Sequence record: OK076929.1
Source of the DNA: Escherichia phage vB_EcoM_C2-3
Reading direction: 5' to 3' (one strand)
Length of the DNA stretch: 64,000 bases
The notes beneath the pieces are model-generated. The model did no database searches. It saw nothing but the letters and a program-made list of their open reading frames with translations, and was not told the DNA's origin. Made by a program: the position numbers and the translations under genes. Numbering within the stretch: the first letter of the stretch is position 1; each line of letters starts with the position of its first letter. Shown here one piece after another: positions 1 through 64,000 of the stretch.

Positions 1-147
1 GTTAAATTAGTGAAGGAAGAACGTAAATTTAATACAGTAAATTTTGATTTCTTTATTGAAACAGAAAAAGGTCCTCTTGAATATGATATTTTCAAGAATC
101 CTTTGGGTCTTGAATGCATCGTAAATATGTATTATTATAAATGGTAA
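1..147 (+). CDS. hypothetical protein, 3' end (partial, runs off window start)
   Basis: Open frame 1 from window edge to TAA at 145-147; no recognisable motif. Confidence 0.3.
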   Translation, partial: VKLVKEERKFNTVNFDFFIETEKGPLEYDIFKNPLGLECIVNMYYYKW

Positions 148-244
148 ATATGCTTTAAGAATTATTTGTTATTATTAACTCATATCGCACTGATTAATAC
201 CCTCTATCATCAAGGGTTCTTGCTTAAGAGCCTTTGTTAATAAT

Positions 245-317
245 TGGGAATTAGCCAAGTTGGTAAGGCACTGGATTTTGATTCCAGGATGCAAAGGTTC
301 GAGTCCTTTATTCCCAG
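245..317 (+). tRNA. tRNA-Gln (anticodon UUG)
   Basis: Cloverleaf by eye: acceptor tgggaat/attccca, anticodon loop ttTTGat, T-arm ggttcgagtcc. Confidence 0.8.
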
Positions 318-318
318 C

Positions 319-405
319 GCGAGAATGGCCAAATTGGTAAAGGCACAGCACTTAAAATGCTGCGGAATGATTTCCTTGTGGGTTCGAGTCCCACTTCTCG
401 CACCA
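319..405 (+). tRNA. tRNA-Leu (anticodon UAA), type II with long variable arm
   Basis: Acceptor gcgagaa/ttctcgc, anticodon loop ctTAAaa, long variable arm, T-arm ggttcgagtcc, encoded CCA. Confidence 0.8.
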
Positions 406-410
406 AATTT

Positions 411-484
<74 letters not shown>

Positions 485-494
485 ATTTAATTTA

Positions 495-568
495 CTCCGT
501 GTAGCTCAGTTTGGTAGAGCGTCTGCTTTGGGAGCAGAATGTCGTAGGTTCAAATCCTGCCACGGAGA
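495..568 (+). tRNA. tRNA-Pro (anticodon UGG)
   Basis: Acceptor ctccgtg/cacggag, anticodon loop ttTGGga, T-arm ggttcaaatcc. Confidence 0.8.
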
Positions 569-570
569 CT

Positions 571-660
571 GGAGGCGTGGCAGAGTGGTTTAATGCACCG
601 GTCTTGAAAACCGGCAGTCGCTCCGGCGACTCATAGGTTCAAATCCTATCGCCTCCGCCA
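571..660 (+). tRNA. tRNA-Ser (anticodon UGA), type II
   Basis: Acceptor ggaggcg/cgcctcc, anticodon loop ctTGAaa, long variable arm, encoded CCA. Confidence 0.8.
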
Positions 661-665
661 GTTTT

Positions 666-741
666 GCTGATTTAGCTCAGTAGGTAGAGCAACTCACTTG
701 TAATGAGAAGGTCGGCGGTTCGATTCCGTCAATCAGCACCA
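666..741 (+). tRNA. tRNA-Thr (anticodon UGU)
   Basis: Acceptor gctgatt/aatcagc, anticodon loop ctTGTaa, T-arm ggttcgattcc, encoded CCA. Confidence 0.75.
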
Positions 742-742
742 A

Positions 743-817
743 GGCCCTGTAGCTGGAAGGTTCAAGCAAGCGACTCATAATCGCCAGATGGTGGTTCAAT
801 TCCACCCAGGGCCACCA
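743..817 (+). tRNA. tRNA with CAU anticodon (Ile-lysidine type as in T4, or Met)
   Basis: Acceptor ggccctg/cagggcc, anticodon loop ctCATaa, T-arm ggttcaattcc; identity Ile vs Met not decidable by eye. Confidence 0.7.
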
Positions 818-826
818 AATTAATTT

Positions 827-913
827 GGGGAGTTATCCCGTAGAGGTAGCGGTGTGGACTGTAAATTCATTGTCATTGCGACTCGGGTGGTTCGACTCCA
901 CCACTCCCCACCA
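827..913 (+). tRNA. tRNA-Tyr candidate (anticodon GUA), type II
   Basis: Acceptor ggggagt/actcccc, putative anticodon loop ctGTAaa with G-U containing stem, long variable region, T-arm ggttcgactcc. Confidence 0.5.
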
Positions 914-917
914 ATTT

Positions 918-992
918 GGATGTGTAGCTCAATGGCAGAGCGATCGCCTGTTAAGCGATTGGTTATAGGTTCGAATCCTATCACGTCCGCCA
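918..992 (+). tRNA. tRNA-Asn (anticodon GUU)
   Basis: Acceptor ggatgtg/cacgtcc, anticodon stem atcgc/gcgat with loop ctGTTaa, T-arm ggttcgaatcc. Confidence 0.7.
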
Positions 993-1106
993 AATTTGTG
1001 ACAACTGTCACATTAATATCTACTTGACGCGATTATAGGGGTTGAACTGATCACTCTTCTCTTAATTTCGTGTGAAGACATCTTGATTGTTGGAGTAGGT
1101 ATTAAT

Positions 1107-1182
1107 GTGGCCGTAGTTCAGTTGGTAGAACTCGAGATTGTGATTCTCGTAGTCATGGGTTCGACTCCCATCGGTCACCCCA
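1107..1182 (+). tRNA. tRNA-His (anticodon GUG)
   Basis: Acceptor gtggccg/cggtcac, anticodon stem cgaga/tctcg with loop ttGTGat, T-arm ggttcgactcc. Confidence 0.7.
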
Positions 1183-1186
1183 ATTA

Positions 1187-1262
1187 CGGGGCATAGCTCA
1201 GAAGGAAGAGCAAGGACCTTCTAAGTCCTAGGTCGTAGGTTCGATCCCTACTGCCTCGACCA
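1187..1262 (+). tRNA. tRNA-Arg (anticodon UCU)
   Basis: Acceptor cggggca/tgcctcg, anticodon stem aggac/gtcct with loop ctTCTaa, T-arm ggttcgatccc. Confidence 0.75.
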
Positions 1263-1280
1263 ATTATAAGTGAGGAAAAT

Positions 1281-1631
1281 ATGAAAGGTAATGTTTATTT
1301 AGTAGTTCATGATTTAACATTCTATTTTAATCATAATGATACTGTTATTTCTGAACGTGTAATTAATTTGCTTTATCAGCATGCAGATTATGTTTATGTC
1401 GAAAACGAATATGGTCATTGGCAATTTCTCAAAAATCGTTCATTTGGTTTAGATGGTTACGAATATTTTGATCGTAAAGACCTTTTAGATACAATTCCGT
1501 TATCTACACAATATCAAAATCATAAGTCTTTACATAAATGCCGGCTAATTCGAAATGCTGAATCCGCGTATGAAGCAATTGATTTGTGGCGTAAACGCCG
1601 TGAATATATTGATTCTTTAAAAGAATATTAA
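1281..1631 (+). CDS. hypothetical protein (116 aa) immediately downstream of tRNA-Arg
   Basis: ORF track; GAGG Shine-Dalgarno 8 nt upstream of ATG. Confidence 0.55.
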   Translation: MKGNVYLVVHDLTFYFNHNDTVISERVINLLYQHADYVYVENEYGHWQFLKNRSFGLDGYEYFDRKDLLDTIPLSTQYQNHKSLHKCRLIRNAESAYEAIDLWRKRREYIDSLKEY

Positions 1632-1639
1632 GAAACCGG

Positions 1640-1937
1640 GTCGCTACCGGTAAGTCGTCGGACTGATGTTCCCTGGAGTATAGTTTCCTCCCACAGTTTT
1701 ACTGTGTTCTGGCTCTTTACTATCACAGCAGAAACGGCGCACCGAATTATCGATTCGAGGAAATATCTTTGCCGTAAGCCGAGTAGCGTTTTTGACGGAA
1801 CGTTCGGATATGGTCGAGATATGGCCTTTTAAAAATATTGAGTAGCGTCAACTACTTAATAACCGGGTTCGAATCCCGGCGTTTCGTACAAACACTTGCC
1901 TTAGCAGGTGGAACCCCGACAAGGTTGCCGCAAGGCT
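1640..1937 (+). ncRNA. candidate small stable RNA region (tRNA-like T-arm element, no credible ORF)
   Basis: About 300 nt GC-richer segment without ORF, contains ccgggttcgaatcccgg T-arm-like hairpin, ends at intrinsic terminator; T4 encodes small stable RNAs next to its tRNAs. Confidence 0.35.
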
Positions 1938-1966
1938 TAGCCCCGACCGAAAGGTTGGGGCTTTTT
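1938..1966 (+). terminator. intrinsic terminator hairpin (ccccgacc-gaaa-ggttgggg + T-run)
   Basis: 8-bp stem with GNRA loop followed by cttttt. Confidence 0.6.
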
Positions 1967-1968
1967 GG

Positions 1969-1976
1969 TATAAATA
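1969..1976 (+). promoter_or_regulatory. late promoter (TATAAATA)
   Basis: Exact TATAAATA about 40 nt upstream of ATG at 2015. Confidence 0.5.
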
Positions 1977-2014
1977 TTAGTATATTAAATCTACAAATTA
2001 AAACAGGAAATAAG

Positions 2015-2488
2015 ATGAAATCATATACTCAATTTTTAAATGAAGCGGTGTTAAATGAAGCATCTAGCACCGAAATTCAAGCTGTTGCAAAAGCTGCCAT
2101 TGCCGCGGGTAAATATTCCTATAAAGATGCTTCTGATGAATCACGATTCCAGTTTGCACGCGACATGAAAGCGGAAGGATTTACGGGAAATGCAGTTAGT
2201 ATGGCCTGGAAAAGTTTAGTTGCTACTGGCGCTGCTTTTGCAAAGGCTTCGGGTAAACCTGCTCCTAAAGCAGATCCTAAAGCGGCACAAGAAAAAAATA
2301 TCGTTAAAGGAATTATCGCTAAATATGAAGCTATCCTTAAAGAGCTTTTAGTAATCAAAACCGAAGGCCAAAAGTTAGCCCGTGCTTATAGTTTCAAAGA
2401 TAATCCACATGCTCATGACCTAGAGTATGTTGAAGACATCCAAAAAATTATTAAAGACCGCATTTGGTCTGCTAAACAAATCAAATAA
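2015..2488 (+). CDS. internal-protein-like polypeptide with capsid-targeting-sequence-like N-terminus (MKSYTQFLNEA)
   Basis: N-terminus matches T4 internal protein CTS pattern MK-S/T-Y-x-x-F-L/I-x-E; Ala/Lys-rich body; ORF track start 1838 rejected as extension. Confidence 0.55.
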   Translation: MKSYTQFLNEAVLNEASSTEIQAVAKAAIAAGKYSYKDASDESRFQFARDMKAEGFTGNAVSMAWKSLVATGAAFAKASGKPAPKADPKAAQEKNIVKGIIAKYEAILKELLVIKTEGQKLARAYSFKDNPHAHDLEYVEDIQKIIKDRIWSAKQIK

Positions 2489-2495
2489 CATTCTT

Positions 2496-2523
2496 AGCCC
2501 CGACCAAAAGGTTGGGGCTTTTT
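2496..2523 (+). terminator. intrinsic terminator hairpin (second copy of the 1938-1966 hairpin)
   Basis: ccccgacc-aaaa-ggttgggg followed by cttttt; near-identical to 1938-1966. Confidence 0.6.
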
Positions 2524-2656
2524 GGTATCTAGGCCTTTCCGGGCCTCTCTAGGCATCATTTAGTTTCTATCCTTTATAATATATTATCCTATCCTTTGAT
2601 TTCCACTCCCTGCCCTAGAATTCCCCAAAACTTTTTAAAAATTTTTTCACAAAACT

Positions 2657-2690
2657 GTTTACAAGACTGTTCTTCTATGGTACTATACAA
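2657..2690 (+). promoter_or_regulatory. T4-type early promoter (GTTTAC -35, TACTAT -10)
   Basis: gtttacaagactgttcttctatggtactatacaactatc; repeated cassette also at 19201 and 45896. Confidence 0.55.
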
Positions 2691-2717
2691 CTATCAACTA
2701 CTGATATAGAAAACAAC

Positions 2718-2993
2718 TTGGAGAATGAAATGGATAATTACGGTGAACTGTTCAACTTCTTTATGAAATGTGTTTCAGAAGATTTTGGTCGTACGGTGAA
2801 TGATATTAAAGTTATCGGTCCTGACCATCCGATGTTTGAAACTTATGCAGTAATGGGTAATGAAGACGGTCAGTGGTATACTGTAAAGGTTGTGATTAAC
2901 ATGTTCACTGCTGAAGGTTATGTTAAACTGTCTTCTAAAGTTTACTATGATAACGACGAAATCGCAGAAGAATATTTCAATAATATGAAATAA
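2718..2993 (+). CDS. hypothetical protein (91 aa)
   Basis: ORF track; GGAG SD upstream. Confidence 0.55.
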   Translation: MENEMDNYGELFNFFMKCVSEDFGRTVNDIKVIGPDHPMFETYAVMGNEDGQWYTVKVVINMFTAEGYVKLSSKVYYDNDEIAEEYFNNMK

Positions 2994-3023
2994 GTTTACA
3001 CAGGCTCATGATTGAGATATTAT
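2994..3023 (+). promoter_or_regulatory. early promoter (GTTTAC, 18 bp, TATTAT) with -10 inside inverted repeat
   Basis: gtttac 2994-2999, tattat 3018-3023; ggctcat/atgagcc inverted repeat flanks -10. Confidence 0.5.
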
Positions 3024-3049
3024 GAGCCTATAACTTTGAGGAGAACATT

Positions 3050-3382
3050 ATGAAACGTAACTTTAGTAAAGATTTTTGTAATAGAAATTATTATCCTGAA
3101 GAGCTTTTTGAATCTAAGGACTTTAAAGAGTTTAACGAACGTTCTCAAAACATGCCTGTACAATGGGTGTTAGATTATGCCAAACGTATCTTTGAAGGTG
3201 TACGTTGGTTCAGTCCTGATGATGAAGCCCCATATTTTCAAAGGGCATGGTCTATAGTCAATCAAGCTTATATTGATGCTTTAGAAAATATTAATATTAT
3301 GGATGATGATGCTTTGTTAATCATCGATGAGTCTATTAATAATAGTATCGATAAATTTATTGATGAATTGGACGAAGAATAA
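3050..3382 (+). CDS. hypothetical protein (110 aa)
   Basis: ORF track; GAGGAG SD. Confidence 0.55.
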   Translation: MKRNFSKDFCNRNYYPEELFESKDFKEFNERSQNMPVQWVLDYAKRIFEGVRWFSPDDEAPYFQRAWSIVNQAYIDALENINIMDDDALLIIDESINNSIDKFIDELDEE

Positions 3383-3412
3383 GTTTACAAACTCTTGGGA
3401 GTAGAGTATAAT
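3383..3412 (+). promoter_or_regulatory. early promoter (GTTTAC, 18 bp, TATAAT) with inverted repeat around -10
   Basis: gtttac 3383-3388, tataat 3407-3412, gggagta/tactccc repeat. Confidence 0.5.
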
Positions 3413-3456
3413 ACTCCCACGGATTATAAAACCCTTAATTAACTAAAGGAAATGTT

Positions 3457-4050
3457 ATGAACACACTGAAGAAAATTGTTGAGTTTATTCGCACTAAACT
3501 TGGTTCTGCTATGGCTAAAAATCTATCTGTTGAAGAACAGTATACTGCTGCGGCAGCAAAACTACTTGATAAGATTAAAGATCTAAAAACTGCTTCTGTT
3601 AAATCTATTAATGAAGAAAAGCGTATTCGTGAACTTATTGTCGAAAAGAATAAGCAGGCCGAATCAAAAGAGCGTGAAATTCGCAAGCTTCTTTCGGAAG
3701 GTCAAGATGTAACAATGCATGCTAAACTTGGTTTACTATATCGTCGAACAGCTGAGCAGTTGACTACTAAAGCTGATGGTTATGCTGAAATGCGAATTGA
3801 AATCGCCAAGAAAGTAGTTGAGTTAGATGATGCTCGCCAAGAACTTGCAGTTAAATTGGAATATATCCGTGAAACTCGTGCTGCGAATGCCCTTGGAATT
3901 AGTACTGCTGATGATGTAGTTGAAATTGCAGCACTGACTAAAGTTGATATTGAAGATACTCTTGCTCGAGTTGAAACCTTTAATGGCAATATTTCTGGGG
4001 TTGAAACTACCTCTGCTGATGTTCAGGAATACATTAATTCTCTGAAATAA
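3457..4050 (+). CDS. hypothetical coiled-coil protein (197 aa)
   Basis: ORF track; highly charged, heptad-like composition. Confidence 0.55.
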
Positions 4051-4056
4051 TGATAA

Positions 4057-4076
4057 AGGGGCTTCGGCCCCTATTA
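4057..4076 (+). terminator. hairpin (ggggc-ttcg-gcccc), weak T-tract
   Basis: UUCG tetraloop stem directly after stop codon; short U-tract. Confidence 0.4.
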
Positions 4077-4092
4077 CTTGGAGTAAATAGGA

Positions 4093-4701
4093 ATGAAAAT
4101 GCAAAGTGATTTCAATTCAATGTTTGAAGAATTCCAAAGACAAGTTGATGTTCCAGACCAATTATTAAATGCTCTTAAACGTATGGCAGAAGGACGTAAT
4201 TATTATTGGGGTTCTTCATATGAAACTGATGAAAGTCTTTCTGGAAGATTTTCTAGAGGTAAAAAGTCTTTAATACGTCCTGGAATACTTATTAACAGTA
4301 TTGAATCAATTCATTTATTAACATGCGATTTTGATGTTGAATTTACTGATTTTGTTTCTCCTGAATGGACAGTATGTTATTTAAACGACGATTATGATTA
4401 TCTTGGCGTTTATAGTTTAAGTGACGCATGGTTTAAACGTAATTTACAAAAGTCAAATTTATTCTATATTGATACTACGGTAAAATTTCAGGGCAAGAAA
4501 TATTTCTTTACTCTTATAGTTGATTCTGAAACGAAGCATGAAAATAAACGTATTCTTAGTAAAAAGAATATCTTAACTATTGTTGATGATCTTTTTGATA
4601 AATTCGTAGAAAATCCCAATTTTGAAAGCGATTTATTACTAGAAAAATTTGTTAAGGAATGTAGAGAATATGTCAAAACCATCACTATACCTTCCAAGTA
4701 A
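4093..4701 (+). CDS. hypothetical protein (202 aa), first member of tandem family ending in FVKECR motif
   Basis: ORF track; C-terminal KFVKECREY motif shared with next three ORFs. Confidence 0.55.
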   Translation: MKMQSDFNSMFEEFQRQVDVPDQLLNALKRMAEGRNYYWGSSYETDESLSGRFSRGKKSLIRPGILINSIESIHLLTCDFDVEFTDFVSPEWTVCYLNDDYDYLGVYSLSDAWFKRNLQKSNLFYIDTTVKFQGKKYFFTLIVDSETKHENKRILSKKNILTIVDDLFDKFVENPNFESDLLLEKFVKECREYVKTITIPSK

Positions 4702-5062
4702 ACCGTTGAAGTATGAATTAAAGCGCCAGCTAATTCCTACTGATGTATTAGTAGGTCCTGTGACAGCTGTATCATTTATAATCCTAATGATTATTGGAAT
4801 AGTTATAGATGTTACTACTGATATTGAATCAGACGCAGTATTTCTGTTAGTATTAATTCTTCCATTAGTAGTTCCATTTTTATTAGTACCTGTAAATTGG
4901 GTAGGATACTGGTATCAAGGAAGACATTATCGTAAACGCGTACGCGAATGGAAAGCTCAGTGTAAAAAGATTAAAAAGGAACATCAGCTTAAACTTGCTG
5001 CGTATGAATTTAATGAAATTATGAAATTTGTTAAGGAATCACGATGCAAAAGCCAAAACTAA
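4670..5062 (+). CDS. hypothetical membrane protein (about 130 aa), tandem family
   Basis: Start moved to ATG 4670 after AAGGA SD; hydrophobic core; C-terminal FVKESRCK. Confidence 0.5.
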   Translation: MSKPSLYLPSKPLKYELKRQLIPTDVLVGPVTAVSFIILMIIGIVIDVTTDIESDAVFLLVLILPLVVPFLLVPVNWVGYWYQGRHYRKRVREWKAQCKKIKKEHQLKLAAYEFNEIMKFVKESRCKSQN

Positions 5063-5406
5063 ATAAAGTCAAATATTCGTTTCCAGAGGCACTATTAATT
5101 CTTGCCATATCAGCATTTGCAGCTCTTGCAGGTAGTCTTATTGGATTAATGATTGACTGTCTTATTTTAAACATCGACGGCACAGTAAATATAACAGAAG
5201 TTTGGAGTGAGCTTTGTTATACTAAAATTATTTCATTGTTTTCATTCTTTGGTATCATTTTATATTTTCATTATGATAATTTTAAAATAAATTGGCAAAG
5301 AAAAAAGGATTACAAAATACAATTAAAAGAATATAATAACTACATGTCTTATATTGAAAAAGAATCAATGGAAGAGTTTGTGAGTGATTGCAGGAAAATT
5401 AAATGA
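5044..5406 (+). CDS. hypothetical membrane protein (120 aa), tandem family
   Basis: Hydrophobic segments; C-terminal EFVSDCRKIK overlapping next start. Confidence 0.5.
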   Translation: MQKPKLNKVKYSFPEALLILAISAFAALAGSLIGLMIDCLILNIDGTVNITEVWSELCYTKIISLFSFFGIILYFHYDNFKINWQRKKDYKIQLKEYNNYMSYIEKESMEEFVSDCRKIK

Positions 5407-5891
5407 TTTTAAAAACTCGCTGGTATGATTTAGATGATGGAGATGATGGCATTCCAGTTGATAGAGTTGATTGGAATGGCTGTTCCGAAGATATGAAAAA
5501 TTTGTTGATTAGGGAGTTTAGAATGGGATATCAAGCAGTTAAGCCATCTACTGTAACAGACGATAAATTCGTTTGTATTCAAAACGGTCGTGCTAAGTTA
5601 ACGAACGCTGAATGGTTTACGGATAAGAATATGCTTCTGTGGTATATCATTAGTCTTCCTGCGTCATCATTCGTATTTTACTTCTTTGGAAAAAATCCAA
5701 TGGACAGAATAGGAGATTGGGCTCTTTGTACTATATTTGTTAATATTTTTACTGCAGCAATATTATCCGGAATATGGTGTGTGTTCATTGAAATGCCATG
5801 GCGGTTACGCAGACAACAAAAGATTTTTGATGAAAAGAAATATGCTCAAAATTTAAATAACTTTATCACTGAATGCAGGAAATTAAAATGA
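5403..5891 (+). CDS. hypothetical membrane protein (162 aa), tandem family
   Basis: Hydrophobic segments; C-terminal NFITECRKLK; ATGA overlap with upstream stop. Confidence 0.5.
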   Translation: MILKTRWYDLDDGDDGIPVDRVDWNGCSEDMKNLLIREFRMGYQAVKPSTVTDDKFVCIQNGRAKLTNAEWFTDKNMLLWYIISLPASSFVFYFFGKNPMDRIGDWALCTIFVNIFTAAILSGIWCVFIEMPWRLRRQQKIFDEKKYAQNLNNFITECRKLK

Positions 5892-6328
5892 AAACACTAT
5901 CAGCTGGTATTATCTTTATGACAGAAGATAGAGATTTATTTATGGGTCGGGTTACTGGTTCTCGTAAGCCTGGAATGATGGCACATCGCTGGGATATTCC
6001 AAAGGGCCGCGTAGAAAATTCTGATTTAAGCGCACTAGATGCAGCACGAAGAGAATGCTTAGAAGAGACTGGTTTTAGCAATTATAATCCAGACCTTCTA
6101 GAAGACCTAGGTGTATTTAAATATTCTAGTAATAAAGACTTACAGTTATTTTATTATACGATTCCAGTAGAGCATGAGATGTTCAGAAATTGCTATTGTG
6201 AGTCTTATTTTGAAAATAAAGATGGCGTTATGATTCCAGAGATGGATGCTTTTGCTCTTATTCCTCGTACTCAGTGGCAATATGTGATGGGTCCTTCACT
6301 TTACCGAATAATGAACAACCTCTTTTAA
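5888..6328 (+). CDS. nudE: Nudix hydrolase NudE
   Basis: Nudix box RRECLEETG; position immediately upstream of e as in T4; start moved to MKTLSAG. Confidence 0.8.
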   Translation: MKTLSAGIIFMTEDRDLFMGRVTGSRKPGMMAHRWDIPKGRVENSDLSALDAARRECLEETGFSNYNPDLLEDLGVFKYSSNKDLQLFYYTIPVEHEMFRNCYCESYFENKDGVMIPEMDAFALIPRTQWQYVMGPSLYRIMNNLF

Positions 6329-6859
<531 letters not shown>

Positions 6860-6863
6860 AGTT

Positions 6864-6894
6864 GTTTACTTTCTCCTAGAATTGTGATAGTATA
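6864..6894 (+). promoter_or_regulatory. early promoter upstream of denV
   Basis: gtttac 6864-6869, tagtat -10 about 18 bp downstream. Confidence 0.45.
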
Positions 6895-6918
6895 TTCACA
6901 GTTACTTGGAGGGATAAA

Positions 6919-7335
6919 ATGACTCGTATTAATTTGACTTTAGTATCTGAACTTGCTGATCAACATTTAATCGCAGAATACCGTGAATTGCCGCGTGTTT
7001 TTGGTATAGTTCGTAAGCATGTGGCAAACGGTAAGCGCGTTAAAGATTTTAAAATATCTTCTAAATTTATTTTAGGTTCTGGTCATGTTACTTTCTTTTA
7101 CGATAAGTTAGAATTTTTGCGAAAGCGTCAATCGGACATTATAACGGAATGCTTAAAACGCGGGTTCAGTATAAAAGATACTGAAGTTCCTGACATCAGC
7201 GATATTCCAGTAGAATGGAAAAATGATTATAATCCATGCAAATCAGCTATTAAGTTGAGTCAACAACGACTCGATGAAAAAATTTTAATGAAGCCACACT
7301 GGTATAAGTATTACGGCAAAAATATTTACATTTAA
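6919..7335 (+). CDS. denV: endonuclease V (pyrimidine dimer DNA glycosylase)
   Basis: 138 aa, recognised as T4 endo V ([29 protein letters not shown]...). Confidence 0.9.
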
Positions 7336-7481
7336 ATAACATGGGAATAACCTGGACCTCATGATTCTGTGAGGGATTCCCGCCAACCTGTAATAAGGTC
7401 GAGCCCAAGTGCGGTAATGGGTAAATACAGAAATGGACAATTCATGCGCCATGGAATGGCCCAAACCTAGAGAGAACAAAA

Positions 7482-8021
7482 ATGAGAACATTTTTAACTG
7501 GTCCTTATCTATCCCTGATGAATGCTTTTACACACCATTCTGATGCTAGAGTAGAAGAAATTTGTAAAAACGAATATATCCCGCCATTTGAAGACTTACT
7601 TAAACAGTATTGTACACTTCGACTAGATGGTGGGCGTCAATCTGGTAAATCAACTGCAGTAACTAATTTTGCCGCTAATTGGTTGTATGACGGTGGAACA
7701 GTTATTGTTCTTTCTAATACTTCAGCTTACGCTAAAATTTCCGCAGATAATATTAAAAAGGAATTTTCGCGTTATTCTAATGATGATATACGTTTTCGTT
7801 TATTTACTGATTCTGTGCGCAGTTTTATTGGTAATAAAGGAAGCAAGTTCAGAGGTTTATCACTTTCGCGAATTTTGTATATAATTGATGAGCCTGTCAA
7901 ATCTCCTGATATGGATAAGATTTATAGTGTCCATATTGACACTGTACACTGCTGCTGTAATATTAAATGTTGCATTGGTGGTATTACTCGTCCACAGTTT
8001 TTCGTAATCGGAATGCAATGA
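7482..8021 (+). CDS. hypothetical P-loop protein (179 aa)
   Basis: Walker A-like GGRQSGKST; Cys-rich C-terminus. Confidence 0.5.
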   Translation: MRTFLTGPYLSLMNAFTHHSDARVEEICKNEYIPPFEDLLKQYCTLRLDGGRQSGKSTAVTNFAANWLYDGGTVIVLSNTSAYAKISADNIKKEFSRYSNDDIRFRLFTDSVRSFIGNKGSKFRGLSLSRILYIIDEPVKSPDMDKIYSVHIDTVHCCCNIKCCIGGITRPQFFVIGMQ

Positions 8022-8347
8022 TGACAGACACTCAGCTTTTCGAATATCTTTATTTTTCGCCAAAAACTATTAAAAATAAATTGGTGAATCATTTTGAAAT
8101 TTTGGCAAAAAATAACATTTTGAGCGAATTTTATCCCAAGCAATACAAATTACAAAAAGGCGTATTCAAAGGATGCAGAGTTTTGTGCACGGCTCCTAAT
8201 GCACGGCTAATGAATAAAATTCCATATTTTACCATGGAATTTATTGATGGGCCTTTTAAAGGACTAATCACACAGAGTTTAATGGCATATGATTCTGAGC
8301 CATTTTTAATTAAAGAACAATCTTGGATAAATTTATTTTCTAATTGA
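8018..8347 (+). CDS. hypothetical protein (about 109 aa)
   Basis: ORF track frame; start moved to ATGATG overlapping upstream stop. Confidence 0.45.
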   Translation: MMTDTQLFEYLYFSPKTIKNKLVNHFEILAKNNILSEFYPKQYKLQKGVFKGCRVLCTAPNARLMNKIPYFTMEFIDGPFKGLITQSLMAYDSEPFLIKEQSWINLFSN

Positions 8348-8353
8348 GGTTAT

Positions 8354-8716
8354 ATGAAAGCATATCAAATTCTTGAAGGCACACATAAAGGTACTATTTA
8401 TTTTGAAGATGGTATTCAAGCACGAATTATTGTCTCTAAAACCTTTAAAGAGGACTCTTTTGTAGACCCAGAAATTTTCTATGGTTTGCATGCCCGTGAA
8501 ATTGAAATTGAGCAACAGCCTACAGTTAAAATTGAAGGTGGTCAACACCTGAACGTTAACGTTCTGCGTCGTGAAACTCTGGAAGATGCAGTTAAGCATC
8601 CGGAAAAATATCCGCAGCTGACCATCCGTGTATCCGGTTATGCAGTTCGCTTTAACTCTCTGACTCCGGAACAGCAGCGCGACGTTATCGCTCGTACCTT
8701 CACCGAGAGTTTGTAA
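8354..8716 (+). CDS. autonomous glycyl-radical cofactor (GrcA/YfiD-like spare-part protein)
   Basis: C-terminal 60 aa carry glycyl-radical motif [13 protein letters not shown] and match enterobacterial GrcA/PFL C-terminus; 3' half has host-like codon usage. Confidence 0.75.
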
Positions 8717-8937
8717 TGGCAAAGATAATTATTGAAGGTTCTGAAGATGTGCTAAATGCTTTCGCCGAGTGGTTTAGTAATTCAGGCGAACAGCAATTTA
8801 ATGAAGCGTGGAATATGGGTGATATTAGTGGAATTTATCCTATGACAGAAATTTCTGTTCAGGGATATGGCATTCATGAACCTATTCGTTTAGTTGAATA
8901 CGATTTATGTACTGGTGAGGAAGTCAAATATGATTGA
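8716..8937 (+). CDS. hypothetical protein (73 aa)
   Basis: ORF track; ATG overlaps upstream stop. Confidence 0.5.
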   Translation: MAKIIIEGSEDVLNAFAEWFSNSGEQQFNEAWNMGDISGIYPMTEISVQGYGIHEPIRLVEYDLCTGEEVKYD

Positions 8938-9196
8938 AGATATTAAAGGTTATAAGCCACATACCGACGAAAAAATCGGTAAAGTAAATGCTATTAAAGA
9001 CGCTGAAGTTCGTTTAGGACTTATCTTTGATGCTTTATATGATGAATTCTGGGAAGCACTAGATAATTGCGAAGACTTTGAACTCGCGAAGAATTATGCT
9101 GAAAGCCTCGATCAGTTAGCTATTGCTAAAACGAAACTCAAAGAAGCCAGTATGTGGGCTTGTCGTGCTGTGTTCCAACCAGAGGAAAAATACTAA
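8930..9196 (+). CDS. hypothetical protein (about 88 aa)
   Basis: Start moved to ATG after GAGGAAG SD. Confidence 0.5.
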
Positions 9197-9474
9197 TGGC
9201 TCAATTAAGCGCAGGGTTTGGTTATGAGTATTATACTGCCCCTCGTCGTGTGTCTGCTGCTCCTAAGAAAATTCAAAGTCTTGATGACTTCCAGGAAGTA
9301 GTCCGTAACGCTTTCCAGGACTATGCACGGTATCTTAAAGAAGATTCACAGGACTGTCTCGAAGAAGATGAAATTGCTTACTATACGCAGCGTCTTGAAC
9401 AGCTCAAAAATCTACATGAGGTTCGTGCAGAAGTTTCAAAGTCTATGAATAAATTGATTAGATTTAAAGAATAA
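9196..9474 (+). CDS. hypothetical protein (about 92 aa)
   Basis: Start moved to ATG after GAGGAA SD. Confidence 0.5.
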
Positions 9475-9476
9475 CT

Positions 9477-9506
9477 GTTTACTTTTCCTCTTGACTGTGG
9501 TATAAT
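9477..9506 (+). promoter_or_regulatory. early promoter upstream of regB
   Basis: gtttac 9477-9482, 18 bp, tataat 9501-9506. Confidence 0.55.
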
Positions 9507-9533
9507 TTTTCTATCAGTTAAGAGGAGAACAAC

Positions 9534-9995
9534 ATGACTATCAATACAGAAGTTTTTATCCGTCGAAATAAGCTTCGTCGTCATTTTGAGTCGGAGTTTC
9601 GTCAAATTAACAATGAGATTCGTGAGGCATCAAAAGCAGCAGGAGTCTCATCGTTTCATCTAAAATATTCTCAACATCTTCTTGATCGTGCAATTCAACG
9701 GGAGATTGATGAGACATATGTTTTTGAATTATTCCATAAAATAAAAGACCATGTTTTAGAAGTTAATGAATTCCTGAGTATGCCTCCGCGTCCTGACATT
9801 GACGAGGATTTTATTGATGGGGTTGAATATCGTCCTGGACGTTTAGAAATCACAGATGGAAATCTTTGGCTTGGATTTACGGTTTGTAAGCCTAATGAGA
9901 AGTTCAAAAACCCGTCACTTCAATGCAGGATGGCAATTATCAACAGTCGTCGTTTACCAGGAAAGGCTTCTAAAGCAGTAATTAAAACTCAATGA
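9534..9995 (+). CDS. regB: RegB site-specific endoribonuclease
   Basis: 153 aa, recognised as T4 RegB; strong AGGAG SD. Confidence 0.9.
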   Translation: MTINTEVFIRRNKLRRHFESEFRQINNEIREASKAAGVSSFHLKYSQHLLDRAIQREIDETYVFELFHKIKDHVLEVNEFLSMPPRPDIDEDFIDGVEYRPGRLEITDGNLWLGFTVCKPNEKFKNPSLQCRMAIINSRRLPGKASKAVIKTQ

Positions 9996-10002
9996 GGTAA
10001 GC

Positions 10003-10548
10003 ATGAGAAAAGCACTACTCGCTGGTCTATTGGCCATTTCAATGATGGCACATAGCTCCGAGCATACTTTCAGTAATGTCCAACTCGATAACATGCGTTA
10101 CGCGTATCAATTCGGGGAACAATTTTCTAAGGATGGAAAATATAAAACACACAAAAATATCCACAAGAGCGGATTAGGTCATATAATGGCTGCTATTTTA
10201 TGGCAAGAAAGCTCTGGCGGAGTTAATTTAAAATCTAAACCAAAGCATCACGCTTATGGAATGTTCCAAAATTATTTGCCTACTATGCGAGCAAGAGTTA
10301 AGGAACTTGGTTATAATATGACCGATGCTGAAATAAAAAGAATGTTGAATAAACGATCCAATTCAGCTTCCTGGGCGTACATTGAACTTTCTTATTGGTT
10401 AAATATACATAAGGGCGATATAAGAAAAGCAATATCATCTTATAATTCGGGATGGAATGTTAAAGCAGGTTCTAAATATGCTTCTGAAGTCCTAGAAAAG
10501 GCTAATTACCTTAAAAATAATAAACTTTTGGAAATAGTAAATGACTAA
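10003..10548 (+). CDS. periplasmic lytic-transglycosylase-like protein (signal peptide)
   Basis: N-terminal signal peptide; ILWQESSGG ... GMFQ resembles SLT-domain catalytic region. Confidence 0.5.
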   Translation: MRKALLAGLLAISMMAHSSEHTFSNVQLDNMRYAYQFGEQFSKDGKYKTHKNIHKSGLGHIMAAILWQESSGGVNLKSKPKHHAYGMFQNYLPTMRARVKELGYNMTDAEIKRMLNKRSNSASWAYIELSYWLNIHKGDIRKAISSYNSGWNVKAGSKYASEVLEKANYLKNNKLLEIVND

Positions 10549-10888
10549 AATTTTGGTTTTATGTATAGGATTAATTTCATTTTCTGCTTCTGCGTCAGCA
10601 GATACATCATATACTGAAATTAGAGAATATGTAAATCGCACTGCGGCAGATTATTGTGGGAAAAATAAAGCATGCCAAGCTGAATTTGCGCAGAAATTAA
10701 TATATGCATATAAAGACGGAGAAAGAGATAAATCAAGCAGATACAAAAATGATACATTGTTAAAACGATATGCTAAAAAGTGGAATACCTTAGAATGTTC
10801 AGTTGCGGAGGAGAAAGATAAAGCCGCTTGTCATTCAATGGTTGACCGTTTGGTAGATTCTTATAATCGAGGATTGAGTACTAGATGA
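10541..10888 (+). CDS. vs: valyl-tRNA synthetase modifier Vs (secreted, 115 aa)
   Basis: 115 aa with signal peptide, position between regB and tk as in T4. Confidence 0.6.
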   Translation: MTKILVLCIGLISFSASASADTSYTEIREYVNRTAADYCGKNKACQAEFAQKLIYAYKDGERDKSSRYKNDTLLKRYAKKWNTLECSVAEEKDKAACHSMVDRLVDSYNRGLSTR

Positions 10889-11352
10889 TTGTAAAATATA
10901 TCAAGGGCGATATTGTCGCCCTTTTCGCTGAAGGTAAAAATATTGCGCATGGATGCAATTGTTTTCATACTATGGGTTCAGGCGTAGCGGGTCAATTAAC
11001 CAAAGCTTTCCCTAAAATTTTGGAAGCTGATAAATTACAGACTGAATGGGGTGATGTAACTAAACTCGGTTCTTACTCAGTCTATGAAAAATACTTTAGG
11101 ACTCATAAAGCGTATTGCTTCAACCTTTATACTCAATTTCAACCAGGGCCAAATTTTGAGTATTCCGCTTTAATGAATTGTATGTTAGAATTAAATGAGT
11201 TTGGTGAAAATAAACTGATTAAACCTACAATCTATATGCCTAGGATTGGTGCAGGCATAGGTAAAGGGAACTGGGATATTATTGAGGGGATTTTAGATAC
11301 ATATTCCTCTAAATTAGAAATTGTGATTGTTGATTGGGAACCGTTATTATGA
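10885..11352 (+). CDS. macrodomain-like protein (ADP-ribose binding/processing fold)
   Basis: N-terminal GDI...AHGCNCFHTMGSGVAG resembles macrodomain nucleotide-binding motif. Confidence 0.5.
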   Translation: MIVKYIKGDIVALFAEGKNIAHGCNCFHTMGSGVAGQLTKAFPKILEADKLQTEWGDVTKLGSYSVYEKYFRTHKAYCFNLYTQFQPGPNFEYSALMNCMLELNEFGENKLIKPTIYMPRIGAGIGKGNWDIIEGILDTYSSKLEIVIVDWEPLL

Positions 11353-11561
11353 ATATACATTATCCACATCCATATGACCCAAAGAATAAGGCAGTAATTA
11401 TTCGTCAATGGGAACGCATTTGCCGTACTAAATGTCCAATTAATAGTCCGCATGATGTAGATAAAGACTACATTGGAACATTCGTTGAATATACCTTTAT
11501 TGATAAGAAAGGTCGTAAACAGCATGTAGAAGAATACTGCTTAAAGGTTACATGGTTATGA
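11349..11561 (+). CDS. hypothetical protein (about 70 aa)
   Basis: ORF track frame; start moved to MNIHY. Confidence 0.45.
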   Translation: MNIHYPHPYDPKNKAVIIRQWERICRTKCPINSPHDVDKDYIGTFVEYTFIDKKGRKQHVEEYCLKVTWL

Positions 11562-11764
11562 GCCAAACTAGTATTCTTAAAAATGCCCATTGTGAAAAGT
11601 GTAAATGGCCAGTTGTTTTTGCTTTATGCAACGATGAAATGGCTTGTGATTTCGATTATTGGTGCTATTGTTCTAATAAAGGATGCATCAATCATAAAGG
11701 TGAAGGATTTTATTCGGGATTTTATCCTTATCCAGATTTCGTTAAAGAAGGTAAACCGAAATGA
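11552..11764 (+). CDS. hypothetical Cys-rich (zinc-binding?) protein (70 aa)
   Basis: CEKCKWP ... CDFDYWCYCSNKGC cysteine clusters. Confidence 0.5.
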   Translation: MVMSQTSILKNAHCEKCKWPVVFALCNDEMACDFDYWCYCSNKGCINHKGEGFYSGFYPYPDFVKEGKPK

Positions 11765-11934
11765 ATAGTTTTGAGTTACAGTATGAAGTGTTACGTGAGC
11801 TTGATAATTTAATTGAACTCGCTGTCAATAAAGGTTTTGCCATTGGAATCGGTCAAAAAGATACTGGTCATTTAACTATGGAAATATTTAAGCAAAAGCG
11901 AATTATTTTAAAACTCCTGGAAATTAATATATGA
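11761..11934 (+). CDS. hypothetical small protein (57 aa)
   Basis: ATGA-coupled small ORF, below ORF-track size cutoff. Confidence 0.35.
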   Translation: MNSFELQYEVLRELDNLIELAVNKGFAIGIGQKDTGHLTMEIFKQKRIILKLLEINI

Positions 11935-12116
11935 GTCTGAGTAAAGAACAAAAAGATAAATTGTTTGAGCTTATCCATGAACTTCTAGATGAGCATACAG
12001 AAGCAAACACCTTTTATGATGAATACGGCCCGCTATCTCCCGAACAGCAAGAAGAATTTGCTGATCGGTTTGATAAGAAAGAAAACGAATTAATAGCTTA
12101 TGTGAATATGCTTTAA
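11931..12116 (+). CDS. hypothetical protein (61 aa)
   Basis: ORF track; acidic small protein. Confidence 0.45.
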   Translation: MSLSKEQKDKLFELIHELLDEHTEANTFYDEYGPLSPEQQEEFADRFDKKENELIAYVNML

Positions 12117-12125
12117 GAAGGTGAT

Positions 12126-12707
12126 ATGGCGAGTTTAATTTTTACTTACGCAGCAATGAATGCTGGAAAATCTGCTTCTCTTTTGACTGCTGCACATAAT
12201 TATAAAGAACGCGGAATGGGTGTATTAGTTCTTAAGCCTGCTATTGATACTCGCGATTCTGTCTGTGAAGTCGTTTCTCGCATTGGAATTAAGCAGGAAG
12301 CGAATATTATTACGGATGATATGGATATTTTTGAGTTCTATAAATGGGCTGAAGCACAAAAAGATATTCATTGTGTATTTGTAGATGAAGCTCAGTTTTT
12401 AAAAACTGAACAGGTGCATCAATTAAGTCGAATTGTTGATACATATAATGTTCCTGTTATGGCTTATGGGCTAAGGACTGATTTCGCTGGAAAATTATTT
12501 GAAGGTTCTAAAGAACTTTTGGCGATTGCAGATAAACTTATTGAACTAAAGGCAGTTTGTCATTGTGGTAAAAAAGCTATTATGACAGCTCGATTAATGG
12601 AAGATGGAACACCAGTTAAAGAAGGTAATCAAATCTGTATTGGTGATGAAATTTATGTTTCTTTGTGTAGAAAACATTGGAATGAATTAACTAAAAAGCT
12701 CGGTTAG
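12126..12707 (+). CDS. tk: thymidine kinase
   Basis: 193 aa, P-loop MNAGKSAS, recognised as T4 Tk. Confidence 0.9.
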   Translation: MASLIFTYAAMNAGKSASLLTAAHNYKERGMGVLVLKPAIDTRDSVCEVVSRIGIKQEANIITDDMDIFEFYKWAEAQKDIHCVFVDEAQFLKTEQVHQLSRIVDTYNVPVMAYGLRTDFAGKLFEGSKELLAIADKLIELKAVCHCGKKAIMTARLMEDGTPVKEGNQICIGDEIYVSLCRKHWNELTKKLG

Positions 12708-12716
12708 TGCAAAAGT

Positions 12717-12724
12717 TATAAATA
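12717..12724 (+). promoter_or_regulatory. late promoter (TATAAATA)
   Basis: Exact TATAAATA upstream of 12750 ORF and rI. Confidence 0.45.
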
Positions 12725-12749
12725 GGTTTATCTAACTAAAGGGGTATAT

Positions 12750-12962
12750 ATGCTACAATTAACTGAAAAGCAACTTCGCAATCTTACTGTGCTTCAATTA
12801 GATGAAATTCGTAGGGAAGTTGGAAATATCATTTCAGCTTTGCGTCGAGAAGTATCACTCAACCAATCTCCGGCAGACTATACTAGATTGCGAAATTTTG
12901 AAAAATACCTTGATAAAGTTAAGGCCGTGCATCGGCATAAAGTAAATACAGGACAAAAATGA
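12750..12962 (+). CDS. hypothetical protein (70 aa)
   Basis: ORF track; GGGG SD. Confidence 0.5.
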
Positions 12963-12974
12963 TAGGAGGCCTTT

Positions 12975-13268
12975 ATGGCCTTAAAAGCAACGGCACTATT
13001 TGCCATGCTAGGATTAGCGTTTGCTTTATCTCCACCAATTGAAGCGAATGTCGATCCTCATTTTGATAAATTTATGGAATCTGGTATTAGACACGTTTAT
13101 ATGCTTTTTGAAAATAAAAGCGTAGAATCATCTGAACAGTTCTATAGTTTTATGCGAACGACTTATAAAAATGACCCGTGCTCTTCCGATTTTGAATGTA
13201 TAGAGCGAGGCGCGGAGATGGCACAATCATACGCTAGAATTATGAACATTAAATTGGAGACTGAATGA
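12975..13268 (+). CDS. rI: lysis inhibition regulator RI (antiholin)
   Basis: 97 aa with N-terminal signal-anchor, recognised as T4 RI. Confidence 0.85.
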   Translation: MALKATALFAMLGLAFALSPPIEANVDPHFDKFMESGIRHVYMLFENKSVESSEQFYSFMRTTYKNDPCSSDFECIERGAEMAQSYARIMNIKLETE

Positions 13269-13651
13269 AATTCAGCGACTTTTCACAAAGTGGAAAACCT
13301 TCAAAGGCAGATGAATACTTAGGTTTATTAATGGCTGCACAAGCTTATTTTCATTCTGCACATTTTGAAACTAAAAGTTATGCTAGACACAAAGCATACG
13401 ATTTTATTTTCTCCGAGTTGCCAGATTTGATTGATAAATTTGGTGAGCAATATTTGGGGTATTCTGGTAGAAAATACACGCCTTCAATTCCAGATGCCAG
13501 TAAACTTCCTACCGACACAATTAAAATGATTGATCGCATACTAGATCAATCTAACAGCATTTATAAAGAAATGCCTCCAGCCATTCAAAGCACGATAGAT
13601 GATATTACTGGAATGTTTTACCAGAGTAAGTATCTTCTTTCCCTCGAATAA
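13265..13651 (+). CDS. hypothetical protein (128 aa)
   Basis: ORF track; ATGA overlap with rI stop. Confidence 0.55.
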
Positions 13652-13654
13652 CAT

Positions 13655-13679
13655 TAGTCTCCTTCGGGAGACTTTTTTC
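13655..13679 (+). terminator. intrinsic terminator (agtctcc-ttcg-ggagact + TTTTTT)
   Basis: 7-bp stem, UUCG loop, T6 run. Confidence 0.65.
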
Positions 13680-13688
13680 ATTTTACCG

Positions 13689-13718
13689 GTTTACTTTCCG
13701 TTTGAGCTGTGGTACTAT
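13689..13718 (+). promoter_or_regulatory. early promoter
   Basis: gtttac 13689-13694, tggtactatacaactatc cassette. Confidence 0.5.
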
Positions 13719-13746
13719 ACAACTATCGGATAAAGAGGAGAACATC

Positions 13747-13935
13747 ATGAAAATTGAAGCACTTAATCAAGAAGGAAATATCTACGTCATCATTAATGGT
13801 GATTTTTTCGTCGACATGGATGAAGTTACTAGTGAAGAACTTGTAGAACTTCTTAAGAAACGTTATGATATGTGTGATGAAGCTGCAACTCATATGGCGT
13901 GTGCAATATTCTCTCTTTCATATGTGGTGGAATAA
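13747..13935 (+). CDS. hypothetical protein (about 63 aa)
   Basis: Start moved to ATG after AGAGGAG SD. Confidence 0.5.
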
Positions 13936-14138
13936 TGACTAGAATTGAACAAGCAGATAAAATTAAAGAATTGGTAGCTTTAATTCGCAAAGCAGATGAG
14001 GAACTTAGTGACTTTGCTTGGTTTTCGGCAGGCATTGCAAATAAAGGTATTGAAAAATTTGAAGCTAAAGTTGATAATGCTGTAGAAGCTTTAGATATGT
14101 TTCTTGATGAAATTATCGATCATAATACGAGAGTTTAA
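13935..14138 (+). CDS. hypothetical protein (about 67 aa)
   Basis: Start moved to ATG overlapping upstream stop. Confidence 0.45.
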   Translation: MTRIEQADKIKELVALIRKADEELSDFAWFSAGIANKGIEKFEAKVDNAVEALDMFLDEIIDHNTRV

Positions 14139-14140
14139 TT

Positions 14141-14335
14141 ATGCTAACACGTGAACAGTTTGAAAAAATCATTAAATTAGCACGTGATATTGAAATAGAT
14201 TCATACCAATTAGCAGTTGAGCATTGTGAAGGATATTCATACGACGGTATAGAAGCAGCTAAAAAGGATTTGGATAAATCCAAAGCTAAGTTAGTTCAAT
14301 ATCTTGAAATGATTAGGTGGAATAATGAAAACTGA
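14141..14335 (+). CDS. hypothetical protein (64 aa)
   Basis: ORF track. Confidence 0.45.
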   Translation: MLTREQFEKIIKLARDIEIDSYQLAVEHCEGYSYDGIEAAKKDLDKSKAKLVQYLEMIRWNNEN

Positions 14336-14498
14336 AAAGCAGATGTTTTTAATGAAACTAATTGAAGAATATGCTAATGCAGTTTCTGACTATGAGTATT
14401 CTGCTCGGGAAAGAGGTACAGCTTTCGCAAAGGAAGAAATGAAAATCATGGTTGATGCTCACACAAAGCTTCAGAATTTTATTGAAAACGCCATTTAA
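14325..14498 (+). CDS. hypothetical small protein (57 aa)
   Basis: Overlap-coupled small ORF below size cutoff. Confidence 0.35.
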   Translation: MKTEKQMFLMKLIEEYANAVSDYEYSARERGTAFAKEEMKIMVDAHTKLQNFIENAI

Positions 14499-14500
14499 TG

Positions 14501-14537
14501 GTTTACAAGTTGGCAAGATTATGATATAGTAATCTTG
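14501..14537 (+). promoter_or_regulatory. early promoter with -10 inside perfect 8-bp inverted repeat
   Basis: gtttac 14501-14506; caagatta (14514-14521) / taatcttg (14530-14537) flank tgatatag. Confidence 0.5.
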
Positions 14538-14665
14538 TCAACTGCCAAGGAGAAGAGAATGAAAGTTTTGTTTGTTGTGTATGTGATGATTCAATATAAT
14601 TATCCAATGTTTACTTATAATCTGGTGAACAACATTATTGATATTATTCAAAGGAGTATGTAATT

Positions 14666-15223
14666 GTGGGTGAGTCGAAGAGAATCAATATGAAACGATT
14701 AGTATTAGAAGTTAGTCCGCTTTTTGGTGAATTAGCTATAGAAAAAGTAAATAATATGTATCGTTTGACACAAGAAGACGATATGCTATATTTTACGCCT
14801 AGTGAAATCATTCATTTAACCCAAATTGAATATCCTTATACTGATAAAATAGTAAGCATCAATGATGAGCACAAAATTCATTTTTATTCTTCATGCCCAG
14901 GATTTAATATTAAAAGTGAGTCAATGTGTTTATCAGTTATCCATTGGGATAGTTTTATAGATAAGATTAAATATTTTTATTATTCTAATGAAAGAAAACA
15001 TAGTTTAAAATGGCTCAAAAATTGCAATGCTATTATTACTAACGCTTGCAATCAGAATGATGAAACTGTTTTAAACGTATCAAAATGCTATGAAGATGGT
15101 GATGTCTTAACTATTCGTCAAATTGATGATTTTCGATCGTATATTGTCACATTTACCAAAGACGAAGCTATTGCGCTAAAGACTTATCTCGATTCTGTCA
15201 TTCCAACTATGATTTCAAAGTGA
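14666..15223 (+). CDS. hypothetical protein (185 aa), paralog of next ORF
   Basis: GTG 14666 after AAGGAG, or ATG 14690; C-terminal DEAIALKTYLDSVIPTM shared with 15230 ORF. Confidence 0.5.
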   Translation: MGESKRINMKRLVLEVSPLFGELAIEKVNNMYRLTQEDDMLYFTPSEIIHLTQIEYPYTDKIVSINDEHKIHFYSSCPGFNIKSESMCLSVIHWDSFIDKIKYFYYSNERKHSLKWLKNCNAIITNACNQNDETVLNVSKCYEDGDVLTIRQIDDFRSYIVTFTKDEAIALKTYLDSVIPTMISK

Positions 15224-15229
15224 GGAAAT

Positions 15230-15751
15230 ATGTTTATTTCAAGTGGAAGTGGTTTAATTCGTGTTGAATTTAAAAATGACATCTTTCTTATTCAAGGAGA
15301 TGATATTATTAAAATGAGTTATGACGAAATCAAGAAAATTTGTCATGCTCTTGAAAGTCATGGAAAAGTGAACGCTGTTATTGATATTGGCGATTTATGG
15401 GTGACACTTTATGAAGTATCCGAAGGATTTAACATTGAAGATGAAAATAACATTTTAGCTATTGATAAAAGAAGTGATTTGTTTGATGTATTAAAAGTTT
15501 ATGAACAGTCAAATGGCGGAAGAAAAGCTGTATTGATTTATCAAAAACCGCATTCATGTGGAACTGCTTCAATCATTTCAAATATTGAAGATGAAACTGA
15601 TACTTATATGTGTGTTTTAAAAGCCGGTGGTGACCGTCATCCGGATTTTATTTCTATTCGTCAAAACAATGAAGAAATTTCATTATCAAAATCAGAAGCT
15701 GAAGCTATGATTAAGTATTTAACAACTGTTACACCTTCAATGAAAGGATAA
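15230..15751 (+). CDS. hypothetical protein (173 aa), paralog of previous ORF
   Basis: C-terminal SEAEAMIKYLTTVTPSM matches upstream ORF motif. Confidence 0.5.
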   Translation: MFISSGSGLIRVEFKNDIFLIQGDDIIKMSYDEIKKICHALESHGKVNAVIDIGDLWVTLYEVSEGFNIEDENNILAIDKRSDLFDVLKVYEQSNGGRKAVLIYQKPHSCGTASIISNIEDETDTYMCVLKAGGDRHPDFISIRQNNEEISLSKSEAEAMIKYLTTVTPSMKG

Positions 15752-15753
15752 TT

Positions 15754-16215
15754 ATGATTATTAATGAAAACTCTTGGCACTATAAATTATTCAAACTGTT
15801 TAACGACGAATGGAAACGACCTAAGACACTGTGTGCATACTTTTGGTCTATTGTTATCCCTACATTTTTCGTTTCTTTTTTCGGATGTACTATACTCGCA
15901 GGTCTAACTATTATCTGTGCAGAAATCATACAGAAATGGCTTATTTTTGGTAGTTTATGGACTCTTATTCCATCAGCATTTATACTTGCCATTTTGCTTA
16001 TTTTACTTATTATTGGTTCATTTGTTATTCCTGCACAACTGCATGAAAAATATAAAGATTATAAATGGAAAAAGGATTATGCTTTACATGTAGAAAATAT
16101 TGATAGGGCGTATAAAGGTTTACCTCCTATTCAACCCAAGAAATCTATTATCGTCGAATTTTTAAAAGCGCGTAAAGCTAAAGTATGTCCTGTTATTGAA
16201 TATAAGGCTGAATGA
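15754..16215 (+). CDS. hypothetical membrane protein (153 aa)
   Basis: Two long hydrophobic segments; ATGA overlap with downstream gene. Confidence 0.5.
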   Translation: MIINENSWHYKLFKLFNDEWKRPKTLCAYFWSIVIPTFFVSFFGCTILAGLTIICAEIIQKWLIFGSLWTLIPSAFILAILLILLIIGSFVIPAQLHEKYKDYKWKKDYALHVENIDRAYKGLPPIQPKKSIIVEFLKARKAKVCPVIEYKAE

Positions 16216-17225
16216 TGAAAACAGTAATGAAAAGCTATTTTGGTAGTCATCTTTATGGAACTTCTACCCCAGAATCTGATGTAGATTTTAAAGAAATCTT
16301 TGTTCCTCCTGCTCGTGATATTCTTATTGGAAATGTTAAAGAGCACATGAGTAAAAACACTAACAACACATCATCTAAAAACACTAAAGATGATATTGAC
16401 CATGAACTATACAGTCTTAAATATTTCTTTAAATTAGCAGCAGATGGTGAAACTGTAGCGTTAGATATGCTTCACACTCCACCTGAACTAGTGGTTAAAT
16501 CTGATTTGCCTGATGTGTGGAAGTTTATTCAAGACAACCGTTCTCGTTTTTATACGACTAACATGAAATCATATTTAGGATATGTCCGCAAGCAAGCTTC
16601 TAAATACGGCGTCAAGGGTTCTCGTTTGGCTGCATTACGTGATGTATTGAAAGTAGTTAATCAAATCCCTGAGCAATGGGTTGATTACCAAGAAGACGGT
16701 TCCATTAAGCAGCGTCGTACTAAAGTTGAAGATATTAAGCATCGTCTTCCAGAAAACGAATTCTGTGAATGGGTGTTCCATAATCATGAGAAAACAGGCC
16801 CACAAACGTTCTACACTGTGTTGGGTCGTAAATATCAGACAACGCTTTCTCTTATTGAGCTTAAGCAGTCACTGAACAAATTAGATGCTGAATACGGTGA
16901 ACGTGCTCGTAAGGCCGAAGCCAATGAAGGTATTGACTGGAAAGCTCTGAGTCATGCTTGCCGTGGTGGACTCCAACTATTGGAAATTTACAAAACTGGT
17001 GACTTAGTCTATCCACTCAAAGATGCTCCATTTATTCTCGACGTGAAGTTGGGTAAGCATCCATTTAAAACAGTTCAAGAGTTTTTGGAAGATGTGGTCG
17101 ATCAAGTAGAAGCAGCATCTACTGAAGCTTCTAAGAACGGTATGCAGCAAAAAGTGGACATGGGTTTTTGGGATGACTTCCTTGAGAAGGTCTATCTTGA
17201 AAACCACCGAAGTTATTATAAATGA
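16212..17225 (+). CDS. nucleotidyltransferase-fold protein (Pol-beta-like NTase motif)
   Basis: hG[GS]x(9-13)DhD pattern: FGSHLYGTSTPESDVDF near N-terminus; 337 aa. Confidence 0.5.
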   Translation: MMKTVMKSYFGSHLYGTSTPESDVDFKEIFVPPARDILIGNVKEHMSKNTNNTSSKNTKDDIDHELYSLKYFFKLAADGETVALDMLHTPPELVVKSDLPDVWKFIQDNRSRFYTTNMKSYLGYVRKQASKYGVKGSRLAALRDVLKVVNQIPEQWVDYQEDGSIKQRRTKVEDIKHRLPENEFCEWVFHNHEKTGPQTFYTVLGRKYQTTLSLIELKQSLNKLDAEYGERARKAEANEGIDWKALSHACRGGLQLLEIYKTGDLVYPLKDAPFILDVKLGKHPFKTVQEFLEDVVDQVEAASTEASKNGMQQKVDMGFWDDFLEKVYLENHRSYYK

Positions 17226-17226
17226 T

Positions 17227-17257
17227 AGGGAGCCTTCGGGCTCCATTTTTTTTTTTA
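17227..17257 (+). terminator. intrinsic terminator (gggagcc-ttcg-ggctcc + T10)
   Basis: UUCG-loop hairpin followed by ten T. Confidence 0.7.
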
Positions 17258-17280
17258 TTTCAAAAATTTTTCACAAAACT

Positions 17281-17310
17281 GTTTACAAACATAAAGCTTT
17301 ATGGTACTAT
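17281..17310 (+). promoter_or_regulatory. early promoter
   Basis: gtttac 17281-17286, tggtactatacaactatc cassette. Confidence 0.5.
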
Positions 17311-17346
17311 ACAACTATCAAAACAAACACTTAAACGGAAAACAAA

Positions 17347-17496
17347 ATGAAAATTACACCAATTGAAGTAAAAAAGTTGATTGATACAGAAGAAATTTCA
17401 GAGTGTTTTGAAAGTTTCTTAGAAGACGCAACTGAAGATAACGCGGTTTATCTCGCCCAGAAAATTATCGAAACTTATTTGGAGAAGAATCAATGA
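17347..17496 (+). CDS. hypothetical small acidic protein (49 aa)
   Basis: Small ORF, ATGA-coupled to downstream ORF. Confidence 0.35.
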   Translation: MKITPIEVKKLIDTEEISECFESFLEDATEDNAVYLAQKIIETYLEKNQ

Positions 17497-17756
17497 CAGT
17501 TTACGTAGATGTTTTAATGAATCATGGATGGAAACTTCGCGGTCATCCAACTAAAAATTGTCATATGTTCACTGATGGAGATATTGAAGAGCTTCACGAA
17601 ATGGCAGAAGCAATAGGAATGAAACGTTCTTGGTTTCAAGATAAACGCATTAAACATTATGACTTACACGCTCGGCGACGCCAAAAAGCTGTAGAACTTG
17701 GAGCTGTAGAAGTATCTCGTCGCGAAGCAGTAAAAATTTGGCAAACATTAAAATAA
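17493..17756 (+). CDS. hypothetical protein (87 aa)
   Basis: ORF track. Confidence 0.5.
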   Translation: MTVYVDVLMNHGWKLRGHPTKNCHMFTDGDIEELHEMAEAIGMKRSWFQDKRIKHYDLHARRRQKAVELGAVEVSRREAVKIWQTLK

Positions 17757-17759
17757 ATT

Positions 17760-17789
17760 GTTTACAGAAGGGTAGTAGTGTGATACTAT
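17760..17789 (+). promoter_or_regulatory. early promoter
   Basis: gtttac 17760-17765, tactat -10. Confidence 0.45.
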
Positions 17790-17825
17790 TACCCTATCAA
17801 AACAAATGTGAAATTGGAGAATAAA

Positions 17826-18794
17826 ATGAAAACTGTAACTATCAATAAGGGTATCTACTTCGGTAAAGAAATCTCTGGAACTTTTGAGCTCTTAGGCGAA
17901 TGGTTCCCAGATAATGCTCCGGTAGATGCACAAGGAGATGGTAAAGTTTTTGTTGAAATTGACGGTAAACGTCGCGGTGTTTGGGTTTACAAATCAGACA
18001 TTTCATATGATGGTGTAAAAGTTGAAGAAGTTAAAGAATCATATGAAGATATGAAAACCCGCATTAATAAAAGATTTAATGTTATGGGAATGATGACGAA
18101 TGGTATTATTAACGGAAACATTCGTTCATTAATTATCTCGGGAGCAGCAGGTATTGGTAAAACGTATTCTTTAGATAAAGCTTTAAATAAAGCAAATGAT
18201 ATTGGATACATTGAATATAAAAGCATTAACGGTAAAATCTCTGGTATCGGTCTTTATGAACAGCTCTGGAATAATCGTGAAGAGAATTCTGTCCTTTTGA
18301 TTGATGATGTGGATGTTTTCTCTGATATGGACATTCTTAATCTTCTGAAAGCTGCTCTGGACACTGGAGAGACCCGTAAAGTCTGCTGGAGCACTGCATC
18401 TTCTTACTTAGAAGAAAAAGGCATTGAGCGTGAGTTTGAATTTAAAGGAACGATTGTTTTTATCACAAACGTTGACATTGACCGCGAATTAGACCGTGGT
18501 ACTAAACTTGCTCCACATTTACAAGCATTAGTGTCCCGCTCGGTTTATTTGGATTTGGGTGTTCACACTAATGAAGAAATTATGGTCAGGGTTGAAGATG
18601 TTATTCTTTCAACTGACATGATGCAAAAGCGCGGTCTTTCTGATGAAGAAACTTATAAAGCATTATCATGGATGAAAGTCAATGTTAACCGTTTACGCAA
18701 TGTTTCACTGCGTACTGCACTTTATCTTGCTGACTTTATTATGACCGACAAAAACGGTTGGCAAGAAATCGCTGAGGTTACTCTTCTGAAATAA
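17826..18794 (+). CDS. P-loop ATPase (Walker A SGAAGIGKT, Walker B LLIDDVD)
   Basis: Start moved to ATG 17826 after GGAG; Walker A and B motifs in central domain. Confidence 0.55.
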   Translation: MKTVTINKGIYFGKEISGTFELLGEWFPDNAPVDAQGDGKVFVEIDGKRRGVWVYKSDISYDGVKVEEVKESYEDMKTRINKRFNVMGMMTNGIINGNIRSLIISGAAGIGKTYSLDKALNKANDIGYIEYKSINGKISGIGLYEQLWNNREENSVLLIDDVDVFSDMDILNLLKAALDTGETRKVCWSTASSYLEEKGIEREFEFKGTIVFITNVDIDRELDRGTKLAPHLQALVSRSVYLDLGVHTNEEIMVRVEDVILSTDMMQKRGLSDEETYKALSWMKVNVNRLRNVSLRTALYLADFIMTDKNGWQEIAEVTLLK

Positions 18795-18892
18795 TTCATA
18801 AGAGGACTTCTATGACAAAAAGGCAGTTCAGAAATAGATTATATGGACTGCCATTAAAAAGATGACTAGAATTAAACTGGTAAATGGAGGTA

Positions 18893-19198
18893 ATGATGTT
18901 ATACTCAAAGGCTCGTGAAATTTACGAAACTAAGATTAAAGAAGCTGTACTTCAATTCGCAACAACGATGCGATGGACAAATGATTGGGAGTATTCAAAA
19001 AATCATAAGAAGCCCATGGTGACAAGAAAGGCTCATATGTTAGTGTTAATAGACCGTGAGCAGATTAAAGCCCGAGAAGCCCTCCAGAATCATAAAAAGG
19101 CTGCCTTTGAATGGTTTATGGATAACACTGCTCCTGAAACTAAGAAAGCAGTGAGCGCATGGTTCAGTGGAAAAAATTGTGAAAGAAGTTTCTTTTAG
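18893..19198 (+). CDS. hypothetical protein (about 101 aa)
   Basis: Start moved to ATG after GGAGG SD. Confidence 0.5.
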   Translation: MMLYSKAREIYETKIKEAVLQFATTMRWTNDWEYSKNHKKPMVTRKAHMLVLIDREQIKAREALQNHKKAAFEWFMDNTAPETKKAVSAWFSGKNCERSFF

Positions 19199-19200
19199 TG

Positions 19201-19230
19201 GTTTACAAGACTGTTCCTCTGTGGTACTAT
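19201..19230 (+). promoter_or_regulatory. early promoter (repeat cassette)
   Basis: gtttacaagactgttcctctgtggtactatacaactatcaact identical to the 45896 copy. Confidence 0.55.
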
Positions 19231-19258
19231 ACAACTATCAACTACGGAGGAACACAAA

Positions 19259-19786
19259 ATGAACGCTAAAGATATTTTCAACCTGGTAAATTACAACGAT
19301 GGTAAATTTAAATCTGAAGCACAAAGCAAGTTCTTTAATGACATCTCAATCGGAGGTGAAATCACGGTTGATGGAGGACAAATTTACAAATCCCGTTGGA
19401 ATTGGATTGTTATTATCGATGAGATTGGTATTGTAGAAATTTACAAGAATACGAATAAAAATCGTACATTACACTGGTCTCGTGATACTAACGAACAGTA
19501 CAAAAAGGATAAAGCATCTAAGTTATCTCGTGTAACTCAAGAAGATATTGAGTTCATCAAGAAAGATATTTTGATGTATGATAACTTAATTGCTGAAGAG
19601 CAAGCTGTTATTGATAAATTTGATGAGATTAAAGCTTCTCGTGAAATTCCTGATTTTATGAAAGAATCAGTAAATGAACGATACTCTCTCATTTCAGAGC
19701 GTATTGAAACTTACAAAAAGCAAAGAGCTGAACGCCAGAATACTCTTCGGAAGTTTGAAGAACGGTTAAAGACGGTACTCGCATAA
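19259..19786 (+). CDS. hypothetical protein (175 aa)
   Basis: ORF track; GGAGG SD. Confidence 0.55.
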   Translation: MNAKDIFNLVNYNDGKFKSEAQSKFFNDISIGGEITVDGGQIYKSRWNWIVIIDEIGIVEIYKNTNKNRTLHWSRDTNEQYKKDKASKLSRVTQEDIEFIKKDILMYDNLIAEEQAVIDKFDEIKASREIPDFMKESVNERYSLISERIETYKKQRAERQNTLRKFEERLKTVLA

Positions 19787-19841
19787 CCGCTTTATACCAA
19801 GGATGGTATAATGGTTCTAAGCCCTTTTAATTGAGATTATT

Positions 19842-20249
19842 ATGAAACAGTTGATAATTAAAAGATTGAATTTATTGATATGTTGTTTATGTATAGCAAT
19901 TGCATATGGTTATTACGCAATTAATGATTATATGCATTATAAAGATTATGATGTTACTGTAGTTAATACCCTTACAGGAACTCAAGGAAAGGGGTCTAGT
20001 TTATCGTTTATTGCCGTATATGAACTCAAAGACGGTTATAGATTTAGTGAATATATTTCACCAGAGATGTATTCATCAATAGAAAAAGGCGATAATATTA
20101 CTGTAAGTTTACGTCCTTTCGACGTAAAACAGACATTGTTTGATAATATTGTTTGGTTCTTTGGAATGGTATTAGTTCAATCTGTGTGTGGTGCTTATAT
20201 AGTCTGTTCCATCTTATTCTGTATATTTAGTAAAATTGAAATTGAGTGA
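19842..20249 (+). CDS. hypothetical membrane protein (135 aa)
   Basis: N- and C-terminal hydrophobic helices. Confidence 0.5.
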   Translation: MKQLIIKRLNLLICCLCIAIAYGYYAINDYMHYKDYDVTVVNTLTGTQGKGSSLSFIAVYELKDGYRFSEYISPEMYSSIEKGDNITVSLRPFDVKQTLFDNIVWFFGMVLVQSVCGAYIVCSILFCIFSKIEIE

Positions 20250-20256
20250 GGAAAAT

Positions 20257-21144
20257 ATGTCAGTAGTAATTAATAATGTCAATGCAGTAATTAAATCTTT
20301 AGTTAATAAAAAATTAAATGAATGGACTGTACTTCGTCGTGGAGAGCCAGATAAATTTTTTCATAGATTTAACCCAACTTTGGATTTGAATGTTATTGAC
20401 AGAGATGTTCATGCTGAAATTTTAGATAAATTTAAAGTTGATATTGGGTTTGGGTTAGATAAACATTTGCAACGAACAAACGGATCTGGAATGGGTTTAT
20501 CTAATCGCATCATGAAAGCCCTTAATAAAATTGGAGCGTTGTCTCGTATTAATGCGAGTGAAATCCTTCGCAATTATAATAAAGGATATGACCTTTATGG
20601 TCGACTAATGCCGAAATTATCATTTGACCAAATGATTGCGGATTTGTGGGAAAATCAACGACGATTATTAGCATTAGGCGCTCGATTAGCTAAAGGTCTA
20701 GATAAACAAATGATTTTTAAGACCAATAATACAGAAGACCTTAAATGCTTTAAATTTAGTACTCGTGGAGATGATTATTACATCAGAGCTCGCTCTACAG
20801 ATTATGTTAATATGGGGCATCATCTCTGTTTAGCTTTTGAAGTTTTAAAAGAAGCCGGAACATTAGAATATGTGTCTGGTGCTAAATGTCCGATTGGTTC
20901 AAATTGCATTTTAATTTATCGCCCAGATGAATCCAGTTCAACTAAATTACCTACAAAACCTGTACCAGTTCGCAGTAATGAAAAACATTCTGAACAAATT
21001 GCTTATTTTAATAAGCAGATTGAAGAGCTAAATATTTCTATTCAGCAATATGATGATGAAATTTTCAGACTATCTGGATTGAGTAGTAAAGCTAAATCTG
21101 AGCGTGAAAAATTAATTAAAATTGTCGATTTACTTAAATCTTAA
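20257..21144 (+). CDS. hypothetical protein with C-terminal coiled coil (about 295 aa)
   Basis: Start moved to ATG after GAGGAAAA; first of four consecutive coiled-coil-tailed ORFs. Confidence 0.5.
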   Translation: MSVVINNVNAVIKSLVNKKLNEWTVLRRGEPDKFFHRFNPTLDLNVIDRDVHAEILDKFKVDIGFGLDKHLQRTNGSGMGLSNRIMKALNKIGALSRINASEILRNYNKGYDLYGRLMPKLSFDQMIADLWENQRRLLALGARLAKGLDKQMIFKTNNTEDLKCFKFSTRGDDYYIRARSTDYVNMGHHLCLAFEVLKEAGTLEYVSGAKCPIGSNCILIYRPDESSSTKLPTKPVPVRSNEKHSEQIAYFNKQIEELNISIQQYDDEIFRLSGLSSKAKSEREKLIKIVDLLKS

Positions 21145-21152
21145 GGAACACC

Positions 21153-22175
21153 ATGAAAACTCGTTCTCAAATTGAAGATATGGTTCGTAATGCCAGCTAT
21201 ACTCGTGATGTTATGACATTTTTGTGTGAAAATAATTTAGACCCTGATAAAGTTAATCGTGTTATTCATCACTTTAAGTATACGAATAGCAGCGAATGGG
21301 TGCGTAATTTTAGTAAAGCAGGGTATATTACACAAATGACTGCTCGTGAACAGCTCACCGATTTCTGTAAAACTATTGATTATAAAAATCCTTTGATTGT
21401 TCAAGGCGTTGGTCAAAGTAAGGTTGATTTATCATCTGGATTTTTCAATCCAAATCATTATCGTATTGAATGGAGATTTATTGCTCTGTTCCGTAGACAA
21501 TTAAAGCAAATTTTGTCTACTGCTAGTCGATTAAAAGGCTCTGATATTAACTTAAAGAATCTGAAATTTGATGGTTATACTCTTCAGATGGAAGTAAGAC
21601 CGTTAAAAGAAAATAATAGAACTGCACGAATTAGCTTTAAGCCTAATACTAAAAATTCTCTTTCAATTTGTGAATGTCTTAAATCACAGCTGACAGAAGC
21701 ATTTAAGTATATGGATGTTGTTGCTGCTGTTCAATCTAAGATTTTACCTCGTTTTGAGCGAAATTGGGAACATACAACAACATATGAACTTGATATGATC
21801 GTTTCATTTAAATACGATTTTTTGAGAAAGGACGAAGTCCCGCAAGAGAAAAAGCAGGAAGTGCAAGATATCTTAAATTTATCCAATTACTCATCAAACG
21901 ATCCTAAATTTTGGATGTATAGCTCAAGCAATATAGATGCATGTAAACTTAATAAAGTGAGTTTTCTTCCTACTGAAAATTCAAATTTTAAACCTGTAGA
22001 AAAATGGCACGCTGACGCGATTGAGAAGTCTCTTAAGGCAGTAGATGATGAACTCGTTAAAGCGACCAATGAAGTGCTAGAAGCTGAAAAGGCGTTAGAA
22101 CAAGCTCAGTCAAGGGTTCAAAATCTGACAAAGCAACGTTCTAAACTGAACAATGCACTAAATGCACTGAACTAG
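21153..22175 (+). CDS. hypothetical protein with C-terminal coiled coil (340 aa)
   Basis: ORF track; C-terminal heptad-rich tail. Confidence 0.55.
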   Translation: MKTRSQIEDMVRNASYTRDVMTFLCENNLDPDKVNRVIHHFKYTNSSEWVRNFSKAGYITQMTAREQLTDFCKTIDYKNPLIVQGVGQSKVDLSSGFFNPNHYRIEWRFIALFRRQLKQILSTASRLKGSDINLKNLKFDGYTLQMEVRPLKENNRTARISFKPNTKNSLSICECLKSQLTEAFKYMDVVAAVQSKILPRFERNWEHTTTYELDMIVSFKYDFLRKDEVPQEKKQEVQDILNLSNYSSNDPKFWMYSSSNIDACKLNKVSFLPTENSNFKPVEKWHADAIEKSLKAVDDELVKATNEVLEAEKALEQAQSRVQNLTKQRSKLNNALNALN

Positions 22176-22204
22176 TTTACTTTGCCACAAGGATGTGGTA
22201 TAAT
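22175..22204 (+). promoter_or_regulatory. early promoter
   Basis: gtttac 22175-22180, 18 bp, tataat 22199-22204. Confidence 0.5.
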
Positions 22205-22232
22205 GTTTTTACTTTCTACTGAGGAGATTATT

Positions 22233-23234
22233 ATGACTCGTAACGAATATATCAAATCATTCAATAGCGTTATTGATGATAAAGCTATACCGATGTTTGG
22301 CCAAAATAGCGTTCTTTCTATTATCAATCAATGGCTCAATAGTGTTGATGCAAGTATTGTTTCTTCTACTAAATTTATTCATGAAATTCGTAAAATTTCT
22401 AGCCGTGTAGATAAAGATGTTATCAAGAAAACCTTTAAAGAGTCTCGTCTTCTTTCATATTTGGTTAATCGGGATATTCTTGGTAATTTTGGGAAAGAAA
22501 TTAAACGAACCAAAGATGTAGTAGGATATAATTGGTTCGGTGATGTTAATTCTTATCATCTTAATAATAAAGAAGACCCTGAGAATATTTTTACTCGTCG
22601 TTGGATTAGTAATTTTAGACTTTTCAAAGGACAGATTCTAAAATCAGCTTCTAAATTATGTTATGGCGATTATCGTCAAATTCATCCTTTGGCTTCTGAT
22701 ATGATTATCATAAAAGAATATGAACTTGATAAAAATAAAGTATCTATTTTTGTGAATTATGGATTTTTTACACCAGAAACTAACCAAAAGAATATTAATA
22801 AATTTTTCTCAATTGCTAGCACTATAACTCGTCAATTAGAGACCGCATTACTTTGTATGGAAACAGTAGAAAATATTCATACATATCCTTTTAAGAATAT
22901 ATGCGGTTGGGAAGGATATAAACTCGTAATTAGCCTTCGTGAAGTGAAATGTGCTTATTCACCTACTGATAAAGAAATTTACCAACAAAAATGTGATGAA
23001 ATTGTGAATACTCCTAAAGAAGAAACTACCCTTGAGGAACTAATGGAATGTCTTGATGATTCACCTGAACCGATAGAAATTCGTCCAGAAGTTATTGCAC
23101 TAGAAAAAGCTTATAAAGAAGTTCTAGAAATTTCTAATAAAGCGCAGAAAGAATATGAGCAGGCTAAAAGGATTTGGGAAGAATCTGTTAATCGTCTTGA
23201 TCGTCTGGAACAAGCTTTACAGTTAATTAAGTAA
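22233..23234 (+). CDS. hypothetical protein with C-terminal coiled coil (about 333 aa)
   Basis: Start moved to ATG 22233 after GAGGAG and downstream of promoter. Confidence 0.5.
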   Translation: MTRNEYIKSFNSVIDDKAIPMFGQNSVLSIINQWLNSVDASIVSSTKFIHEIRKISSRVDKDVIKKTFKESRLLSYLVNRDILGNFGKEIKRTKDVVGYNWFGDVNSYHLNNKEDPENIFTRRWISNFRLFKGQILKSASKLCYGDYRQIHPLASDMIIIKEYELDKNKVSIFVNYGFFTPETNQKNINKFFSIASTITRQLETALLCMETVENIHTYPFKNICGWEGYKLVISLREVKCAYSPTDKEIYQQKCDEIVNTPKEETTLEELMECLDDSPEPIEIRPEVIALEKAYKEVLEISNKAQKEYEQAKRIWEESVNRLDRLEQALQLIK

Positions 23235-23286
23235 TTTAAAGCCAAGGATGGCTCGGAGTATAAATCATTAACCAAGTGAGAAGAAC

Positions 23287-24213
23287 ATGAAAACTCGTAA
23301 ACATTATATTGATTATTTTGACAGTCTTATTACTAAACATCGTAATTATCAAATCGGACACAGAGCAGTAATCAATAATATTCTTCGTGATTTTTTAGAC
23401 TATATTGGATGGGAAAACCATATTTGTAAAGATACACAAAATGCGTATTCACATTCTCTTGGTTCTTTGCTCGAGTGGTTCAAACGTTCCCGATTACTAT
23501 CTTCTGTGATAGCTGTTAATAATGTTAAAAAATTTATGTATCCAAGCTACATTAAGACTAATGTATCAAATGCTAGTGTTGTTACATTTAATATTATTAA
23601 CGACGTGAAAAGAACTTATTTAGAAGAATGGTTTTCTAAAGATAGTAAAGAAAAATTTGCTAGTGAATTTTCACACGAATTCAATAATAACGTGAATATG
23701 CTTTTTAAGCATTCTCGTAGACTGTTTTGTCATGGTGATAACCGTACTATTAATGTGAATGTAAAAGACTGGGTTACGGCTAAATTCACTCCATCGTCCC
23801 AGAATGGACAATTTGAATTGTCAATTATCGTTTGCGCTCCGCATGAGATATATAAAAATCTTCCGTATATGAAACCACGCGAAGCTAATAAACACAATGA
23901 AACTATTAGTTCTTTGGCTTATAATTTGCGCGTGTTATTATCTGATATGGATGTAGTCAAATCCTTTGATGATAATACGAATTATGGTCTTTCACTGTTT
24001 GAAACTAAATTTGTTATTAAATTAAAGGACCCTAGTGAATTTAAACCTACACCAAAATCCAATCATGGAAATGATACTATGAAAGAAGAACGCGAATATC
24101 TCAGTGCCCGTTTGATTGAAGTTGAAAAACAGATTGAAGAGCATACTAAAGTTCTTAAGGCTTTAACCGCCAAAGCAAATGGTTTACGTAATGCTATTGA
24201 GGTATTGAAATGA
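23287..24213 (+). CDS. hypothetical protein with C-terminal coiled coil (308 aa)
   Basis: ORF track; N-terminus MKTR as in 21153 ORF. Confidence 0.55.
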   Translation: MKTRKHYIDYFDSLITKHRNYQIGHRAVINNILRDFLDYIGWENHICKDTQNAYSHSLGSLLEWFKRSRLLSSVIAVNNVKKFMYPSYIKTNVSNASVVTFNIINDVKRTYLEEWFSKDSKEKFASEFSHEFNNNVNMLFKHSRRLFCHGDNRTINVNVKDWVTAKFTPSSQNGQFELSIIVCAPHEIYKNLPYMKPREANKHNETISSLAYNLRVLLSDMDVVKSFDDNTNYGLSLFETKFVIKLKDPSEFKPTPKSNHGNDTMKEEREYLSARLIEVEKQIEEHTKVLKALTAKANGLRNAIEVLK

Positions 24214-24599
24214 AAAAGCGTTTATTAGAAGACATTGCAGCTTCAAGTAATTCCAGTTTAATTAAAATTATTATGGCTGGTGAGGAAGATGATATGGAAA
24301 TGCGTGGAAAGATTCACGGCTGCGACGATTTAGATTTTAAACCTCCAGCATGGGATGCTATTATGGCTATGGTTGAACGACGTGAAAGAGCTTCTAAAAA
24401 CGTTCCTAATTGCCCTGAATGCGGTACTGAACAAGTTCAATTGATTAACTGGCGTAAACCAGAGCTTGAATATAAATGCCGTCAATGTAAACATAAATTC
24501 AGTAAGCATGCTCCGGAAATGGTTAAATTGCCTGACTCTACTGAGTTCTTTAAAGAACTTGTGAGTGTTCAACCAATGCCTAATAATATTTTGGATTAA
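24210..24599 (+). CDS. hypothetical zinc-ribbon protein (129 aa)
   Basis: CPECG ... CRQCKHKF four-cysteine motif. Confidence 0.5.
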
Positions 24600-24601
24600 A
24601 A

Positions 24602-24844
24602 ATGACCAAGCGTAAAGAATATATGGAGGCTGCTGAAAAGGCAGTCCGTGAATTAGCAATAGCTTATTATAATGAACACGGTAAATTTCCTGATAGATAC
24701 AGCGTGCTTAAATCTGCTTTAACTCGTTCATATAAAAATATGCTATCAGAAGTAAGTGATATTATATACAAACATAAAGAACAAACGGGCCAAAGTCTTG
24801 ATTACGACGAGACTTTTAAACAAGTACTAGGAATTAAGGAATAA
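24602..24844 (+). CDS. hypothetical protein (80 aa)
   Basis: ORF track. Confidence 0.5.
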
Positions 24845-24845
24845 T

Positions 24846-25109
24846 ATGTTTAAAGTATATGGTTATGATAGCAACATCCACAAATGCGTGTATTGCGATA
24901 ATGCAAAACGTCTTTTGACCGTGAAGAAACAGCCGTTTGAATTTATCAACATTATGCCGGAAAAAGGTGTTTTTGATGATGAGAAAATCGCTGAGCTTCT
25001 GACTAAACTAGGTCGTGATACTCAAATCGGCTTAACAATGCCTCAGGTATTTGCTCCTGATGGAAGTCATATTGGTGGATTTGACCAACTGCGAGAATAT
25101 TTTAAATGA
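24846..25109 (+). CDS. nrdC: thioredoxin/glutaredoxin NrdC
   Basis: 87 aa, CVYC redox motif, recognised as T4 NrdC. Confidence 0.85.
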   Translation: MFKVYGYDSNIHKCVYCDNAKRLLTVKKQPFEFINIMPEKGVFDDEKIAELLTKLGRDTQIGLTMPQVFAPDGSHIGGFDQLREYFK

Positions 25110-25321
25110 TGCTCGAAGGAACTGACTATATTCATGATTACCGCGGAAGCGCGGTATATGTAGGTGATGAAGTTGCAGTTTATTATGGGTATGGAACTTT
25201 GATGACAGCCAAGGTTATTCAAATTAAAAATAATCGTGCTAAACTCGAAGTTTATTATTCTAATGGTGAAAAGTCTATTTCTAAGTGGAAATACGGCGAT
25301 TGCATGGTCAAACTGGGGTAA
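25106..25321 (+). CDS. hypothetical protein (71 aa)
   Basis: ORF track; ATGA overlap. Confidence 0.5.
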   Translation: MMLEGTDYIHDYRGSAVYVGDEVAVYYGYGTLMTAKVIQIKNNRAKLEVYYSNGEKSISKWKYGDCMVKLG

Positions 25322-25323
25322 AT

Positions 25324-25494
25324 ATGATATACGATATTAGTGCAGCAAGAGCTCCATCAATGGTTACTATTCCTGTTGAAGAATTAGATCGTCTTCATAA
25401 AATTGAAGAACTTCTTTGGGAAATTGAATGTGACCTGCCATCAGGATTAGAATCCTGGATTGATTATGAAGAACTTAATAAGCTTCGGGGTTAA
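25324..25494 (+). CDS. hypothetical protein (about 56 aa)
   Basis: Start moved to ATG 25324. Confidence 0.4.
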   Translation: MIYDISAARAPSMVTIPVEELDRLHKIEELLWEIECDLPSGLESWIDYEELNKLRG

Positions 25495-25546
25495 ACCTTG
25501 GTGGGCGGCTAGATGGGAAACTGTAGAGCCAGAGCCGGAAGAACCG

Positions 25547-25576
25547 GTTTACACTGATGAAGAAACAGTATATAAT
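25547..25576 (+). promoter_or_regulatory. early promoter
   Basis: gtttac 25547-25552, 18 bp, tataat 25571-25576. Confidence 0.5.
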
Positions 25577-25616
25577 GAACCTACAATAAATGACTTAATT
25601 GATATGGAGATGGGAC

Positions 25617-26102
25617 ATGATTACAGTAGATAAGTGGTTTAGAATTAATCGTGTTGATACAGGGCTATGTAATTACTGGCCGGAACTTAGTGCAGGTACT
25701 GTCTTTAAAGTTCGTGAACTTGCAAAAGAATGCGAAGATGATATAGAACCTGATACTGGAATTATTGAAATTGAACTTTCCGACGGAAAGATTATTAACA
25801 TCTATGATAAGCCAATTACATACTGGTGTTTGTGGAATACTGAATCCGTTGAAAATGGCGAAATTGAAGAAGTTGTAGAGCGAACTAATCAAGTTGTTCA
25901 GAAGCCTAAAGCCGATTTTCAAGGTGAACGTATTTCATACGCATTAGCTAAATTAGCTGCACAAGAAAATAACGATGGCTATGAAGGTAACCTGATGCAA
26001 GCTGCCGCAGAGTACATTGAATGGCTTGAAACTCAAATTTCTTTTTCTGACCAAAAGATTCGGCAATATAAGCGATTGCATCAAATGTTTTATAATACTT
26101 GA
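25617..26102 (+). CDS. pin: protease inhibitor Pin-like protein (161 aa)
   Basis: 161 aa and position between nrdC and gene 49 match T4 pin; assignment by position and length only. Confidence 0.45.
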   Translation: MITVDKWFRINRVDTGLCNYWPELSAGTVFKVRELAKECEDDIEPDTGIIEIELSDGKIINIYDKPITYWCLWNTESVENGEIEEVVERTNQVVQKPKADFQGERISYALAKLAAQENNDGYEGNLMQAAAEYIEWLETQISFSDQKIRQYKRLHQMFYNT

Positions 26103-26138
26103 AAAAACTCAAAATTCTTTTTCTGACAGGACATTTTA

Positions 26139-26315
26139 ATGAAAACCGAATTGGTTTATACTGAAAAGTTAAATGGCGGTAAGGTTTGGAAACTTTTTAT
26201 TAAAGGACATTCTACGGACCCTCATATGACCACTTGCGTAGGAACCTATTCTCGTCCTACTAAAAAGATGATTCGACAGTATAAACGATTGCATCGAATG
26301 TTTTACAATACTTAA
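26139..26315 (+). CDS. hypothetical small protein (58 aa) sharing C-terminal 14 aa with upstream ORF
   Basis: C-terminus IRQYKRLHRMFYNT duplicates IRQYKRLHQMFYNT of 25617 ORF; about 44-bp direct repeat. Confidence 0.4.
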   Translation: MKTELVYTEKLNGGKVWKLFIKGHSTDPHMTTCVGTYSRPTKKMIRQYKRLHRMFYNT

Positions 26316-26326
26316 AAATAATAAAT

Positions 26327-26351
26327 ACCCTTATCTATTTAAGGTAAGGGT
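26327..26351 (+). promoter_or_regulatory. RBS-sequestering hairpin upstream of gene 49
   Basis: accctta / taagggt inverted repeat with AAGG SD in loop/arm, 7 nt before ATG 26358. Confidence 0.4.
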
Positions 26352-26357
26352 TTTATT

Positions 26358-26831
26358 ATGTTATTGACTGGCAAATTATACAAAGAAGAAAAACAAAAAT
26401 TTTATAATGCACAAAACGGTAAATGCTTAATTTGCCAACGAGAACTAAATCCTGATGTTCAAGCTAATCACCTCGACCATGACCATGAATTAAATGGACC
26501 AAAAGCAGGAAAGGTACGTGGATTGCTTTGTAATCTATGCAATGCCGCAGAAGGTCAAATGAAGCATAAATTTAATCGTTCTGGCTTAAAGGGACAAGGT
26601 GTTGATTATCTTGAATGGTTAGAAAATTTACTTACTTATTTAAAATCCGATTACACCCAAAATAATATTCACCCTAACTTTGTTGGAGATAAATCAAAGG
26701 AATTTTCTCGTTTAGGAAAAGAGGAAATGATGGCCGAGATGCTTCAAAGAGGATTTGAATATAATGAATCTGACACTAAAACACAATTAATAGCTTCATT
26801 TAAGAAGCAGCTTAGAAAGAGTTTAAAATGA
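26358..26831 (+). CDS. 49: endonuclease VII (Holliday junction resolvase)
   Basis: 157 aa, recognised as T4 gp49; Cys-rich zinc site CLICQ ... HDHE. Confidence 0.9.
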   Translation: MLLTGKLYKEEKQKFYNAQNGKCLICQRELNPDVQANHLDHDHELNGPKAGKVRGLLCNLCNAAEGQMKHKFNRSGLKGQGVDYLEWLENLLTYLKSDYTQNNIHPNFVGDKSKEFSRLGKEEMMAEMLQRGFEYNESDTKTQLIASFKKQLRKSLK

Positions 26832-28645
26832 CAATTGAAAAAGAAATTGAAGGATTGATTCATAAAACTAATAAAGACCTTTTAAACGAGAATGCTAATA
26901 AAGATTCTCGTGTTTTTCCAACTCAACGGGACCTTATGGCTGGTATTGTGTCTAAACACATTGCCAAAAATATGGTCCCGTCTTTTATTATGAAAGCGCA
27001 TGAAAGCGGAATTATTCATTTCCATGATATTGATTATTCCCCTGCTCTTCCATTTACTAATTGTTGTTTAGTAGATTTAAAAGGAATGCTTGAAAACGGA
27101 TTTAAGCTTGGTAATGCGCAGATTGAAACTCCTAAATCAATTGGCGTTGCTACTGCAATTATGGCACAAATTACTGCACAGGTTGCTTCTCACCAATACG
27201 GCGGAACGACTTTTGCTAATGTAGATAAAGTACTTTCTCCTTATGTTAAACGCACCTATGCAAAACATATTGAGGATGCAGAAAAATGGCAAATCGCCGA
27301 TGCACTGAATTATGCCCAATCTAAAACAGAAAAAGACGTATACGATGCATTCCAAGCTTATGAATATGAAGTAAATACTCTCTTTAGTTCAAACGGACAG
27401 ACTCCTTTTGTAACAATTACATTTGGTACAGGAACTGACTGGACTGAACGAATGATTCAGAAAGCAATTTTGAAAAATCGTATTAAAGGTCTTGGTCGTG
27501 ATGGGATAACTCCTATTTTCCCTAAACTTGTTATGTTCGTTGAAGAAGGTGTTAACCTTTATAAAGACGACCCGAACTATGATATTAAGCAGCTTGCTCT
27601 AGAGTGTGCAAGCAAAAGGATGTATCCTGATATTATTTCAGTTAAGAACAATAAAGCTATCACCGGTTCATCTATTCCTGTTTCTCCAATGGGTTGTCGT
27701 AGTTTCTTGAGTGTATGGAAAGATTCGACTGGTAATGAAATTCTTGATGGACGTAATAATCTTGGTGTTGTAACACTGAATCTTCCTCGTATTGCGTTGG
27801 ATTCTTATATTGGAACACAGTTCAATGAACAGAAATTTACTGAATTGTTCAATGAGCGAATGGATTTATGTTTTGAAGCTTTGATGTGTAGAATTAGTTC
27901 CTTAAAAGGAGTTAAAGCGACTGTTGCTCCTATTCTTTACCAAGAAGGTGCATTCGGGGTTCGTCTTAAACCTGATGACGATATAATTGAGTTATTTAAA
28001 AATGGTAGAAGTTCAGTGTCTTTAGGATACATTGGTATTCACGAATTGAATATTCTTGTCGGTCGTGATATTGGACGAGAAATTTTAACTAAAATGAATG
28101 CTCATCTTAAACAGTGGACTGAAAGAACTGGATTTGCTTTTAGTTTATATTCGACTCCTGCTGAAAACCTTTGTTATCGCTTCTGTAAACTTGATACAGA
28201 AAAATATGGAAGTGTAAAGGATGTTACTGATAAAGGCTGGTACACTAATAGTTTCCATGTTTCAGTAGAAGAAAATATTACTCCGTTTGAAAAGATTTCT
28301 CGTGAAGCCCCATATCATTTCATTGCGACAGGTGGTCACATTTCTTATGTTGAACTTCCTGATATGAAAAATAACCTAAAAGGTCTTGAGGCTGTCTGGG
28401 ATTATGCTGCACAACATTTAGATTATTTTGGTGTTAACATGCCAGTAGATAAATGTTTTACGTGTGGAAGTACCCATGAAATGACTCCTACTGAAAACGG
28501 ATTTGTTTGTTCTATTTGTGGAGAAACTGACCCTAAAAAGATGAACACAATAAGAAGAACATGCGGATATCTTGGAACTCCTAGCGCTGTCCCATGGAAT
28601 TTAGGTAAAATGAAAGAAATGGTAAAACGAGTAAAACATGCATAG
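26828..28645 (+). CDS. nrdD: anaerobic ribonucleoside-triphosphate reductase NrdD (uninterrupted)
   Basis: 605 aa continuous ORF; C-terminal zinc ribbon CFTCG...CSICG and glycyl radical motif RTCGYLG. Confidence 0.95.
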   Translation: MTIEKEIEGLIHKTNKDLLNENANKDSRVFPTQRDLMAGIVSKHIAKNMVPSFIMKAHESGIIHFHDIDYSPALPFTNCCLVDLKGMLENGFKLGNAQIETPKSIGVATAIMAQITAQVASHQYGGTTFANVDKVLSPYVKRTYAKHIEDAEKWQIADALNYAQSKTEKDVYDAFQAYEYEVNTLFSSNGQTPFVTITFGTGTDWTERMIQKAILKNRIKGLGRDGITPIFPKLVMFVEEGVNLYKDDPNYDIKQLALECASKRMYPDIISVKNNKAITGSSIPVSPMGCRSFLSVWKDSTGNEILDGRNNLGVVTLNLPRIALDSYIGTQFNEQKFTELFNERMDLCFEALMCRISSLKGVKATVAPILYQEGAFGVRLKPDDDIIELFKNGRSSVSLGYIGIHELNILVGRDIGREILTKMNAHLKQWTERTGFAFSLYSTPAENLCYRFCKLDTEKYGSVKDVTDKGWYTNSFHVSVEENITPFEKISREAPYHFIATGGHISYVELPDMKNNLKGLEAVWDYAAQHLDYFGVNMPVDKCFTCGSTHEMTPTENGFVCSICGETDPKKMNTIRRTCGYLGTPSAVPWNLGKMKEMVKRVKHA

Positions 28646-29468
28646 GTATTATATAATTTATAAAATAACAAATATAATTAATTCAAAGGAATATATCGGT
28701 GCGCATAGCACCGATAACATAAATGACGGTTATATGGGGTCAGGAACATTGATTCGTGCCGCTTTATTAAAATATGGTAGAAAAAATTTTAATAAAGAAA
28801 TTTTACATGTTTTTGATAATGAAAAACAAATGTATGATAAAGAAGCTGAACTCGTAACCGAAGAGTATTGTCTAAAAGAAAATACATATAATATTAAACC
28901 TGGTGGAAAAGGTGGAACTGCCTATGAACAGACACTTGAACATCGCCGCAAAAATAGTTTAGCAAATAAAGGTAAAAAGAGAACAGAAGAAACTAAAATA
29001 GCTATTTCACGTGCTTTAAAGAAATATAAACGTACGCCAGAGCATCAAGCAAATTTAAATAAAGCCGTAAGCATAGCTATGAAGCGAAAAGATGTTAGAA
29101 GTAAATTAGCTGGAGAGCGGTCTGAGAAAGATAAATTATCTATATCAAACGGTGTTAAAAAATATTACAATTCTTTGAGTGAAGAAGAACGCGAACTTCA
29201 TCGCAAGCGAATTATTGAAGGTAAAAAGAATTCTCCCATGTCATTGGAATCTAGACAAAAGCTTTCAAAAGCTTTAAAAGGACTTCAAGTTGGTTCAAAA
29301 AATCCAATGTATGGAAAAATTTCTCCAACTAGCAAAACCGTTTCAGTTGACGGTATTAAATATGATTCAATTAAAAAGTGCTCAAATGCCATAAAAGTTT
29401 CTAGACATCTTATACTAAAACGCTGTAATTCTACTGATGAAGCTTGGAAAAATTGGATATTATTATGA
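28638..29468 (+). CDS. free-standing GIY-YIG homing endonuclease (Seg-like)
   Basis: N-terminal YYIIYKITN...KEYIGAHS GIY-YIG motif, Lys/Arg-rich DNA-binding tail; overlaps nrdD stop and nrdG start. Confidence 0.7.
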   Translation: MHRYYIIYKITNIINSKEYIGAHSTDNINDGYMGSGTLIRAALLKYGRKNFNKEILHVFDNEKQMYDKEAELVTEEYCLKENTYNIKPGGKGGTAYEQTLEHRRKNSLANKGKKRTEETKIAISRALKKYKRTPEHQANLNKAVSIAMKRKDVRSKLAGERSEKDKLSISNGVKKYYNSLSEEERELHRKRIIEGKKNSPMSLESRQKLSKALKGLQVGSKNPMYGKISPTSKTVSVDGIKYDSIKKCSNAIKVSRHLILKRCNSTDEAWKNWILL

Positions 29469-29935
29469 ATTATGATAGATTTTATCCTTGCGATTTTGTG
29501 AATGGCCCTGGTTGCAGGGTCGTTCTTTTCGTTACAGGTTGTTTGCATAAATGTGAAGGGTGTTATAATAAATCAACATGGAATGCTAGAAATGGTATTC
29601 CATTCACTGGTGAAACACTAGAACAATTAATTGAATGTTTGAATAATGATTATATAGAAGGATTAACTATAACTGGAGGAGACCCTCTCTATCCTGATAA
29701 TCGAGATGTTATTCATTGCATTGTTCAAACAGTAAAAAATCTTTATCCAAATAAAAGCATTTGGTTGTGGACAGGATATAAGTTTGAAGATATTAAACAA
29801 CTAGAAATGCTTAAATATGTTGATGTTATTATTGATGGGAAGTATGAGAAAAATCTTCCGACCAAAAAGCTGTGGAGAGGATCAGATAATCAGCGGCTTT
29901 GGTCAAATACCGATGGGGTGTGGAAACATGATTAA
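29465..29935 (+). CDS. nrdG: anaerobic RNR activating enzyme NrdG (radical SAM)
   Basis: 156 aa from MNYDRFYP; CxxxCxxC radical SAM motif CLHKCEGC. Confidence 0.9.
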   Translation: MNYDRFYPCDFVNGPGCRVVLFVTGCLHKCEGCYNKSTWNARNGIPFTGETLEQLIECLNNDYIEGLTITGGDPLYPDNRDVIHCIVQTVKNLYPNKSIWLWTGYKFEDIKQLEMLKYVDVIIDGKYEKNLPTKKLWRGSDNQRLWSNTDGVWKHD

Positions 29936-30050
29936 ATTGAATTACATTATGGATACTATAAATGATATGATTTTTCATTTTGGTCCAGAATTTTATTCGC
30001 AGTATAGTTTAGTGCTTATCAATGCTTGGTTAATCAATTAAGGGTAAAAT

Positions 30051-30266
30051 ATGTATAAATTTCGTAAAGGTTTAGCTGATTTTCTTACAACTGTAACATT
30101 CTTTCTGTTTATGGCAGTTGGAGCTATTTTCCTTATTCCTTTTATTGCTATATTTTTCGTGATTAGTTTGATTTCTCCAGAAAAGGGTTTATCTTCTAGC
30201 GAGTTCAATGAGCGTCTGGATAAAATTACTAACAAGCTGAATTCTGTTCTTGATAAAAAGGCTTAA
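30051..30266 (+). CDS. hypothetical membrane protein (71 aa)
   Basis: Long hydrophobic helix. Confidence 0.5.
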   Translation: MYKFRKGLADFLTTVTFFLFMAVGAIFLIPFIAIFFVISLISPEKGLSSSEFNERLDKITNKLNSVLDKKA

Positions 30267-30268
30267 TT

Positions 30269-30580
30269 ATGATTAGTTTTGAGCGGTACGTGGTAGAGAG
30301 TTGGAAGGGTTTTGATATGTTCGGTAATGACTATTATTTTTACGAATGTAATCTAAATCCTAGTTTTTGGGCTGGACGTGAACGAGATCTCGAAGAAATT
30401 AATGCTCGTGCCGAATTGTTAGGTGAATTGCCTACGGTTTATTTTACCTTTGATGCGTCTGGATTTGTTATCCAGGTTTATTTTCCTGAAGAAAACTCTG
30501 GTGAGGATTCTGTTAATCCTCCTTATTGGGCTTACCAAGGAATTATTTCTCGTGGAACAAAACTCGAACTTAAAGAATAA
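30269..30580 (+). CDS. hypothetical protein (103 aa)
   Basis: ORF track. Confidence 0.5.
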   Translation: MISFERYVVESWKGFDMFGNDYYFYECNLNPSFWAGRERDLEEINARAELLGELPTVYFTFDASGFVIQVYFPEENSGEDSVNPPYWAYQGIISRGTKLELKE

Positions 30581-30581
30581 G

Positions 30582-30875
30582 ATTGAAGTCTATGGAATTC
30601 CAGATGAAGTAGGTCGTTGTCCTGGATGTCAATCAGTTACAAAACTTCTAAAGGAGCTCAATGCTCCTTTTACTTTCTATAAAGTTCTTACAAATAACGG
30701 TAAGATTGAGTATGATCGTCCTCTGATTGTATCTCTTGCTAAACGCGCTGGATTCACATCTCTTAACATTCGTTATCCAGTCATTTTCATTAATGATTCT
30801 AGACAAAAGAACATTAAACACTTCAAAGAAACTCTCATTTCACTTGGATATGATAGAGATATCATAGAAGATTAA
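30582..30875 (+). CDS. nrdH: glutaredoxin-like NrdH (start codon uncertain, no in-frame ATG)
   Basis: CPGC redox motif and thioredoxin-fold-like sequence; frame opens with ATT after upstream TAA; ORF-track extension 30423 rejected. Confidence 0.5.
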   Translation: MEVYGIPDEVGRCPGCQSVTKLLKELNAPFTFYKVLTNNGKIEYDRPLIVSLAKRAGFTSLNIRYPVIFINDSRQKNIKHFKETLISLGYDRDIIED

Positions 30876-30878
30876 GAC

Positions 30879-30899
30879 GGGCCCTCTGGGCCTTTCTTT
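30879..30899 (+). terminator. intrinsic terminator hairpin (gggcc-ctctg-ggcct + T-rich)
   Basis: GC stem followed by tttctttct. Confidence 0.5.
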
Positions 30900-30973
30900 C
30901 TCACATTCTGTATATTACCATTCTAAGCTATCGTTCCTTTCTTATCATTCCCTAAAATATTTTTCACAAAGTT

Positions 30974-31003
30974 GTTTACAACAAGTTCAAACCGTGGTAT
31001 TAT
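30974..31003 (+). promoter_or_regulatory. early promoter
   Basis: gtttac 30974-30979, 18 bp, tattat 30998-31003. Confidence 0.5.
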
Positions 31004-31033
31004 TAACATATGAATTACCTTTGAGGAATTGAT

Positions 31034-31216
31034 ATGGTTGTGGTTGATAAAGAAATTAAAAAGGGACAATATTATTTTATTAATGGTAATATTGTTCGTG
31101 TTACTTATGTAAACGGTTTTGAAGTTTATTATCTTATACTCAAGTTACATAAACAGATGATTTGTGACCGCGCTGTATTTAGTTCAGTTGCTAAGGAAAT
31201 TAAACTCCATGGGTAA
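31034..31216 (+). CDS. hypothetical protein (60 aa)
   Basis: ORF track. Confidence 0.45.
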   Translation: MVVVDKEIKKGQYYFINGNIVRVTYVNGFEVYYLILKLHKQMICDRAVFSSVAKEIKLHG

Positions 31217-31502
31217 AACGTATCGTCGTAAAGACTTGAAAGTTCGTGATTATGACTATTTTGGAAAGCGTAAAGCTCCAGACGGTGTAAGTCATAAAGA
31301 TATGGTTGAAAACATTTTTCGCTCAGATAAATGGCGTAGAATGAAAGGCATTGATTCAGAAGTTAAAGATGAGTTAAATCGTCAATTACGCGGTGAAGTA
31401 AGAAAGTTGAAAAAATCAGTTTACATTGACGATGATTTTGATTATAATACTTCTCAACGAGTTGCTAAACGTAAATCAAACGAGTGTTATCGTTACAGCT
31501 GA
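31209..31502 (+). CDS. hypothetical basic protein (about 97 aa)
   Basis: Start moved to ATG 31209; Lys/Arg-rich. Confidence 0.45.
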   Translation: MGKTYRRKDLKVRDYDYFGKRKAPDGVSHKDMVENIFRSDKWRRMKGIDSEVKDELNRQLRGEVRKLKKSVYIDDDFDYNTSQRVAKRKSNECYRYS

Positions 31503-31509
31503 GGAAATT

Positions 31510-31641
31510 ATGAATATCAAACGAATGCTTTTTAAGCAGGGGTTATACACTTTAAATGTTACTCCAAAAGGTGATACAACTAAGTGGTCAGTAAATGACT
31601 GGATTAAATTTATTGATGAAAATGGTAACTGGAAAATTTAA
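31510..31641 (+). CDS. hypothetical small protein (43 aa)
   Basis: ATG after GAGGAAA SD. Confidence 0.35.
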   Translation: MNIKRMLFKQGLYTLNVTPKGDTTKWSVNDWIKFIDENGNWKI

Positions 31642-31842
31642 ATGAATCCTGAATCTAAATTATCGCAGCGAATTGCCGAAGCTCGTCGTCAGTTCTTTGA
31701 AAATATGATAGCCCAAGGTATTGATGATGAAGTTTTTCTAAACTGGTTTTGGAATCACAAATATTCAAGTTGCTCAGGAGCAATATTAATATCAGCCGCA
31801 ATGATGTATGAAGGCTGGAAGGGTGCCAAAAAGTTTAGCTAA
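31642..31842 (+). CDS. hypothetical protein (66 aa)
   Basis: ORF track; ATGA overlap. Confidence 0.5.
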   Translation: MNPESKLSQRIAEARRQFFENMIAQGIDDEVFLNWFWNHKYSSCSGAILISAAMMYEGWKGAKKFS

Positions 31843-31860
31843 GGGCTTCGGCCCTTTTTG
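31842..31860 (+). terminator. intrinsic terminator (agggc-ttcg-gccct + TTTTT)
   Basis: UUCG-loop hairpin with T-run. Confidence 0.6.
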
Positions 31861-31894
31861 GATAATAAAATTTTAACGTAATTGAGGATAATGT

Positions 31895-32221
31895 ATGACT
31901 ATTCAAATTAAAAACGTCATTAATTCTTACGCATATGATAAAGTAGTTTCTTTGCTAGAAAAAGGCGATATTGTAACTCCTCAAATTTTGGATAAATGGG
32001 AAAAAGAGCTTCATCAGACGATGAAACAGAATGATCAGAAGATTGGACGCAATACTGTCCGTGAATTGTTGGTTCAATATATCTTGTCAGAATTTGATGT
32101 TAAAGCTTTTGGTGTAGAATCTAAAGCTTATCAAAAGCATGAAATTTCCGATAAAACTATTCGTCGCATGAAAAATCAACGCAAGAAAAAATTTGCAGAC
32201 CTGAAAATTACTAAGGTATAA
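31895..32221 (+). CDS. hypothetical protein (108 aa)
   Basis: ORF track; GAGG SD. Confidence 0.55.
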   Translation: MTIQIKNVINSYAYDKVVSLLEKGDIVTPQILDKWEKELHQTMKQNDQKIGRNTVRELLVQYILSEFDVKAFGVESKAYQKHEISDKTIRRMKNQRKKKFADLKITKV

Positions 32222-32223
32222 TT

Positions 32224-32439
32224 ATGAACGAAGCTCTTATTAACGATTTACGTCTTGCTGGGTATGAAGTAAATACAAATGGCATTGGTTTAACTCAAAT
32301 TGAAGGAAACGGATTCATCCTTGAGTATGAATTTAGCCAATGGTGGTTATATGCCAATTACGGCGAATTGATTGAATATGTTGATCAATTTGATTCACTA
32401 GATGCAGCTCTTGAAGCGGCTAAGTTGATGAATGTATGA
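32224..32439 (+). CDS. hypothetical protein (71 aa)
   Basis: ORF track. Confidence 0.5.
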   Translation: MNEALINDLRLAGYEVNTNGIGLTQIEGNGFILEYEFSQWWLYANYGELIEYVDQFDSLDAALEAAKLMNV

Positions 32440-32705
32440 AATTTATTAATATTTCTATTACTATTGAAAATTATGGCATTTTCTATGTTGACCAATACAT
32501 GAAAATTTCATTTTTCCCAAATAAGACTGGTGTTGGATATTGGGAAAGCCATGTTTCTGAATTAAATGAAAGTGAATATGTTAGTACACATGAAAAGTTT
32601 TTAGACTTTTTATATCATGCTGATCTAACTAGTCATTATATAGATATTCATGAATTTAAAAAGATGATGGAGAAAGTATTCCAAGCATACTGTTTACTTA
32701 GATAA
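32436..32705 (+). CDS. hypothetical protein (89 aa)
   Basis: ORF track. Confidence 0.5.
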   Translation: MKFINISITIENYGIFYVDQYMKISFFPNKTGVGYWESHVSELNESEYVSTHEKFLDFLYHADLTSHYIDIHEFKKMMEKVFQAYCLLR

Positions 32706-32716
32706 CTGATATCCTC

Positions 32717-32755
32717 TATGCTTTAAGATAGATCTTCAAATATTATGATATAATA
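32717..32755 (+). promoter_or_regulatory. candidate MotA-dependent middle promoter upstream of gene 55
   Basis: MotA-box-like taTGCTTTA at 32717-32725; downstream TATTAT/TATAAT; spacing not canonical. Confidence 0.3.
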
Positions 32756-32783
32756 GATCTATGAATTGAGCTAAGAGGTGAAA

Positions 32784-33341
32784 ATGTCAGAAACTAAGCC
32801 TAAATATAATTACGTAAACAATAAAGAGCTTTTACAAGCTATTATTGATTGGAAAACAGAATTAGCAAATAATAAAGACCCAAATAAAGTAGTTCGTCAG
32901 AATGATACTATCGGATTAGCCATTATGCTTATTGCAGAAGGCTTATCTAAACGTTTCAACTTTTCAGGATACACCCAGTCTTGGAAACAAGAAATGATTG
33001 CAGATGGTATAGAAGCTTCTATTAAGGGGCTTCATAATTTTGATGAAACGAAATATAAAAACCCACATGCATATATAACTCAAGCTTGTTTTAATGCATT
33101 CGTCCAGCGTATTAAAAAAGAACGTAAGGAAGTTGCAAAGAAATATAGTTACTTCGTTCACAATGTCTATGACAGTCGTGACGACGATATGGTTGCGTTA
33201 GTAGATGAAACTTTTATTCAAGACATCTACGATAAAATGACGCATTACGAAGAATCAACCTATAGAACACCGGGGGCTGAAAAGAAAAGTGTTGTAGACG
33301 ATTCTCCTAGTTTGGATTTTTTATATGAGGCTAACGATTAA
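32784..33341 (+). CDS. 55: late-transcription sigma factor gp55
   Basis: 185 aa from [10 protein letters not shown], recognised as T4 gp55. Confidence 0.9.
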
Positions 33342-33543
33342 CCTCTCCGGATTCTTGGAAGAAATACCTGAAGTTGAAGCTATTCCCTATTTACTTAAAA
33401 TGTATCTCAGGGAAGTTTTAGCTCTTGACATTGATATTGATCCAGAAAATCCGTATGATACCGCTTTTAAATCTAATGGTGTAGAATTAAATTACAGGTA
33501 TCATTTAACAGATGATGATTTTTATTTTATATTAGAGAAATAA
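33325..33543 (+). CDS. hypothetical protein (72 aa)
   Basis: ORF track. Confidence 0.45.
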
Positions 33544-33544
33544 T

Positions 33545-33862
33545 ATGACTGATAAACCCGAAATTAATGATGAAGTGGAAAAGCTTATTTCTTCTATTGA
33601 AGAAAAGAACCGTCTTGAAGCAGAAAGAAAAGCAAATAAGTTATTGTCTAAAAACAAACGCGAACTGAATCGTCTTTATAAGCACGCTCAGATTGCAGCT
33701 GAAAACAATAATTTTGCTCAATACGAATATGCTATCAAGAAAAGTCGGGATATTCTAAAACAGCCATATAACGATGAACTCATCAGTATTCTTTGGAAGA
33801 CTACTAGATCGCAAATTGAGGATATGATTGATGCTTACACACGTAAAATTCAAGCGTCTTAA
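33545..33862 (+). CDS. hypothetical protein (105 aa)
   Basis: ORF track. Confidence 0.5.
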   Translation: MTDKPEINDEVEKLISSIEEKNRLEAERKANKLLSKNKRELNRLYKHAQIAAENNNFAQYEYAIKKSRDILKQPYNDELISILWKTTRSQIEDMIDAYTRKIQAS

Positions 33863-34034
33863 AATTAATGCAGGATTTACTGAATCTTTGAATGGTCATC
33901 TTTGTGTGAAAATTTCTGAAAAAGAATACCATGATAGTTCAATTAAAGAAGTTAATCCTCCTATTGTAAGAGCAGACCCTAATATGAAAGTGTGGGTTGA
34001 TTCTTATCAAGTCAAAAAATGGTGGCAGTTATGA
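33828..34034 (+). CDS. hypothetical protein (68 aa)
   Basis: ORF track. Confidence 0.45.
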   Translation: MMLTHVKFKRLKINAGFTESLNGHLCVKISEKEYHDSSIKEVNPPIVRADPNMKVWVDSYQVKKWWQL

Positions 34035-34037
34035 AAG

Positions 34038-34211
34038 ATGAACATCCAGACTTCTGAAATAGATTATAATAAAATTCGTTCCTCTAAAGTAGAAATGATG
34101 AGACGCTTTAAAGAGTCTCATGATAAAGCTAAAGCAGAAGGAACTATAAAATATAAGCGCATAAAATTTAAAAGTTCTAACGAGCCTCTGTATGGCGTAT
34201 TATGTGGATAG
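34038..34211 (+). CDS. hypothetical small protein (57 aa)
   Basis: Small ORF below size cutoff ending at hairpin. Confidence 0.35.
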   Translation: MNIQTSEIDYNKIRSSKVEMMRRFKESHDKAKAEGTIKYKRIKFKSSNEPLYGVLCG

Positions 34212-34225
34212 GAGCTTCGGCTCCT
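34211..34225 (+). terminator. hairpin (ggagc-ttcg-gctcc), weak terminator
   Basis: UUCG-loop stem; poor T-run. Confidence 0.35.
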
Positions 34226-34277
34226 ATATTGCTTTATAAATTTTTGGTAAAATAAACCAAAACAAAGAGGATATTAA

Positions 34278-35480
34278 ATGAAAGTATGTATTTTTATGGC
34301 TCGAGGTCTTGAAGGTTGCGGTGTAACTAAATTTTCTCTTGAGCAGCGTGATTGGTTTATTAAAAATGGTCATGAAGTAACTTTGGTTTATGCTAAAGAT
34401 AAATCATTTACTCGTAATTGTGCGCATGATTATAAATCATTTTCAATTCCGGTTTTATTGGCAAAAGAATACGATAAAACACTTAAGCTGGTAAATGATT
34501 GTGATATTCTAATTATCAATTCAGTTCCTGCTACTTCAGTTGAAGAAGACACTATTAATAACTATAAAAAAATTATTGATAACATTAAACCTTCGGTTCG
34601 TGTTGTAGTTTATCAACATGACCATTCTTCTCTTTCTTTGCGCCGAAATTTGGGATTAGAAGAAACTGTTCGTCGAGCTGATGTTATTTTTAGTCATTCT
34701 GATAATGGCGATTTTAATAAAGTTCTGATGAAAGAATGGTATCCTGAAACAGTTTCTCTGTTTGATGATATTGAAGAAGCACCGACAGTATATAACTTTC
34801 AGCCTCCTATGGATATTGCGAAGGTTCGGTCAACCTACTGGAAAGATGTTTCTGAAATTAACATGAATATCAACCGTTGGATTGGTCGTACGACTACATG
34901 GAAAGGTTTTTATCAGATGTTTGATTTTCATGAAAAACATCTTAAACCTGCAGGACTAAGTACTATTATGGAAGGTCTGGAACGTTCTCCAGCGTTCATT
35001 CCTATTAAAGAAAAAGGAATTCCATACGAGTATTATCGTCTTCATCAAGTAGACCAAATTAAAATTGCTCCTAATTTGCCAACGCAAATTCTTGACCGTT
35101 ATGTAAATAGCGAAATGCTTGAACGCATGAGTAAATCCGGATTTGGTTATCAGCTGAGTAAGTTGGACAAAAAATATCTACAACGTTCTTTAGAATATAC
35201 TCATCTCGAGCTTGGTGCATGTGGAACAATTCCGGTATTTTGGAAATCTACTGGCGAAAATTTAAAATTCCGTGTTGATAATACTCCTTTGACCTCGCAT
35301 GATAGCGGTATCATTTGGTTTGATGAAAATGACATGGAATCAACATTTGAACGTATTAAAGAACTGTCATCTGACCGAACTCTTTATGACCGTGAACGCG
35401 AAAAAGCTTATGAATTTTTGTATCAGCATCAAGATTCAAGCTTCTGCTTTAAAGAACAGTTTGACATTATTACAAAATAA
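34278..35480 (+). CDS. a-gt: DNA alpha-glucosyltransferase
   Basis: 400 aa, recognised as T4 alpha-gt. Confidence 0.9.
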   Translation: MKVCIFMARGLEGCGVTKFSLEQRDWFIKNGHEVTLVYAKDKSFTRNCAHDYKSFSIPVLLAKEYDKTLKLVNDCDILIINSVPATSVEEDTINNYKKIIDNIKPSVRVVVYQHDHSSLSLRRNLGLEETVRRADVIFSHSDNGDFNKVLMKEWYPETVSLFDDIEEAPTVYNFQPPMDIAKVRSTYWKDVSEINMNINRWIGRTTTWKGFYQMFDFHEKHLKPAGLSTIMEGLERSPAFIPIKEKGIPYEYYRLHQVDQIKIAPNLPTQILDRYVNSEMLERMSKSGFGYQLSKLDKKYLQRSLEYTHLELGACGTIPVFWKSTGENLKFRVDNTPLTSHDSGIIWFDENDMESTFERIKELSSDRTLYDREREKAYEFLYQHQDSSFCFKEQFDIITK

Positions 35481-35497
35481 AGGGCTTCGGCCCTTTA
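35481..35497 (+). terminator. hairpin (agggc-ttcg-gccct)
   Basis: UUCG-loop stem directly after a-gt stop. Confidence 0.5.
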
Positions 35498-35519
35498 GCT
35501 TTATACGGAGTTTGATATA

Positions 35520-35660
35520 ATGATATTTCTTGGATATGTGATACTTTTTCTTGCATTTTATCTATTCACTAGAGCATGTTGGATTGGGTTCTTTAGCACA
35601 CCAGATGGGTTTATTTCAATAATTTTATTTTGCATTTCAATGACGGTTCTTGATATATGA
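35520..35660 (+). CDS. hypothetical small membrane peptide (46 aa)
   Basis: Hydrophobic small ORF, ATGA-coupled to gene 47. Confidence 0.35.
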   Translation: MIFLGYVILFLAFYLFTRACWIGFFSTPDGFISIILFCISMTVLDI

Positions 35661-36676
35661 AAATTTTAAATTTAGGTGATTGGCATTTAGGCGTTAAAGC
35701 CGATGATGAGTGGGTTCAATCCATTCAGTTGGATGGAATTAAACAAGCAATAGAATATTCTAAGAAAAATGGAATTACTACATGGATTCAATACGGCGAT
35801 ATTTTTGATGTGCGAAAAGCAATCACGCATAAAACTATGGAGTTCGCTCGTGAAATAGTTCAAATGCTTGATGATGCTGGTATTACCCTACATACTGTTG
35901 TAGGAAACCATGATATGCACTTTAAAAATACTTTAACTCCAAATGCCTCTACTGAGCTTTTGGCTAAATATCCTAATGTTAAAGTGTATGATAAGCCTAC
36001 TACAGTAGATTTTGACGGATGTTTAATTGATTTAATTCCTTGGATGTGTGAAGAAAATACTGGTGAAATTCTTGAGCACATCAAAACTTCATCTGCTTCT
36101 TTTTGCGTCGGTCACTGGGAACTGAATGGATTTTATTTTTATAAAGGAATGAAATCTCACGGTCTTGAACCTGATTTCCTTAAGACTTATAAAGAGGTGT
36201 GGTCTGGTCACTTCCATACTATCTCTGAGGCTGCTAACGTCAGATATATTGGGACACCATGGACACTAACTGCAGGTGACGAGAATGACCCTCGTGGGTT
36301 CTGGATGTTTGATACAGAAACAGAACGAATGGAATTTATTCCAAACAACACTACCTGGCATCGTAGAATTCATTATCCATTTAAAGGAAAAATTGACTAT
36401 AAAGATTTTACAAATCTATCAGTACGTGTTATAGTAACTGAAGTAGACAAAAATCTAACGAAGTTCGAATCTGAACTAGAAAAAGTTGTGCATTCATTAC
36501 GAGTTGTGTCAAAGATTGATAACTCTGTCGAGTCAGATGACAGTGAAGAAGTTGAAGTTCAATCTCTTCAGACGTTGATGGAAGAATACATTAATGCAAT
36601 TCCAGACATCACTGATTCTGACCGTGAAGCACTTATTCAATATGCAAACCAGCTATATGTAGAGGCAACACAATGA
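35657..36676 (+). CDS. 47: recombination nuclease subunit gp47 (Mre11-like)
   Basis: 339 aa; phosphoesterase motifs LGDWHLG, GNHD. Confidence 0.9.
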   Translation: MKILNLGDWHLGVKADDEWVQSIQLDGIKQAIEYSKKNGITTWIQYGDIFDVRKAITHKTMEFAREIVQMLDDAGITLHTVVGNHDMHFKNTLTPNASTELLAKYPNVKVYDKPTTVDFDGCLIDLIPWMCEENTGEILEHIKTSSASFCVGHWELNGFYFYKGMKSHGLEPDFLKTYKEVWSGHFHTISEAANVRYIGTPWTLTAGDENDPRGFWMFDTETERMEFIPNNTTWHRRIHYPFKGKIDYKDFTNLSVRVIVTEVDKNLTKFESELEKVVHSLRVVSKIDNSVESDDSEEVEVQSLQTLMEEYINAIPDITDSDREALIQYANQLYVEATQ

Positions 36677-36936
36677 CTTTTGATGAATTTAAAAATGTTA
36701 TGATGAGTCAGCATTTTGAATGCGAAGTAAAAGATGATATTGGGCATAAAGAAATTATTGAATATTGGTTTGAACCGTTAGAGGTTGAAGATAATTGTAT
36801 TAAAAAGGTTACAGTCTGCACTGACTGGGCTGTATCTTTTAACTTCAACATTTTAGATAATGACACACCTAAATCATTACAAGATATGGCTGTATCTTGT
36901 ATTAAGGATGCATACTGTGAAGTTTTCGACATTTGA
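36673..36936 (+). CDS. hypothetical protein (87 aa)
   Basis: ORF track; ATGA overlap with gene 47. Confidence 0.5.
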   Translation: MTFDEFKNVMMSQHFECEVKDDIGHKEIIEYWFEPLEVEDNCIKKVTVCTDWAVSFNFNILDNDTPKSLQDMAVSCIKDAYCEVFDI

Positions 36937-37123
36937 CATTAATGATGAATTCATAGCAAATATTGATTATACCGAAGAAGATTCTAGATATGTTGGAATA
37001 ATTTATATCACATCAAAAGCAGCACAAGGTGTTGTTTGCATGGCTGAATTTGATGAATACTTTTTAGATTATGATGATATGATAGAATGGTCTAAAAGAT
37101 ACATTAAAAGGAATCTTTTGTGA
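36908..37123 (+). CDS. hypothetical protein (about 71 aa) whose N-terminus is duplicated in downstream HNH gene
   Basis: N-terminus FSTFDINDEFI; 19-bp ttgacattaatgatgaatt repeated at 36933 and 37136. Confidence 0.4.
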   Translation: MHTVKFSTFDINDEFIANIDYTEEDSRYVGIIYITSKAAQGVVCMAEFDEYFLDYDDMIEWSKRYIKRNLL

Positions 37124-37974
37124 AGAATTTTAAACTTGACATTAATGATGAATTTTTAATAAAGGAATTAGTTGAAAAATTAGCGTTGAGTGAAGAAGAC
37201 GCCAAGTCTTACATTAATTTTATTTCTATGAATTCAACTGTTAAAACTCCAGGTAAAACGGAAGCACATCACGTGCTTCCTAAATCAATATTTCCTGAAT
37301 ATTTAAAATCTACATGGAATTTAGTTAATTTAAGTCATTTTAATCATTTTAAAGCACATTTCTTATTAGCAAAAGGTAAAAATGGAAAAATGCTAAATGC
37401 TTTAAATAGAATGATGTCAGGAAAAACATATAAAAATTTATCTTTAGCCGAAGTTGATTTAATAGCTGCTGAATATAGTTTTATAAAACAAGATGTAAGT
37501 GACACAATATCAAAAAGGCTTCAACAATATTATTCAAATCCGCAAAATAGAAATGCTGCTAGAGAAAGGGCATTAAAATATTTTTCAGTAGCAAAAAATA
37601 GGAAAGATAACAAAGAAAGATTAAATAGTTTTAAAACAAAACAAAAAATTTCAATGGCTTCAAGGGAATGGTTTAATAACGAAGAAAATAAAATTAAACA
37701 CCAAAAGGCTGTTCGTGCTGCTTTATCAAAACCTGAATATAAAATAGCTATATCAAATTCAGTAGCTGCTAGTTGGAAAAATCCGGAGATTAGAAAAGCT
37801 CATATAGCATCTCGACGAAAAGGCTATCATTGGGATAATAAAGATAAATTGTATGAATTGTGGATATCATATAATCGTCCTAAACATGTGATGTTTAGGA
37901 AAATGTTAGTTAAGAACGGATATCCAATAGAGGCTTCATTACAGGCTTTAGTTAAAGAATTTTCTTCATTGTGA
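37120..37974 (+). CDS. free-standing HNH homing endonuclease
   Basis: HNH-like motif HHVLPKS...NLVNLSHFNHFKAH; GTG start overlapping upstream stop; between 47 and 46. Confidence 0.65.
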   Translation: MKNFKLDINDEFLIKELVEKLALSEEDAKSYINFISMNSTVKTPGKTEAHHVLPKSIFPEYLKSTWNLVNLSHFNHFKAHFLLAKGKNGKMLNALNRMMSGKTYKNLSLAEVDLIAAEYSFIKQDVSDTISKRLQQYYSNPQNRNAARERALKYFSVAKNRKDNKERLNSFKTKQKISMASREWFNNEENKIKHQKAVRAALSKPEYKIAISNSVAASWKNPEIRKAHIASRRKGYHWDNKDKLYELWISYNRPKHVMFRKMLVKNGYPIEASLQALVKEFSSL

Positions 37975-37989
37975 ACAATTGGATACAAA

Positions 37990-39672
37990 ATGAAATCATT
38001 TAAACTTAATAGAGTAAAATATAAAAATATAATGTCAGTTGGTCAAAATGGAGTTGACATTCAATTAGATAAGGTTCAAAAAACTCTTATTACTGGCCGA
38101 AATGGCGGTGGTAAGTCTACTATGTTAGAAGCCATCACATTTGGGCTTTTTGGCAAACCATTTCGTGATGTAAAGAAAGGTCAATTAATAAACAGCACAA
38201 ATAAGAAAGAACTTTTAGTTGAACTGTGGATGGAATATGATGAGAAAAAGTACTATATCAAAAGAGGACAAAAACCAAACGTTTTCGAAATCACCGTTAA
38301 CGGTACACGTCTTAATGAATCTGCCAGCAGTAAAGATTTCCAAGCAGAATTTGAACAGCTTATCGGAATGTCATATGCCAGTTTCAAGCAGATTGTTGTC
38401 CTTGGTACAGCAGGGTATACCCCTTTCATGGGTTTGTCGACCCCTGCGCGAAGAAAGCTTGTGGAAGACCTGCTTGAGGTAGGAACATTAGCTGAAATGG
38501 ATAAGCTTAATAAAGCACTAATACGTGAATTAAATTCACAAAACCAAGTGCTTGATGTTAAAAAAGATAGTATTATCCAACAAATTAAAATATATAATGA
38601 TAACGTTGAACGCCAGAAAAAATTAACGGGTGACAACCTTACTCGTCTACAAAATATGTATGATGATTTGGCAAAAGAAGCTAGAACGCTAAAATCGGAA
38701 ATAGAAGAAGCTAATGAAAGATTAGTTAATATTGTTTTAGATGAAGACCCGACTGATGCATTTAATAAAATCGGTCAAGAAGCAGTTTTAATTAAATCAA
38801 AAATTGACTCGTATAATAAAGTCATTAATATGTATCACGAAGGTGGATTATGTCCAACCTGCTTGTCACAATTAAGTTCCGGTGATAAAGTTGTTTCTAA
38901 AATTAAAGATAAAGTTTCTGAATGTACACATTCGTTTGAACAGCTTTCAACACACCGTGATAATTTAAAAGTTCTTGTTGATGAATACCGAGATAATATT
39001 AAAACCCAACAGTCGTTGGCAAATGATATTCGCAATAAAAAGCAATCTCTAATCACGACGGTAGATAAAGCTAAAAAAGTTAAAGCGGCTATAGAAAAAG
39101 CATCTTCTGAGTTTATTGACCATGCTGATGAAATAGCACTGCTTCAAGAAGAACTTGATAAAATTGTTAAGACAAAAACTAATTTAGTAATGGAAAAATA
39201 CCACCGAGGAATTTTGACTGATATGCTCAAAGATTCTGGTATTAAAGGTGCTATTATTAAAAAGTACATTCCATTATTTAATAAGCAGATTAACCATTAT
39301 CTTAAAATAATGGAAGCGGATTATGTGTTTACATTAGATGAAGAATTTAATGAGACAATTAAATCCCGTGGTCGTGAAGATTTTAGTTATGCTTCATTTA
39401 GTGAAGGTGAAAAGGCACGAATTGATATTGCTCTTTTATTTACTTGGCGTGATATTGCTTCTATCGTATCTGGTGTTAGTATTAGTACATTAATTCTTGA
39501 TGAAGTGTTTGATGGGTCATTTGATGCCGAAGGTATTAAAGGTGTAGCTAATATTATAAATTCAATGAAAAACACTAATGTTTTTATAATTTCGCATAAA
39601 GACCATGACCCGCAAGAATATGGTCAGCATCTTCAAATGAAGAAAGTTGGTCGATTTACTGTAATGGTTTAA
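37990..39672 (+). CDS. 46: recombination ATPase gp46 (Rad50-like)
   Basis: 560 aa; Walker A GRNGGGKST, coiled-coil middle, zinc hook CPTC. Confidence 0.9.
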   Translation: MKSFKLNRVKYKNIMSVGQNGVDIQLDKVQKTLITGRNGGGKSTMLEAITFGLFGKPFRDVKKGQLINSTNKKELLVELWMEYDEKKYYIKRGQKPNVFEITVNGTRLNESASSKDFQAEFEQLIGMSYASFKQIVVLGTAGYTPFMGLSTPARRKLVEDLLEVGTLAEMDKLNKALIRELNSQNQVLDVKKDSIIQQIKIYNDNVERQKKLTGDNLTRLQNMYDDLAKEARTLKSEIEEANERLVNIVLDEDPTDAFNKIGQEAVLIKSKIDSYNKVINMYHEGGLCPTCLSQLSSGDKVVSKIKDKVSECTHSFEQLSTHRDNLKVLVDEYRDNIKTQQSLANDIRNKKQSLITTVDKAKKVKAAIEKASSEFIDHADEIALLQEELDKIVKTKTNLVMEKYHRGILTDMLKDSGIKGAIIKKYIPLFNKQINHYLKIMEADYVFTLDEEFNETIKSRGREDFSYASFSEGEKARIDIALLFTWRDIASIVSGVSISTLILDEVFDGSFDAEGIKGVANIINSMKNTNVFIISHKDHDPQEYGQHLQMKKVGRFTVMV

Positions 39673-39684
39673 TTTATAAGAGAT

Positions 39685-39710
39685 TATGCTTTAATTTATT
39701 AGAGTATAAT
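39685..39710 (+). promoter_or_regulatory. MotA-dependent middle promoter candidate
   Basis: MotA box TGCTTTA at 39687-39693, 11 bp, TATAAT at 39705-39710. Confidence 0.5.
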
Positions 39711-39727
39711 CTCTATGGAGGAAAAAC

Positions 39728-39916
39728 ATGGAATATTCAACTGGACAGCATTTATTAACTTTTCCTGAAATAAAACGATATATTCTGAGAAATAATTTTT
39801 CTAATGAAGAGCATATAGTTACTGAATCTATGCTTAGGAATGCATTTAAAGCAGAATATACAAAAATAATGTCCAATAGAAATGAAGCTTGGACTGTTAC
39901 TGATTATTATGACTAA
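39728..39916 (+). CDS. hypothetical protein (62 aa; T4 45.2 position)
   Basis: ORF track; GGAGG SD. Confidence 0.55.
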   Translation: MEYSTGQHLLTFPEIKRYILRNNFSNEEHIVTESMLRNAFKAEYTKIMSNRNEAWTVTDYYD

Positions 39917-39925
39917 AGGTGTATT

Positions 39926-40315
39926 ATGACTAAAATTACTGTGAATTATACTGTTGATGTAAAAGATATTCAGCCAAAACACGTGCGTTCTGAATCAAAT
40001 CCACAAAACCAAAATAAAATTCGTCGAGCATGGGTTTTGTCTCTTTCTGATAACGCAATGGAAGTTATTCAGAGCAAAATTAAATCTGCACCTGCTCGCC
40101 ATGCGTATTATGAAGCCATCGATCGTGAAGTAAGTAATAAATGGATTGAACTAATGCGCAAACATACTACAGAATCTCTAAACGCCGGTGCTAAATTTAT
40201 TATGACTTCATGTGGTGAACGCCTTGAAGATGAATATTGTGGCAATGCAGATGAACGTCTGATTGTTGCCGCTCAAATTGTTGCGGAAACAATTGCGGCT
40301 GATTTTAATCGTTAA
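39926..40315 (+). CDS. rpbA: RNA polymerase binding protein RpbA
   Basis: 129 aa immediately upstream of gene 45 as in T4. Confidence 0.7.
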
Positions 40316-40370
40316 TTGCTTTATTAAATTAGTTATAAAATTAAATCTCATTTGAATTGAAGGAAATTAT

Positions 40371-41057
40371 ATGAAACTGTCTAAAGATACTACTGCTCTG
40401 CTTAAAAATTTCGCTACTATTAACTCTGGCATTATGCTTAAATCCGGTCAATTTATTATGACTCGCGCAGTTAATGGTACAACTTACGCGGAAGCAAATA
40501 TTTCTGACGTTATTGATTTTGATGTAGCAATTTACGATTTGAACGGTTTTCTCGGTATTCTGTCGCTAGTTAATGATGATGCAGAAATTTCCCAGTCAGA
40601 AGATGGAAATATTAAAATTGCTGATGCTCGTTCAACAATTTTTTGGCCAGCAGCCGATCCGAGTACAGTAGTTGCTCCTAATAAACCAATTCCATTTCCG
40701 GTAGCATCTGTTGTTACTGAAATTAAAGCTGAAGACCTTCAACAACTGTTGCGTGTATCTCGTGGTCTGCAAATTGATACAATTGCTATCACGGTAAAAG
40801 AAGGTAAAATCGTAATTAACGGTTTTAATAAAGTAGAAGATTCTGCTTTGACACGTGTTAAATATTCTTTGACTCTTGGTGATTATGATGGTGAAAATAC
40901 ATTTAATTTCATTATAAATATGGCAAATATGAAAATGCAACCAGGAAATTATAAACTTCTGCTCTGGGCAAAAGGTAAACAAGGCGCTGCTAAATTTGAA
41001 GGTGAACACGCGAATTATGTAGTAGCTCTTGAAGCTGATTCTACCCACGATTTTTAA
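40371..41057 (+). CDS. 45: sliding clamp gp45
   Basis: 228 aa, recognised as T4 gp45. Confidence 0.95.
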   Translation: MKLSKDTTALLKNFATINSGIMLKSGQFIMTRAVNGTTYAEANISDVIDFDVAIYDLNGFLGILSLVNDDAEISQSEDGNIKIADARSTIFWPAADPSTVVAPNKPIPFPVASVVTEIKAEDLQQLLRVSRGLQIDTIAITVKEGKIVINGFNKVEDSALTRVKYSLTLGDYDGENTFNFIINMANMKMQPGNYKLLLWAKGKQGAAKFEGEHANYVVALEADSTHDF

Positions 41058-41060
41058 TAG

Positions 41061-41077
41061 AGGGCTTCGGCCCTTTA
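41061..41077 (+). terminator. hairpin (agggc-ttcg-gccct)
   Basis: UUCG-loop stem after gene 45 stop; modest T-run. Confidence 0.45.
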
Positions 41078-41108
41078 TAATTTACACTAAAACTTGAATG
41101 AGGAAATT

Positions 41109-42068
41109 ATGATTACTGTAAATGAAAAAGAACACATTCTTGAACAGAAATATCGTCCATCTACTATCGATGAATGTATTCTTCCCGCCTTTGATAAAGA
41201 AACCTTTAAATCTATTACAAGTAAAGGTAAGATTCCACATATTATTCTTCATTCTCCTTCTCCGGGAACAGGTAAAACAACCGTAGCAAAAGCATTGTGC
41301 CATGATGTAAATGCTGATATGATGTTTGTGAATGGATCAGATTGTAAAATTGATTTCGTTCGCGGTCCTTTGACTAATTTTGCCAGCGCCGCTTCATTTG
41401 ATGGTCGTCAAAAAGTAATCGTTATTGATGAATTTGACCGCTCAGGATTAGCAGAGTCTCAGCGACATCTTCGTTCCTTTATGGAAGCTTATAGTTCAAA
41501 CTGTAGTATTATTATTACTGCTAATAATATTGATGGTATTATTAAACCACTTCAGTCACGCTGCCGAGTTATTACGTTCGGTCAACCGACCGATGAAGAT
41601 AAAATTGAAATGATGAAGCAGATGATTCGTCGATTGACTGAAATCTGCAAGCATGAAGGAATTGCTATAGCTGATATGAAAGTTGTAGCAGCTTTGGTTA
41701 AAAAGAATTTTCCTGATTTTCGTAAAACTATTGGTGAGCTCGATAGTTATTCATCTAAAGGTGTTTTGGATGCTGGTATTTTATCACTGGTTACTAACGA
41801 TCGTGGTGCTATTGATGATGTTCTTGAGTCTCTCAAAAATAAAGATGTTAAACAGCTCAGAGCTTTAGCACCAAAATATGCAGCTGATTATTCGTGGTTC
41901 GTAGGTAAACTTGCTGAAGAAATCTATACACGCGTAACTCCGCAAAGTATTATTCGTATGTATGAAATTGTTGGTGAAAATAACCAGTATCATGGAATTG
42001 CGGCTAATACTGAATTACATTTAGCATATCTTTTCATTCAATTGGCATGCGAAATGCAGTGGAAGTGA
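41109..42068 (+). CDS. 44: clamp loader large subunit gp44
   Basis: 319 aa from MITVNEKEH; Walker [10 protein letters not shown]; ORF-track start 41094 trimmed. Confidence 0.95.
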
Positions 42069-42069
42069 T

Positions 42070-42633
42070 ATGAGCTTATTTGAAGATGATATTCAATTAA
42101 ACGAGCATCAAGTTGCTTGGTATTCAAAAGATTGGACAGCTGTCCAATCTGCTGCTGATTCTTTCAAGGAAAAAGCTGAAAATGAATTTTTTGAAATAAT
42201 TGGAGCTATTAATAATAAAACTAAATGCTCTATTGCTCAAAAAGATTATTCAAAATACATGGTTGAGAACGCATTATCACAATTTCCTGAATGCATGCCA
42301 GCTGTATATGCTATGAATTTAATTGGATCAGGTTTAAGCGATGAAGCCCATTTTAATTATCTAATGGCTGCTGTTCCTCGGGGTAAAAGATATGGTAAAT
42401 GGGCAAAACTGGTCGAAGATTCTACTGAAGTATTGATTATTAAGTTACTTGCTAAGCGGTATCAAGTTAATACAAATGATGCAATTAACTATAAATCAAT
42501 TCTTACTAAAAACGGAAAACTACCTTTAGTATTAAAAGAACTAAAAGGTTTAGTCACGGATGATTTTTTGAAAGAAGTGACTAAGAACGTAAAAGAACAG
42601 AAACAACTCAAAAAACTAGCATTGGAATGGTAA
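42070..42633 (+). CDS. 62: clamp loader small subunit gp62
   Basis: 187 aa, position and sequence as T4 gp62. Confidence 0.9.
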
Positions 42634-42634
42634 A

Positions 42635-43003
42635 ATGATTGAAATTACTCTTAAAAAACCTGAAGATTTTCTGAAAGTAAAAGAAACTTTGACTCGTATG
42701 GGAATTGCTAATAATAAAGATAAAGTTCTGTATCAGTCCTGTCATATTCTTCAGAAAAAAGGACTATACTATATCGTTCATTTTAAAGAAATGCTTCGTA
42801 TGGATGGTCGCCAAGTTGAAATGACAGAAGAAGATGAAGTTCGTCGTGATTCGATTGCATGGCTGTTAGAAGATTGGGGACTGATTGAAATCGTTCCTGG
42901 TCAAAGAACTTTTATGAAAGATTTAACTAATAACTTCCGAGTTATTTCTTTTAAACAAAAACATGAATGGAAACTCGTTCCTAAATATACGATTGGTAAT
43001 TAA
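42635..43003 (+). CDS. regA: translational repressor RegA
   Basis: 122 aa, recognised as T4 RegA. Confidence 0.95.
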   Translation: MIEITLKKPEDFLKVKETLTRMGIANNKDKVLYQSCHILQKKGLYYIVHFKEMLRMDGRQVEMTEEDEVRRDSIAWLLEDWGLIEIVPGQRTFMKDLTNNFRVISFKQKHEWKLVPKYTIGN

Positions 43004-43005
43004 GC

Positions 43006-43023
43006 AAGGGGCTTCGGCCCCTT
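43006..43023 (+). terminator. hairpin (aagggg-cttcg-gcccctt)
   Basis: UUCG-loop stem after regA. Confidence 0.45.
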
Positions 43024-43081
43024 AATTGGAGTATAATATATCAAGAGCCTAATAACTCGGGCTATAAACTAAGGAATATCT

Positions 43082-45778
43082 ATGAAAGAATTTTATATCT
43101 CTATCGAAACAGTCGGAAATAACATTGTTGAACGTTATATTGATGAAAATGGAAAGGAACGTACTCGCGAAGTAGAATATCTTCCGACTATGTTTAGGCA
43201 TTGTAAGGAAGAGTCAAAGTACAAAGACATCTATGGTAAAAATTGCGCTCCTCAAAAATTTCCATCAATGAAAGATGCTCGAGATTGGATGAAGCGAATG
43301 GAAGACATCGGTCTCGAAGCTCTTGGTATGAACGATTTTAAACTCGCTTATATCAGTGATACGTATGGTTCAGAAATTGTTTATGACCGAAAATTTGTTC
43401 GTGTAGCTAACTGTGACATTGAGGTTACTGGTGATAAATTTCCTGATCCAATGAAAGCTGAATATGAAATTGATGCTATCACTCATTATGATTCAATTGA
43501 TGATCGTTTTTATGTTTTCGACCTTTTGAATTCAATGTACGGTTCAGTATCAAAATGGGATGCAAAGTTAGCTGCTAAGCTTGACTGTGAAGGTGGTGAT
43601 GAAGTTCCTCAAGAAATTCTTGACCGAGTAATTTATATGCCATTTGATAATGAGCGTGATATGCTCATGGAATATATTAATCTCTGGGAACAGAAACGAC
43701 CTGCTATTTTTACCGGTTGGAATATTGAGGGATTTGACGTTCCGTATATCATGAATCGTGTTAAAATGGTTCTCGGTGAACGTAGTATGAAACGCTTCTC
43801 TCCAATCGGTCGAGTAAAATCTAAACTAATTCAAAATGTGTACGGTAGCAAAGAAATTTATTCTATTGATGGCGTATCTATTCTTGATTATTTAGATTTG
43901 TATAAGAAATTCGCATTTACTAATTTGCCGTCATTCTCTTTGGAATCAGTTGCTCAGCATGAAACCAAAAAAGGTAAATTACCGTACGATGGTCCTATTA
44001 ATAAACTTCGTGAGACTAATCATCAGCGATACATTAGTTATAACATCATTGACGTAGAATCAGTTCAAGCAATTGATAAAATTCGCGGGTTTATCGATCT
44101 AGTTTTAAGTATGTCTTATTACGCTAAAATGCCTTTTTCTGGTGTAATGAGTCCTATTAAAACTTGGGATGCTATTATTTTTAACTCATTGAAAGGTGAA
44201 CATAAGGTTATTCCTCAACAAGGTTCGCATGTTAAACAGAGTTTTCCGGGTGCATTTGTGTTTGAACCTAAACCAATTGCTCGTCGATATATTATGAGTT
44301 TTGACTTGACGTCTCTGTATCCGAGCATTATTCGTCAGGTTAACATTAGTCCTGAGACTATTCGTGGACAATTTAAAGTTCATCCAATTCATGAATATAT
44401 CGCAGGAACAGCTCCTAAGCCAAGTGAAGAATATTCTTGTTCTCCGAATGGATGGATGTATGATAAGCATCAAGAAGGTATCATTCCAAAGGAAATCGCT
44501 AAAGTATTTTTCCAGCGTAAAGACTGGAAAAAGAAAATGTTCGCTGAAGAAATGAATGCCGAAGCTATTAAAAAGATTATTATGAAAGGCGCAGGGTCTT
44601 GTTCAACTAAACCTGAAGTTGAACGATATGTTAAGTTCAGTGATGATTTCTTAAATGAACTATCGAATTATACTGAATCTGTTCTCAATAGTCTGATTGA
44701 AGAATGTGAAAAAGCTGCTACACTTGCTAATACAAATCAGCTGAACCGTAAAATTCTCATTAACAGTCTTTATGGCGCTCTTGGTAATATTCATTTCCGT
44801 TACTATGATTTGCGAAATGCTACTGCTATCACAATTTTCGGCCAAGTTGGTATTCAGTGGATTGCTCGTAAAATTAATGAATATCTGAATAAAGTATGCG
44901 GAACTAATGGTGAAGATTTCATCGCAGCAGGTGATACTGATTCGGTATATGTTTGTGTAGATAAAGTTATTGAAAAAGTTGGTCTTGACCGATTCAAAGA
45001 GCAGAACGATTTAGTTGAATTCATGAATCAGTTCGGTAAGAAAAAGATGGAACCTATGATTGATGTTGCATATCGTGAGTTATGTGATTATATGAATAAC
45101 CGCGAGCATCTGATGCATATGGACCGTGAAGCTATTTCTTGCCCTCCACTTGGTTCAAAGGGTGTTGGTGGATTTTGGAAAGCGAAAAAGCGTTATGCTC
45201 TGAACGTTTATGATATGGAAGATAAACGATTTGCTGAACCGCATCTAAAAATCATGGGTATGGAAACTCAGCAGAGTTCAACACCAAAAGCAGTGCAAGA
45301 AGCTCTCGAAGAAAGTATTCGTCGTATTCTTCAAGAAGGTGAAGAGTCTGTCCAAGAATACTACAAGAACTTCGAGAAAGAATATCGTCAACTTGACTAT
45401 AAAGTTATTGCTGAAGTAAAAACCGCGAACGATATAGCGAAATATGATGATAAAGGTTGGCCAGGGTTTAAATGCCCGTTCCATATTCGCGGTGTGCTAA
45501 CTTATCGTCGAGCTGTTAGTGGTCTGGGTGTAGCTCCAATTTTGGATGGAAATAAGGTAATGGTTCTTCCATTACGTGAAGGAAATCCATTTGGTGACAA
45601 GTGTATTGCTTGGCCGTCGGGCACAGAACTTCCAAAAGAAATTCGTTCTGACGTACTGTCTTGGATTGACTACTCAACTTTGTTCCAAAAATCGTTTGTT
45701 AAACCGCTTGCGGGTATGTGTGAATCGGCTGGTATGGACTATGAAGAAAAAGCTTCGTTAGACTTCCTGTTTGGCTGA
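43082..45778 (+). CDS. 43: DNA polymerase gp43 (family B)
   Basis: 898 aa; exonuclease and polymerase motifs (DTDS), recognised as T4 gp43. Confidence 0.97.
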   Translation: MKEFYISIETVGNNIVERYIDENGKERTREVEYLPTMFRHCKEESKYKDIYGKNCAPQKFPSMKDARDWMKRMEDIGLEALGMNDFKLAYISDTYGSEIVYDRKFVRVANCDIEVTGDKFPDPMKAEYEIDAITHYDSIDDRFYVFDLLNSMYGSVSKWDAKLAAKLDCEGGDEVPQEILDRVIYMPFDNERDMLMEYINLWEQKRPAIFTGWNIEGFDVPYIMNRVKMVLGERSMKRFSPIGRVKSKLIQNVYGSKEIYSIDGVSILDYLDLYKKFAFTNLPSFSLESVAQHETKKGKLPYDGPINKLRETNHQRYISYNIIDVESVQAIDKIRGFIDLVLSMSYYAKMPFSGVMSPIKTWDAIIFNSLKGEHKVIPQQGSHVKQSFPGAFVFEPKPIARRYIMSFDLTSLYPSIIRQVNISPETIRGQFKVHPIHEYIAGTAPKPSEEYSCSPNGWMYDKHQEGIIPKEIAKVFFQRKDWKKKMFAEEMNAEAIKKIIMKGAGSCSTKPEVERYVKFSDDFLNELSNYTESVLNSLIEECEKAATLANTNQLNRKILINSLYGALGNIHFRYYDLRNATAITIFGQVGIQWIARKINEYLNKVCGTNGEDFIAAGDTDSVYVCVDKVIEKVGLDRFKEQNDLVEFMNQFGKKKMEPMIDVAYRELCDYMNNREHLMHMDREAISCPPLGSKGVGGFWKAKKRYALNVYDMEDKRFAEPHLKIMGMETQQSSTPKAVQEALEESIRRILQEGEESVQEYYKNFEKEYRQLDYKVIAEVKTANDIAKYDDKGWPGFKCPFHIRGVLTYRRAVSGLGVAPILDGNKVMVLPLREGNPFGDKCIAWPSGTELPKEIRSDVLSWIDYSTLFQKSFVKPLAGMCESAGMDYEEKASLDFLFG

Positions 45779-45790
45779 TAGAATAAATCT

Positions 45791-45812
45791 AGGGACCTCC
45801 GGGTCCCTTTTT
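45791..45812 (+). terminator. intrinsic terminator (agggacc-tccg-ggtccct + TTTTT)
   Basis: 7-bp stem, T-run. Confidence 0.65.
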
Positions 45813-45895
45813 CATACAAGTAATATAAATCTATACTTATGAAAAACAGATGATTCTGGACCTTTAGAATTCCCTAAAAAATTTTTCACAAAACT

Positions 45896-45925
45896 GTTTA
45901 CAAGACTGTTCCTCTGTGGTACTAT
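45896..45925 (+). promoter_or_regulatory. early promoter (repeat cassette)
   Basis: ttttcacaaaactgtttacaagactgttcctctgtggtactatacaactatcaacta; near-identical to 2644-2700 and 19201-19245. Confidence 0.55.
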
Positions 45926-45959
45926 ACAACTATCAACTAATACGGATTTGGAGAATAAA

Positions 45960-46196
45960 ATGAAAATTGTTATGGGATGCTTAGCAGTTTGTTTAGTTGC
46001 ATTAGTAGCAGTTCCATTTGTTAGTGTTGAAAATGATACTCAACCTGTGATTAAATCTAGCACCGTTATTCACACTAATGGTAAAATATCAGTTAAAATT
46101 GATGATAATCTTCATGTGAATACAAATGGATCTTTAGGTGTGCAAATGGGTAATACCTGCATAAGCACTACTGGAGTAATTACTACTTGCATTTGA
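45960..46196 (+). CDS. hypothetical secreted/membrane protein (about 78 aa)
   Basis: Start moved to MKIVMG after GGAG; N-terminal hydrophobic signal-like segment. Confidence 0.5.
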   Translation: MKIVMGCLAVCLVALVAVPFVSVENDTQPVIKSSTVIHTNGKISVKIDDNLHVNTNGSLGVQMGNTCISTTGVITTCI

Positions 46197-46206
46197 GGAA
46201 ATTATT

Positions 46207-46587
46207 ATGAAAATCGCTATTTTGGTTATTGCATTAGGTCTTACTGGTTGTGTAGCTCAAGGACCGGTAGTAAATCAGTCTGATGTAGGAAAAATTGTAA
46301 ACTGTTCAAGCAAGTTTTATAATCCTAATGTCAAGTGTTATAAAGAAGCTCCAAAACAGACAGTAGAACAAATGCAGGCGAATTTTGACGAGGCTATTCG
46401 TCCAGATGAATCTGCTCAAGCATATCGTAATTCTGATGTAATTACACGCGAAGAAAAAATTGAAAACTACTGCGCCGAGCTTTGGGCAAATTGGGCTAAT
46501 AATTACCAATGGCGTACCGGTAAAAATGCTCCGATGGAGTATGTAGTGAATTCTTATAATTCATGTGTAAAAAATTTGACTAAGTGA
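46207..46587 (+). CDS. putative lipoprotein (126 aa)
   Basis: Signal peptide with lipobox LTGC; several Cys in mature part. Confidence 0.55.
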   Translation: MKIAILVIALGLTGCVAQGPVVNQSDVGKIVNCSSKFYNPNVKCYKEAPKQTVEQMQANFDEAIRPDESAQAYRNSDVITREEKIENYCAELWANWANNYQWRTGKNAPMEYVVNSYNSCVKNLTK

Positions 46588-46594
46588 GGAAAAC

Positions 46595-46846
46595 ATGGAA
46601 ACTTTAGTAGCAGGTTCAATTTTTATGGTTTTAGTTTCAGGTGTGTTGGCTATTATTATATACATGCTTCCATGGTTTATCGCCTTGATGCGTGGGTCAA
46701 AATCGACAGTAGGAATCTTTTTCACATCTTTACTGTTTAACTGGTCAATTATTGGTTGGTTTATTACATTTATTTGGTCAATTGCGGGTGAAACTAAAAA
46801 GTCTGCACAACCAAACCAGGTAATTATCATCAGAGAGAAGGAATGA
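46595..46846 (+). CDS. imm: superinfection immunity protein Imm
   Basis: 83 aa two-helix membrane protein, recognised as T4 Imm. Confidence 0.85.
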   Translation: METLVAGSIFMVLVSGVLAIIIYMLPWFIALMRGSKSTVGIFFTSLLFNWSIIGWFITFIWSIAGETKKSAQPNQVIIIREKE

Positions 46847-46992
46847 AAAGCAAAATTATAACAGTGTTGCTTTTAATCTTGATGATTATAATAAGTATAT
46901 ACTATAGTGTAACGGTTCCTCTTATGATTCCAACTATTATTTTAGGTTGGGGTTTATTACTGTTACAAGTTAAATATGAATGTATCAATTGA
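46843..46992 (+). CDS. hypothetical small membrane protein (49 aa)
   Basis: Hydrophobic small ORF, ATGA-coupled to imm. Confidence 0.35.
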   Translation: MKSKIITVLLLILMIIISIYYSVTVPLMIPTIILGWGLLLLQVKYECIN

Positions 46993-46999
46993 GGTTTAA

Positions 47000-47740
47000 A
47001 TGATTAGTGACTCTATGACAGTTGAAGAAATCCGTCTTCATTTGGGGCTTGCATTAAAAGAAAAAGATTTCGTAGTTGATAAAACTGGTGTTAAAACTAT
47101 TGAAATTATTGGCGCATCATTTGTAGCAGATGAACCGTTTATTTTTGGCGCTCTTAATGATGAATACATTCAGCGTGAACTTGAATGGTATAAATCTAAG
47201 AGCTTGTTTGTTAAAGATATTCCAGGTGAAACACCAAAGATTTGGCAGCAGGTAGCATCTTCTAAAGGCGAAATTAACTCGAATTATGGTTGGGCTATTT
47301 GGTCAGAAGATAACTATGCCCAGTATGATATGTGTTTAGCTGAACTTAGTCAAAATCCTGATTCTCGACGTGGTATCATGATTTATACTCGTCCATCCAT
47401 GCAATTTGACTACAATAAAGATGGTATGTCAGATTTCATGTGTACTAATACAGTACAGTACCTGATTCGTGATAAGAAAGTCAATGCGGTTGTTAGCATG
47501 AGAAGCAATGATTGCTGGGCAGGCTATCGTAATGATTATGCTTGGCAAAAATACGTACTAGATAAATTAGTATCTGATTTGAATGCAGGCGACCCATCGC
47601 GGCAATATAAAGCAGGTTCTATTATATGGAACGTTGGAAGTCTTCATGTGTACGAAAATCAGTTTTATTTAGTTGACCATTGGTGGAACACCGGTGAGAC
47701 TCATATTGCTAAAAAGGATTATACTGGAAAATGGAAGTAA
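47000..47740 (+). CDS. 42: dCMP hydroxymethylase gp42
   Basis: 246 aa, recognised as T4 gp42. Confidence 0.95.
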   Translation: MISDSMTVEEIRLHLGLALKEKDFVVDKTGVKTIEIIGASFVADEPFIFGALNDEYIQRELEWYKSKSLFVKDIPGETPKIWQQVASSKGEINSNYGWAIWSEDNYAQYDMCLAELSQNPDSRRGIMIYTRPSMQFDYNKDGMSDFMCTNTVQYLIRDKKVNAVVSMRSNDCWAGYRNDYAWQKYVLDKLVSDLNAGDPSRQYKAGSIIWNVGSLHVYENQFYLVDHWWNTGETHIAKKDYTGKWK

Positions 47741-48372
47741 ATGTGCCACATGTTTATAAGTATAAACATCCTAAAACTAAAAAGTGGTATATAGGAAGTC
47801 ATGATGGTCACAACCCGAATTATGATGGTTCGGGTGTAGTTTGGCAACATGCTAAAAAGAAATATGGAATAAAATCCTTTAATAAAGAAATATTATATGA
47901 AGGACCAATGTTTAGACAGGTTGAAGAAATTATTTTAACTTGTTTAGATGCTGCTAATTGTCCGGATTCATATAATTTAAAGAATGAAGCATGGGGAGGA
48001 AGTTTTCCAGGCAAATTAAATGGAATGTACGGTAAAAAACTATCTCCAGAAGAAAGATATAAGTGCGGAAATGCCTTTCGTGGAATCAAGCGTCCTGATC
48101 ATTCTAAAAGAATGAAAGGCGAAGGTAATCCAATGTATGGTAAAAATGAGCAGGCATATGGAATTATAAATCGAGCCAAGGAAAATTCTGGTAAAACTTA
48201 TGAAGAAATTTTTGGCGTAGAAAAAGCTAAAATAATTAAAGAAACGATGTCTAAAAATCGTAAAGGAAAACCTCATAATTTGATAGAAAAAATATGTCCG
48301 CATTGCGGACTAAAAGGACGTGGGCCAAATATGACAAGATACCATTTTGACAAATGTAAGGCACTTAAATGA
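47731..48372 (+). CDS. free-standing GIY-YIG homing endonuclease (Seg-like)
   Basis: HVYKYKH...KKWYIGSHDG GIY-YIG-like motif, Lys-rich tail, C-terminal CPHCG zinc motif; overlaps gene 42 stop. Confidence 0.6.
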   Translation: MEVNVPHVYKYKHPKTKKWYIGSHDGHNPNYDGSGVVWQHAKKKYGIKSFNKEILYEGPMFRQVEEIILTCLDAANCPDSYNLKNEAWGGSFPGKLNGMYGKKLSPEERYKCGNAFRGIKRPDHSKRMKGEGNPMYGKNEQAYGIINRAKENSGKTYEEIFGVEKAKIIKETMSKNRKGKPHNLIEKICPHCGLKGRGPNMTRYHFDKCKALK

Positions 48373-49211
48373 TTCAATTCGTAATTCCAAGTTATCAGCG
48401 TGTAGGGGCAGTTTCTGCCCTTAATATGTTTCCGACTGATTATGAACCCCATATTGTAGTGCGTGAACACGAAGAAAAAGCTTATTATGATGCTTATGGG
48501 TCTAGAGCTAAAATTGTAACTATTCCTGATGATGTTAATGGAATTGCCGGTACTCGTAAAGCAATTACTGATATGTATGCAGGTCAACGAATCTGGATGA
48601 TTGATGATGATACTACTATTCGTATGAGTTCAATACGAAAGAGAGACGATAAACGGCGTGTAGATAAAATTAATCAATTAACTCGTGAACAGTTCTATGA
48701 ATTGATTCAATATGTTGAAGATGCCATGGATTGCGGGTATTATCACGGTCATGCTCGTCTACCAATTTTTAAAATTACTTCATCTTGGGGTAATTATCGT
48801 GAAAATTCATATGGATTCACGAATACATGGTATGACCTCGGAAAACTTACGACAGAACAAATTGGGTATGGAAAAATTGATTTATGCGAAGATATGTATG
48901 CATTTCTCAATTTAATTAATCAAGGTTATCCGCATTTGGCCTTGTTCAAATATCTAGTTGTATCTGGAAAATCACACGCTCCCGGTGGGTGTAGTTCAAT
49001 TCGTAGTAATTCTAAACATAATAGAGCGCTTGAGCAAATCAATAGAGAGTTTCCAGAGCAAGCTCGTTGGAAAACATCGAATATTGAAAAACGAAAATCG
49101 TTGGGTGAAGAAGACGAGCCATTAAAGGTTCTTCGCATGTGTGTTTCGCGTAAAGAAAAATCAGAAGCATTTCATAAGTTTAATGCTATTCATCCAATAG
49201 CAGTTGATTAA
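48369..49211 (+). CDS. glycosyltransferase, GT-A-like, at the locus occupied by beta-gt in T4
   Basis: VIPSYQR and DDD (DxD-like) motifs suggest GT-A fold; not recognisable as T4 beta-gt. Confidence 0.5.
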   Translation: MIQFVIPSYQRVGAVSALNMFPTDYEPHIVVREHEEKAYYDAYGSRAKIVTIPDDVNGIAGTRKAITDMYAGQRIWMIDDDTTIRMSSIRKRDDKRRVDKINQLTREQFYELIQYVEDAMDCGYYHGHARLPIFKITSSWGNYRENSYGFTNTWYDLGKLTTEQIGYGKIDLCEDMYAFLNLINQGYPHLALFKYLVVSGKSHAPGGCSSIRSNSKHNRALEQINREFPEQARWKTSNIEKRKSLGEEDEPLKVLRMCVSRKEKSEAFHKFNAIHPIAVD

Positions 49212-49288
49212 TGCCTAAATTTATTGTGTTATAATTACTCTATCTTTAACCAGTGAGGAAAATATAATGATGCCTATGGAAAAAATGA

Positions 49289-50470
49289 ATGTCTATTGCA
49301 GATTTAAAATCCCGTTTGATTAAAGCTTCCACTTCTAAAATGACTGCTGAACTGACTACATCTAAATTCTTTAATGAAAAGGATGTAATCCGTACAAAAA
49401 TTCCAATGCTGAATATTGCTATTTCTGGTGCGATTGATGGCGGTATGCAGTCTGGTTTAACTATTTTCGCAGGGCCTTCTAAACACTTTAAATCAAATAT
49501 GTCTTTGACTATGGTTGCGGCATATTTGAACAAATATCCTGACGCGGTTTGTCTATTCTATGATAGCGAATTTGGTATTACTCCAGCTTATTTGCGATCC
49601 ATGGGAGTTGACCCGGAACGTGTAATTCATACGCCAATTCAATCAGTTGAACAGCTGAAAATTGATATGGTGAATCAGCTTGAAGCTATTGAGCGTGGTG
49701 AAAAGGTTATTGTATTCATCGACTCAATCGGTAATATGGCTTCTAAGAAAGAAACGGAAGATGCCTTGAATGAAAAATCTGTGGCAGATATGACTCGTGC
49801 TAAATCACTGAAGTCATTATTCCGTATTGTTACTCCTTACTTTAGCATTAAAAATATTCCGTGTGTTGCGGTTAACCATACAATTGAAACAATTGAAATG
49901 TTTAGTAAAACCGTGATGACAGGTGGTACAGGCGTAATGTATTCGGCTGATACCGTATTCATTATCGGTAAGCGTCAGATTAAAGATGGTTCTGATCTTC
50001 AGGGGTATCAATTTGTTCTAAATGTAGAAAAATCTCGTACCGTTAAAGAAAAAAGTAAATTCTTTATTGATGTTAAATTTGACGGTGGTATCGATCCTTA
50101 TTCTGGATTGTTAGATATGGCTCTAGAATTAGGATTTGTAGTAAAACCTAAGAATGGTTGGTATGCTCGTGAATTTCTTGACGAAGAAACCGGCGAGATG
50201 ATTCGCGAAGAAAAATCTTGGCGTGCAAAAGATACTAACTGCACTACATTCTGGGGTCCTTTATTTAAGCATCAACCATTCCGAGATGCTATTAAACGTG
50301 CTTATCAGTTAGGTGCTATTGATAGTAATGAAATTGTTGAAGCTGAAGTTGATGAATTGATTAACTCAAAGGTTGAAAAATTTAAATCTCCAGAAAGTAA
50401 AAGTAAATCAGCTGCTGATTTAGAAACTGACCTCGAACAGTTAAGTGATATGGAAGAATTTAATGAATAA
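49289..50470 (+). CDS. uvsX: recombinase UvsX (RecA-like)
   Basis: 393 aa, recognised as T4 UvsX. Confidence 0.95.
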   Translation: MSIADLKSRLIKASTSKMTAELTTSKFFNEKDVIRTKIPMLNIAISGAIDGGMQSGLTIFAGPSKHFKSNMSLTMVAAYLNKYPDAVCLFYDSEFGITPAYLRSMGVDPERVIHTPIQSVEQLKIDMVNQLEAIERGEKVIVFIDSIGNMASKKETEDALNEKSVADMTRAKSLKSLFRIVTPYFSIKNIPCVAVNHTIETIEMFSKTVMTGGTGVMYSADTVFIIGKRQIKDGSDLQGYQFVLNVEKSRTVKEKSKFFIDVKFDGGIDPYSGLLDMALELGFVVKPKNGWYAREFLDEETGEMIREEKSWRAKDTNCTTFWGPLFKHQPFRDAIKRAYQLGAIDSNEIVEAEVDELINSKVEKFKSPESKSKSAADLETDLEQLSDMEEFNE

Positions 50471-50807
50471 AGATGATTTAGATTTAGATCTAGAAATTAT
50501 CGATGAATCCCCCTCTTCGGAGGGGGAAGAAGAAAGAAAAGAACGTCTTTTTAACGAGTCTCTTAAGATAATTAAATCTGCCATGGAAAATGTTATCCAG
50601 GAGATTGTCATTAAACTAGAAGATGGTTCTACACACATTGTGTATGTGACAAAATTAGATTGGGTTGATGGAAAGGTTGTAATGGACTTTGCTGTTCTTG
50701 ACCAAGAAAGAAAAGCTGAGTTAGCTCCTCATGTAGAAAAATGTATTACAATGCAACTGCAAGATGCATTTAATAAAAGGTCAAAGAAAAAATTTAAATT
50801 CTTTTAA
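50463..50807 (+). CDS. 40: head vertex assembly chaperone gp40
   Basis: Position between uvsX and 41; start moved to ATG 50463. Confidence 0.7.
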   Translation: MNKDDLDLDLEIIDESPSSEGEEERKERLFNESLKIIKSAMENVIQEIVIKLEDGSTHIVYVTKLDWVDGKVVMDFAVLDQERKAELAPHVEKCITMQLQDAFNKRSKKKFKFF

Positions 50808-50816
50808 GGAGTAAGT

Positions 50817-52244
50817 GTGGTAGAAATTATTCTTTCTCATCTCATATTTGATCAAGCTTATTTTTCAAAAGTTTGGCCATATATGGATTCAGAATATTTT
50901 GAAAGTGGTCCAGCTAAAAATACATTCAAATTAATTAAATCCCATGTTAATGAGTATCATAGCGTTCCATCTATTAATGCGTTAAATGTTGCATTAGAAA
51001 ATAGTTCATTTACTGAAACAGAATATTCTGGTGTAAAAACACTTATTTCAAAACTGGCTGATTCTCCAGAAGACCACAGCTGGTTAGTAAAAGAAACAGA
51101 AAAATATGTTCAGCAAAGGGCGATGTTTAATGCTACGTCTAAAATAATCGAAATTCAAACTAATGCTGAGCTTCCTCCGGAAAAACGAAATAAGAAAATG
51201 CCAGATGTAGGTGCTATTCCTGACATCATGCGCCAAGCATTATCAATTTCATTTGATAGCTACGTTGGTCATGATTGGATGGATGACTATGAAGCGCGTT
51301 GGCTATCTTATATGAATAAAGCTCGTAAGGTTCCATTTAAACTCAGAATTCTAAACAAAATTACTAAAGGCGGAGCTGAGACTGGAACACTGAACGTTTT
51401 AATGGCTGGCGTTAACGTTGGTAAATCATTAGGATTGTGTTCATTAGCGGCAGATTATTTACAGCTCGGACATAATGTTCTTTACATTTCCATGGAAATG
51501 GCAGAAGAAGTCTGTGCTAAACGTATTGACGCTAATATGCTTGATGTTTCTCTTGATGACATTGATGATGGGCATATTTCTTACGCTGAATATAAAGGAA
51601 AAATGGAAAAATGGCGTGAGAAATCTACCCTTGGTCGTTTAATCGTTAAACAGTATCCTACTGGTGGAGCAGACGCTAACACATTCAGGTCTCTCTTGAA
51701 TGAATTGAAGCTCAAGAAGAATTTTGTTCCAACAATCATTATTGTCGACTATCTAGGTATTTGTAAATCTTGCCGCATTAGAGTTTATTCAGAAAATAGT
51801 TACACAACTGTTAAAGCTATCGCAGAGGAATTGCGTGCTCTGGCTGTTGAAACCGAAACTGTTCTTTGGACTGCAGCTCAGGTTGGTAAACAGGCTTGGG
51901 ATTCTTCCGATGTTAACATGAGCGATATTGCAGAATCTGCTGGTCTTCCAGCAACAGCTGATTTTATGCTTGCGGTCATTGAAACCGAGGAGCTAGCAGC
52001 TGCTGAACAACAACTTATTAAGCAAATCAAATCACGATATGGTGATAAGAATAAGTGGAATAAGTTTTTGATGGGTGTTCAAAAAGGAAATCAAAAATGG
52101 GTAGAAATTGAACAAGATTCTACTCCAACTGAAGTGAGTGAAGTAGCAGGTTCACAACAGATTCAGGCTGAGCAGAATCGCTATCAAAGAAATGAATCCA
52201 CTCGAGCTCAGTTAGATGCTTTGGCAAATGAATTAAAATTTTAG
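50817..52244 (+). CDS. 41: replicative DNA helicase gp41
   Basis: 475 aa, Walker A GVNVGKS, recognised as T4 gp41; GTG start. Confidence 0.95.
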   Translation: MVEIILSHLIFDQAYFSKVWPYMDSEYFESGPAKNTFKLIKSHVNEYHSVPSINALNVALENSSFTETEYSGVKTLISKLADSPEDHSWLVKETEKYVQQRAMFNATSKIIEIQTNAELPPEKRNKKMPDVGAIPDIMRQALSISFDSYVGHDWMDDYEARWLSYMNKARKVPFKLRILNKITKGGAETGTLNVLMAGVNVGKSLGLCSLAADYLQLGHNVLYISMEMAEEVCAKRIDANMLDVSLDDIDDGHISYAEYKGKMEKWREKSTLGRLIVKQYPTGGADANTFRSLLNELKLKKNFVPTIIIVDYLGICKSCRIRVYSENSYTTVKAIAEELRALAVETETVLWTAAQVGKQAWDSSDVNMSDIAESAGLPATADFMLAVIETEELAAAEQQLIKQIKSRYGDKNKWNKFLMGVQKGNQKWVEIEQDSTPTEVSEVAGSQQIQAEQNRYQRNESTRAQLDALANELKF

Positions 52245-52280
52245 TTTACAAGCTGACAAGACTATGGTATAGTAGTCTTG
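52244..52280 (+). promoter_or_regulatory. early promoter with -10 inside perfect 8-bp inverted repeat
   Basis: gtttac 52244-52249; caagacta (52257-52264) / tagtcttg (52273-52280) flank tggtatag. Confidence 0.5.
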
Positions 52281-52302
52281 TTGGTTAAATGAGGAGATTG
52301 TT

Positions 52303-52485
52303 ATGGAATTAGTAAAGGTAGTTTTTATGGGGTGGTTTAAGAATGAAAGCATGTTTACTAAAGAAACCACAATGATGAAAGATGACGTTCAATGGGCTAC
52401 TACTCAATATGCTGAAGTTAATAAAGCATTAGTTAAAGCTTTCATTGATGACAAGAAAGTATGTGAAGTAGATTGCCGAGGATAA
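52303..52485 (+). CDS. dmd: Dmd (discriminator of mRNA degradation; antitoxin against RnlA/LsoA)
   Basis: 60 aa, recognised as T4 Dmd. Confidence 0.85.
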   Translation: MELVKVVFMGWFKNESMFTKETTMMKDDVQWATTQYAEVNKALVKAFIDDKKVCEVDCRG

Positions 52486-52486
52486 T

Positions 52487-52744
52487 ATGCATATTGTTTT
52501 ATTTAAACCTACTCCGTATAACGTCAGGAAAAATACTCAATTCAAAGCACTTATTGCCGATACGTGGGAATTGGTGCTAGATATTCCAGCAGAAGAAAGT
52601 CCTCCATTTGGTCGAGTGGAATTTATTAAGTTTGCTGTGCGCCCTACTAAGCGACAGATTCGTCAATGTAAAAGATACTTTCGTAAAATCGTCAAGCTAG
52701 AGAAACAGTTTGTAACATGTGATTACGCAGAAGTTTTAAAATAA
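52487..52744 (+). CDS. hypothetical protein (85 aa; T4 61.4 position)
   Basis: ORF track. Confidence 0.55.
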   Translation: MHIVLFKPTPYNVRKNTQFKALIADTWELVLDIPAEESPPFGRVEFIKFAVRPTKRQIRQCKRYFRKIVKLEKQFVTCDYAEVLK

Positions 52745-52746
52745 CT

Positions 52747-52776
52747 GTTTACTTTTGTTGAAAATTGAGATACTAT
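52747..52776 (+). promoter_or_regulatory. early promoter
   Basis: gtttac 52747-52752, 18 bp, tactat. Confidence 0.45.
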
Positions 52777-52804
52777 ATAAACATAAACTACTGAGGAGAT
52801 TATC

Positions 52805-53098
52805 ATGAAAAAATTTATCTTTGCTACAATTTTTGCTTTAGCTTCTTGTGCTGCTCAGCCTGCTATGGCAGGTTATGATAAAGATTTGTGTGAATGGTCT
52901 ATGACTGCGGATCAGACTGAAGTTGAAACTCAAATTGAAGCAGATATTATGAATATCGTTGAGCGCGATCGTCCTGAAATGAAAGCTGAAGTGCAAAAAC
53001 AGCTTAAGTCTGGTGGTGTAATGCAGTATAATTATGTTCTGTATTGCGATAAAAACTTTAATAACAAAAATATCATCGCTGAAGTGGTAGGTGAGTAA
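52805..53098 (+). CDS. sp: Spackle periplasmic protein Sp
   Basis: 97 aa with signal peptide, recognised as T4 Sp. Confidence 0.8.
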   Translation: MKKFIFATIFALASCAAQPAMAGYDKDLCEWSMTADQTEVETQIEADIMNIVERDRPEMKAEVQKQLKSGGVMQYNYVLYCDKNFNNKNIIAEVVGE

Positions 53099-53110
53099 TT
53101 AGAGGTTAGT

Positions 53111-53467
53111 ATGCATAGTTCTGAATTTTCATATTTAAAAATGGAAAAAATTTCATACGATTTTATAGATGAAAAGGTTTATTACAGTTTCCATGAACCA
53201 CGTTTTAATAGTGAGGTTGGGTTTATTGTAGTAAAAGACAATTTCATTTTAAAGATATATTCGGCATTAAAGGATTTTCACTACGAAAATATTAACCTAA
53301 AATTTGATAAAGAAAACGTTCGTAATTGTGCAGTAACAATTACAGGAAATAAAGGCACATGTGTTATGCTATCTGATGAAATTAATGATTTGCTAAATGA
53401 TGCCGAAAAGGTTGCTATTCCATCTATTGATGACCAAATTTTTAATGCTTTTATGAATAGAGGTTAA
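53111..53467 (+). CDS. hypothetical protein (118 aa; T4 61.2 position)
   Basis: ORF track. Confidence 0.55.
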   Translation: MHSSEFSYLKMEKISYDFIDEKVYYSFHEPRFNSEVGFIVVKDNFILKIYSALKDFHYENINLKFDKENVRNCAVTITGNKGTCVMLSDEINDLLNDAEKVAIPSIDDQIFNAFMNRG

Positions 53468-53468
53468 T

Positions 53469-53633
53469 ATGAAAACATATAAAGAATTTATCAAAGAAGA
53501 TATGGTTGCTGGAGATTCAGGTGGTAATCCTGAAAATATCTCTACTGGAACAACATCAGGTGCTGTAGTAAATAAAGGTCCTGAACAGATTCCTAAAAAG
53601 AAAAAAGAGGAATCTAAAGAAAAAGAAGAGTAA
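53469..53633 (+). CDS. hypothetical small protein (54 aa) with CTS-like N-terminus MKTYKEFIKE
   Basis: Below ORF-track cutoff; N-terminus matches internal-protein capsid targeting pattern. Confidence 0.4.
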   Translation: MKTYKEFIKEDMVAGDSGGNPENISTGTTSGAVVNKGPEQIPKKKKEESKEKEE

Positions 53634-53636
53634 AGA

Positions 53637-54665
53637 ATGTCATCAATACCTTGGATTGATAATGAGTTTGCATATCGTGCATTAGCTCATTTACCTAAAT
53701 TCACACAAGTAAATAATAGTTCAACTTTTAAATTACGGTTTAGATGCCCAGTTTGTGGAGATTCAAAAACCGACCAAAATAAAGCCCGTGGATGGTATTA
53801 TGGTGATAATAATGAAGGAAATATTCATTGTTATAACTGTAACTATCATGCGCCAATCGGAATATATTTAAAGGAGTTTGAACCTGATTTATATCGTGAG
53901 TATATCTTTGAAATAAGAAAAGAAAAAGGTAAAAGTCGTCCAGTAGAAAAACCTAAAGAACTTCCTAAACATCCTGAGAAGAAAATAATTAAATCTCTTC
54001 CGTCATGTGTTAGATTAGATAAACTGACGGAAGACCATCCAATTATAAAATATGTAAAAGCTCGTTGTATTCCAAAGGATAAATGGAAATATCTTTGGTT
54101 TACAACCGAATGGCCTAAATTGGTTAATAGCATAGCACCGGGAACATATAAAAAGGAAATACCTGAGCCTCGTCTTGTTATTCCAATTTATAATGCTAAT
54201 GGAAAAGCTGAGTCTTTTCAAGGACGTGCATTAAAGAAAGATGCTCCTCAAAAATATATCACCATCAAAGCTTATCCTGAGGCAACAAAAATATATGGAG
54301 TCGAACGAGTTAAAGATGGTGATGTATATGTTCTAGAAGGACCTATAGATTCACTTTTTATTGAAAATGGTATAGCTATTACGGGTGGTCAATTAGACCT
54401 AGAAGTTGTTCCATTTAAAGATAGACGTGTGTGGGTTTTAGATAATGAACCTCGTCATCCTGACACTATTAAGCGAATGACTAAATTAGTTGATGCAGGA
54501 GAAAGGGTTATGTTTTGGGATAAATCTCCCTGGAAATCAAAAGATGTTAATGATATGATTAGAAAGGAAGGTGCAACCACTGAACAAATTATGGAATATA
54601 TGAAAAATAATATTGCCCAGGGGTTGATGGCTAAAATGCGGCTATCTAAATATGCTAAGATTTAA
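53637..54665 (+). CDS. 61: DNA primase gp61
   Basis: 342 aa; zinc finger CPVCGDSK...CYNC; recognised as T4 gp61. Confidence 0.95.
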   Translation: MSSIPWIDNEFAYRALAHLPKFTQVNNSSTFKLRFRCPVCGDSKTDQNKARGWYYGDNNEGNIHCYNCNYHAPIGIYLKEFEPDLYREYIFEIRKEKGKSRPVEKPKELPKHPEKKIIKSLPSCVRLDKLTEDHPIIKYVKARCIPKDKWKYLWFTTEWPKLVNSIAPGTYKKEIPEPRLVIPIYNANGKAESFQGRALKKDAPQKYITIKAYPEATKIYGVERVKDGDVYVLEGPIDSLFIENGIAITGGQLDLEVVPFKDRRVWVLDNEPRHPDTIKRMTKLVDAGERVMFWDKSPWKSKDVNDMIRKEGATTEQIMEYMKNNIAQGLMAKMRLSKYAKI

Positions 54666-54862
54666 ATTAACCCAACTAAAGCAAATGCTAAATCTACGAA
54701 TGTATCAAGAGTAATTACTGGAATATTAACACCATGAGCAATAGCAATTGGTGATAAAACAAAATTCCAGAGTAAAATTCCTACCGTAGCAGAAATAGTA
54801 AAAGCTATACGTTTTTTATTACCTTTTATGGCATTAACAAGTGCCATTAATTTTTGTACCAT
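54662..54862 (-). CDS. hypothetical small membrane protein (66 aa), antisense to the early-gene cluster
   Basis: Only credible minus-strand ORF outside + genes; fills 61-56 gap; GGAGGA SD 4 nt before ATG; two hydrophobic segments. Confidence 0.45.
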   Translation of the reverse strand: MVQKLMALVNAIKGNKKRIAFTISATVGILLWNFVLSPIAIAHGVNIPVITLDTFVDLAFALVGLI

Positions 54863-54933
54863 ATGTCCTCCTTATTGCTTTATATATTTATTGTATAATT
54901 AATCTACTAACCCATGAATTGAAAGGAAAAATA

Positions 54934-55452
54934 ATGGCATACTTTAATGAATGTTCACAACTGATTGAAGGCGCTGATAAAGCTCAAAATGAATACTGGG
55001 ATATTCTCGGTGATGAAAAAGACCCGCTGCAAGTTATGCTTGATATGCAGAAATCTCTTCAGGTTCGTTTAGCTAAAGATAAACCTGAATATAACCGTCA
55101 TCCTGATGATTTGGCTACCGCAGGCGAAGTTGTTGATTGGTTGCGTAATCAGAAAGATTATATTGATGATGAATTCCGCGAACTATTGACTTCTCTTGGT
55201 GGTATGAGCAATGGTGAAAAAGATGCATCTGCTGTATGGAAGCCTTGGAAAGCTCAACATGGTGAACGACGTGAAACTCTGATTACTGATTTGTCTCCAC
55301 AAGACCAGTTGGAAATTAAATTCGAAATGATTGATATTCTTCATTTCGTTCTGAACATGTTCCAAGGTCTCGGTCTTACGGCTGAAGAAATCTTTAAACT
55401 TTATTATTTGAAAAATGCTGAAAACTTCGCTCGTCAAGACCGAGGTTATTAA
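54934..55452 (+). CDS. 56: dCTPase/dUTPase gp56
   Basis: Start moved to MAYFNE; recognised as T4 gp56. Confidence 0.9.
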   Translation: MAYFNECSQLIEGADKAQNEYWDILGDEKDPLQVMLDMQKSLQVRLAKDKPEYNRHPDDLATAGEVVDWLRNQKDYIDDEFRELLTSLGGMSNGEKDASAVWKPWKAQHGERRETLITDLSPQDQLEIKFEMIDILHFVLNMFQGLGLTAEEIFKLYYLKNAENFARQDRGY

Positions 55453-55676
55453 TGGCTCGTTTAAATAAACGCCAGCTTAAGAAAGCCCGCAAGAAACGTA
55501 TTGACCAGCTATTTAAAAATTATGACAAAGAGCTCACATACGAGCTCTTATCTAATCAGCTTCGTGCAGTTGATTGGGGTTTAGAAGAAGGTCTTGATGA
55601 AATTTTTGTCAGTAAAGAAGCCTTAAAATTAATTATAGAGCATTCAAATGAAAATATCCAAAGAAGAATTTATTAG
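55452..55676 (+). CDS. hypothetical protein (74 aa)
   Basis: ORF track; ATGA-type overlap with gene 56 stop. Confidence 0.5.
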   Translation: MARLNKRQLKKARKKRIDQLFKNYDKELTYELLSNQLRAVDWGLEEGLDEIFVSKEALKLIIEHSNENIQRRIY

Positions 55677-55821
55677 ACGACAAAAAGCTTTAATTAATTT
55701 ACACGAGTGGTATGCCTATCAACTTAAAGTAGATAGCTCTAATATAAATGCTGTAATGGCTTTATATAAACAAATTCAAGATGAACACGAATTCCTGGCA
55801 CAAGTTTTCATTGAAGACTGA
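55648..55821 (+). CDS. hypothetical small protein (57 aa)
   Basis: Small ORF overlapping upstream gene in another frame. Confidence 0.3.
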   Translation: MKISKEEFIRRQKALINLHEWYAYQLKVDSSNINAVMALYKQIQDEHEFLAQVFIED

Positions 55822-55829
55822 TATAAATA
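55822..55829 (+). promoter_or_regulatory. late promoter (TATAAATA) upstream of soc
   Basis: Exact TATAAATA about 30 nt before soc ATG. Confidence 0.55.
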
Positions 55830-55860
55830 CACCTGTAATTAAACAATAAAGGAGTTTATT

Positions 55861-56097
55861 ATGGGTGGTTTCGTTAACATCAAGACCTTTACTCATCCAG
55901 CAGGTGAAGGCAAAGAAGTTAAAGGTATGGAAGTTTCTGTAGCATTTGATGTATATTCAAATGAACACCGTATTGCAGATTCTCATTATCAAATCTTTCC
56001 GTCAGAAAAAGCAGCTTATTCTGATGTAGTTTCCGATGCAGCAACTTGGAAAACTAAGAATGCTGCAATGTTTACACCTACAGAAATAGGTGGTTAA
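55861..56097 (+). CDS. soc: small outer capsid protein Soc
   Basis: 78 aa, clear similarity to T4 Soc (GYVNIKTF...SVAF...HYQ.FPSEKAAYS). Confidence 0.85.
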   Translation: MGGFVNIKTFTHPAGEGKEVKGMEVSVAFDVYSNEHRIADSHYQIFPSEKAAYSDVVSDAATWKTKNAAMFTPTEIGG

Positions 56098-56105
56098 TAA
56101 TTCAA

Positions 56106-56129
56106 GGACTCCTTCGGGAGTCCTTTTTT
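56106..56129 (+). terminator. intrinsic terminator (ggactcc-ttcg-ggagtcc + TTTTTT)
   Basis: 7-bp stem, UUCG loop, T6. Confidence 0.7.
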
Positions 56130-56138
56130 CATTTTACC

Positions 56139-56169
56139 GGTTTACTTTCCAAAATGAGTATGGTATAAT
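56139..56169 (+). promoter_or_regulatory. early promoter
   Basis: gtttac 56139-56144, tataat 56164-56169. Confidence 0.5.
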
Positions 56170-56195
56170 AAAATTATCTTATAGAGGAGAGCACT

Positions 56196-56402
56196 ATGTT
56201 AAATCGTTGGATTAAACCAAATGAAGATTTAGATATTATCATTTCACGGCATGTAATGAAGAAATATGAATTGCAACCATGGTCTACAGAAGTTGTTGTG
56301 CATTCATTTATGATGTACGCAGATGGTTCTGTTGAATTTAACGCAGAGATTCGATATGATTATGGCGATAAGCAAGTCGAATTCAAAAGAGGCTTTTTGT
56401 AA
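56196..56402 (+). CDS. hypothetical protein (68 aa)
   Basis: ORF track; GAGGAG SD. Confidence 0.5.
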   Translation: MLNRWIKPNEDLDIIISRHVMKKYELQPWSTEVVVHSFMMYADGSVEFNAEIRYDYGDKQVEFKRGFL

Positions 56403-56743
56403 TGTTTATCTTTAATTGGTTTAAAAGTTTCTTTAAAGATTTTTTCTCTACGACTCCTGGAGAAGGTGTAGTTCCTATTTCAAATGACTATCTTCCTTTA
56501 ACTGTAGTTGAATATGTTTATATGGGAGATGGAACAGTAGAAGCAGTTACTATGACTTATGAAGAAGCCCAAGAATATTATAAAAATCCTTGGCGCTGGT
56601 CAACACCTACTACATCATCTAATACGCAGAATACACAGTCTAGTTCTGATTCATATGACACTAATGTTCCTGTTCATGTATGGACGGGCGATTCATGTGG
56701 AAATTCTTGTGATTCTAGTTGTTCATCTACATCTTGTGATTGA
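56402..56743 (+). CDS. hypothetical protein (113 aa), Ser/Cys-rich C-terminus
   Basis: ORF track. Confidence 0.5.
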
Positions 56744-56751
56744 GGAAAATT

Positions 56752-57237
56752 ATGGAAGCGATTTTGTTTGAAATGTATATTAGCAGTAATAGTATGTCGT
56801 TTGCTAAAGACGTTCCAATTACCGTAGCAGTAATGATTGATAAGGGTTATTGTGACCCAATGTATCTCGTAGAAAATTTTGTTTCAATGCCAGTTCCAGA
56901 AGATGCTGAAATAAAACTTAAAAAGATCGGAATTATTGAAACTGTACCAAATATTCCGTTTAGAGCAATTGAAGCATTTACTAAATCCGAATACATCAAT
57001 GTTAGCGCAGAACAATATAATGATAAACCTTTATCTTTCTATTCGTATGATTCAGTATATAGCTGGAAAATAGATAAAGGAAATAAATTTATAATTGTGA
57101 GTGAAGATGCTTTATCATACTTTATTTCTTCTGTATGGAATAGTTTACATCCAAATTTGCTAAAAATTCATGAATTTGATGATGCTCCTACTGTTGTTTT
57201 AGGTAAAACAAATGAAAGTTCTGAAAAAAATGCTTGA
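56752..57237 (+). CDS. mrh: hypothetical protein (161 aa; Mrh-like by position and length)
   Basis: Start moved to MEAILF after GAGG; 161 aa equals T4 Mrh length; positional assignment only. Confidence 0.35.
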
Positions 57238-57415
57238 ATGGTTCAGTAGACCAAACTCAATGTACATTGATGATGGTTGGGTTGAACAAGCAAATAAAGA
57301 AATGCAGAACGAATCAGAAGAATGGATGAAATCAATGATTAGTGCTGAGAAAGAAAAGAAATTAGAACGCTCAGCGCTTAAATTGATGAGAGACATCTAT
57401 GGGGATAAATCGTGA
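57212..57415 (+). CDS. hypothetical protein (67 aa)
   Basis: ORF track. Confidence 0.45.
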
Positions 57416-57568
57416 ACAGAGATATGACGCTAGAAGAGGCCAAGGCTAAAGCAAATGAAGCATTGGATTTGCTTCTTAAAATTGGCAGTAAAATGATGGA
57501 AGAAAATGAGAAATATATCCAGGAAAACAAAATTCCTGACGGCCCATTAGTAGGCAAGAGGAAATCAC

Positions 57569-58039
57569 ATGATTGAAGTAGCAAAACATTATTCAATAGA
57601 ATTTATGTCTAAAGAAGGTAAATCAGTAAATACACTTGACAAAAAGTGCTCATTAATTATTCCTTTAGCAGAAAATCCGGATATTTTAATTAAAGATATA
57701 AAAGAAAGAAAATACCCAGAAAATGTTATTCTAATTATAAAGCATACTGAAGATATTTTGCAGAATACTGATTCACCGTTTTCTTCTTCTGAAGCTTTAA
57801 CTATTAAAGGCTATAAAAGAGCTCATGAATATGGTCTTTTTGACCTGTTTGAAGACGATAAAGTTAAATTAGCGAGTCAACCTTCTAAAAGTAAAACATT
57901 CATTATTGAAGATATTAAAGATATAAATGCATTCGTTAAGATGGTCTGGGCTCATTTTGATGTTGGACTACGCTGGAGAATGTCCGAAGAAGAAAGAAAG
58001 ATTATTGAAGCTAATCGTCAATTTGGTTTTTATCGCTAG
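57569..58039 (+). CDS. hypothetical protein (156 aa)
   Basis: ORF track. Confidence 0.5.
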
Positions 58040-58047
58040 GAATTAAT

Positions 58048-58230
58048 ATGGATTTATTTGAGATGTTAGAAGATAATCATTCTACGAATATCCAGAATGA
58101 TTCTAGTGATTATAAGAAAGAGTACCGTATAGTATTACAGAATTATGGAATTGAAGCCCCAGATGCTCTTCTAGAAGAACTAGCTTCATACCATCTTGAC
58201 CCTCCGCCCTGGGCTCCCTGGGCAAAATAA
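58048..58230 (+). CDS. hypothetical protein (60 aa)
   Basis: ORF track. Confidence 0.45.
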   Translation: MDLFEMLEDNHSTNIQNDSSDYKKEYRIVLQNYGIEAPDALLEELASYHLDPPPWAPWAK

Positions 58231-58241
58231 TTCAAAAAGTT

Positions 58242-58271
58242 GTTTACTTTCCTTTCTAACGATGATATGAT
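58242..58271 (+). promoter_or_regulatory. early promoter
   Basis: gtttac 58242-58247, tatgat -10. Confidence 0.45.
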
Positions 58272-58297
58272 AGCTTCTGAAGTATACGGAGGCTATC

Positions 58298-58921
58298 ATG
58301 ATTATTAATCTTGCAGATGTTGAACAGTTATCTATAAAAGCTGAAAGCGTCGATTTTCAATATGATATGTATAAAAAGGTCTGTGAAAAATTTACTGACT
58401 TTGAGCAGTCTGTTCTTTGGCAATGTATGGAAGCTAAAAAGAATGAAGAGCTTCATCGGCAATTGAATAAAATCATTAAAAAGCATTTAACTAAATCACC
58501 TTATCAATTATATCGTGGTATATCAAAATCGACAAAAGAACTCATTAAAGATTTACAAGTTGGAGAAGTGTTTTCAACGAACAGGGTAGATTCATTTACT
58601 ACTAGTTTGCACACAGCATGTGGGTTTTCTTATGTTGAGTATTTCACTGAAATAATATTTCGCTTAAAAACTGATAAAGCTTTTAATTATTCTGACCATA
58701 TCAGCGATATTATACTTTCTTCTCCTAATACTGAATTTAAGTATACATATGAAGATACTGATGGATTAGATTCAGAGCGTACTGATAACTTAATGATGAT
58801 TGTGCGTGAACAAGAATGGATGATTCCAATTGGAAAGTATAGAATAACTTCTATTTCAAAAGAAAAATTACACGATTCATTTGGAACATTTAAAGTTTAT
58901 GATATTGAGGTAGTTGAATGA
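58298..58921 (+). CDS. modB: ADP-ribosyltransferase ModB
   Basis: 207 aa; R-S-E ADP-ribosyltransferase signature (YRG, STxS region, EQEWMIP). Confidence 0.75.
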   Translation: MIINLADVEQLSIKAESVDFQYDMYKKVCEKFTDFEQSVLWQCMEAKKNEELHRQLNKIIKKHLTKSPYQLYRGISKSTKELIKDLQVGEVFSTNRVDSFTTSLHTACGFSYVEYFTEIIFRLKTDKAFNYSDHISDIILSSPNTEFKYTYEDTDGLDSERTDNLMMIVREQEWMIPIGKYRITSISKEKLHDSFGTFKVYDIEVVE

Positions 58922-59520
58922 AATACTCAGTAATGCAACTAAAAGATTTTAAAATAAAATCAATGGATGCATCGGTGCGTGCTTCTATTCGTGAAGAATT
59001 ACTTTCTGAAGGATTTAATTTATCTGAAATTGAACTTTTAATTCATTGTATTACTAATAAACCAGACGATCATTCTTGGTTAAATGAAATAGTCAAATCT
59101 CGTTTGGTTCCAAACGATAAACCTCTTTGGAGAGGTGTTCCAGTTGAGACTAAACAGATGTTAAATCAAGGAATTGATATTATTACATTTGATAAAGTAG
59201 TATCAGCTTCATGTGATAAAAATATAGCTCTACATTTTGCTTCTGGATTAGAATACAACACACAAGTTATTTTTGAATTCAAAGCTCCTATGGTGTTTAA
59301 TTTCCAGGAGTATGCTATAAAAGCTTTACGTTGTAAAGAATATAGTCCGAGTTTTAAGTTTCCGGATAGCCATCGCTATCGTAATATGGAATTAGTTTCA
59401 GATGAACAAGAAGTAATGATACCAGCTGGAAGTGTATTTAGAATTGCAGATAGATATGAGTACAAAAAGTATTCAACATATACTATCTATACTCTTGATT
59501 TTGAAGGATTTAATCTATAA
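58918..59520 (+). CDS. modA: ADP-ribosyltransferase ModA
   Basis: 200 aa paralog of ModB (WRG, SAS, EQEVMIP). Confidence 0.75.
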   Translation: MKYSVMQLKDFKIKSMDASVRASIREELLSEGFNLSEIELLIHCITNKPDDHSWLNEIVKSRLVPNDKPLWRGVPVETKQMLNQGIDIITFDKVVSASCDKNIALHFASGLEYNTQVIFEFKAPMVFNFQEYAIKALRCKEYSPSFKFPDSHRYRNMELVSDEQEVMIPAGSVFRIADRYEYKKYSTYTIYTLDFEGFNL

Positions 59521-59576
59521 TGGAAGGACTTAGATTCATTATACCATGAAAGTTTTAAAGCATTTTTCATAAAGTT

Positions 59577-59606
59577 GTTTACAAGCTGAAGTAAAAATGT
59601 TATAGT
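59577..59606 (+). promoter_or_regulatory. early promoter
   Basis: gtttac 59577-59582, 18 bp, tatagt. Confidence 0.45.
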
Positions 59607-59636
59607 ATAAGTAGTTAACCCGTCCGTGAGAAAAAT

Positions 59637-60383
59637 ATGAAACTGTCTAAAAATCAAATTCGTAAAATTACACGTCGTCTAGAGCATACCCAGGCATCTG
59701 CTAAAAGACGTTCTAAAGATTTTAACTTAGACTTCAATTACATTAAGAACATTTTAGATCAGAAAGTTTGCGCTTACTCAGGAGAACCTTTTGATAATCG
59801 TATTGAAGGAGAGAAATTATCATTAGAACGTTTTGATAATAACGTTGGATACATTAAAGGGAATGTTATTGCAGTAAAGAAAAAGTACAATACATTTCGT
59901 TCTGATTATACTTTAGAAGAGCTGATTGAAAAGCGTGATTTATTTGCTTTGCGAATTGGTCGTTCATCTGCGAAAAAAGTTCATAAACTAAATTTAGATG
60001 AAAAGAAATGGGCTAAAATCAAAAAGACTTATAATCAAATTAAAGCTATACAGAAAAAACGCGAAAACCGAATTGAACACATTTCTCGGCTTTCTAAATC
60101 AAAACAAACCTCTGACGTTAAGCTAACGATTGTAGCACTCAAAGCTCGTATTGATGGTTCTCGTATAGCAGAAGGCGCTGAAGCTGTTAAATTGAACGTT
60201 CTTCTTAAAGGCTCGGATTGGAAAATTGTGAAAAAGCTGTCAGAAGCAGAAATGCAATATGATATGTGTGATAAAATTATTCAAGGTGTAGAGCGGTATC
60301 AAAATTTGTCTTTTATTGATAAACTTAAACTGAAAAGAGGATACCCGCTAAATTGTTCAATTTTTAAACTTATCCGAGGATAA
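59637..60383 (+). CDS. hypothetical basic protein (248 aa; occupies T4 srd position)
   Basis: ORF track; between modA and dda; identity not verifiable by eye. Confidence 0.5.
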   Translation: MKLSKNQIRKITRRLEHTQASAKRRSKDFNLDFNYIKNILDQKVCAYSGEPFDNRIEGEKLSLERFDNNVGYIKGNVIAVKKKYNTFRSDYTLEELIEKRDLFALRIGRSSAKKVHKLNLDEKKWAKIKKTYNQIKAIQKKRENRIEHISRLSKSKQTSDVKLTIVALKARIDGSRIAEGAEAVKLNVLLKGSDWKIVKKLSEAEMQYDMCDKIIQGVERYQNLSFIDKLKLKRGYPLNCSIFKLIRG

Positions 60384-60384
60384 T

Positions 60385-60696
60385 ATGGTTTATGTATATG
60401 CGATAGTTTACCGAGACAAAGACGGATTTACGGCGCCAGTTCCACTTGATGAACATCGTCCTGCTGTATTTTTTGAAAGGGAGATTGCTGATAAAGTATT
60501 TACTACTCTTAAAGAGCAGTATCGACTAGCTTTAGGTAAAGGAATTCCAAGATTAGTTGAGACTCCACGTAAATTTTGGTTTAATAAAATAGAAGTTAAA
60601 CATGTTAAGCCTGATGTAGATACACAAAGATTATATCAACGAATTCTAGATACTGGGCGTATTGTTAGTATTCCAATTGCAGGGACTTTCCGATGA
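60385..60696 (+). CDS. hypothetical protein (103 aa)
   Basis: ORF track. Confidence 0.5.
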   Translation: MVYVYAIVYRDKDGFTAPVPLDEHRPAVFFEREIADKVFTTLKEQYRLALGKGIPRLVETPRKFWFNKIEVKHVKPDVDTQRLYQRILDTGRIVSIPIAGTFR

Positions 60697-62012
60697 CATT
60701 TGATGATTTGACAGAAGGCCAGAAAAATGCCTTTAACATCGTTATGAGGGCTATTAAAGAAAAGAAACATCATGTAACTATTAATGGACCTGCTGGTACC
60801 GGTAAGACTACTCTTACTAAGTTCATCATTGAAGCTTTAATATCTACGGGTGAAACTGGTATTATTTTAGCAGCTCCTACTCATGCAGCTAAAAAGATTC
60901 TTTCAAAACTATCAGGGAAAGAAGCAAGTACTATTCATAGCATTCTTAAAATTAACCCAGTAACATATGAAGAAAACGTTCTTTTTGAACAAAAAGAAGT
61001 ACCGGATTTAGCTAAATGCAGAGTATTAATCTGCGACGAAGTGTCAATGTATGATAGAAAGCTATTTAAAATTCTGCTTTCAACTATCCCGCCGTGGTGT
61101 ACTATAATTGGAATAGGTGATAATAAGCAGATTAGACCTGTTGACCCAGGAGAAAACACTGCTTATATCAGTCCATTCTTTACACACAAAGATTTTTATC
61201 AGTGTGAACTCACTGAAGTTAAACGCAGTAATGCTCCTATTATTGATGTAGCTACTGACGTTCGTAACGGTAAGTGGATTTATGATAAAATTGTTGACGG
61301 GCATGGAGTACGTGGATTTACAGGTGATACCGCTTTACGCGATTTTATGGTAAATTATTTTTCAATCGTCAAATCTTTAGATGATTTGTTTGAAAATCGC
61401 GTAATGGCATTTACGAATAAATCTGTTGACAAGTTAAATAGCATTATTCGTAAAAAGATTTTTGAAACTGATAAAGATTTTATTGTCGGTGAAATTATTG
61501 TAATGCAGGAACCATTAATTAAAACATATAAAATTGATGGAAAGCCTGTGTCAGAAATTATTTTTAATAACGGACAATTAGTTCGTATTATAGAAGCAGA
61601 GTATACATCGACGTTTGTTAAAGCTCGTGGTGTTCCTGGAGAATACTTAATTCGTCATTGGGATTTAACAGTAGAAACTTACGGCGATGATGAATATTAT
61701 CGTGAAAAGATTAAAATAATTTCATCTGATGAAGAGTTATATAAGTTTAACCTATTTTTAGGTAAAACGGCAGAAACTTATAAAAATTGGAACAAAGGCG
61801 GAAAAGCTCCATGGAGTGATTTTTGGGATGCTAAATCACAGTTTAGTAAAGTGAAAGCACTTCCTGCATCAACATTCCATAAAGCTCAGGGTATGTCTGT
61901 AGACCGTGCTTTCATTTATACGCCTTGTATTCATTATGCAGATGCTGAATTGGCCCAACAACTTCTTTATGTTGGTGTTACCCGTGGTCGTTATGATGTG
62001 TTTTATGTGTGA
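60693..62012 (+). CDS. dda: DNA helicase Dda (SF1)
   Basis: 439 aa; Walker A GPAGTGKT; recognised as T4 Dda. Confidence 0.95.
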   Translation: MTFDDLTEGQKNAFNIVMRAIKEKKHHVTINGPAGTGKTTLTKFIIEALISTGETGIILAAPTHAAKKILSKLSGKEASTIHSILKINPVTYEENVLFEQKEVPDLAKCRVLICDEVSMYDRKLFKILLSTIPPWCTIIGIGDNKQIRPVDPGENTAYISPFFTHKDFYQCELTEVKRSNAPIIDVATDVRNGKWIYDKIVDGHGVRGFTGDTALRDFMVNYFSIVKSLDDLFENRVMAFTNKSVDKLNSIIRKKIFETDKDFIVGEIIVMQEPLIKTYKIDGKPVSEIIFNNGQLVRIIEAEYTSTFVKARGVPGEYLIRHWDLTVETYGDDEYYREKIKIISSDEELYKFNLFLGKTAETYKNWNKGGKAPWSDFWDAKSQFSKVKALPASTFHKAQGMSVDRAFIYTPCIHYADAELAQQLLYVGVTRGRYDVFYV

Positions 62013-62018
62013 GGCTAT

Positions 62019-62279
62019 ATGATTAACATCAATTCAAAATATTTAAATCGTCTAATAGATGGTATAAGGAAGCATACTAATAAGCAAGATAATCTTAATG
62101 TTATGGTAACAGGAGCTGAGCTCCTTCATAAGCTTTATCTTATAAGTGATACTATATTAGCAATTAAACGAATTGAAAAACAATCATATCACAGTAATAC
62201 AGATACGGTAATTACACTAGATGAAAGTGTCTGTAAATTACTAATTAAATTTGAGGAAGCTATTCGTGGAAATAACTAA
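62019..62279 (+). CDS. hypothetical protein (86 aa)
   Basis: ORF track. Confidence 0.5.
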   Translation: MININSKYLNRLIDGIRKHTNKQDNLNVMVTGAELLHKLYLISDTILAIKRIEKQSYHSNTDTVITLDESVCKLLIKFEEAIRGNN

Positions 62280-62511
62280 AGATCAGTTTTATCTTCTTCA
62301 GGATAAAGTTAGCGAAATTTATGAAATAGCTTATAGTAAAAATCGCAAAAACGTGAAAATTGAATCAGGCAAGTTAATGCTTCAATTGGAAGAAATTGAA
62401 CGAGATTTGATTGCGTTAGAATTCTTTTGTGGTGAAGTAAAAACTGTTACAATCAGTGATTACATTTTAGGTGAAATTAGCCATCTTTATAAGGCGGTTA
62501 TTAATGATTGA
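62266..62511 (+). CDS. hypothetical protein (about 81 aa; GTG start)
   Basis: Frame of ORF 62251; GTG 62266 after GAGGA. Confidence 0.4.
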   Translation: MEITKDQFYLLQDKVSEIYEIAYSKNRKNVKIESGKLMLQLEEIERDLIALEFFCGEVKTVTISDYILGEISHLYKAVIND

Positions 62512-62746
62512 ATTAAGTTGGTGTCAGTTTAAATCTCTTATGACAAATGTTAAAGCTGTCATTGAGAAAAATTCTGGTCCTGAAAATATTACTATTCGCG
62601 AAAAAGCTTTAAAGATAATATACAGTCTTGAAGAGATGCAAAAAGATATTGAATCTATGGCAAAATTTATTGATGAACCTATTAATAAAGTTTATATTCA
62701 AGATTATACTGTAGGTCAAATTCGCGATTTAGCAAGGAAAATTTAA
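62504..62746 (+). CDS. hypothetical protein (about 80 aa)
   Basis: Frame of ORF 62471; ATG 62504. Confidence 0.45.
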   Translation: MIELSWCQFKSLMTNVKAVIEKNSGPENITIREKALKIIYSLEEMQKDIESMAKFIDEPINKVYIQDYTVGQIRDLARKI

Positions 62747-63429
62747 TGTTTGATTTTATTATAGATTTTGAAACAATGGGAAGTGGTGAAAAAGCAGCTG
62801 TTATTGATTTAGCTGTAATTGCTTTTGACCCTAACCCAGAAGTAGTTGAAACATTTGATGAATTAGTTTCACGCGGCATTAAAATCAAATTTGATTTAAA
62901 AAGCCAAAAAGGACATCGTCTTTTTACTAAAAGCACTATCGAATGGTGGAAAAATCAGTCTCCTGAAGCTCGAAAAAATATTGCACCATCAGATGAAGAT
63001 GTAAGCACCATCGATGGTATTGCAAAATTTAATGATTACATCAATGCACATAATATCGATCCTTGGAAATCTCAAGGCTGGTGCCGTGGAATGTCGTTTG
63101 ATTTTCCAATTTTAGTCGATCTCATTCGTGATATTCAACGTCTTAATGGTGTTTCTGAGAATGAGCTTGACACATTTAAGTTAGAACCATGTAAATTCTG
63201 GAATCAGCGTGATATTCGTACCAGAATTGAAGCACTTCTGCTTGTTCGTGATATGACCACGTGTCCTCTTCCAAAAGGAACTTTAGATGGATTCGTTGCG
63301 CATGATTCTATTCATGACTGTGCGAAAGATATTCTGATGATGAAGTATGCTTTGCGATATGCTATGGGTCTTGAAGATGCTCCGTCAGAGGAAGATTGCG
63401 ATCCTCTATCTCTTCCAACAAAACGATAA
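62746..63429 (+). CDS. dexA: exonuclease A DexA
   Basis: 227 aa, DEDD-type exonuclease motif FDFETMG, recognised as T4 DexA. Confidence 0.9.
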   Translation: MFDFIIDFETMGSGEKAAVIDLAVIAFDPNPEVVETFDELVSRGIKIKFDLKSQKGHRLFTKSTIEWWKNQSPEARKNIAPSDEDVSTIDGIAKFNDYINAHNIDPWKSQGWCRGMSFDFPILVDLIRDIQRLNGVSENELDTFKLEPCKFWNQRDIRTRIEALLLVRDMTTCPLPKGTLDGFVAHDSIHDCAKDILMMKYALRYAMGLEDAPSEEDCDPLSLPTKR

Positions 63430-63434
63430 AAAGT

Positions 63435-63465
63435 TGTTTACTTCCTCGGTTAGTTGTGGTATTAT
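63435..63465 (+). promoter_or_regulatory. early promoter
   Basis: gtttac 63435-63440, tattat 63460-63465. Confidence 0.45.
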
Positions 63466-63492
63466 AACACCATAGCTACTGAGGATAATAAA

Positions 63493-63993
63493 ATGAAAAT
63501 TTATCGTGTTGAATCATCGTTTAGTATTCTTGATTATGAAGATGCTATAACAATACGTCGAAATCTTTGTGTTCAAATAACGCCGTACAGGAGTATAATA
63601 GATTCATGGAGCGAAGAGTGGCTATTACACGTAGGTTATGACAGACCTAATTTTATGCATCATAGCGATAATAATAAAAGAATTCCTTTACCACACGAAG
63701 ATAAACTATTAGTTAAAAACGCTAATATAGTAATTAATACTAAGTTCAAGAAAGATTATGTTGGAGTAGAATATCATATTCCAGGATGGTTTATAGGTCT
63801 TTATCATTTTGCTTTCGCTAGTGAATATGATATGATGAGATGGTTCACACGAGAAGAGCGGGAAGAATTATCTTCTAAAGGATTTTATCTCGCTGTATAC
63901 GAAGTTCCTGAAGATGAAGTTATCATTGGTGGGCACCAAGTAATGTTCCGCAAATCGCATGCTGAACTCGTAGATTTTATTGAAATGAGATAA
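63493..63993 (+). CDS. hypothetical protein (about 166 aa)
   Basis: Start moved to ATG after GAGGA downstream of promoter. Confidence 0.5.
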   Translation: MKIYRVESSFSILDYEDAITIRRNLCVQITPYRSIIDSWSEEWLLHVGYDRPNFMHHSDNNKRIPLPHEDKLLVKNANIVINTKFKKDYVGVEYHIPGWFIGLYHFAFASEYDMMRWFTREEREELSSKGFYLAVYEVPEDEVIIGGHQVMFRKSHAELVDFIEMR

Positions 63994-64000
63994 TTATGAA

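Follow-up and report, generated by a model that had tools for sequence, protein, structure and literature searches.

Gene content of the interval between genes 43 and 42

Positions 45960-46992 of a 64,000-nucleotide stretch of Escherichia phage vB_EcoM_C2-3 (OK076929.1; the whole stretch is referred to here as the window) correspond, on sequence comparison, to the known T4 43-imm.1-imm-42 region of a Tequatrovirus and are collinear with T4. A segment extending slightly to either side (45700-47100) shares 99.9% identity with Shigella phage JK23 and has matches in 514 phage records, which with few exceptions are Tequatrovirus. The interval holds no new gene: hundreds of sequences already cover the locus, and annotations of its genes exist in relatives. 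The gene order here is 43, ORF78, imm.1, imm, ORF49, 42, with all genes tightly packed on the + strand (Table 1), which at this locus is the counterpart of the T4 minus strand. The T4 RefSeq annotation of the interval lists 43, imm.1, imm and 42.

Table 1. Genes and candidate signals of the 43-42 interval (window coordinates)
Feature	Position	Strand	Evidence
gene 43 (DNA polymerase), upstream boundary	43082..45778	+	898-aa ORF; aligns with T4 gp43; DNA polymerase annotation in all close relatives
terminator-like hairpin and T run after gene 43	45791..45813 (hairpin 45791-45808)	+	7-bp stem with 5 GC pairs, then TTTTT
candidate early-type (sigma-70-like) promoter	45897..45925	+	TTTACA-17-TACTAT, TG before second hexamer; consensus match only
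ORF78, small exported or membrane-anchored protein (predicted)	45960..46196	+	phrog_4189; hydrophobic N-terminus
imm.1, predicted lipoprotein	46207..46587	+	DUF5481 (PF17578), phrog_1754, lipobox LTGC
imm, inner-membrane superinfection immunity protein	46595..46846	+	Imm_superinfect (PF14373)
ORF49, two-segment small membrane protein (predicted)	46843..46992	+	phrog_3610; start overlaps imm stop as ATGA
gene 42 (dCMP hydroxymethylase), downstream boundary	47000..47740	+	Pfam Thymidylat_synt; aligns with T4 gp42

The T4 imm.1-imm locus (NC_000866 26227-27013) has the same genes in the same order and orientation, and its promoter and terminator are near-identical: the same candidate promoter sequence precedes T4 imm.1, and the hairpin behind gene 43, near-identical in T4, is an annotated terminator in phage DalCa. 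The two loci differ in that ORF78 lies between the promoter and imm.1 here only, and in a 1-nt difference at the end of imm.1, which adds one residue here and also removes the upstream extension by which Imm can reach 94 residues in T4.

The four open reading frames between genes 43 and 42 that were proposed in the initial annotation are all present on the + strand, and the compact envelope-targeted cluster that it described is real, each of the four products being predicted to go to the envelope. Strongly hydrophobic stretches of 17 residues are found in 14 of the 126 non-overlapping + strand ORFs of the window, and a run of four such ORFs has p ~ 0.02 on the assumption that genes are independent. 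The interval would be an early-transcribed cassette of small envelope-protein genes placed between genes 43 and 42, with a probable conserved core of the phrog_1754 lipoprotein (imm.1), Imm and a 49-residue membrane hairpin protein, and with ORF78 as a likely lineage-specific addition in a variable slot just after the promoter.

Imm

The gene that had been called imm encodes a protein that matches the Pfam profile Imm_superinfect (PF14373) at 58.2 bits, against a cut-off of 27.9, and is 98.8% identical to T4 Imm, with hydrophobic stretches at residues 1-34 and 39-65. A 2026 preprint reports that a fragment of gp29, the T4 tape-measure protein, is co-purified with Imm, that Imm alone from a plasmid lowers T4 plating and that the R33A and W50A mutations weaken exclusion; it compares Imm with HK97 gp15 and colicin immunity proteins and makes no mention of imm.1, ORF49 or any lipoprotein (bioRxiv 10.64898/2026.03.06.709160). 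The protein studied there is near-identical to the one encoded here, which carries both R33 and W50, residues that are invariant in an alignment (A4) of ten Imm proteins; the difference is that Imm was expressed alone in that work, without its neighbouring genes. Imm is an inner-membrane protein, and others have shown by experiment that it blocks the entry of superinfecting T-even DNA by binding gp29. Because Imm alone excludes T4, Imm.1 is not strictly required.

Imm.1 as a predicted lipoprotein

The initial annotation of the ORF upstream of imm as a lipobox (LTGC) protein agrees with our analysis as far as the lipobox is concerned; what it missed is the identity of this ORF with the already-named T4 gene imm.1. 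The product scores 239 bits against Pfam DUF5481/PF17578 (cut-off 27), matches phrog_1754 with an E value of 5e-44 over positions 2-148 of 148, and is 99% identical to T4 Imm.1. Its N-terminus, MKIAILVIALGLTGC, contains K2, Cys15 and a Val at +2, and satisfies a PROSITE PS51257-type lipoprotein rule that combines a basic N-terminus, a hydrophobic core and the pattern [LVI][ASTVI][GAS]C with the Cys at position 15-35. Seven lipoproteins of other genera all have the Gly-Cys of the lipobox, while the homologue P0004 has an AHA signal-peptidase I site in place of the lipobox. In E. coli, lipoproteins that lack Asp at +2 are sorted to the outer membrane; Asp at +2 occurs in no member of the Imm.1 family, so that outer-membrane sorting is expected under this rule. 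The simple lipobox rule also matches Spackle, which is described as being processed to a soluble 75-residue mature protein (PMC7677548), and the lipobox of Imm.1 is therefore a prediction only, backed mainly by the conserved Gly-Cys. We infer both the lipidation of Imm.1 and its outer-membrane location from these signals.

Beyond the signal sequence, the family shares a QG.VV.A.EVGK motif after the Cys, a central G.GL.Y.R...Q motif and a C-terminal Cys pair that is consistent with a periplasmic disulfide. An AF2 model built from a 6-sequence alignment has a mean pLDDT of 63.7 and is confident only in a C-terminal helical hairpin, within which the conserved Cys89 and Cys120 lie at a pLDDT of ~90. 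Foldseek returned no match to the Imm.1 fold in the PDB at E <= 0.001, PDB sequence searches gave no relative of Imm.1 or Imm, NCBIfam yielded nothing useful, and neither an imm.1 phenotype nor a functional study of imm.1, DUF5481 or PF14373 was found in the literature searched. We also considered Imm.1 as a paralogue of Spackle and rejected this, BLASTP against the Spackle of the window (52805-53098) having produced no alignment at E <= 100. The label 'iduronate sulfatase' that RefSeq gives to imm.1 is unsupported.

Breadth of the Imm.1 family

Judged by single-sequence search the Imm.1 family looks tiny, since a word-indexed protein search with Imm.1 returned only 3 clusters and an exhaustive HMMER search of 1.84 billion proteins found 6 representatives. 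All 501 Tequatrovirus records carry an Imm.1 of at least 95% identity, and imm.1 and imm are found in matching numbers of records (501 vs 501 in Tequatrovirus, 155 vs 156 in Mosigvirus), the Mosigvirus homologue being 33% identical. A comparative study recorded Imm.1 for the T4 group, noted its absence from the RB69 group and called its role in exclusion unproven (PMC5885020); in view of the 33% identical Mosigvirus homologue, we attribute the reported absence to search sensitivity.

Lipobox proteins of 138-178 residues adjoin imm, upstream or downstream, in SP18, IME08, S16, a Klebsiella T4-like phage and PS2, and in Kosakonia phage 305 and EcS1 a lipobox protein directly follows gene 43 without an adjacent imm. 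Full-length matches to phrog_1754 (E 1e-15 to 1e-52) were obtained for the imm-adjacent lipoproteins of Mosigvirus, Gaprivervirus, Dhakavirus, Gelderlandvirus, the Klebsiella T4-like phage and Muldoonvirus, and the lipoproteins that follow gene 43 in Kanagawavirus and Kagamiyamavirus match the same PHROG. With mature sequences, jackhmmer found no bridge between the lipoprotein groups of different genera, and hhalign comparisons of these groups were patchy, with probabilities of 0.5-93%. We take the lipoproteins as one family because all of them match phrog_1754 over its full length.

Linkage of imm.1 and imm

Scanning IMG/VR with an Imm alignment gave 80 loci, of which 23 were classed as T4-like by the presence of gp43, gp42, sp, dmd or gp41 in the flanks. 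At every T4-like locus a family lipoprotein is encoded no more than 150 bp from imm and in the same orientation (23/23), a count for which the HMM was built from the same groups and which is thus not fully independent, as the PHROG result is; beside the Imm-domain genes of the 57 non-T4 loci in IMG/VR, no family lipoprotein was found. The gap between the two genes is 8 bp here, on the same strand, and in three divergent metagenomic members (P0004, P0005 and P0007) an Imm_superinfect gene comes directly after the lipoprotein gene. Mosigvirus has the pair outside the 43-42 interval; the order there is dmd-imm.1-imm-sp, directly upstream of spackle, and imm.1 and imm have moved together to this site. 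In Dhakavirus and Gaprivervirus the order of lipoprotein and imm is inverted and the two are still neighbours. Within Tequatrovirus, pN/pS is 0.042 for imm.1 and 0.043 for imm, which indicates equally strong purifying selection.

The reverse scan, with an alignment of the Dhaka/Kanagawa-type subgroup, returned 16 lipoprotein loci. At 7 of these the lipoprotein gene is followed after ~0.6 kb by ORF49, and no imm lies closer than 3 kb; Kosakonia 305 and EcS1 share this layout, and there the gene in between is annotated as arabinose-5-phosphate isomerase. No imm was detectable in the 148 of 175 kb of EcS1 that were searched, the remainder (~100-127 kb) lying among late structural genes. In the T4-like phages sampled, imm is therefore never found without the lipoprotein, and the lipoprotein also exists where imm does not. 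Inherited gene order could account for much of the adjacency, and the independent tests of it amount to one true relocation (Mosigvirus) and one order inversion. One contig (L013), with a frd.3-like gene upstream, was considered as a third genomic context and rejected: the incomplete ORF on its upstream side is the last part of gene 43, and the contig therefore represents the same locus.

ORF78 and ORF49

The ATG of ORF78 follows a GGAG by 7 nt. Residues 1-25 of the product are hydrophobic (MKIVMGCLAVCLVALVAVPFVSV), with K2 and a hydrophobic core at residues 3-23 providing the basic N-terminus and core of an export signal, and the C-terminal part is polar and contains Cys67 and Cys77. By eye, candidate signal-peptidase I sites are weak in this protein (LVA|V), with ALA|A in variants, and ORF78 could be an uncleaved membrane anchor. 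The AF2 model is of low confidence (pLDDT 54) and consists of a helix followed by short strands. ORF78 matches phrog_4189 (E 4e-30) and was found by tblastn in 325 records, compared with ~501 Tequatrovirus records with imm.1. In T4 its absence takes the form of a precise 247-bp indel that leaves the promoter and GGAG leading straight into imm.1, and the occurrence of ATGAAAAT at both indel junctions is as expected for a deletion between short repeats. Variants of ORF78 contain expansions of a 7-residue repeat (CLVALAA) inside the hydrophobic segment with the frame kept, pN/pS is 0.39, and in a metagenomic relative a frd.3-like gene fills the ORF78 slot. ORF78 is a variable, dispensable, fast-evolving accessory gene whose only apparent link to imm is position; its product would be an exported accessory protein, and nothing ties it to exclusion.

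The 49-residue membrane peptide that had been described as coupled to imm by an ATGA does have this overlap and two hydrophobic stretches (residues 1-30 and 21-43), and it matches phrog_3610 with an E value of 5e-26 over positions 1-47 of 47. T4 itself has an intact copy, differing at 3 of 49 residues (L001 4228-4377, minus strand), which is unannotated in NC_000866; in the RB69 record the homologue carries the description 'similar to T4 42-imm intercistronic region'. By tblastn, ORF49 was found in 744 records, including Mosigvirus, Kanagawavirus, Kagamiyamavirus and an Erwinia phage; a homologue is also present in Kosakonia phage 305, and the RB69, EcS1 and SP18 homologues share with ORF49 the C-terminal motif MIPT..GW...LQ.KYEC.N. 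The pN/pS of ORF49 is 0.32. We regard it as a real, conserved and overlooked small gene. It directly follows imm in Tequatrovirus, Gaprivervirus and most Dhakavirus loci and is missing from beside imm in Mosigvirus, Gelderlandvirus, and the Klebsiella T4-like and PS2-like phages. In RB69, Kosakonia 305 and EcS1 it lies downstream of gene 43 with no imm beside it, so the tie between ORF49 and imm may be only ancestral gene order. ORF49 most likely encodes a translationally coupled inner-membrane miniprotein, and nothing ties it to exclusion.

A possible role for Imm.1 in superinfection exclusion

The initial annotation had suggested that the neighbours of imm are additional exclusion factors. 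For imm.1 this suggestion gains from the 23/23 linkage, the joint move beside spackle and the equal purifying selection; it gains no such support for ORF78, which is dispensable, fast-evolving and absent from T4, or for ORF49, which is kept downstream of gene 43 where imm has left or is missing. Our preferred reading, which we hold tentatively and at a little short of even confidence, is that Imm.1 is an outer-membrane-anchored periplasmic lipoprotein that acts in the same exclusion step as Imm, and it is favored by the constant proximity of the two genes, by their shared relocation next to spackle and by the equal constraint on them. After export and sorting, Imm.1 would be held by a lipid on Cys15 at the periplasmic face of the outer membrane, from where it could act in the periplasm on the tail-tube tip or tape-measure protein of an incoming phage; alternatively, it could support Imm and make exclusion more efficient than with Imm alone. 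Counting against this reading are the activity of Imm alone, the loci that have the lipoprotein and no imm, the Imm-domain genes of other phages, which have no partner of this kind, and the structural searches, which gave no clue. A role of imm.1 in exclusion is plausible but unproven.

The main alternative is an envelope function of Imm.1 that is independent of Imm. Imm.1 might protect the wall or outer membrane of the infected cell, detect secondary adsorption in lysis inhibition or serve some other early purpose in the periplasm, and the adjacency would then be left to inherited gene order and a shared early promoter. The persistence of the lipoprotein and ORF49 without imm (7/16 loci; EcS1), the general conservation of gene order in this part of T4-like genomes and the activity of Imm alone from a plasmid (bioRxiv 10.64898/2026.03.06.709160) all argue for such a function, which we nevertheless judge possible but rather unlikely, given that imm is never without the lipoprotein in T4-like phages (23/23), that imm.1 and imm stayed together on moving beside spackle in Mosigvirus and are still neighbours after inversion of their order, and that the selection on both is identical in strength. 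That imm.1 and imm might be the only functional genes here, with ORF78 and ORF49 no more than fortuitous reading frames or decaying relics in AT-rich intergenic DNA, is suggested by the lack of ORF49 from the T4 RefSeq annotation, by the absence of ORF78 from T4 and about one third of Tequatrovirus records and by the much weaker constraint on both than on their neighbours (pN/pS 0.3-0.4). We consider this scarcely credible because of the conservation of these ORFs and their pN/pS values below 1: the ORF49 protein is conserved across at least 6 genera with its motif kept despite diverged DNA, both products match PHROG families, ORF78 has a well-placed GGAG and keeps its frame through the 7-residue repeat expansions, and ORF49 is coupled to imm by the ATGA.

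T5 Llp and the Cor-type proteins are, like Imm.1, small early phage lipoproteins, and Imm.1 has the same predicted targeting signals. Imm.1 might accordingly mask a receptor, binding an outer-membrane receptor from the periplasmic side to block adsorption or triggering, as would fit a predicted outer-membrane lipoprotein that is made early; Llp is reported to be a small FhuA-binding lipoprotein of the inner leaflet of the outer membrane (bioRxiv 10.64898/2026.03.26.714494), and the signal peptide of the PS2 member weakly matches the Cor PHROG over residues 1-40 only. This match is confined to the signal peptide, however, and mature Imm.1 has no similarity to the Llp or Cor families in Pfam or PHROG; Llp and Cor each block a specific receptor and have no sequence relationship to Imm.1. 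T-even phages use different receptors, and a receptor-specific binder would be expected to vary, whereas Imm.1 is at least 95% identical in 501 Tequatrovirus records; we therefore regard receptor masking as quite improbable. T4 Spackle (gp61.3), a periplasmic inhibitor of the gp5 tail lysozyme (PMC7677548), is likewise a small exported early disulfide protein involved in exclusion, and its gene directly follows imm.1-imm in Mosigvirus; unlike Imm.1, which is predicted to be lipid-anchored, Spackle is soluble, and the two proteins have no sequence similarity.

Returning to the reading in which Imm.1 acts with Imm, a more speculative and, in our estimate, unlikely elaboration is a two-membrane T-even immunity, in which outer-membrane Imm.1 and inner-membrane Imm would together trap or misdirect the tail-tube tip or the tape measure; Imm.1 might then keep an exclusion activity of its own in phages that have lost imm, and ORF49 might modulate the system as a small protein of the inner membrane.

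Superinfection exclusion by T4 is a classic problem. The mechanism of Imm, through tape-measure binding, has been described only just now, in the 2026 preprint (bioRxiv 10.64898/2026.03.06.709160). The locus is otherwise ordinary, and what our analysis provides is a set of annotation corrections, namely the conserved 49-codon gene that the T4 RefSeq record lacks, the 'iduronate sulfatase' name of imm.1 in RefSeq and the listing of Imm.1 as absent from the RB69 group (PMC5885020) despite its 33% identical homologue, together with a sharpened, testable hypothesis for imm.1: every sampled T4-like imm keeps a lipoprotein gene of this one family beside it, even after relocation next to spackle, which makes imm.1 the obvious candidate for a partner of imm.

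Variation of ORF78 and naming of imm.1

The presence of ORF78, a protein with a hydrophobic N-terminus, in the window and its absence from T4 amount to a 247-bp difference, both sides of which carry the octamer ATGAAAAT, forming the start of ORF78 and of imm.1. This shared flanking octamer suggests a deletion through short-repeat recombination. A frd.3-like gene occupies the ORF78 slot in a metagenomic contig (L013). Alignment of ORF78 variants (A3) revealed that the hydrophobic N-terminus differs among phages through in-frame duplication of the 7-residue unit CLVALAA, giving a hydrophobic segment of ~20 to ~35 residues. One variant, entered in UniRef as 'Lipoprotein', gains by its duplication the sequence LAAC, which resembles a lipobox.

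In RefSeq the product of T4 imm.1 is called 'iduronate sulfatase', a label carried into at least one further record (JLBYU31). The name appears unsupported because T4 Imm.1 matches only DUF5481 and phrog_1754, both without assigned function. A homologue of Imm.1, 33% identical, is encoded by Mosigvirus phages, where the genes run imm.1-imm-spackle; the absence of Imm.1 from the RB69 group according to PMC5885020 seems to be an effect of search threshold.

The lipobox pattern by itself over-predicts lipoproteins, since the simple pattern also matches the signal peptide (…FALASC AAQPAMA/G) of Spackle, whose mature form of 75 residues is described as soluble (PMC7677548). Same-strand lipobox ORFs lie within 30 bp of the Imm-domain gene in five non-T4 loci on unrelated viral contigs (L059, L072, L080, L092, L096); none of these ORFs is a phrog_1754 member, and the pairs may reflect chance or analogous pairing.

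Gene content around and downstream of imm

In Kosakonia 305 and EcS1, the gene for the phrog_1754 lipoprotein is separated from ORF49 by an arabinose-5-phosphate isomerase gene, which fills the slot held elsewhere by imm; imm was not detected in the 148 of 175 kb of EcS1 searched. The same lipoprotein-to-ORF49 layout recurs in seven IMG/VR loci (L109-L113, L123, L124), with imm absent within 3 kb. The ORF49 reading frame is intact in T4 yet lacks annotation in the RefSeq record, and its homologues in RB69, SP18, EcS1 and many Tequatrovirus records are labelled hypothetical proteins.

Downstream of gene 42, and overlapping its end, lies a 213-residue endonuclease-like ORF, whose N-terminus resembles GIY-YIG by eye and which matches NUMOD3 weakly; it is missing from the close relative KMB40. 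The next ORF encodes a 280-residue protein of the TET-associated-glycosyltransferase family (Pfam TAGT, 40 bits), whereas T4 carries beta-glucosyltransferase at this place.

Coordinates of features in the window, the T4 segment (L001) and related loci
Feature	Window	Other sequence	Remarks
247-bp difference	45950-46215	L001 5010-5030	
ORF78 hydrophobic N-terminus	45978-46030		
T4 imm.1		L001 4637-5014	NP_049661.1
Region compared for the extended Imm	46577-46597	L001 4374-4658	
In-frame TGA	46577-46579		
ORF49, 3' of imm	46843-46992	L001 4228-4377 (T4 NC_000866 26227-26376)	49 codons; minus in L001/T4
Two ORFs 3' of gene 42	47731-49211		
Spackle	52805-53098		
Mosigvirus imm.1-imm-spackle		L011 2995-4030; L012 2995-4030	
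Isomerase locus, Kosakonia 305		L004 1301-2590	
Isomerase locus, EcS1		L005 1408-2593	

Imm start

T4 has the option of an extended Imm of 94 residues, which the window cannot encode, because a 1-nt difference at the imm.1 end puts an in-frame TGA upstream of imm. This extended form was used for cryo-EM in a 2026 preprint (bioRxiv 10.64898/2026.03.06.709160), which reports the extension to be dispensable, a result that the lack of extended Imm in the window fits.

Follow-up and report, generated by a model that had tools for sequence, protein, structure and literature searches.

A Seg-type homing endonuclease gene between gene 42 and the T2/T6-type second DNA glucosyltransferase gene of a T-even phage, and its candidate target in gene 42

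The 64,000-nt stretch of Escherichia phage vB_EcoM_C2-3 DNA analyzed here (the window) very probably derives from a T2/T6-like Tequatrovirus. Its 280-aa protein is, in this reading, the second DNA glucosyltransferase known from T-even phages (ggt, also beta-alpha-gt or TAGT), and its 213-aa protein a Seg-type GIY-YIG homing endonuclease that is encoded at the gene 42/ggt junction and would cut the gene 42 of phages lacking it (seg-less phages). More tentatively, we propose that this enzyme targets the segment for residues 168–176 of dCMP hydroxymethylase, that it spread between Tequatrovirus and Jiaodavirus in company with a gene-42 allele resistant to it, and that homing can carry glucosylation cassettes between co-infecting phages. 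Separately, and equally tentatively, allele A of ggt may set an intermediate gentiobiosylation (about 1:2:2), as opposed to a near-complete one with allele B.

The features of the locus are listed in Table 1. The order gene 42, endonuclease, glycosyltransferase, uvsX had been described from the letters of the window alone (the sequence-only reading), and its coordinates agreed with the ORF list to the base; the alpha-glucosyltransferase gene that it placed in the window was also found. Gene 42 encodes 246 aa, and gp42 is 93–95% identical to its T2, T6, and T4 counterparts (BLASTP), with Cys148, Asp179, and Glu60 at the expected positions. The 213-aa ORF shares 10 nt with the 3' end of gene 42, and the stop of this ORF and the start of ggt overlap in an ATGA. 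Since identical or near-identical proteins are encoded in dozens to hundreds of phage genomes, these ORFs are real genes and not chance. Minus-strand ORFs of 43–104 aa inside them were without support and were treated as chance ORFs in AT-rich DNA. In T4, the slot downstream of gene 42 is occupied by beta-gt, as the sequence-only reading had stated; segA, which it left unmentioned, additionally lies between T4 beta-gt and uvsX.

Table 1. Coordinates of genes and sequence features in the window and the evidence for each
Feature	Coordinates	Strand	Evidence
alpha-glucosyltransferase gene (alpha-gt)	34278..35480	+	Pfam AGT PF11440, E 4.3e-237, residues 14-367; PHROG 2888, 8.8e-223
Gene 42, dCMP hydroxymethylase	47000..47740	+	Pfam Thymidylat_synt, 5.2e-15
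Endonuclease-linked diverged tract of gene 42, last ~240 nt	47501..47740	+	Sliding identity, lists of differing positions
Patch 1, codons 168-176, RSNDCWAGY vs RSNDVVFG(F/Y) in seg-less phages	47501..47527	+	Substitution cluster, two genera
Patch 2, HVYENQFY vs HVYSRHFY in seg-less phages	47648..47678	+	Seg-linked cluster in a conserved thymidylate-synthase-family motif
Seg-type GIY-YIG homing endonuclease gene, 213 aa	47731..48372	+	PHROG 314, BLASTP, hhalign, motif alignment, clean insertion vs T2/T6
ggt (beta-alpha-gt, TAGT), beta-glucosyl-HMC-alpha-glucosyltransferase, 280 aa, GT-A fold (predicted)	48369..49211	+	
Hairpin GGGGCAG-TTT-CTGCCC, ggt codons 12-18, just upstream of internal Met20	48403..48423	+	Terminator-like match
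DDD, DxD metal/UDP-sugar-binding motif of GT-A enzymes	48603..48611	+	Invariant in family alignment down to 27% identity
Main allele A/B patch of ggt, residues 89-101 (IRKRDDKRRVDKI)	48633..48671	+	Nucleotide identity and allele table; translation checked
uvsX, downstream boundary of the cassette	49289..50470	+	Pfam T4_UVSX_C, 4.7e-39; RecA, 2.4e-11

The identity of the glucosyltransferase was established by homology. A search against the T2 and T6 enzymes, as proposed in the sequence-only reading, gave 96.4% identity to the T2 beta-glucosyl-HMC-alpha-glucosyltransferase over 280/280 residues and 96.2% identity to the T6 enzyme over 261 aligned residues (BLASTP). The example offered there, a gentiobiosyl-HMC enzyme as in T2/T6, was right: by identity, the gene encodes exactly that enzyme. 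The protein matched the whole 205-position Pfam model TAGT (PF20691; residues 3–207, 40.0 bits against a cut-off of 27.5) and PHROG 842, "beta-glucosyl-HMC-alpha-glucosyltransferase" (5.9e-88), and an identical protein of phage HP3 is annotated with the same name. NCBIfam holds no model for ggt or alpha-gt. Homologues occur in 688 phage records, 474 of them at ≥90% identity. The context is that of the family as well, with ggt located between gene 42 and uvsX and alpha-gt in the same window. T2 and T6 share the gene order 42-ggt-uvsX, the length of 280 aa, the alpha-gt partner, and the ATGA start overlap, whereas in the window ggt is separated from gene 42 by the inserted endonuclease gene. On these comparisons the window glycosyltransferase is the already known T2/T6 enzyme and no new DNA modification system; its assignment is routine annotation, not discovery.

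The N-terminus MIQFVIPSYQR and the DDD at residues 79–81 were confirmed in the translation, and both PSYxR and DDD are invariant across the family alignment. The GT-A-type glycosyltransferase recognized earlier from VIPSYQR and DDD is thus upheld by motifs and profile matches alike. As PDB sequence searches with the ggt protein and the 213-aa endonuclease returned nothing meaningful, the fold of ggt was tested via a predicted model. The AF2 model, of moderate confidence (pLDDT <50 at residues 125–151 and 194–210), showed a predicted GT-A fold with the DxD motif; for the T6 TAGT, a GT-A fold and a sister relationship to GT2 have been described (PMC13216743). GT2-family GT-A enzymes (BcsA, TarP/TarS, SpsA) have in common with ggt the nucleotide-diphospho-sugar transferase fold, the DxD, and the N-terminal beta-strand motif (IPSYxR in ggt, cf. 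IPxYN in GT2). However, identity to them is only 6–17%, the acceptor of ggt is a sugar on DNA, and the C-terminal third (about residues 210–280) has no counterpart among the matches. The ggt enzyme is GT2-like and is presumed to be inverting.

The protein had been described as not recognizable as T4 beta-gt, and this was confirmed by BLASTP (best E 4.6, 7 residues); it did not align full-length to T4 beta-gt or match PF09198, and profile searches did assign it to a glycosyltransferase family. T4 beta-gt (Pfam PF09198) occupies the same syntenic slot downstream of gene 42. Both enzymes take UDP-glucose and form a beta linkage. They differ in acceptor, which is the glucose of alpha-glucosyl-hmC for the ggt enzyme and free hmC for T4 beta-gt, and in fold, GT-A for the window ggt versus GT-B for T4 beta-gt (PMC13216743).

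Alpha-gt together with the ggt enzyme, present in every T-even-type phage but T4, yields gentiobiosyl-hmC (PMC2993671, PMC13216743, PMC13390438). Among T4 relatives, a ggt gene in the beta-gt slot is the norm, from which T4 itself departs. The TAGT gene and T4 beta-gt occupy syntenic positions, and LC-MS of Tequatroviruses with TAGT has revealed gentiobiosyl-dC (PMC13390438). The g-gt product is gentiobiosyl-5hmC, and T6 without g-gt carries alpha-glucosyl groups only (bioRxiv 10.64898/2026.02.25.707755). In the window phage, alpha-gt would place an alpha-glucose on 5-hydroxymethylcytosine, the substrate of the second enzyme, and ggt would add glucose from host UDP-glucose in beta-1,6 linkage onto it to form gentiobiosyl-hmC. 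We infer this transfer from the T2/T6 identity and from LC-MS of phages EL, BGP, and Geo, whose DNA contains alpha-glucosyl- and alpha-gentiobiosyl-methyl-dC (PMC13390438). As the phage is without beta-gt, its DNA should hold unglucosylated hmC, alpha-glucosyl-hmC, and gentiobiosyl-hmC, and no beta-glucosyl-hmC.

A different specificity of this ggt (direct action on hmC, another sugar, or a non-DNA acceptor), resulting in a modification unlike that of T2/T6, is extremely improbable. TAGT homologues also occur alongside beta-gt (CC31) or without any alpha/beta-gt (PMC13216743), so specificity is not uniform across the TAGT family, and the window ggt differs from T2/T6 at seven clustered positions. 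Nevertheless, it is 96% identical to the enzymes that defined the activity and identical at 279/280 residues to the EL, BGP, and Geo enzyme, and alpha-gt is present in the window.

The seven positions (50, 89, 95, 97, 101, 202, and 203) read V-I-K-R-I-S-H in the window ggt (allele A) and I-M-R-C-V-A-Q in T2/T6 (allele B). Around residues 89–101, sliding nucleotide identity to T2/T6 falls to 78–82%, compared to 93–100% in most of the remaining gene. Furthermore, residue 11 is Arg in the window ggt and His in T2. The window allele matches that of EL, BGP, and Geo, for which intermediate gentiobiosylation of about 1:2:2 has been published. Gentiobiosylation amounts to 5% in T2 and 72% in T6, and since each of these enzymes is ~96% identical to the window ggt, its extent is not readable from sequence. 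The A/B allele together with Arg11 is a sequence marker that might explain why the conversion of alpha-glucosyl to gentiobiosyl groups differs among related phages. The endonuclease gene was considered as the "restriction enzyme-like gene" of the Durham phages EL, BGP, and Geo, and its insertion as a cause of their 1:2:2 ratio through lowered ggt expression; both ideas were rejected, as the gene is absent in 8/8 Durham Tequatroviruses checked.

The 213-aa protein had been called a Seg-like GIY-YIG endonuclease, and this assignment held in BLASTP and profile-profile comparison, although the Pfam model GIY-YIG (PF01541) gave no direct match. It matched the homing endonucleases of PHROG 314 (2.3e-31), and its N-terminal 92 residues matched T4 SegA and SegC (BLASTP, E 4e-9 to SegA). 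In hhalign, residues 6–92 aligned with residues 6–100 of SegA/SegC at 96.7% probability (E 3.9e-10), and the stretch matched in SegA corresponds to its PF01541 domain (3.1e-9). Y9, Y20-x-G22, E66, and N82 are common to the protein and SegA/SegC and are kept in a 70%-identical Jiaodavirus copy; in neither the protein nor SegA/SegC is a canonical Arg evident behind YIG. NUMOD3 scored below threshold (18.0 bits against 20.4, two stretches), as did TIGR01453 (24 bits against 56). The C-terminus, CPHC...HFDKC, is a putative zinc-binding motif.

Like T4 SegA, the enzyme is free-standing and carries its Seg-type GIY-YIG domain at the N-terminus, with putative NUMOD3-like repeats behind it. The two are distant relatives (32% identity over 167 aa), and the C-terminal CxxC...HxxxC motif is absent from SegA. 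They also lie on opposite sides of the glucosyltransferase slot, the window endonuclease on the gene 42 side and SegA on the other. T4 SegA cuts uvsX; the window endonuclease would cut gene 42. The label "SegD" in one record was dismissed, since the best T4 match is SegC/SegA at about 32–35% identity and the protein is thus not a T4 SegD orthologue. No named or characterized endonuclease at the gene 42/ggt junction was found in the library of papers searched.

Compared with T2/T6, the endonuclease gene is a precise insertion at the gene 42/ggt junction, with stop/start overlaps kept on both sides. Its distribution is sporadic: it was present in 77 Tequatrovirus records, compared to 474 with a close ggt homologue (≥90% identity). 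In 71/77 records, spanning hosts and continents, the copies are ≥99% identical within genome backgrounds that diverge by ~3%; only 44/474 of the close ggt homologues reach this level. This tighter identity points to a recent spread. Klebsiella Jiaodavirus phages have an endonuclease gene at this junction too, its product 70% identical: in KP185 and Roth67, insertion point and overlaps are those of the window copy, and the gene is likewise linked to gp42 variants of the CWAGY / (E/Q)NQFY type. The host genus differs, and the flanking genes are far more diverged (gp42 protein about 72%, ggt protein 65% identical), which suggests that the element crossed phage genera or came from a third donor. 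Linkage to gene 42 does not extend to distant homologues, as a 29%-identical copy in PSD2001 lies between head-completion and DNA-end-protector genes.

Regarding expression, a sigma-70 promoter scan of 46800–49400 was uninformative (13 sites, 11.9 expected), and a regex search over 45700–49400 found neither T4 late (TATAAATA) nor MotA-box middle promoters. The endonuclease gene appears to be without a promoter of its own and is probably transcribed from an early promoter-like sequence downstream of gene 43, at about 45,900. The hairpin within ggt has an RNA fold z-score of -2.6, and T2, T6, and Jiaodavirus phages have the stem without a change, even at about 65% protein identity.

These data bear on whether the endonuclease gene is still mobile. 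An inactive or decaying relic, or a gene whose only remaining role is that of a co-opted spacer or expression element serving ggt, would be in line with the lack of a Pfam GIY-YIG score and of a promoter. Frameshifted or split copies (fragments of 79–127 aa) occur in REP2/REP3 and PYps5T, and only a C-terminal remnant is left in Klebsiella phage GF. We consider this quite improbable for the window copy: its ORF is intact, the residues shared with SegA/SegC, both proven enzymes, are conserved, also in the Jiaodavirus copy, and the gene is more uniform among phages than ggt.

The evidence for a target of a mobile enzyme comes from gene 42. Its 3' tract is only 67–92% identical to T2/T6/T4, compared to 90–100% in the rest of the gene, and the variant tract (≥90% identity) is found in about 86 phage records. 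In Tequatrovirus and Jiaodavirus, the endonuclease is strictly tied to such a diverged gene-42 end. The link between gp42 type and endonuclease presence was assessed from summary counts and about 20 inspected loci. Patch 1 lies just upstream of the catalytic Asp179 codon. The cluster separating seg+ from seg- phages covers gene-42 nt 502–528 in the window and 504–521 in Jiaodavirus, and the diverged tract starts at the same nucleotides, 502–507 and 513–528, in both genera. Patches 1 and 2 are ~120 bp apart and thus too far from each other for one binding site.

Patch 1 is therefore put forward, from these alignments, as the candidate recognition or cleavage site, with the window copy as the resistant allele. 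During mixed infection, the endonuclease would cut a seg-less gene 42 near nt 500–530 (residues 168–176, adjoining Asp179), and repair would then transfer both the endonuclease gene and the resistant end of gene 42 to the recipient.

Alternatively, an active endonuclease could target the 5' part of ggt or the gene 42/ggt junction in its uninterrupted form, the diverged gene-42 end being a hitch-hiking donor flank. Self-immunity would then follow automatically, since the insertion breaks up the T2-type junction sequence GAGTGGAAATGATTCAATTC. Moreover, an IMG/VR pattern scan for the seg-linked patch returned only two contigs, one with the window arrangement and the other from a phage of a seg-less third lineage (gp42 76% identical) that carries the CWAGY/EKQFY type of gp42. 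The allele can hence be a plain lineage variant, and the variant tract may be native to the third lineage and have travelled with the endonuclease, instead of being a selected immunity change. Still, we regard a junction target as rather unlikely. The divergence is one-sided, with ggt 92–100% identical to T2/T6 from its first bases; the gene-42 variant tract is fixed in its about 86 records and begins at shared nucleotides in two genera. In addition, T4_ev151 lost the endonuclease by a crossover downstream of patch 2 and regained the T2-type junction, but retained both variant gene-42 patches. According to a review (PMC2988022), T4 endonucleases of the free-standing kind mostly cleave at a distance of hundreds of bases from the gene encoding them, which was also counted against the junction.

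With gene 42 as the preferred target, patch 1 gives this unstudied homing endonuclease a concrete predicted target site. Given that its gene adjoins the glucosyltransferase slot, which T4 SegA flanks from the opposite side, homing may transfer alternative DNA-glucosylation cassettes. Which host defences can attack a T-even phage depends on the sugar type of its hydroxymethylcytosine; among these defences are McrBC, GmrSD/BrxU, and the glycosylases Brig1 and Brig3 with BapA. Gentiobiosyl groups are not removable by BapA (bioRxiv 10.64898/2026.02.25.707755). The alpha-gt plus TAGT type thus predicts a sensitivity profile defined by some unglucosylated hmC, no beta-glucosyl-hmC, and BapA-proof gentiobiosyl groups.

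Between gene 42 and uvsX, T4 has beta-gt followed by segA, whereas T2 and T6 carry a single gene in this slot, annotated as beta-glucosyl-HMC-alpha-glucosyl-transferase. The window carries two overlapping genes at this position. The sequence-only reading had placed here a Seg-like endonuclease and a GT-A-type glycosyltransferase unlike T4 beta-gt, with alpha-gt elsewhere in the window, and had named the gentiobiosyl-HMC of T2/T6 as an example of what a different second glucosyltransferase would mean. Its coordinates agreed exactly with the ORF list, the motifs VIPSYQR and DDD were both present in the 280-residue protein, alpha-gt was located, and the slot does hold beta-gt in T4. The features are collected in the table below.

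Features of the gene 42-uvsX region and of related loci (window positions unless a locus and record are named)
Feature	Position	Strand	Remarks
Seg-type gene, nrdD-nrdG	28638-29468		276 aa; PHROG 314, 2.4e-60
alpha-gt	34278-35480		Pfam AGT, 4e-237
gp47	35657-36676		
Third free-standing endonuclease gene	37120-37974		284 aa; homing endonuclease/HNH families, PHROG 655, 2.4e-45
gp46	37990-39672		
Hydrophobic ORF between imm and gene 42	46843-46992		49 aa; PHROG 3610, 5e-26
Gene 42	47000-47740		Pfam Thymidylat_synt
Gene 42, patch 1	47501-47527		codons 168-176
Gene 42, patch 2	47648-47678		
42/ggt endonuclease	47731-48372		213 aa, Seg type; overlaps gene 42 end by 10 nt
CPHCG-x11-H-x3-C	48295-48357		endonuclease residues 189-209
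ggt	48369-49211		280 aa; start overlaps endonuclease stop as ATGA
T6 ggt Q10amber	L001 (MH550421) 4951-4953	minus	syntenic with 48396-48398
ggt codon 11	48399-48401		His in T2
ggt hairpin	48403-48423		GGGGCAG-TTT-CTGCCC
ggt allele stretch	48633-48671		residues 89-101
ggt allele stretch	48972-48977		residues 202-203
uvsX	49289-50470		confirmed by Pfam
ELT1, divided uvsX	L004 (MZ892903) 5390-7875		723-nt homing endonuclease gene
Phage GF junction	L007 (MK421971) 1990-2100		endonuclease remnant
T4_ev151, end of gene 42	L009 (LR597660) 2500-2760		both patches, no endonuclease

A homology search of ggt against the T2/T6 enzyme and glycosyltransferase families, as that reading had proposed, gave consistent matches. 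By BLASTP the protein was 96.4% identical to the T2 enzyme over its full length and 96.2% identical to that of T6, with no detectable similarity to T4 beta-gt. It matched Pfam TAGT (PF20691) above the gathering threshold and PHROG 842 ('beta-glucosyl-HMC-alpha-glucosyltransferase'), and an identical protein is on deposit for phages JEP6 and HP3. Homologues were found by tblastn in 688 phage records, 474 of them at ≥90% identity; about 200, from Klebsiella and Enterobacter phages, lay at 60–80%. Published sources on T-even glucosyltransferases include Petrov et al. The T2/T6 enzyme has been identified with PF20691, a GT-A fold by model and sister to GT2, and the alpha-gt and beta-gt pair of T4 described as a rarity (PMC13216743). 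TAGT and T4 beta-gt occupy syntenic positions, and alpha-gentiobiosylmethyl-dC was found by LC-MS in Tequatroviruses carrying it (PMC13390438). Deletion of g-gt from T6 leaves alpha-glucosyl-hmC (bioRxiv 10.64898/2026.02.25.707755). The cassette is confirmed as observed; its interpretation as a second glucosyltransferase is supported by these matches and the published work, and therefore stands as correct for an already known system. The glycosyltransferase is a known enzyme and the normal state of the genus. DNA of this phage is expected to contain unglucosylated hmC, alpha-glucosyl-hmC and gentiobiosyl-hmC, and no beta-glucosyl-hmC.

Two ggt allele classes were distinguished, allele A with V50, I89, K95, R97, I101, S202 and H203, and allele B with I, M, R, C, V, A and Q at the same positions. 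The former is carried by the window, ELT1 and the Durham Tequatroviruses EL, BGP and Geo, the latter by T2, T6, CP, Solly, TB37, Some and EH2. Published LC-MS data (PMC13390438) give 5hmdC, alpha-glucosyl and gentiobiosyl forms at about 1:2:2 for EL, BGP and Geo; in the five allele-B Durham phages roughly a third is 5hmdC and two thirds gentiobiosyl, with alpha-glucosyl at trace level only. The agreement between allele and LC-MS group (8/8 Durham phages checked) is a correlation to be tested rather than a finding, because EL, BGP and Geo are closely related and have other genes in common.

Both T2 records (L002, MH751506; L027, LC348380) encode His11 in ggt, a position that is Arg in every other sequence of the family alignment, even at 27% identity, as well as Ser251 in place of a nearly invariant Pro. 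The gentiobiosyl share of hmC is only about 5% in T2 and 72% in T6, and these residues are candidates for the low conversion in T2. In the T6 reference record MH550421, ggt is annotated as 261 residues from Met20 because codon 10 reads TAG instead of CAG. In AP018814, the second T6 record, the codon is CAG and the gene is intact at 280 residues. The nonsense mutation appears specific to one stock; a supE host would read it as wild-type Gln. Slightly downstream, still in the 5' part of the ggt coding sequence, lies a hairpin (RNA fold z-score −2.6), after which come a T-rich run and the codon for the internal Met20. T2, T6 and Jiaodavirus phages share the exact stem despite a protein identity of only ~65%; the hairpin could act as an attenuator or in translation. 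Upstream of gene 42, the records of ELT1 and the Durham phages list the 49-codon ORF, whereas those of T2, T4 and T6 do not, despite 87–100% DNA identity.

The 213-residue protein matched PHROG 314 'homing endonuclease' (2.3e-31) and showed 32% identity to T4 SegA (BLASTP, E 4e-9) and 35% to SegC (tblastn). The Pfam GIY-YIG model gave no score and NUMOD3 fell slightly under threshold, but a profile built from the protein and its Klebsiella-phage homologue aligned residues 6–92 to residues 6–100 of SegA/SegC with 96.7% probability, and the aligned SegA region coincides with SegA's Pfam GIY-YIG domain. The Seg-type signature is kept (Y9, Y20-I-G22, Y-x-G-S-G, AKKKYG, E66, Y-N82-x-K, GG). It is a Seg-type enzyme orthologous to no T4 seg gene; a literature search found no publication on it. 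The C-terminal CPHCG-x11-H-x3-C, shared with the Jiaodavirus homologue and missing from SegA and SegC, may form a small DNA-recognition element that binds zinc, comparable to the I-TevI zinc finger.

Further endonuclease genes lie elsewhere in the window. The Seg-type gene between nrdD and nrdG, in the slot of T4 mobC, encodes a protein 34% identical to the 42/ggt endonuclease, and a third free-standing gene lies between gp47 and gp46. ELT1 is the closest relative of the window across the 2.5-kb region of the finding, and its uvsX is divided into two ORFs by a homing endonuclease gene, whereas that of the window is intact.

Promoter scans of the 42/ggt region found no promoter of the endonuclease gene's own. 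Just 3' of gene 43 lie a terminator and an early-promoter-like sequence, and the overlapping genes from there through ggt look like one early transcription unit, probably with translational coupling at both endonuclease overlaps.

Alignment with T2 and T6 revealed a clean insertion at the gene 42/ggt ATGA junction, where the last codon and stop of the endonuclease, AAATGA, re-create the ggt start overlap of the uninterrupted junction. The gene was found in 77 phage records, all Tequatrovirus. Since 71 of these copies are ≥99% identical while the phage genomes that carry them diverge by ~3% from the window, the comparison points to recent horizontal spread. Some Klebsiella Jiaodavirus phages carry a 70% identical homologue at the same junction, whereas in others it is empty. 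Decayed copies occur as well: the ORF is split in REP2/REP3 and PYps5T, and in Klebsiella phage GF a C-terminal remnant is fused to a shortened gene 42. There, gene 42 stops at about codon 211 and continues into the last ~30 endonuclease codons (CPHCGKVGSGPNMTRYHFDKCKDKK) and then ggt, reflecting either deletion of most of the endonuclease and the gene 42 end or a misassembly of this incomplete genome.

Gene 42 is 90–100% identical to T2, T6 and T4 up to nt ~500 and 67–92% identical across its last 240 nt; no such divergence was seen in ggt, on the other flank. Differences begin at nt 502–528 between the window and T2, and at nt 504–521 between Jiaodavirus phages with (KP185) and without (Roth21) the endonuclease. 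Specifically, gp42 of phages lacking it (T2, T4, T6, Roth21, CC31 and the eight Durham phages) reads SNDVVFG(F/Y) and (S/E)RHFY, whereas that of carriers in both genera reads SNDCWAGY and (E/Q)NQFY. Patch 1 (residues 168–176) immediately precedes Asp179, which together with Cys148 is a known catalytic residue of T4 dCMP hydroxymethylase.

A one-sided divergence with a fixed boundary, common to two genera and lying in a conserved catalytic motif, is the pattern predicted by intronless homing. The endonuclease would cut the gene 42 of phages lacking it near patch 1, and repair would then copy the whole stretch from the cut up to and including the endonuclease gene. We give this step an even chance or marginally better. 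The main rival places the target at the gene 42/ggt junction itself, the point of the clean insertion. The variant tract is somewhat more widespread than the endonuclease (~86 versus 77 records), and two genomes have it alone, T4_ev151 and a third-lineage contig from IMG/VR. Because this third-lineage allele exists without the endonuclease, the tract could be a passenger rather than a selected immunity change.

The class of the 42/ggt endonuclease is well known, but this member is unstudied; cleavage near patch 1 is a specific target prediction for it. T4_ev151 retains both patches, while the end of its gene 42 and the junction are T2-type; it is a recombinant that lost the endonuclease by crossing over downstream of patch 2, before the junction. 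It would represent a 'resistant but empty' allele, as the life cycle of homing endonucleases leads one to expect.

What the first reader, a model, noticed from the sequence alone, without database searches (positions are those of the whole stretch)
53469..53633. Second small protein with a capsid-targeting-like N-terminus inside the replication gene cluster
A 54-aa ORF between the 61.2-position gene and primase 61 begins MKTYKEFIKE, close to the internal-protein CTS consensus, followed by a Gly/Ser/Lys/Glu-rich tail. If real, it would be a second packaged and injected peptide encoded far from the classical IP loci.
Basis: inference. Interest (0 to 1): 0.45.

Follow-up and report, generated by a model that had tools for sequence, protein, structure and literature searches.

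The report
Mini-copy of capsid protein's cleavage junction
This small conserved T4-type phage gene (61.1) encodes a 54-residue protein copying the stretch of the major capsid protein that spans its maturation cut site and the following 'N-fist'; its start therefore looks like a head-targeting signal, but nothing yet shows that it is packaged.

Summary
ORF 53469-53633 (+) is a real, conserved gene, the ortholog of T4 gene 61.1. It begins MKTYKEFIKE, 8/10 identical to the IPII/IPIII capsid targeting sequence (CTS). It keeps all four experimentally defined CTS determinant positions (4, 7, 8, 10).

The 'Gly/Ser-rich tail' is not filler. Residues 2-46 are homologous, in register and without gaps, to major capsid protein gp23 residues 57-101. 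Glu10 falls on Glu65, the gp21 maturation cleavage site, and residues 11-36 match the gp23* N-fist (66-91). Support: hhalign 98.3%, E 1.3e-14, and gp23 is the only significant hit in a PDB-wide search.

In about 590 other T4-like phage records the same module sits at the C-terminus of a ~160-aa protein. Short forms like this one carry a CTS-like aromatic-x-x-aromatic-aliphatic motif in 21/32 cases, against 1/41 for long forms. An aliphatic-x-Glu motif before the module is kept in most of both.

The best-supported mechanism is inferred (confidence about 0.4): entry into the prohead core and cleavage by gp21, releasing a free N-fist-like peptide.

Evidence against: no late promoter, the protein was not detected in T4 proteomics, it is absent from head inventories, and the mature peptide is acidic. 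The gene adjoins an anti-toxin gene island, so an anti-defence decoy role is a serious rival.

The parts
53460..53463 (+). Shine-Dalgarno GAGG, 5 nt upstream of the ATG. The upstream gene's TAA stop (53465-53467) ends 1 nt before the start, so the two genes are tightly coupled.
   Evidence: Read directly from the sequence. The same upstream sequence is present in T4.
53469..53633 (+). Gene 61.1 ortholog, 54 aa plus stop codon.
53469..53498 (+). Codons 1-10, MKTYKEFIKE. This is a CTS-like decapeptide and also the homolog of the last residues of the gp23 propeptide (gp23 57-65, AFGSFLTE region). Tyr4, Phe7, Ile8 and Glu10 align with gp23 Phe59, Phe62, Leu63 and Glu65. Ile-Lys-Glu fits the (L/I)-x-E cleavage motif of gp21.
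   Evidence: CTS determinants are taken from PMC9026906.
53499..53576 (+). Codons 11-36, DMVAGDSGGNPENISTGTTSGAVVNK. This is the homolog of the gp23* N-fist (gp23 residues 66-91).
   Evidence: The N-fist is defined as residues 66-91 in PMC7136217.
53577..53606 (+). Codons 37-46, GPEQIPKKKK. These align with gp23 92-101 (GPAVMGMVRR), the start of the N-arm. Gly37 and Pro38 are invariant across the 61.1 family.
53607..53633 (+). Charged C-terminal tail EESKEKEE plus stop codon. The tail varies between lineages and is mostly Lys/Arg-rich elsewhere.
53595..53606 (+). A-runs (A5 then A6) encoding KKKK. The T6-type alleles P0002 and P0004 change frame here and carry a different, basic tail that runs on past the gene 61 start codon.
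52303..53467 (+). Upstream context: dmd (52303-52485), 61.4/tifA (52487-52744), spackle (52805-53098) and an AdfA-like 118-aa gene (53111-53467). Published work calls this region an anti-toxin island.
   Evidence: The island is described in PMC9391042.
53637..54665 (+). Primase gene 61. It lies downstream of 61.1 in all five phages examined: directly adjacent in T4, Acj61 and XZ1, with one small ORF between in kaaroe and two in KP27.

Best explanation
Shown: the ORF is the T4 gene 61.1 ortholog, a real and conserved gene. Its product is a miniature paralog of the maturation junction of the major capsid protein gp23.
- Residues 1-10 correspond to the last residues of the gp23 propeptide. They also match the capsid targeting sequence (CTS) pattern of the internal proteins.
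- Glu10 corresponds to Glu65, the residue after which the prohead protease gp21 cuts gp23.
- Residues 11-36 correspond to the 26-residue N-fist of mature gp23*.
- Residues 37-46 correspond to the start of the N-arm. A charged tail follows.

Inferred mechanism: gp61.1 enters the assembling prohead core through its CTS-like N-terminus, as the internal proteins do. gp21 cleaves it after Ile-Lys-Glu10 and releases a 44-residue 'free N-fist' peptide.

In the ~160-aa long forms of other T4-like phages, the N-terminal domain would play the role of a larger propeptide or targeting part, removed at the conserved aliphatic-x-Glu site.

Not settled by the evidence: what the released peptide then does. 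It could stay with the DNA and be injected, leave the head, or dock on the gp23 lattice.
For: Identity: 52/54 identical to T4 gp61.1 with the same neighbouring genes, and a full-length match to phrog_1823.

Homology to gp23:
- An ungapped alignment of residues 2-38 to gp23 57-93, 16/37 identical, 35.4 bits, E 2e-6 for a proteome-sized database.
- Family-versus-family hhalign gives 98.3% probability, E 1.3e-14, over 47 columns. The long-form family against gp23 gives 96.9%, E 1.7e-10.
- In a profile search of all PDB sequences, the only significant hits are T4 gp23 chains; the full-length chain scores E 3.2e-9 over residues 58-101.
- A profile built only from short forms hits all four gp23 proteins fetched, E 4e-8 to 7e-7.

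CTS features:
- 8/10 identical to IPII/IPIII MKTYQEFIAE. T4's own 61.1 shares its first 21 nt with ipI.
- Positions 4, 7, 8 and 10 are the mapped determinants (PMC9026906), and all four are kept.
- The CTS can encapsidate virtually any protein it is attached to (PMC7697877).

Family pattern:
- A Glu lies 1-3 residues before the module in 32/32 short and 44/47 long junctions. An aliphatic residue sits at P3 in 25/32 short and 39/44 long junctions.
- The two aromatic 'targeting' residues occur in 21/32 short forms but 1/41 long forms (Fisher p = 2e-9; the sequences are not independent). This fits an N-terminal signal needed only where the N-domain is missing.

Timing: the IP genes are also classed as early transcripts with late-appearing protein in the T4 dataset, so early transcription does not exclude packaging. 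Gene 40, a head-assembly factor, lies in the same cluster.
Against: - There is no direct evidence of translation, packaging or cleavage.
- T4 gp61.1 was not detected at any time point in whole-cell proteomics, although its neighbours gp61.2 and Sp were.
- It is absent from the published T4 prohead and head composition table.
- No TATAAATA late promoter lies within 12 kb upstream on the coding strand. The IP-like ORF at 2015 has one 39 nt before its ATG.
- The predicted mature peptide is acidic (pI about 5.0), unlike the basic IPs.
- The residue after the predicted cut is Asp; known T4 sites recalled have Ala or Ser there (from memory, not tested).
- A few long forms have Asp or no acidic residue at the junction: P0062, P0076 and P0078.
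- The CTS-likeness could simply be inherited from gp23 residues 59-65 without acting as a targeting signal.
- The gene adjoins known anti-toxin genes.
Confidence: 0.4

Rival explanations
1. Cytoplasmic anti-defence decoy. gp61.1 is made early and stays in the cytoplasm. There it mimics the N-terminal junction of newly made gp23, so that it occupies or blunts a host factor or immune sensor that recognises the capsid protein. On this reading it is one more member of the dmd-tifA-adfA counter-defence island.
For: The gene lies immediately downstream of dmd (anti-RnlA), 61.4/tifA (anti-ToxN) and 61.2/adfA (anti-DarT). The authors of PMC9391042 call the region a possible anti-TA island and say other genes there are attractive anti-toxin candidates (Pfam AdfA hit). 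The T4 transcript is early. Major capsid proteins are established triggers of bacterial immunity: Lit/Gol with EF-Tu (PMC3014915) and Avs7/Dsr1 (PMC13581612). The homology to gp23 is robust.
Against: No known sensor targets gp23 residues 57-101. From memory, the Gol peptide that activates Lit lies at about residues 100-128, just after the region 61.1 copies; the source paper is not held. The decoy idea does not explain why an aliphatic-x-Glu protease motif is kept before the module in both forms. It also does not explain why the aromatic pair appears only in short forms. The 61.1 module does not track the gp23 of its own genome, which a tight mimic might be expected to do.
Confidence: 0.25
2. 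Trans-acting head-assembly or maturation modulator that is not packaged. As a free N-fist and cleavage-site mimic it could bind gp23, Soc or gp21. Possible effects are to hold back premature or aberrant gp23 polymerisation, to compete as a pseudo-substrate of gp21, or to fill N-fist docking sites that are empty next to gp24 pentons or the portal.
For: The N-fist (gp23 66-91) contacts four neighbouring subunits and helps form the Soc binding site (PMC9958956; PMC9546572). N-fists facing the portal are disordered because they lack a partner capsomer (PMC7136217), and N-fists are described only for gp23, not gp24. Gene 40, a head-vertex assembly factor, shares this early gene cluster. T4 already encodes a separate regulator of the protease, Inh.
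Against: Near-atomic T4 head structures have been published, and the papers read here do not mention unassigned N-fist-like density (absence of mention only). Early expression and apparently low abundance fit poorly with a stoichiometric structural role. gp21 is active only inside the prohead, so a pseudo-substrate would still have to be packaged.
Confidence: 0.2
3. Evolutionary relic. The ORF is a leftover fragment from a partial duplication of gene 23, with no function of its own.
For: It is short, the monomer is predicted to be largely unstructured (mean pLDDT 59), the protein was not detected in T4 proteomics, and the C-terminal tail tolerates frameshifts.
Against: The module is conserved across genera at 40-75% identity, with 12 invariant residues. 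It is kept in 1,493 phage records and always lies next to or just upstream of primase gene 61. It has a good ribosome binding site and is tightly coupled to the upstream gene. It matches no other frame or strand ORF of comparable conservation.
Confidence: 0.05

Closest known systems
T4 gene 61.1 product (NP_049649; phrog_1823; T4-like gene cluster 'T4-GC 1491, non-cyanophages only')
   Same: Orthologous: 52/54 identical, same length, same position between the 61.2-position gene and primase gene 61.
   Different: Two substitutions (Tyr4 here versus Phe4 in T4; Thr26 versus Ile26). The function of the T4 protein is unknown, so this match identifies the ORF without explaining it.
[quoted passage not shown]
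   Same: An N-terminal decapeptide that is 8/10 identical to IPII/IPIII. It has an aromatic residue at positions 4 and 7, an aliphatic residue at 8 and Glu at 10, ending in an (L/I)-x-E gp21 motif.
   Different: It is encoded outside the IP loci and has no late promoter. Its mature part is acidic and homologous to gp23. It is not in the published head inventory.
Maturation junction and N-fist of major capsid protein gp23 (residues about 57-101; PDB 6UZC, 7VS5, 5VF3)
   Same: Homologous and in register over 44-47 residues, including the Glu65 cleavage position and the N-fist residues 66-91.
   Different: It lacks everything else in gp23: the first 55 residues of the propeptide, the Gol region and the whole HK97-type fold. 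It is not a capsid protein, so the 'major capsid protein' labels on homologs in some GenBank and UniRef records are misnomers.
Long-form 61.1 proteins (phrog_2086; for example KP27_034, Acj61 61.1 and the KVP40-type 159-aa proteins)
   Same: The same gp23-like module and Lys-rich tail, and the same position next to or just upstream of primase gene 61.
   Different: They carry a ~110-residue, mostly helical N-terminal domain of unknown function. No counterpart was found in this window, and it has no similarity to the gp23 propeptide. They lack the aromatic CTS-like pair.
Anti-toxin island genes dmd, tifA (61.4) and adfA (61.2)
   Same: The same early-transcribed cluster of small accessory genes, immediately adjacent.
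   Different: There is no sequence similarity to any of them, and no toxin or defence target is known for 61.1.

Membership tests
T4 gp61.1 family (phrog_1823) | Full-length profile match | tested here: met
   phrog_1823, E 7e-34, residues 1-54 matched to profile positions 1-54 of 54.
T4 gp61.1 family (phrog_1823) | Conserved position next to or just upstream of primase gene 61 | tested here: met
   Seen in the window, T4, AV121, KP27, Acj61, XZ1 and kaaroe; one or two small ORFs intervene in kaaroe and KP27.
CTS-bearing internal head proteins (IPI/IPII/IPIII type) | N-terminal ~10-residue CTS with the targeting determinants at positions 4 and 7 | tested here: met
   Tyr4 and Phe7, as in IPII/IPIII (T4's own 61.1 has Phe4, as in IPI). 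Overall 8/10 identity (determinants from PMC9026906).
CTS-bearing internal head proteins (IPI/IPII/IPIII type) | gp21 processing determinants at positions 8 and 10, i.e. the (L/I)-x-E motif | tested here: met
   Ile8-Lys9-Glu10 is present in the sequence. Actual cleavage was not tested.
CTS-bearing internal head proteins (IPI/IPII/IPIII type) | Expressed when proheads assemble (own late promoter, or protein present late) | tested here: inconclusive
   No TATAAATA lies within 12 kb upstream, whereas ORF 2015 has one at 1969-1976. In T4 the transcript class is 'early' for 61.1, and also for ipI, ipII and ipIII. The 61.1 protein was not detected.
CTS-bearing internal head proteins (IPI/IPII/IPIII type) | Physically present in proheads or virions and injected | not testable with these tools
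   It is not listed in the T4 prohead and head composition table (PMC9026906). No virion proteomics mentioning 61.1 was found.
CTS-bearing internal head proteins (IPI/IPII/IPIII type) | Basic mature protein | tested here: not met
   Mature residues 11-54 have pI about 5.0, against 9.0 for IPI* and 9.6 for IPII*. Tails in other lineages are basic.
Major capsid protein gp23 family (Pfam PF07068) | Matches the family model and carries the HK97-type capsid fold | tested here: not met
   No Pfam hit at E<=1. Only 44-47 residues are homologous, to gp23 57-101.
Phage anti-toxin / anti-defence island proteins (dmd, tifA, adfA) | Located in the island and transcribed early | tested here: met
   Gene order 41-dmd-61.4-sp-61.2-61.1-61. 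Early transcript class in T4. The island is proposed in PMC9391042.
Phage anti-toxin / anti-defence island proteins (dmd, tifA, adfA) | Neutralises a defined host toxin or defence system | not testable with these tools
   No literature on a 61.1 function was found.

The most novel reading that the evidence does not exclude
gp61.1 is a trans-acting 'spare N-fist'. After gp21 removes its CTS-like leader (or the N-domain in long forms), the free peptide would occupy N-fist docking sites on the gp23 lattice. These sites have no donor subunit next to the gp24 pentons or the portal. This would make it an unrecognised minor structural component of T4-type heads. Alternatively, the same mimicry could be used in the cytoplasm to blind a host sensor of nascent capsid protein. 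Either way, it would be a phage protein that works by copying a short segment of its own capsid protein.
Probability: 0.15. Interest if true: 0.8.

Novelty: new variant of a known kind. Interest (0 to 1): 0.55.

Why it matters
T4 head assembly is among the best studied virus assembly pathways, yet gene 61.1 has stayed 'hypothetical'.

This analysis shows that the gene encodes a stand-alone copy of the gp23 cleavage junction and N-fist. [quoted passage not shown]

Two concrete ideas follow:
- The CTS may be related to the capsid protein's own propeptide end.
- T4-like phages may make a small gp21 substrate that mimics the capsid N-terminus.

Both can be tested directly with virion mass spectrometry, CTS-fusion packaging assays and a deletion mutant.

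The result also corrects 'major capsid protein' labels on these small proteins in public records. It adds a candidate to the anti-defence island next to dmd, tifA and adfA.

Tried and rejected
- Co-evolution of 61.1 with the gp23 of the same genome. KP27 at first looked better matched to its own gp23. A 6 x 4 matrix of T4, window, KP27, Acj61, kaaroe and XZ1 against four gp23 proteins showed no own-genome preference. Not supported.
- Fold of the long-form N-domain. The AlphaFold2 model had mean pLDDT 48.5 and the short form 59.3. Both are too poor for a fold search, so none was run.
- N-domain of long forms as a copy of the gp23 propeptide. hhalign aligns only the module. Rejected.
- The long-form N-domain encoded elsewhere in this window. 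tblastn found nothing (best E 0.55).
- 61.1 as a Gol-peptide mimic for Lit. The copied segment ends where the Gol region begins. The Gol coordinates are from memory, because Georgiou 1998 is not held. Judged unlikely.
- Recent recombination with IP genes as the origin of the N-terminus. The first 21 nt are identical between T4 61.1 and ipI, and 25/30 nt match ipII/III. These are all the preferred A/T-rich codons, so the result is uninformative.
- dN/dS among close relatives. Only 2 synonymous and 2 non-synonymous codon differences separate T4 and the window. Uninformative.
- The search for homologous proteins with a gp23 N-terminal fragment returned only fragments.
- A numeric literature search for '61.1/61.2/61.4' returned only irrelevant papers.
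- The T4 genome review (Miller 2003) is not held.
- The whole-library HMM search (1.84 billion representatives) found 50 family members. No full-length gp23 reached E<=0.001 at that database size.

Full report
**1. Observation**

The ORF is at exactly 53469-53633 (+). It has an ATG start, 54 codons and a TAA stop, and translates to MKTYKEFIKEDMVAGDSGGNPENISTGTTSGAVVNKGPEQIPKKKKEESKEKEE. A GAGG Shine-Dalgarno sequence lies 5 nt upstream. The stop codon of the preceding gene ends 1 nt before the ATG.

The window is a Tequatrovirus. The 2.4-kb region around the ORF is 95-99% identical to 489 T4-type phage records. The gene order is 41, dmd, 61.4, sp, 61.2-position gene, this ORF, primase 61, as in T4.

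The ORF is the ortholog of T4 gene 61.1, 52/54 residues identical, and a full-length match to phrog_1823 (E 7e-34). tblastn (E<=10) matches it in 1,493 phage records from Escherichia, Klebsiella, Aeromonas, Acinetobacter, Vibrio and other hosts; the weakest are not significant. It is therefore a real, conserved gene.

**2. The N-terminus**

MKTYKEFIKE is 8/10 identical to the IPII/IPIII capsid targeting sequence (CTS), MKTYQEFIAE. T4's own 61.1 begins MKTFKEFIKE, and its first 21 nt are identical to those of ipI.

No other start codon in any frame of the window reaches 7/10; the next best scores 6/10.

According to PMC9026906, Mullaney and Black mapped CTS targeting mainly to residues 4 and 7, and processing to residues 8 and 10. 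All four are kept here: Tyr or Phe at 4, Phe7, Ile8 and Glu10. The two differences fall at positions 5 and 9. Ile-Lys-Glu fits the (L/I)-x-E motif of the prohead protease gp21.

**3. The rest of the protein is not a low-complexity tail**

Residues 2-38 align without gaps to T4 major capsid protein gp23 residues 57-93. The alignment has 16/37 identities, 35.4 bits and E 2e-6 for a proteome-sized search space.

The register places Glu10 on Glu65, the residue after which gp21 cuts gp23. Tyr4, Phe7 and Ile8 fall on Phe59, Phe62 and Leu63.

Several independent searches support this homology:
- Family-versus-family comparison gives 98.3% probability and E 1.3e-14 over 47 columns.
- A profile search of every PDB sequence finds T4 gp23 chains as the only significant hits; the full-length chain scores E 3.2e-9, residues 58-101.
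It hits all four gp23 proteins fetched (T4, KP27, Acj61, kaaroe) at E 4e-8 to 7e-7. The next best hits are the IPII and IPIII N-termini.

gp23 residues 66-91 form the N-fist (PMC7136217). This segment starts inside the prohead. After expansion it lies on the capsid surface, contacts four subunits and helps form the Soc binding site (PMC9546572; PMC9958956).

In summary:
- Residues 1-10 of gp61.1 correspond to the end of the gp23 propeptide, which is also the CTS pattern.
- Residues 11-36 correspond to the N-fist.
- Residues 37-46 correspond to the start of the N-arm.
- A charged tail follows.

Some GenBank and UniRef records call these small proteins 'major capsid protein'. That label reflects this partial similarity and is wrong as a functional name: there is no Pfam hit at all.

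**4. Family anatomy**

In Klebsiella phage KP27, Acinetobacter phage Acj61 and Vibrio phage XZ1, the gene upstream of primase (directly adjacent in Acj61 and XZ1) encodes 159-162 residues (phrog_2086). The same module and a Lys-rich tail sit at the C-terminus, behind a ~110-residue N-terminal domain.

That domain occurs in about 590 phage records. No counterpart was found in this window, and it is unrelated to the gp23 propeptide.

An exhaustive profile search of 1.84 billion representative proteins found 50 family members of 50-251 residues.

Across distinct junction sequences:
- A Glu lies 1-3 residues before the module in 32/32 short and 44/47 long forms.
- An aliphatic residue sits at P3 in 25/32 short and 39/44 long junctions.
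- The aromatic-x-x-aromatic-aliphatic pattern, which corresponds to the CTS targeting positions, is present in 21/32 short forms but only 1/41 long forms (Fisher p = 2e-9; the sequences are related, so this is indicative only).

Examples of short-form starts from distant lineages are MKTFNEFLKEAEVSGD, MKIKTFDEFVEAMVAGD, MIKFKDFVESMVAGD and MIGFKQFVEENKLKEDMTAGD.

It is therefore not met for short forms. Long forms lack the resemblance altogether.

**5. Expression and presence in particles**

The T4 late-promoter core TATAAATA occurs six times on the + strand of the window, and none lies between 40913 and the ORF. One sits at 1969-1976, 39 nt before the ATG of the IP-like ORF at 2015, just after a terminator-like hairpin.

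In the time-resolved T4 transcriptome and proteome (PMC9697503, Table S2):
- 61.1 has transcript class 'early' and protein class NA, meaning not detected.
- Its neighbours 61.2 and sp were detected.
- ipI, ipII and ipIII are also 'early' at the transcript level and 'late' at the protein level.

Early transcription therefore does not exclude packaging. However, there is no positive protein evidence.

The published composition table of T4 proheads and heads does not include gp61.1. I found no paper that discusses its function; 'gp61.1' occurs in two papers, both as gene-table entries.

The predicted mature peptide (residues 11-54, 4.6 kDa) has pI about 5.0, against more than 9 for mature IPI and IPII. 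As a monomer the protein is predicted to be largely unstructured (mean pLDDT 59).

**6. Mechanism**

Shown:
- the gene is real and conserved;
- it is homologous to the gp23 junction and N-fist;
- it carries the CTS pattern;
- the protease-type motif is conserved across the family;
- the two family architectures exist.

Inferred as the best explanation (confidence 0.4): gp61.1 is targeted to the prohead core by its CTS-like leader and cut by gp21 after Glu10. This releases a free N-fist-like peptide.

On this model the N-domain of long forms is the equivalent removable part. That would explain why processing determinants are near-universal while targeting determinants appear only in short forms. 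The fate of the released peptide is unknown.

Rivals:
- A cytoplasmic anti-defence decoy (0.25). This is favoured by the position next to dmd, tifA and adfA, which PMC9391042 calls a possible anti-TA island. It is also favoured by capsid proteins being immune triggers.
- A non-packaged modulator of assembly or maturation that binds gp23, Soc or gp21 (0.2).
- A relic without function (0.05), which the deep conservation argues against.

**7. Comparison with known systems, and novelty**

- It is a member of the gp61.1 family.
- It works like, but is not shown to be, a CTS-bearing internal protein. Two sequence features are met, one is inconclusive, one (a basic mature protein) is not met, and the defining physical presence in heads is untested.
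- It is not a capsid protein.

In the literature I could search, I found no report of either of these points:
- gene 61.1 is a stand-alone copy of the gp23 maturation junction;
- the IP CTS pattern coincides with gp23 residues 59, 62, 63 and 65.

Only automated 'major capsid domain-containing protein' names hint at it.

I rate the finding a new variant of a known kind, with interest 0.55.

**8. What led nowhere**

- The test for co-evolution with the gp23 of the same genome was negative.
- Structure models were too poor for fold searches.
- Overlap with the Gol peptide is unlikely; the coordinates are from memory.
- Codon identity with the IP genes is uninformative because of codon bias.
- dN/dS is uninformative because close relatives differ too little.

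Noticed in passing
window 53111-53467 (+): The gene at the 61.2 position encodes only 118 aa. It matches Pfam AdfA (anti-DarT factor A) over profile positions 113-211 only; T4 AdfA is 208 aa and matches full length. It belongs to a separate PHROG (phrog_4122). This phage may therefore carry a half-size or N-terminally replaced AdfA variant, which could alter its anti-DarT activity.
   Followed up: partly
window 1940-2488 (+): A 157-aa ORF at 2015 begins MKSYTQFLNEAVLNEA, with a CTS-like start and two possible L-N-E cut sites. A terminator-like hairpin (1940-1966) and a late-promoter core TATAAATA (1969-1976) precede it. It matches phrog_2280, function unknown.
   Followed up: partly
window 30269-30580 (+): A 103-aa ORF begins MISFERYVVES and fits a loose CTS-like pattern (aromatic-x-x-aromatic-aliphatic-x-E). 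It matches phrog_2749, function unknown. The loose pattern also gives chance hits, so this is only a lead.
   Followed up: no
window 53595-53606 (+), and proteins P0002 and P0004: T6-type alleles of 61.1 (62 aa) change frame within the A-runs that encode KKKK. They end in a different, basic tail (RNLKKKKSKNVINTLD) that reads on past the gene 61 start codon. Relative to this window, two frame changes are needed.
   Followed up: partly
proteins P0113, P0127 (237-251 aa) and P0131 (149 aa): Some metagenomic relatives continue past the 61.1 module into a second ~100-residue domain whose start reads like another CTS (MNEVSNFKQFVEGLE, MTEMVDFKQFVESLE). These are either true fusions or a downstream CTS-bearing gene merged by a missing stop codon. 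The RB49-type 61.1 starts with the same FKQFVE motif.
   Followed up: no
L008:5807 (KP27_206, 262 aa) and L012:2841 minus strand (kaaroe_6, 78 aa): Other T4-like phages have ORFs with CTS-like starts outside the classical IP loci. KP27_206 begins MTHLKKFKEFLTEG and lies between genes 3 and 2. The kaaroe UvsW.1-position protein begins MISFKRFLVEAA.
   Followed up: no
public records of 61.1 homologs (for example H36, H40, H45, H59, H83, H100, H102; UniRef names of P0002, P0037, P0045): Small 61.1-family proteins (54-165 aa) are labelled 'major capsid protein' or 'major capsid domain-containing protein'. The label comes from the 44-47-residue similarity to the gp23 N-terminus and is misleading.
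   Followed up: yes
proteins P0092 and P0112: These two database representatives are the 61.1 sequence with systematic Thr-to-Ile, Ala-to-Val, Ser-to-Leu/Phe and Pro-to-Phe changes (MKIFKEFIKEDMVVGDLGGNFENIFIGIILGVVVNKGFEQIFKKKKEEFKEKEE). This is the pattern expected if every C in the gene was read as T, as in an assembly of bisulfite-type or deaminated reads. They are probably artefacts, not variants.
   Followed up: no
window 54662-54862 (-): A 66-aa hydrophobic ORF lies on the opposite strand and overlaps the end of primase gene 61 by 4 nt. It is conserved (phrog_2024, E 7.5e-31) and annotated as hypothetical in phage AV121. T4 has no annotated counterpart at this spot in the stretch examined.
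   Followed up: no
protein P0031 (distant gp23 fragment): A distant gp23 relative keeps the FLTE cleavage motif and the VRRAMPNLIAYDICGVQPM region but lacks the GDHGY...SGAVT.IGP N-fist segment. Gene 61.1 is annotated 'non-cyanophages only' in phage AV121. The N-fist and 61.1 may therefore co-occur across T4-like phages.
   Followed up: no
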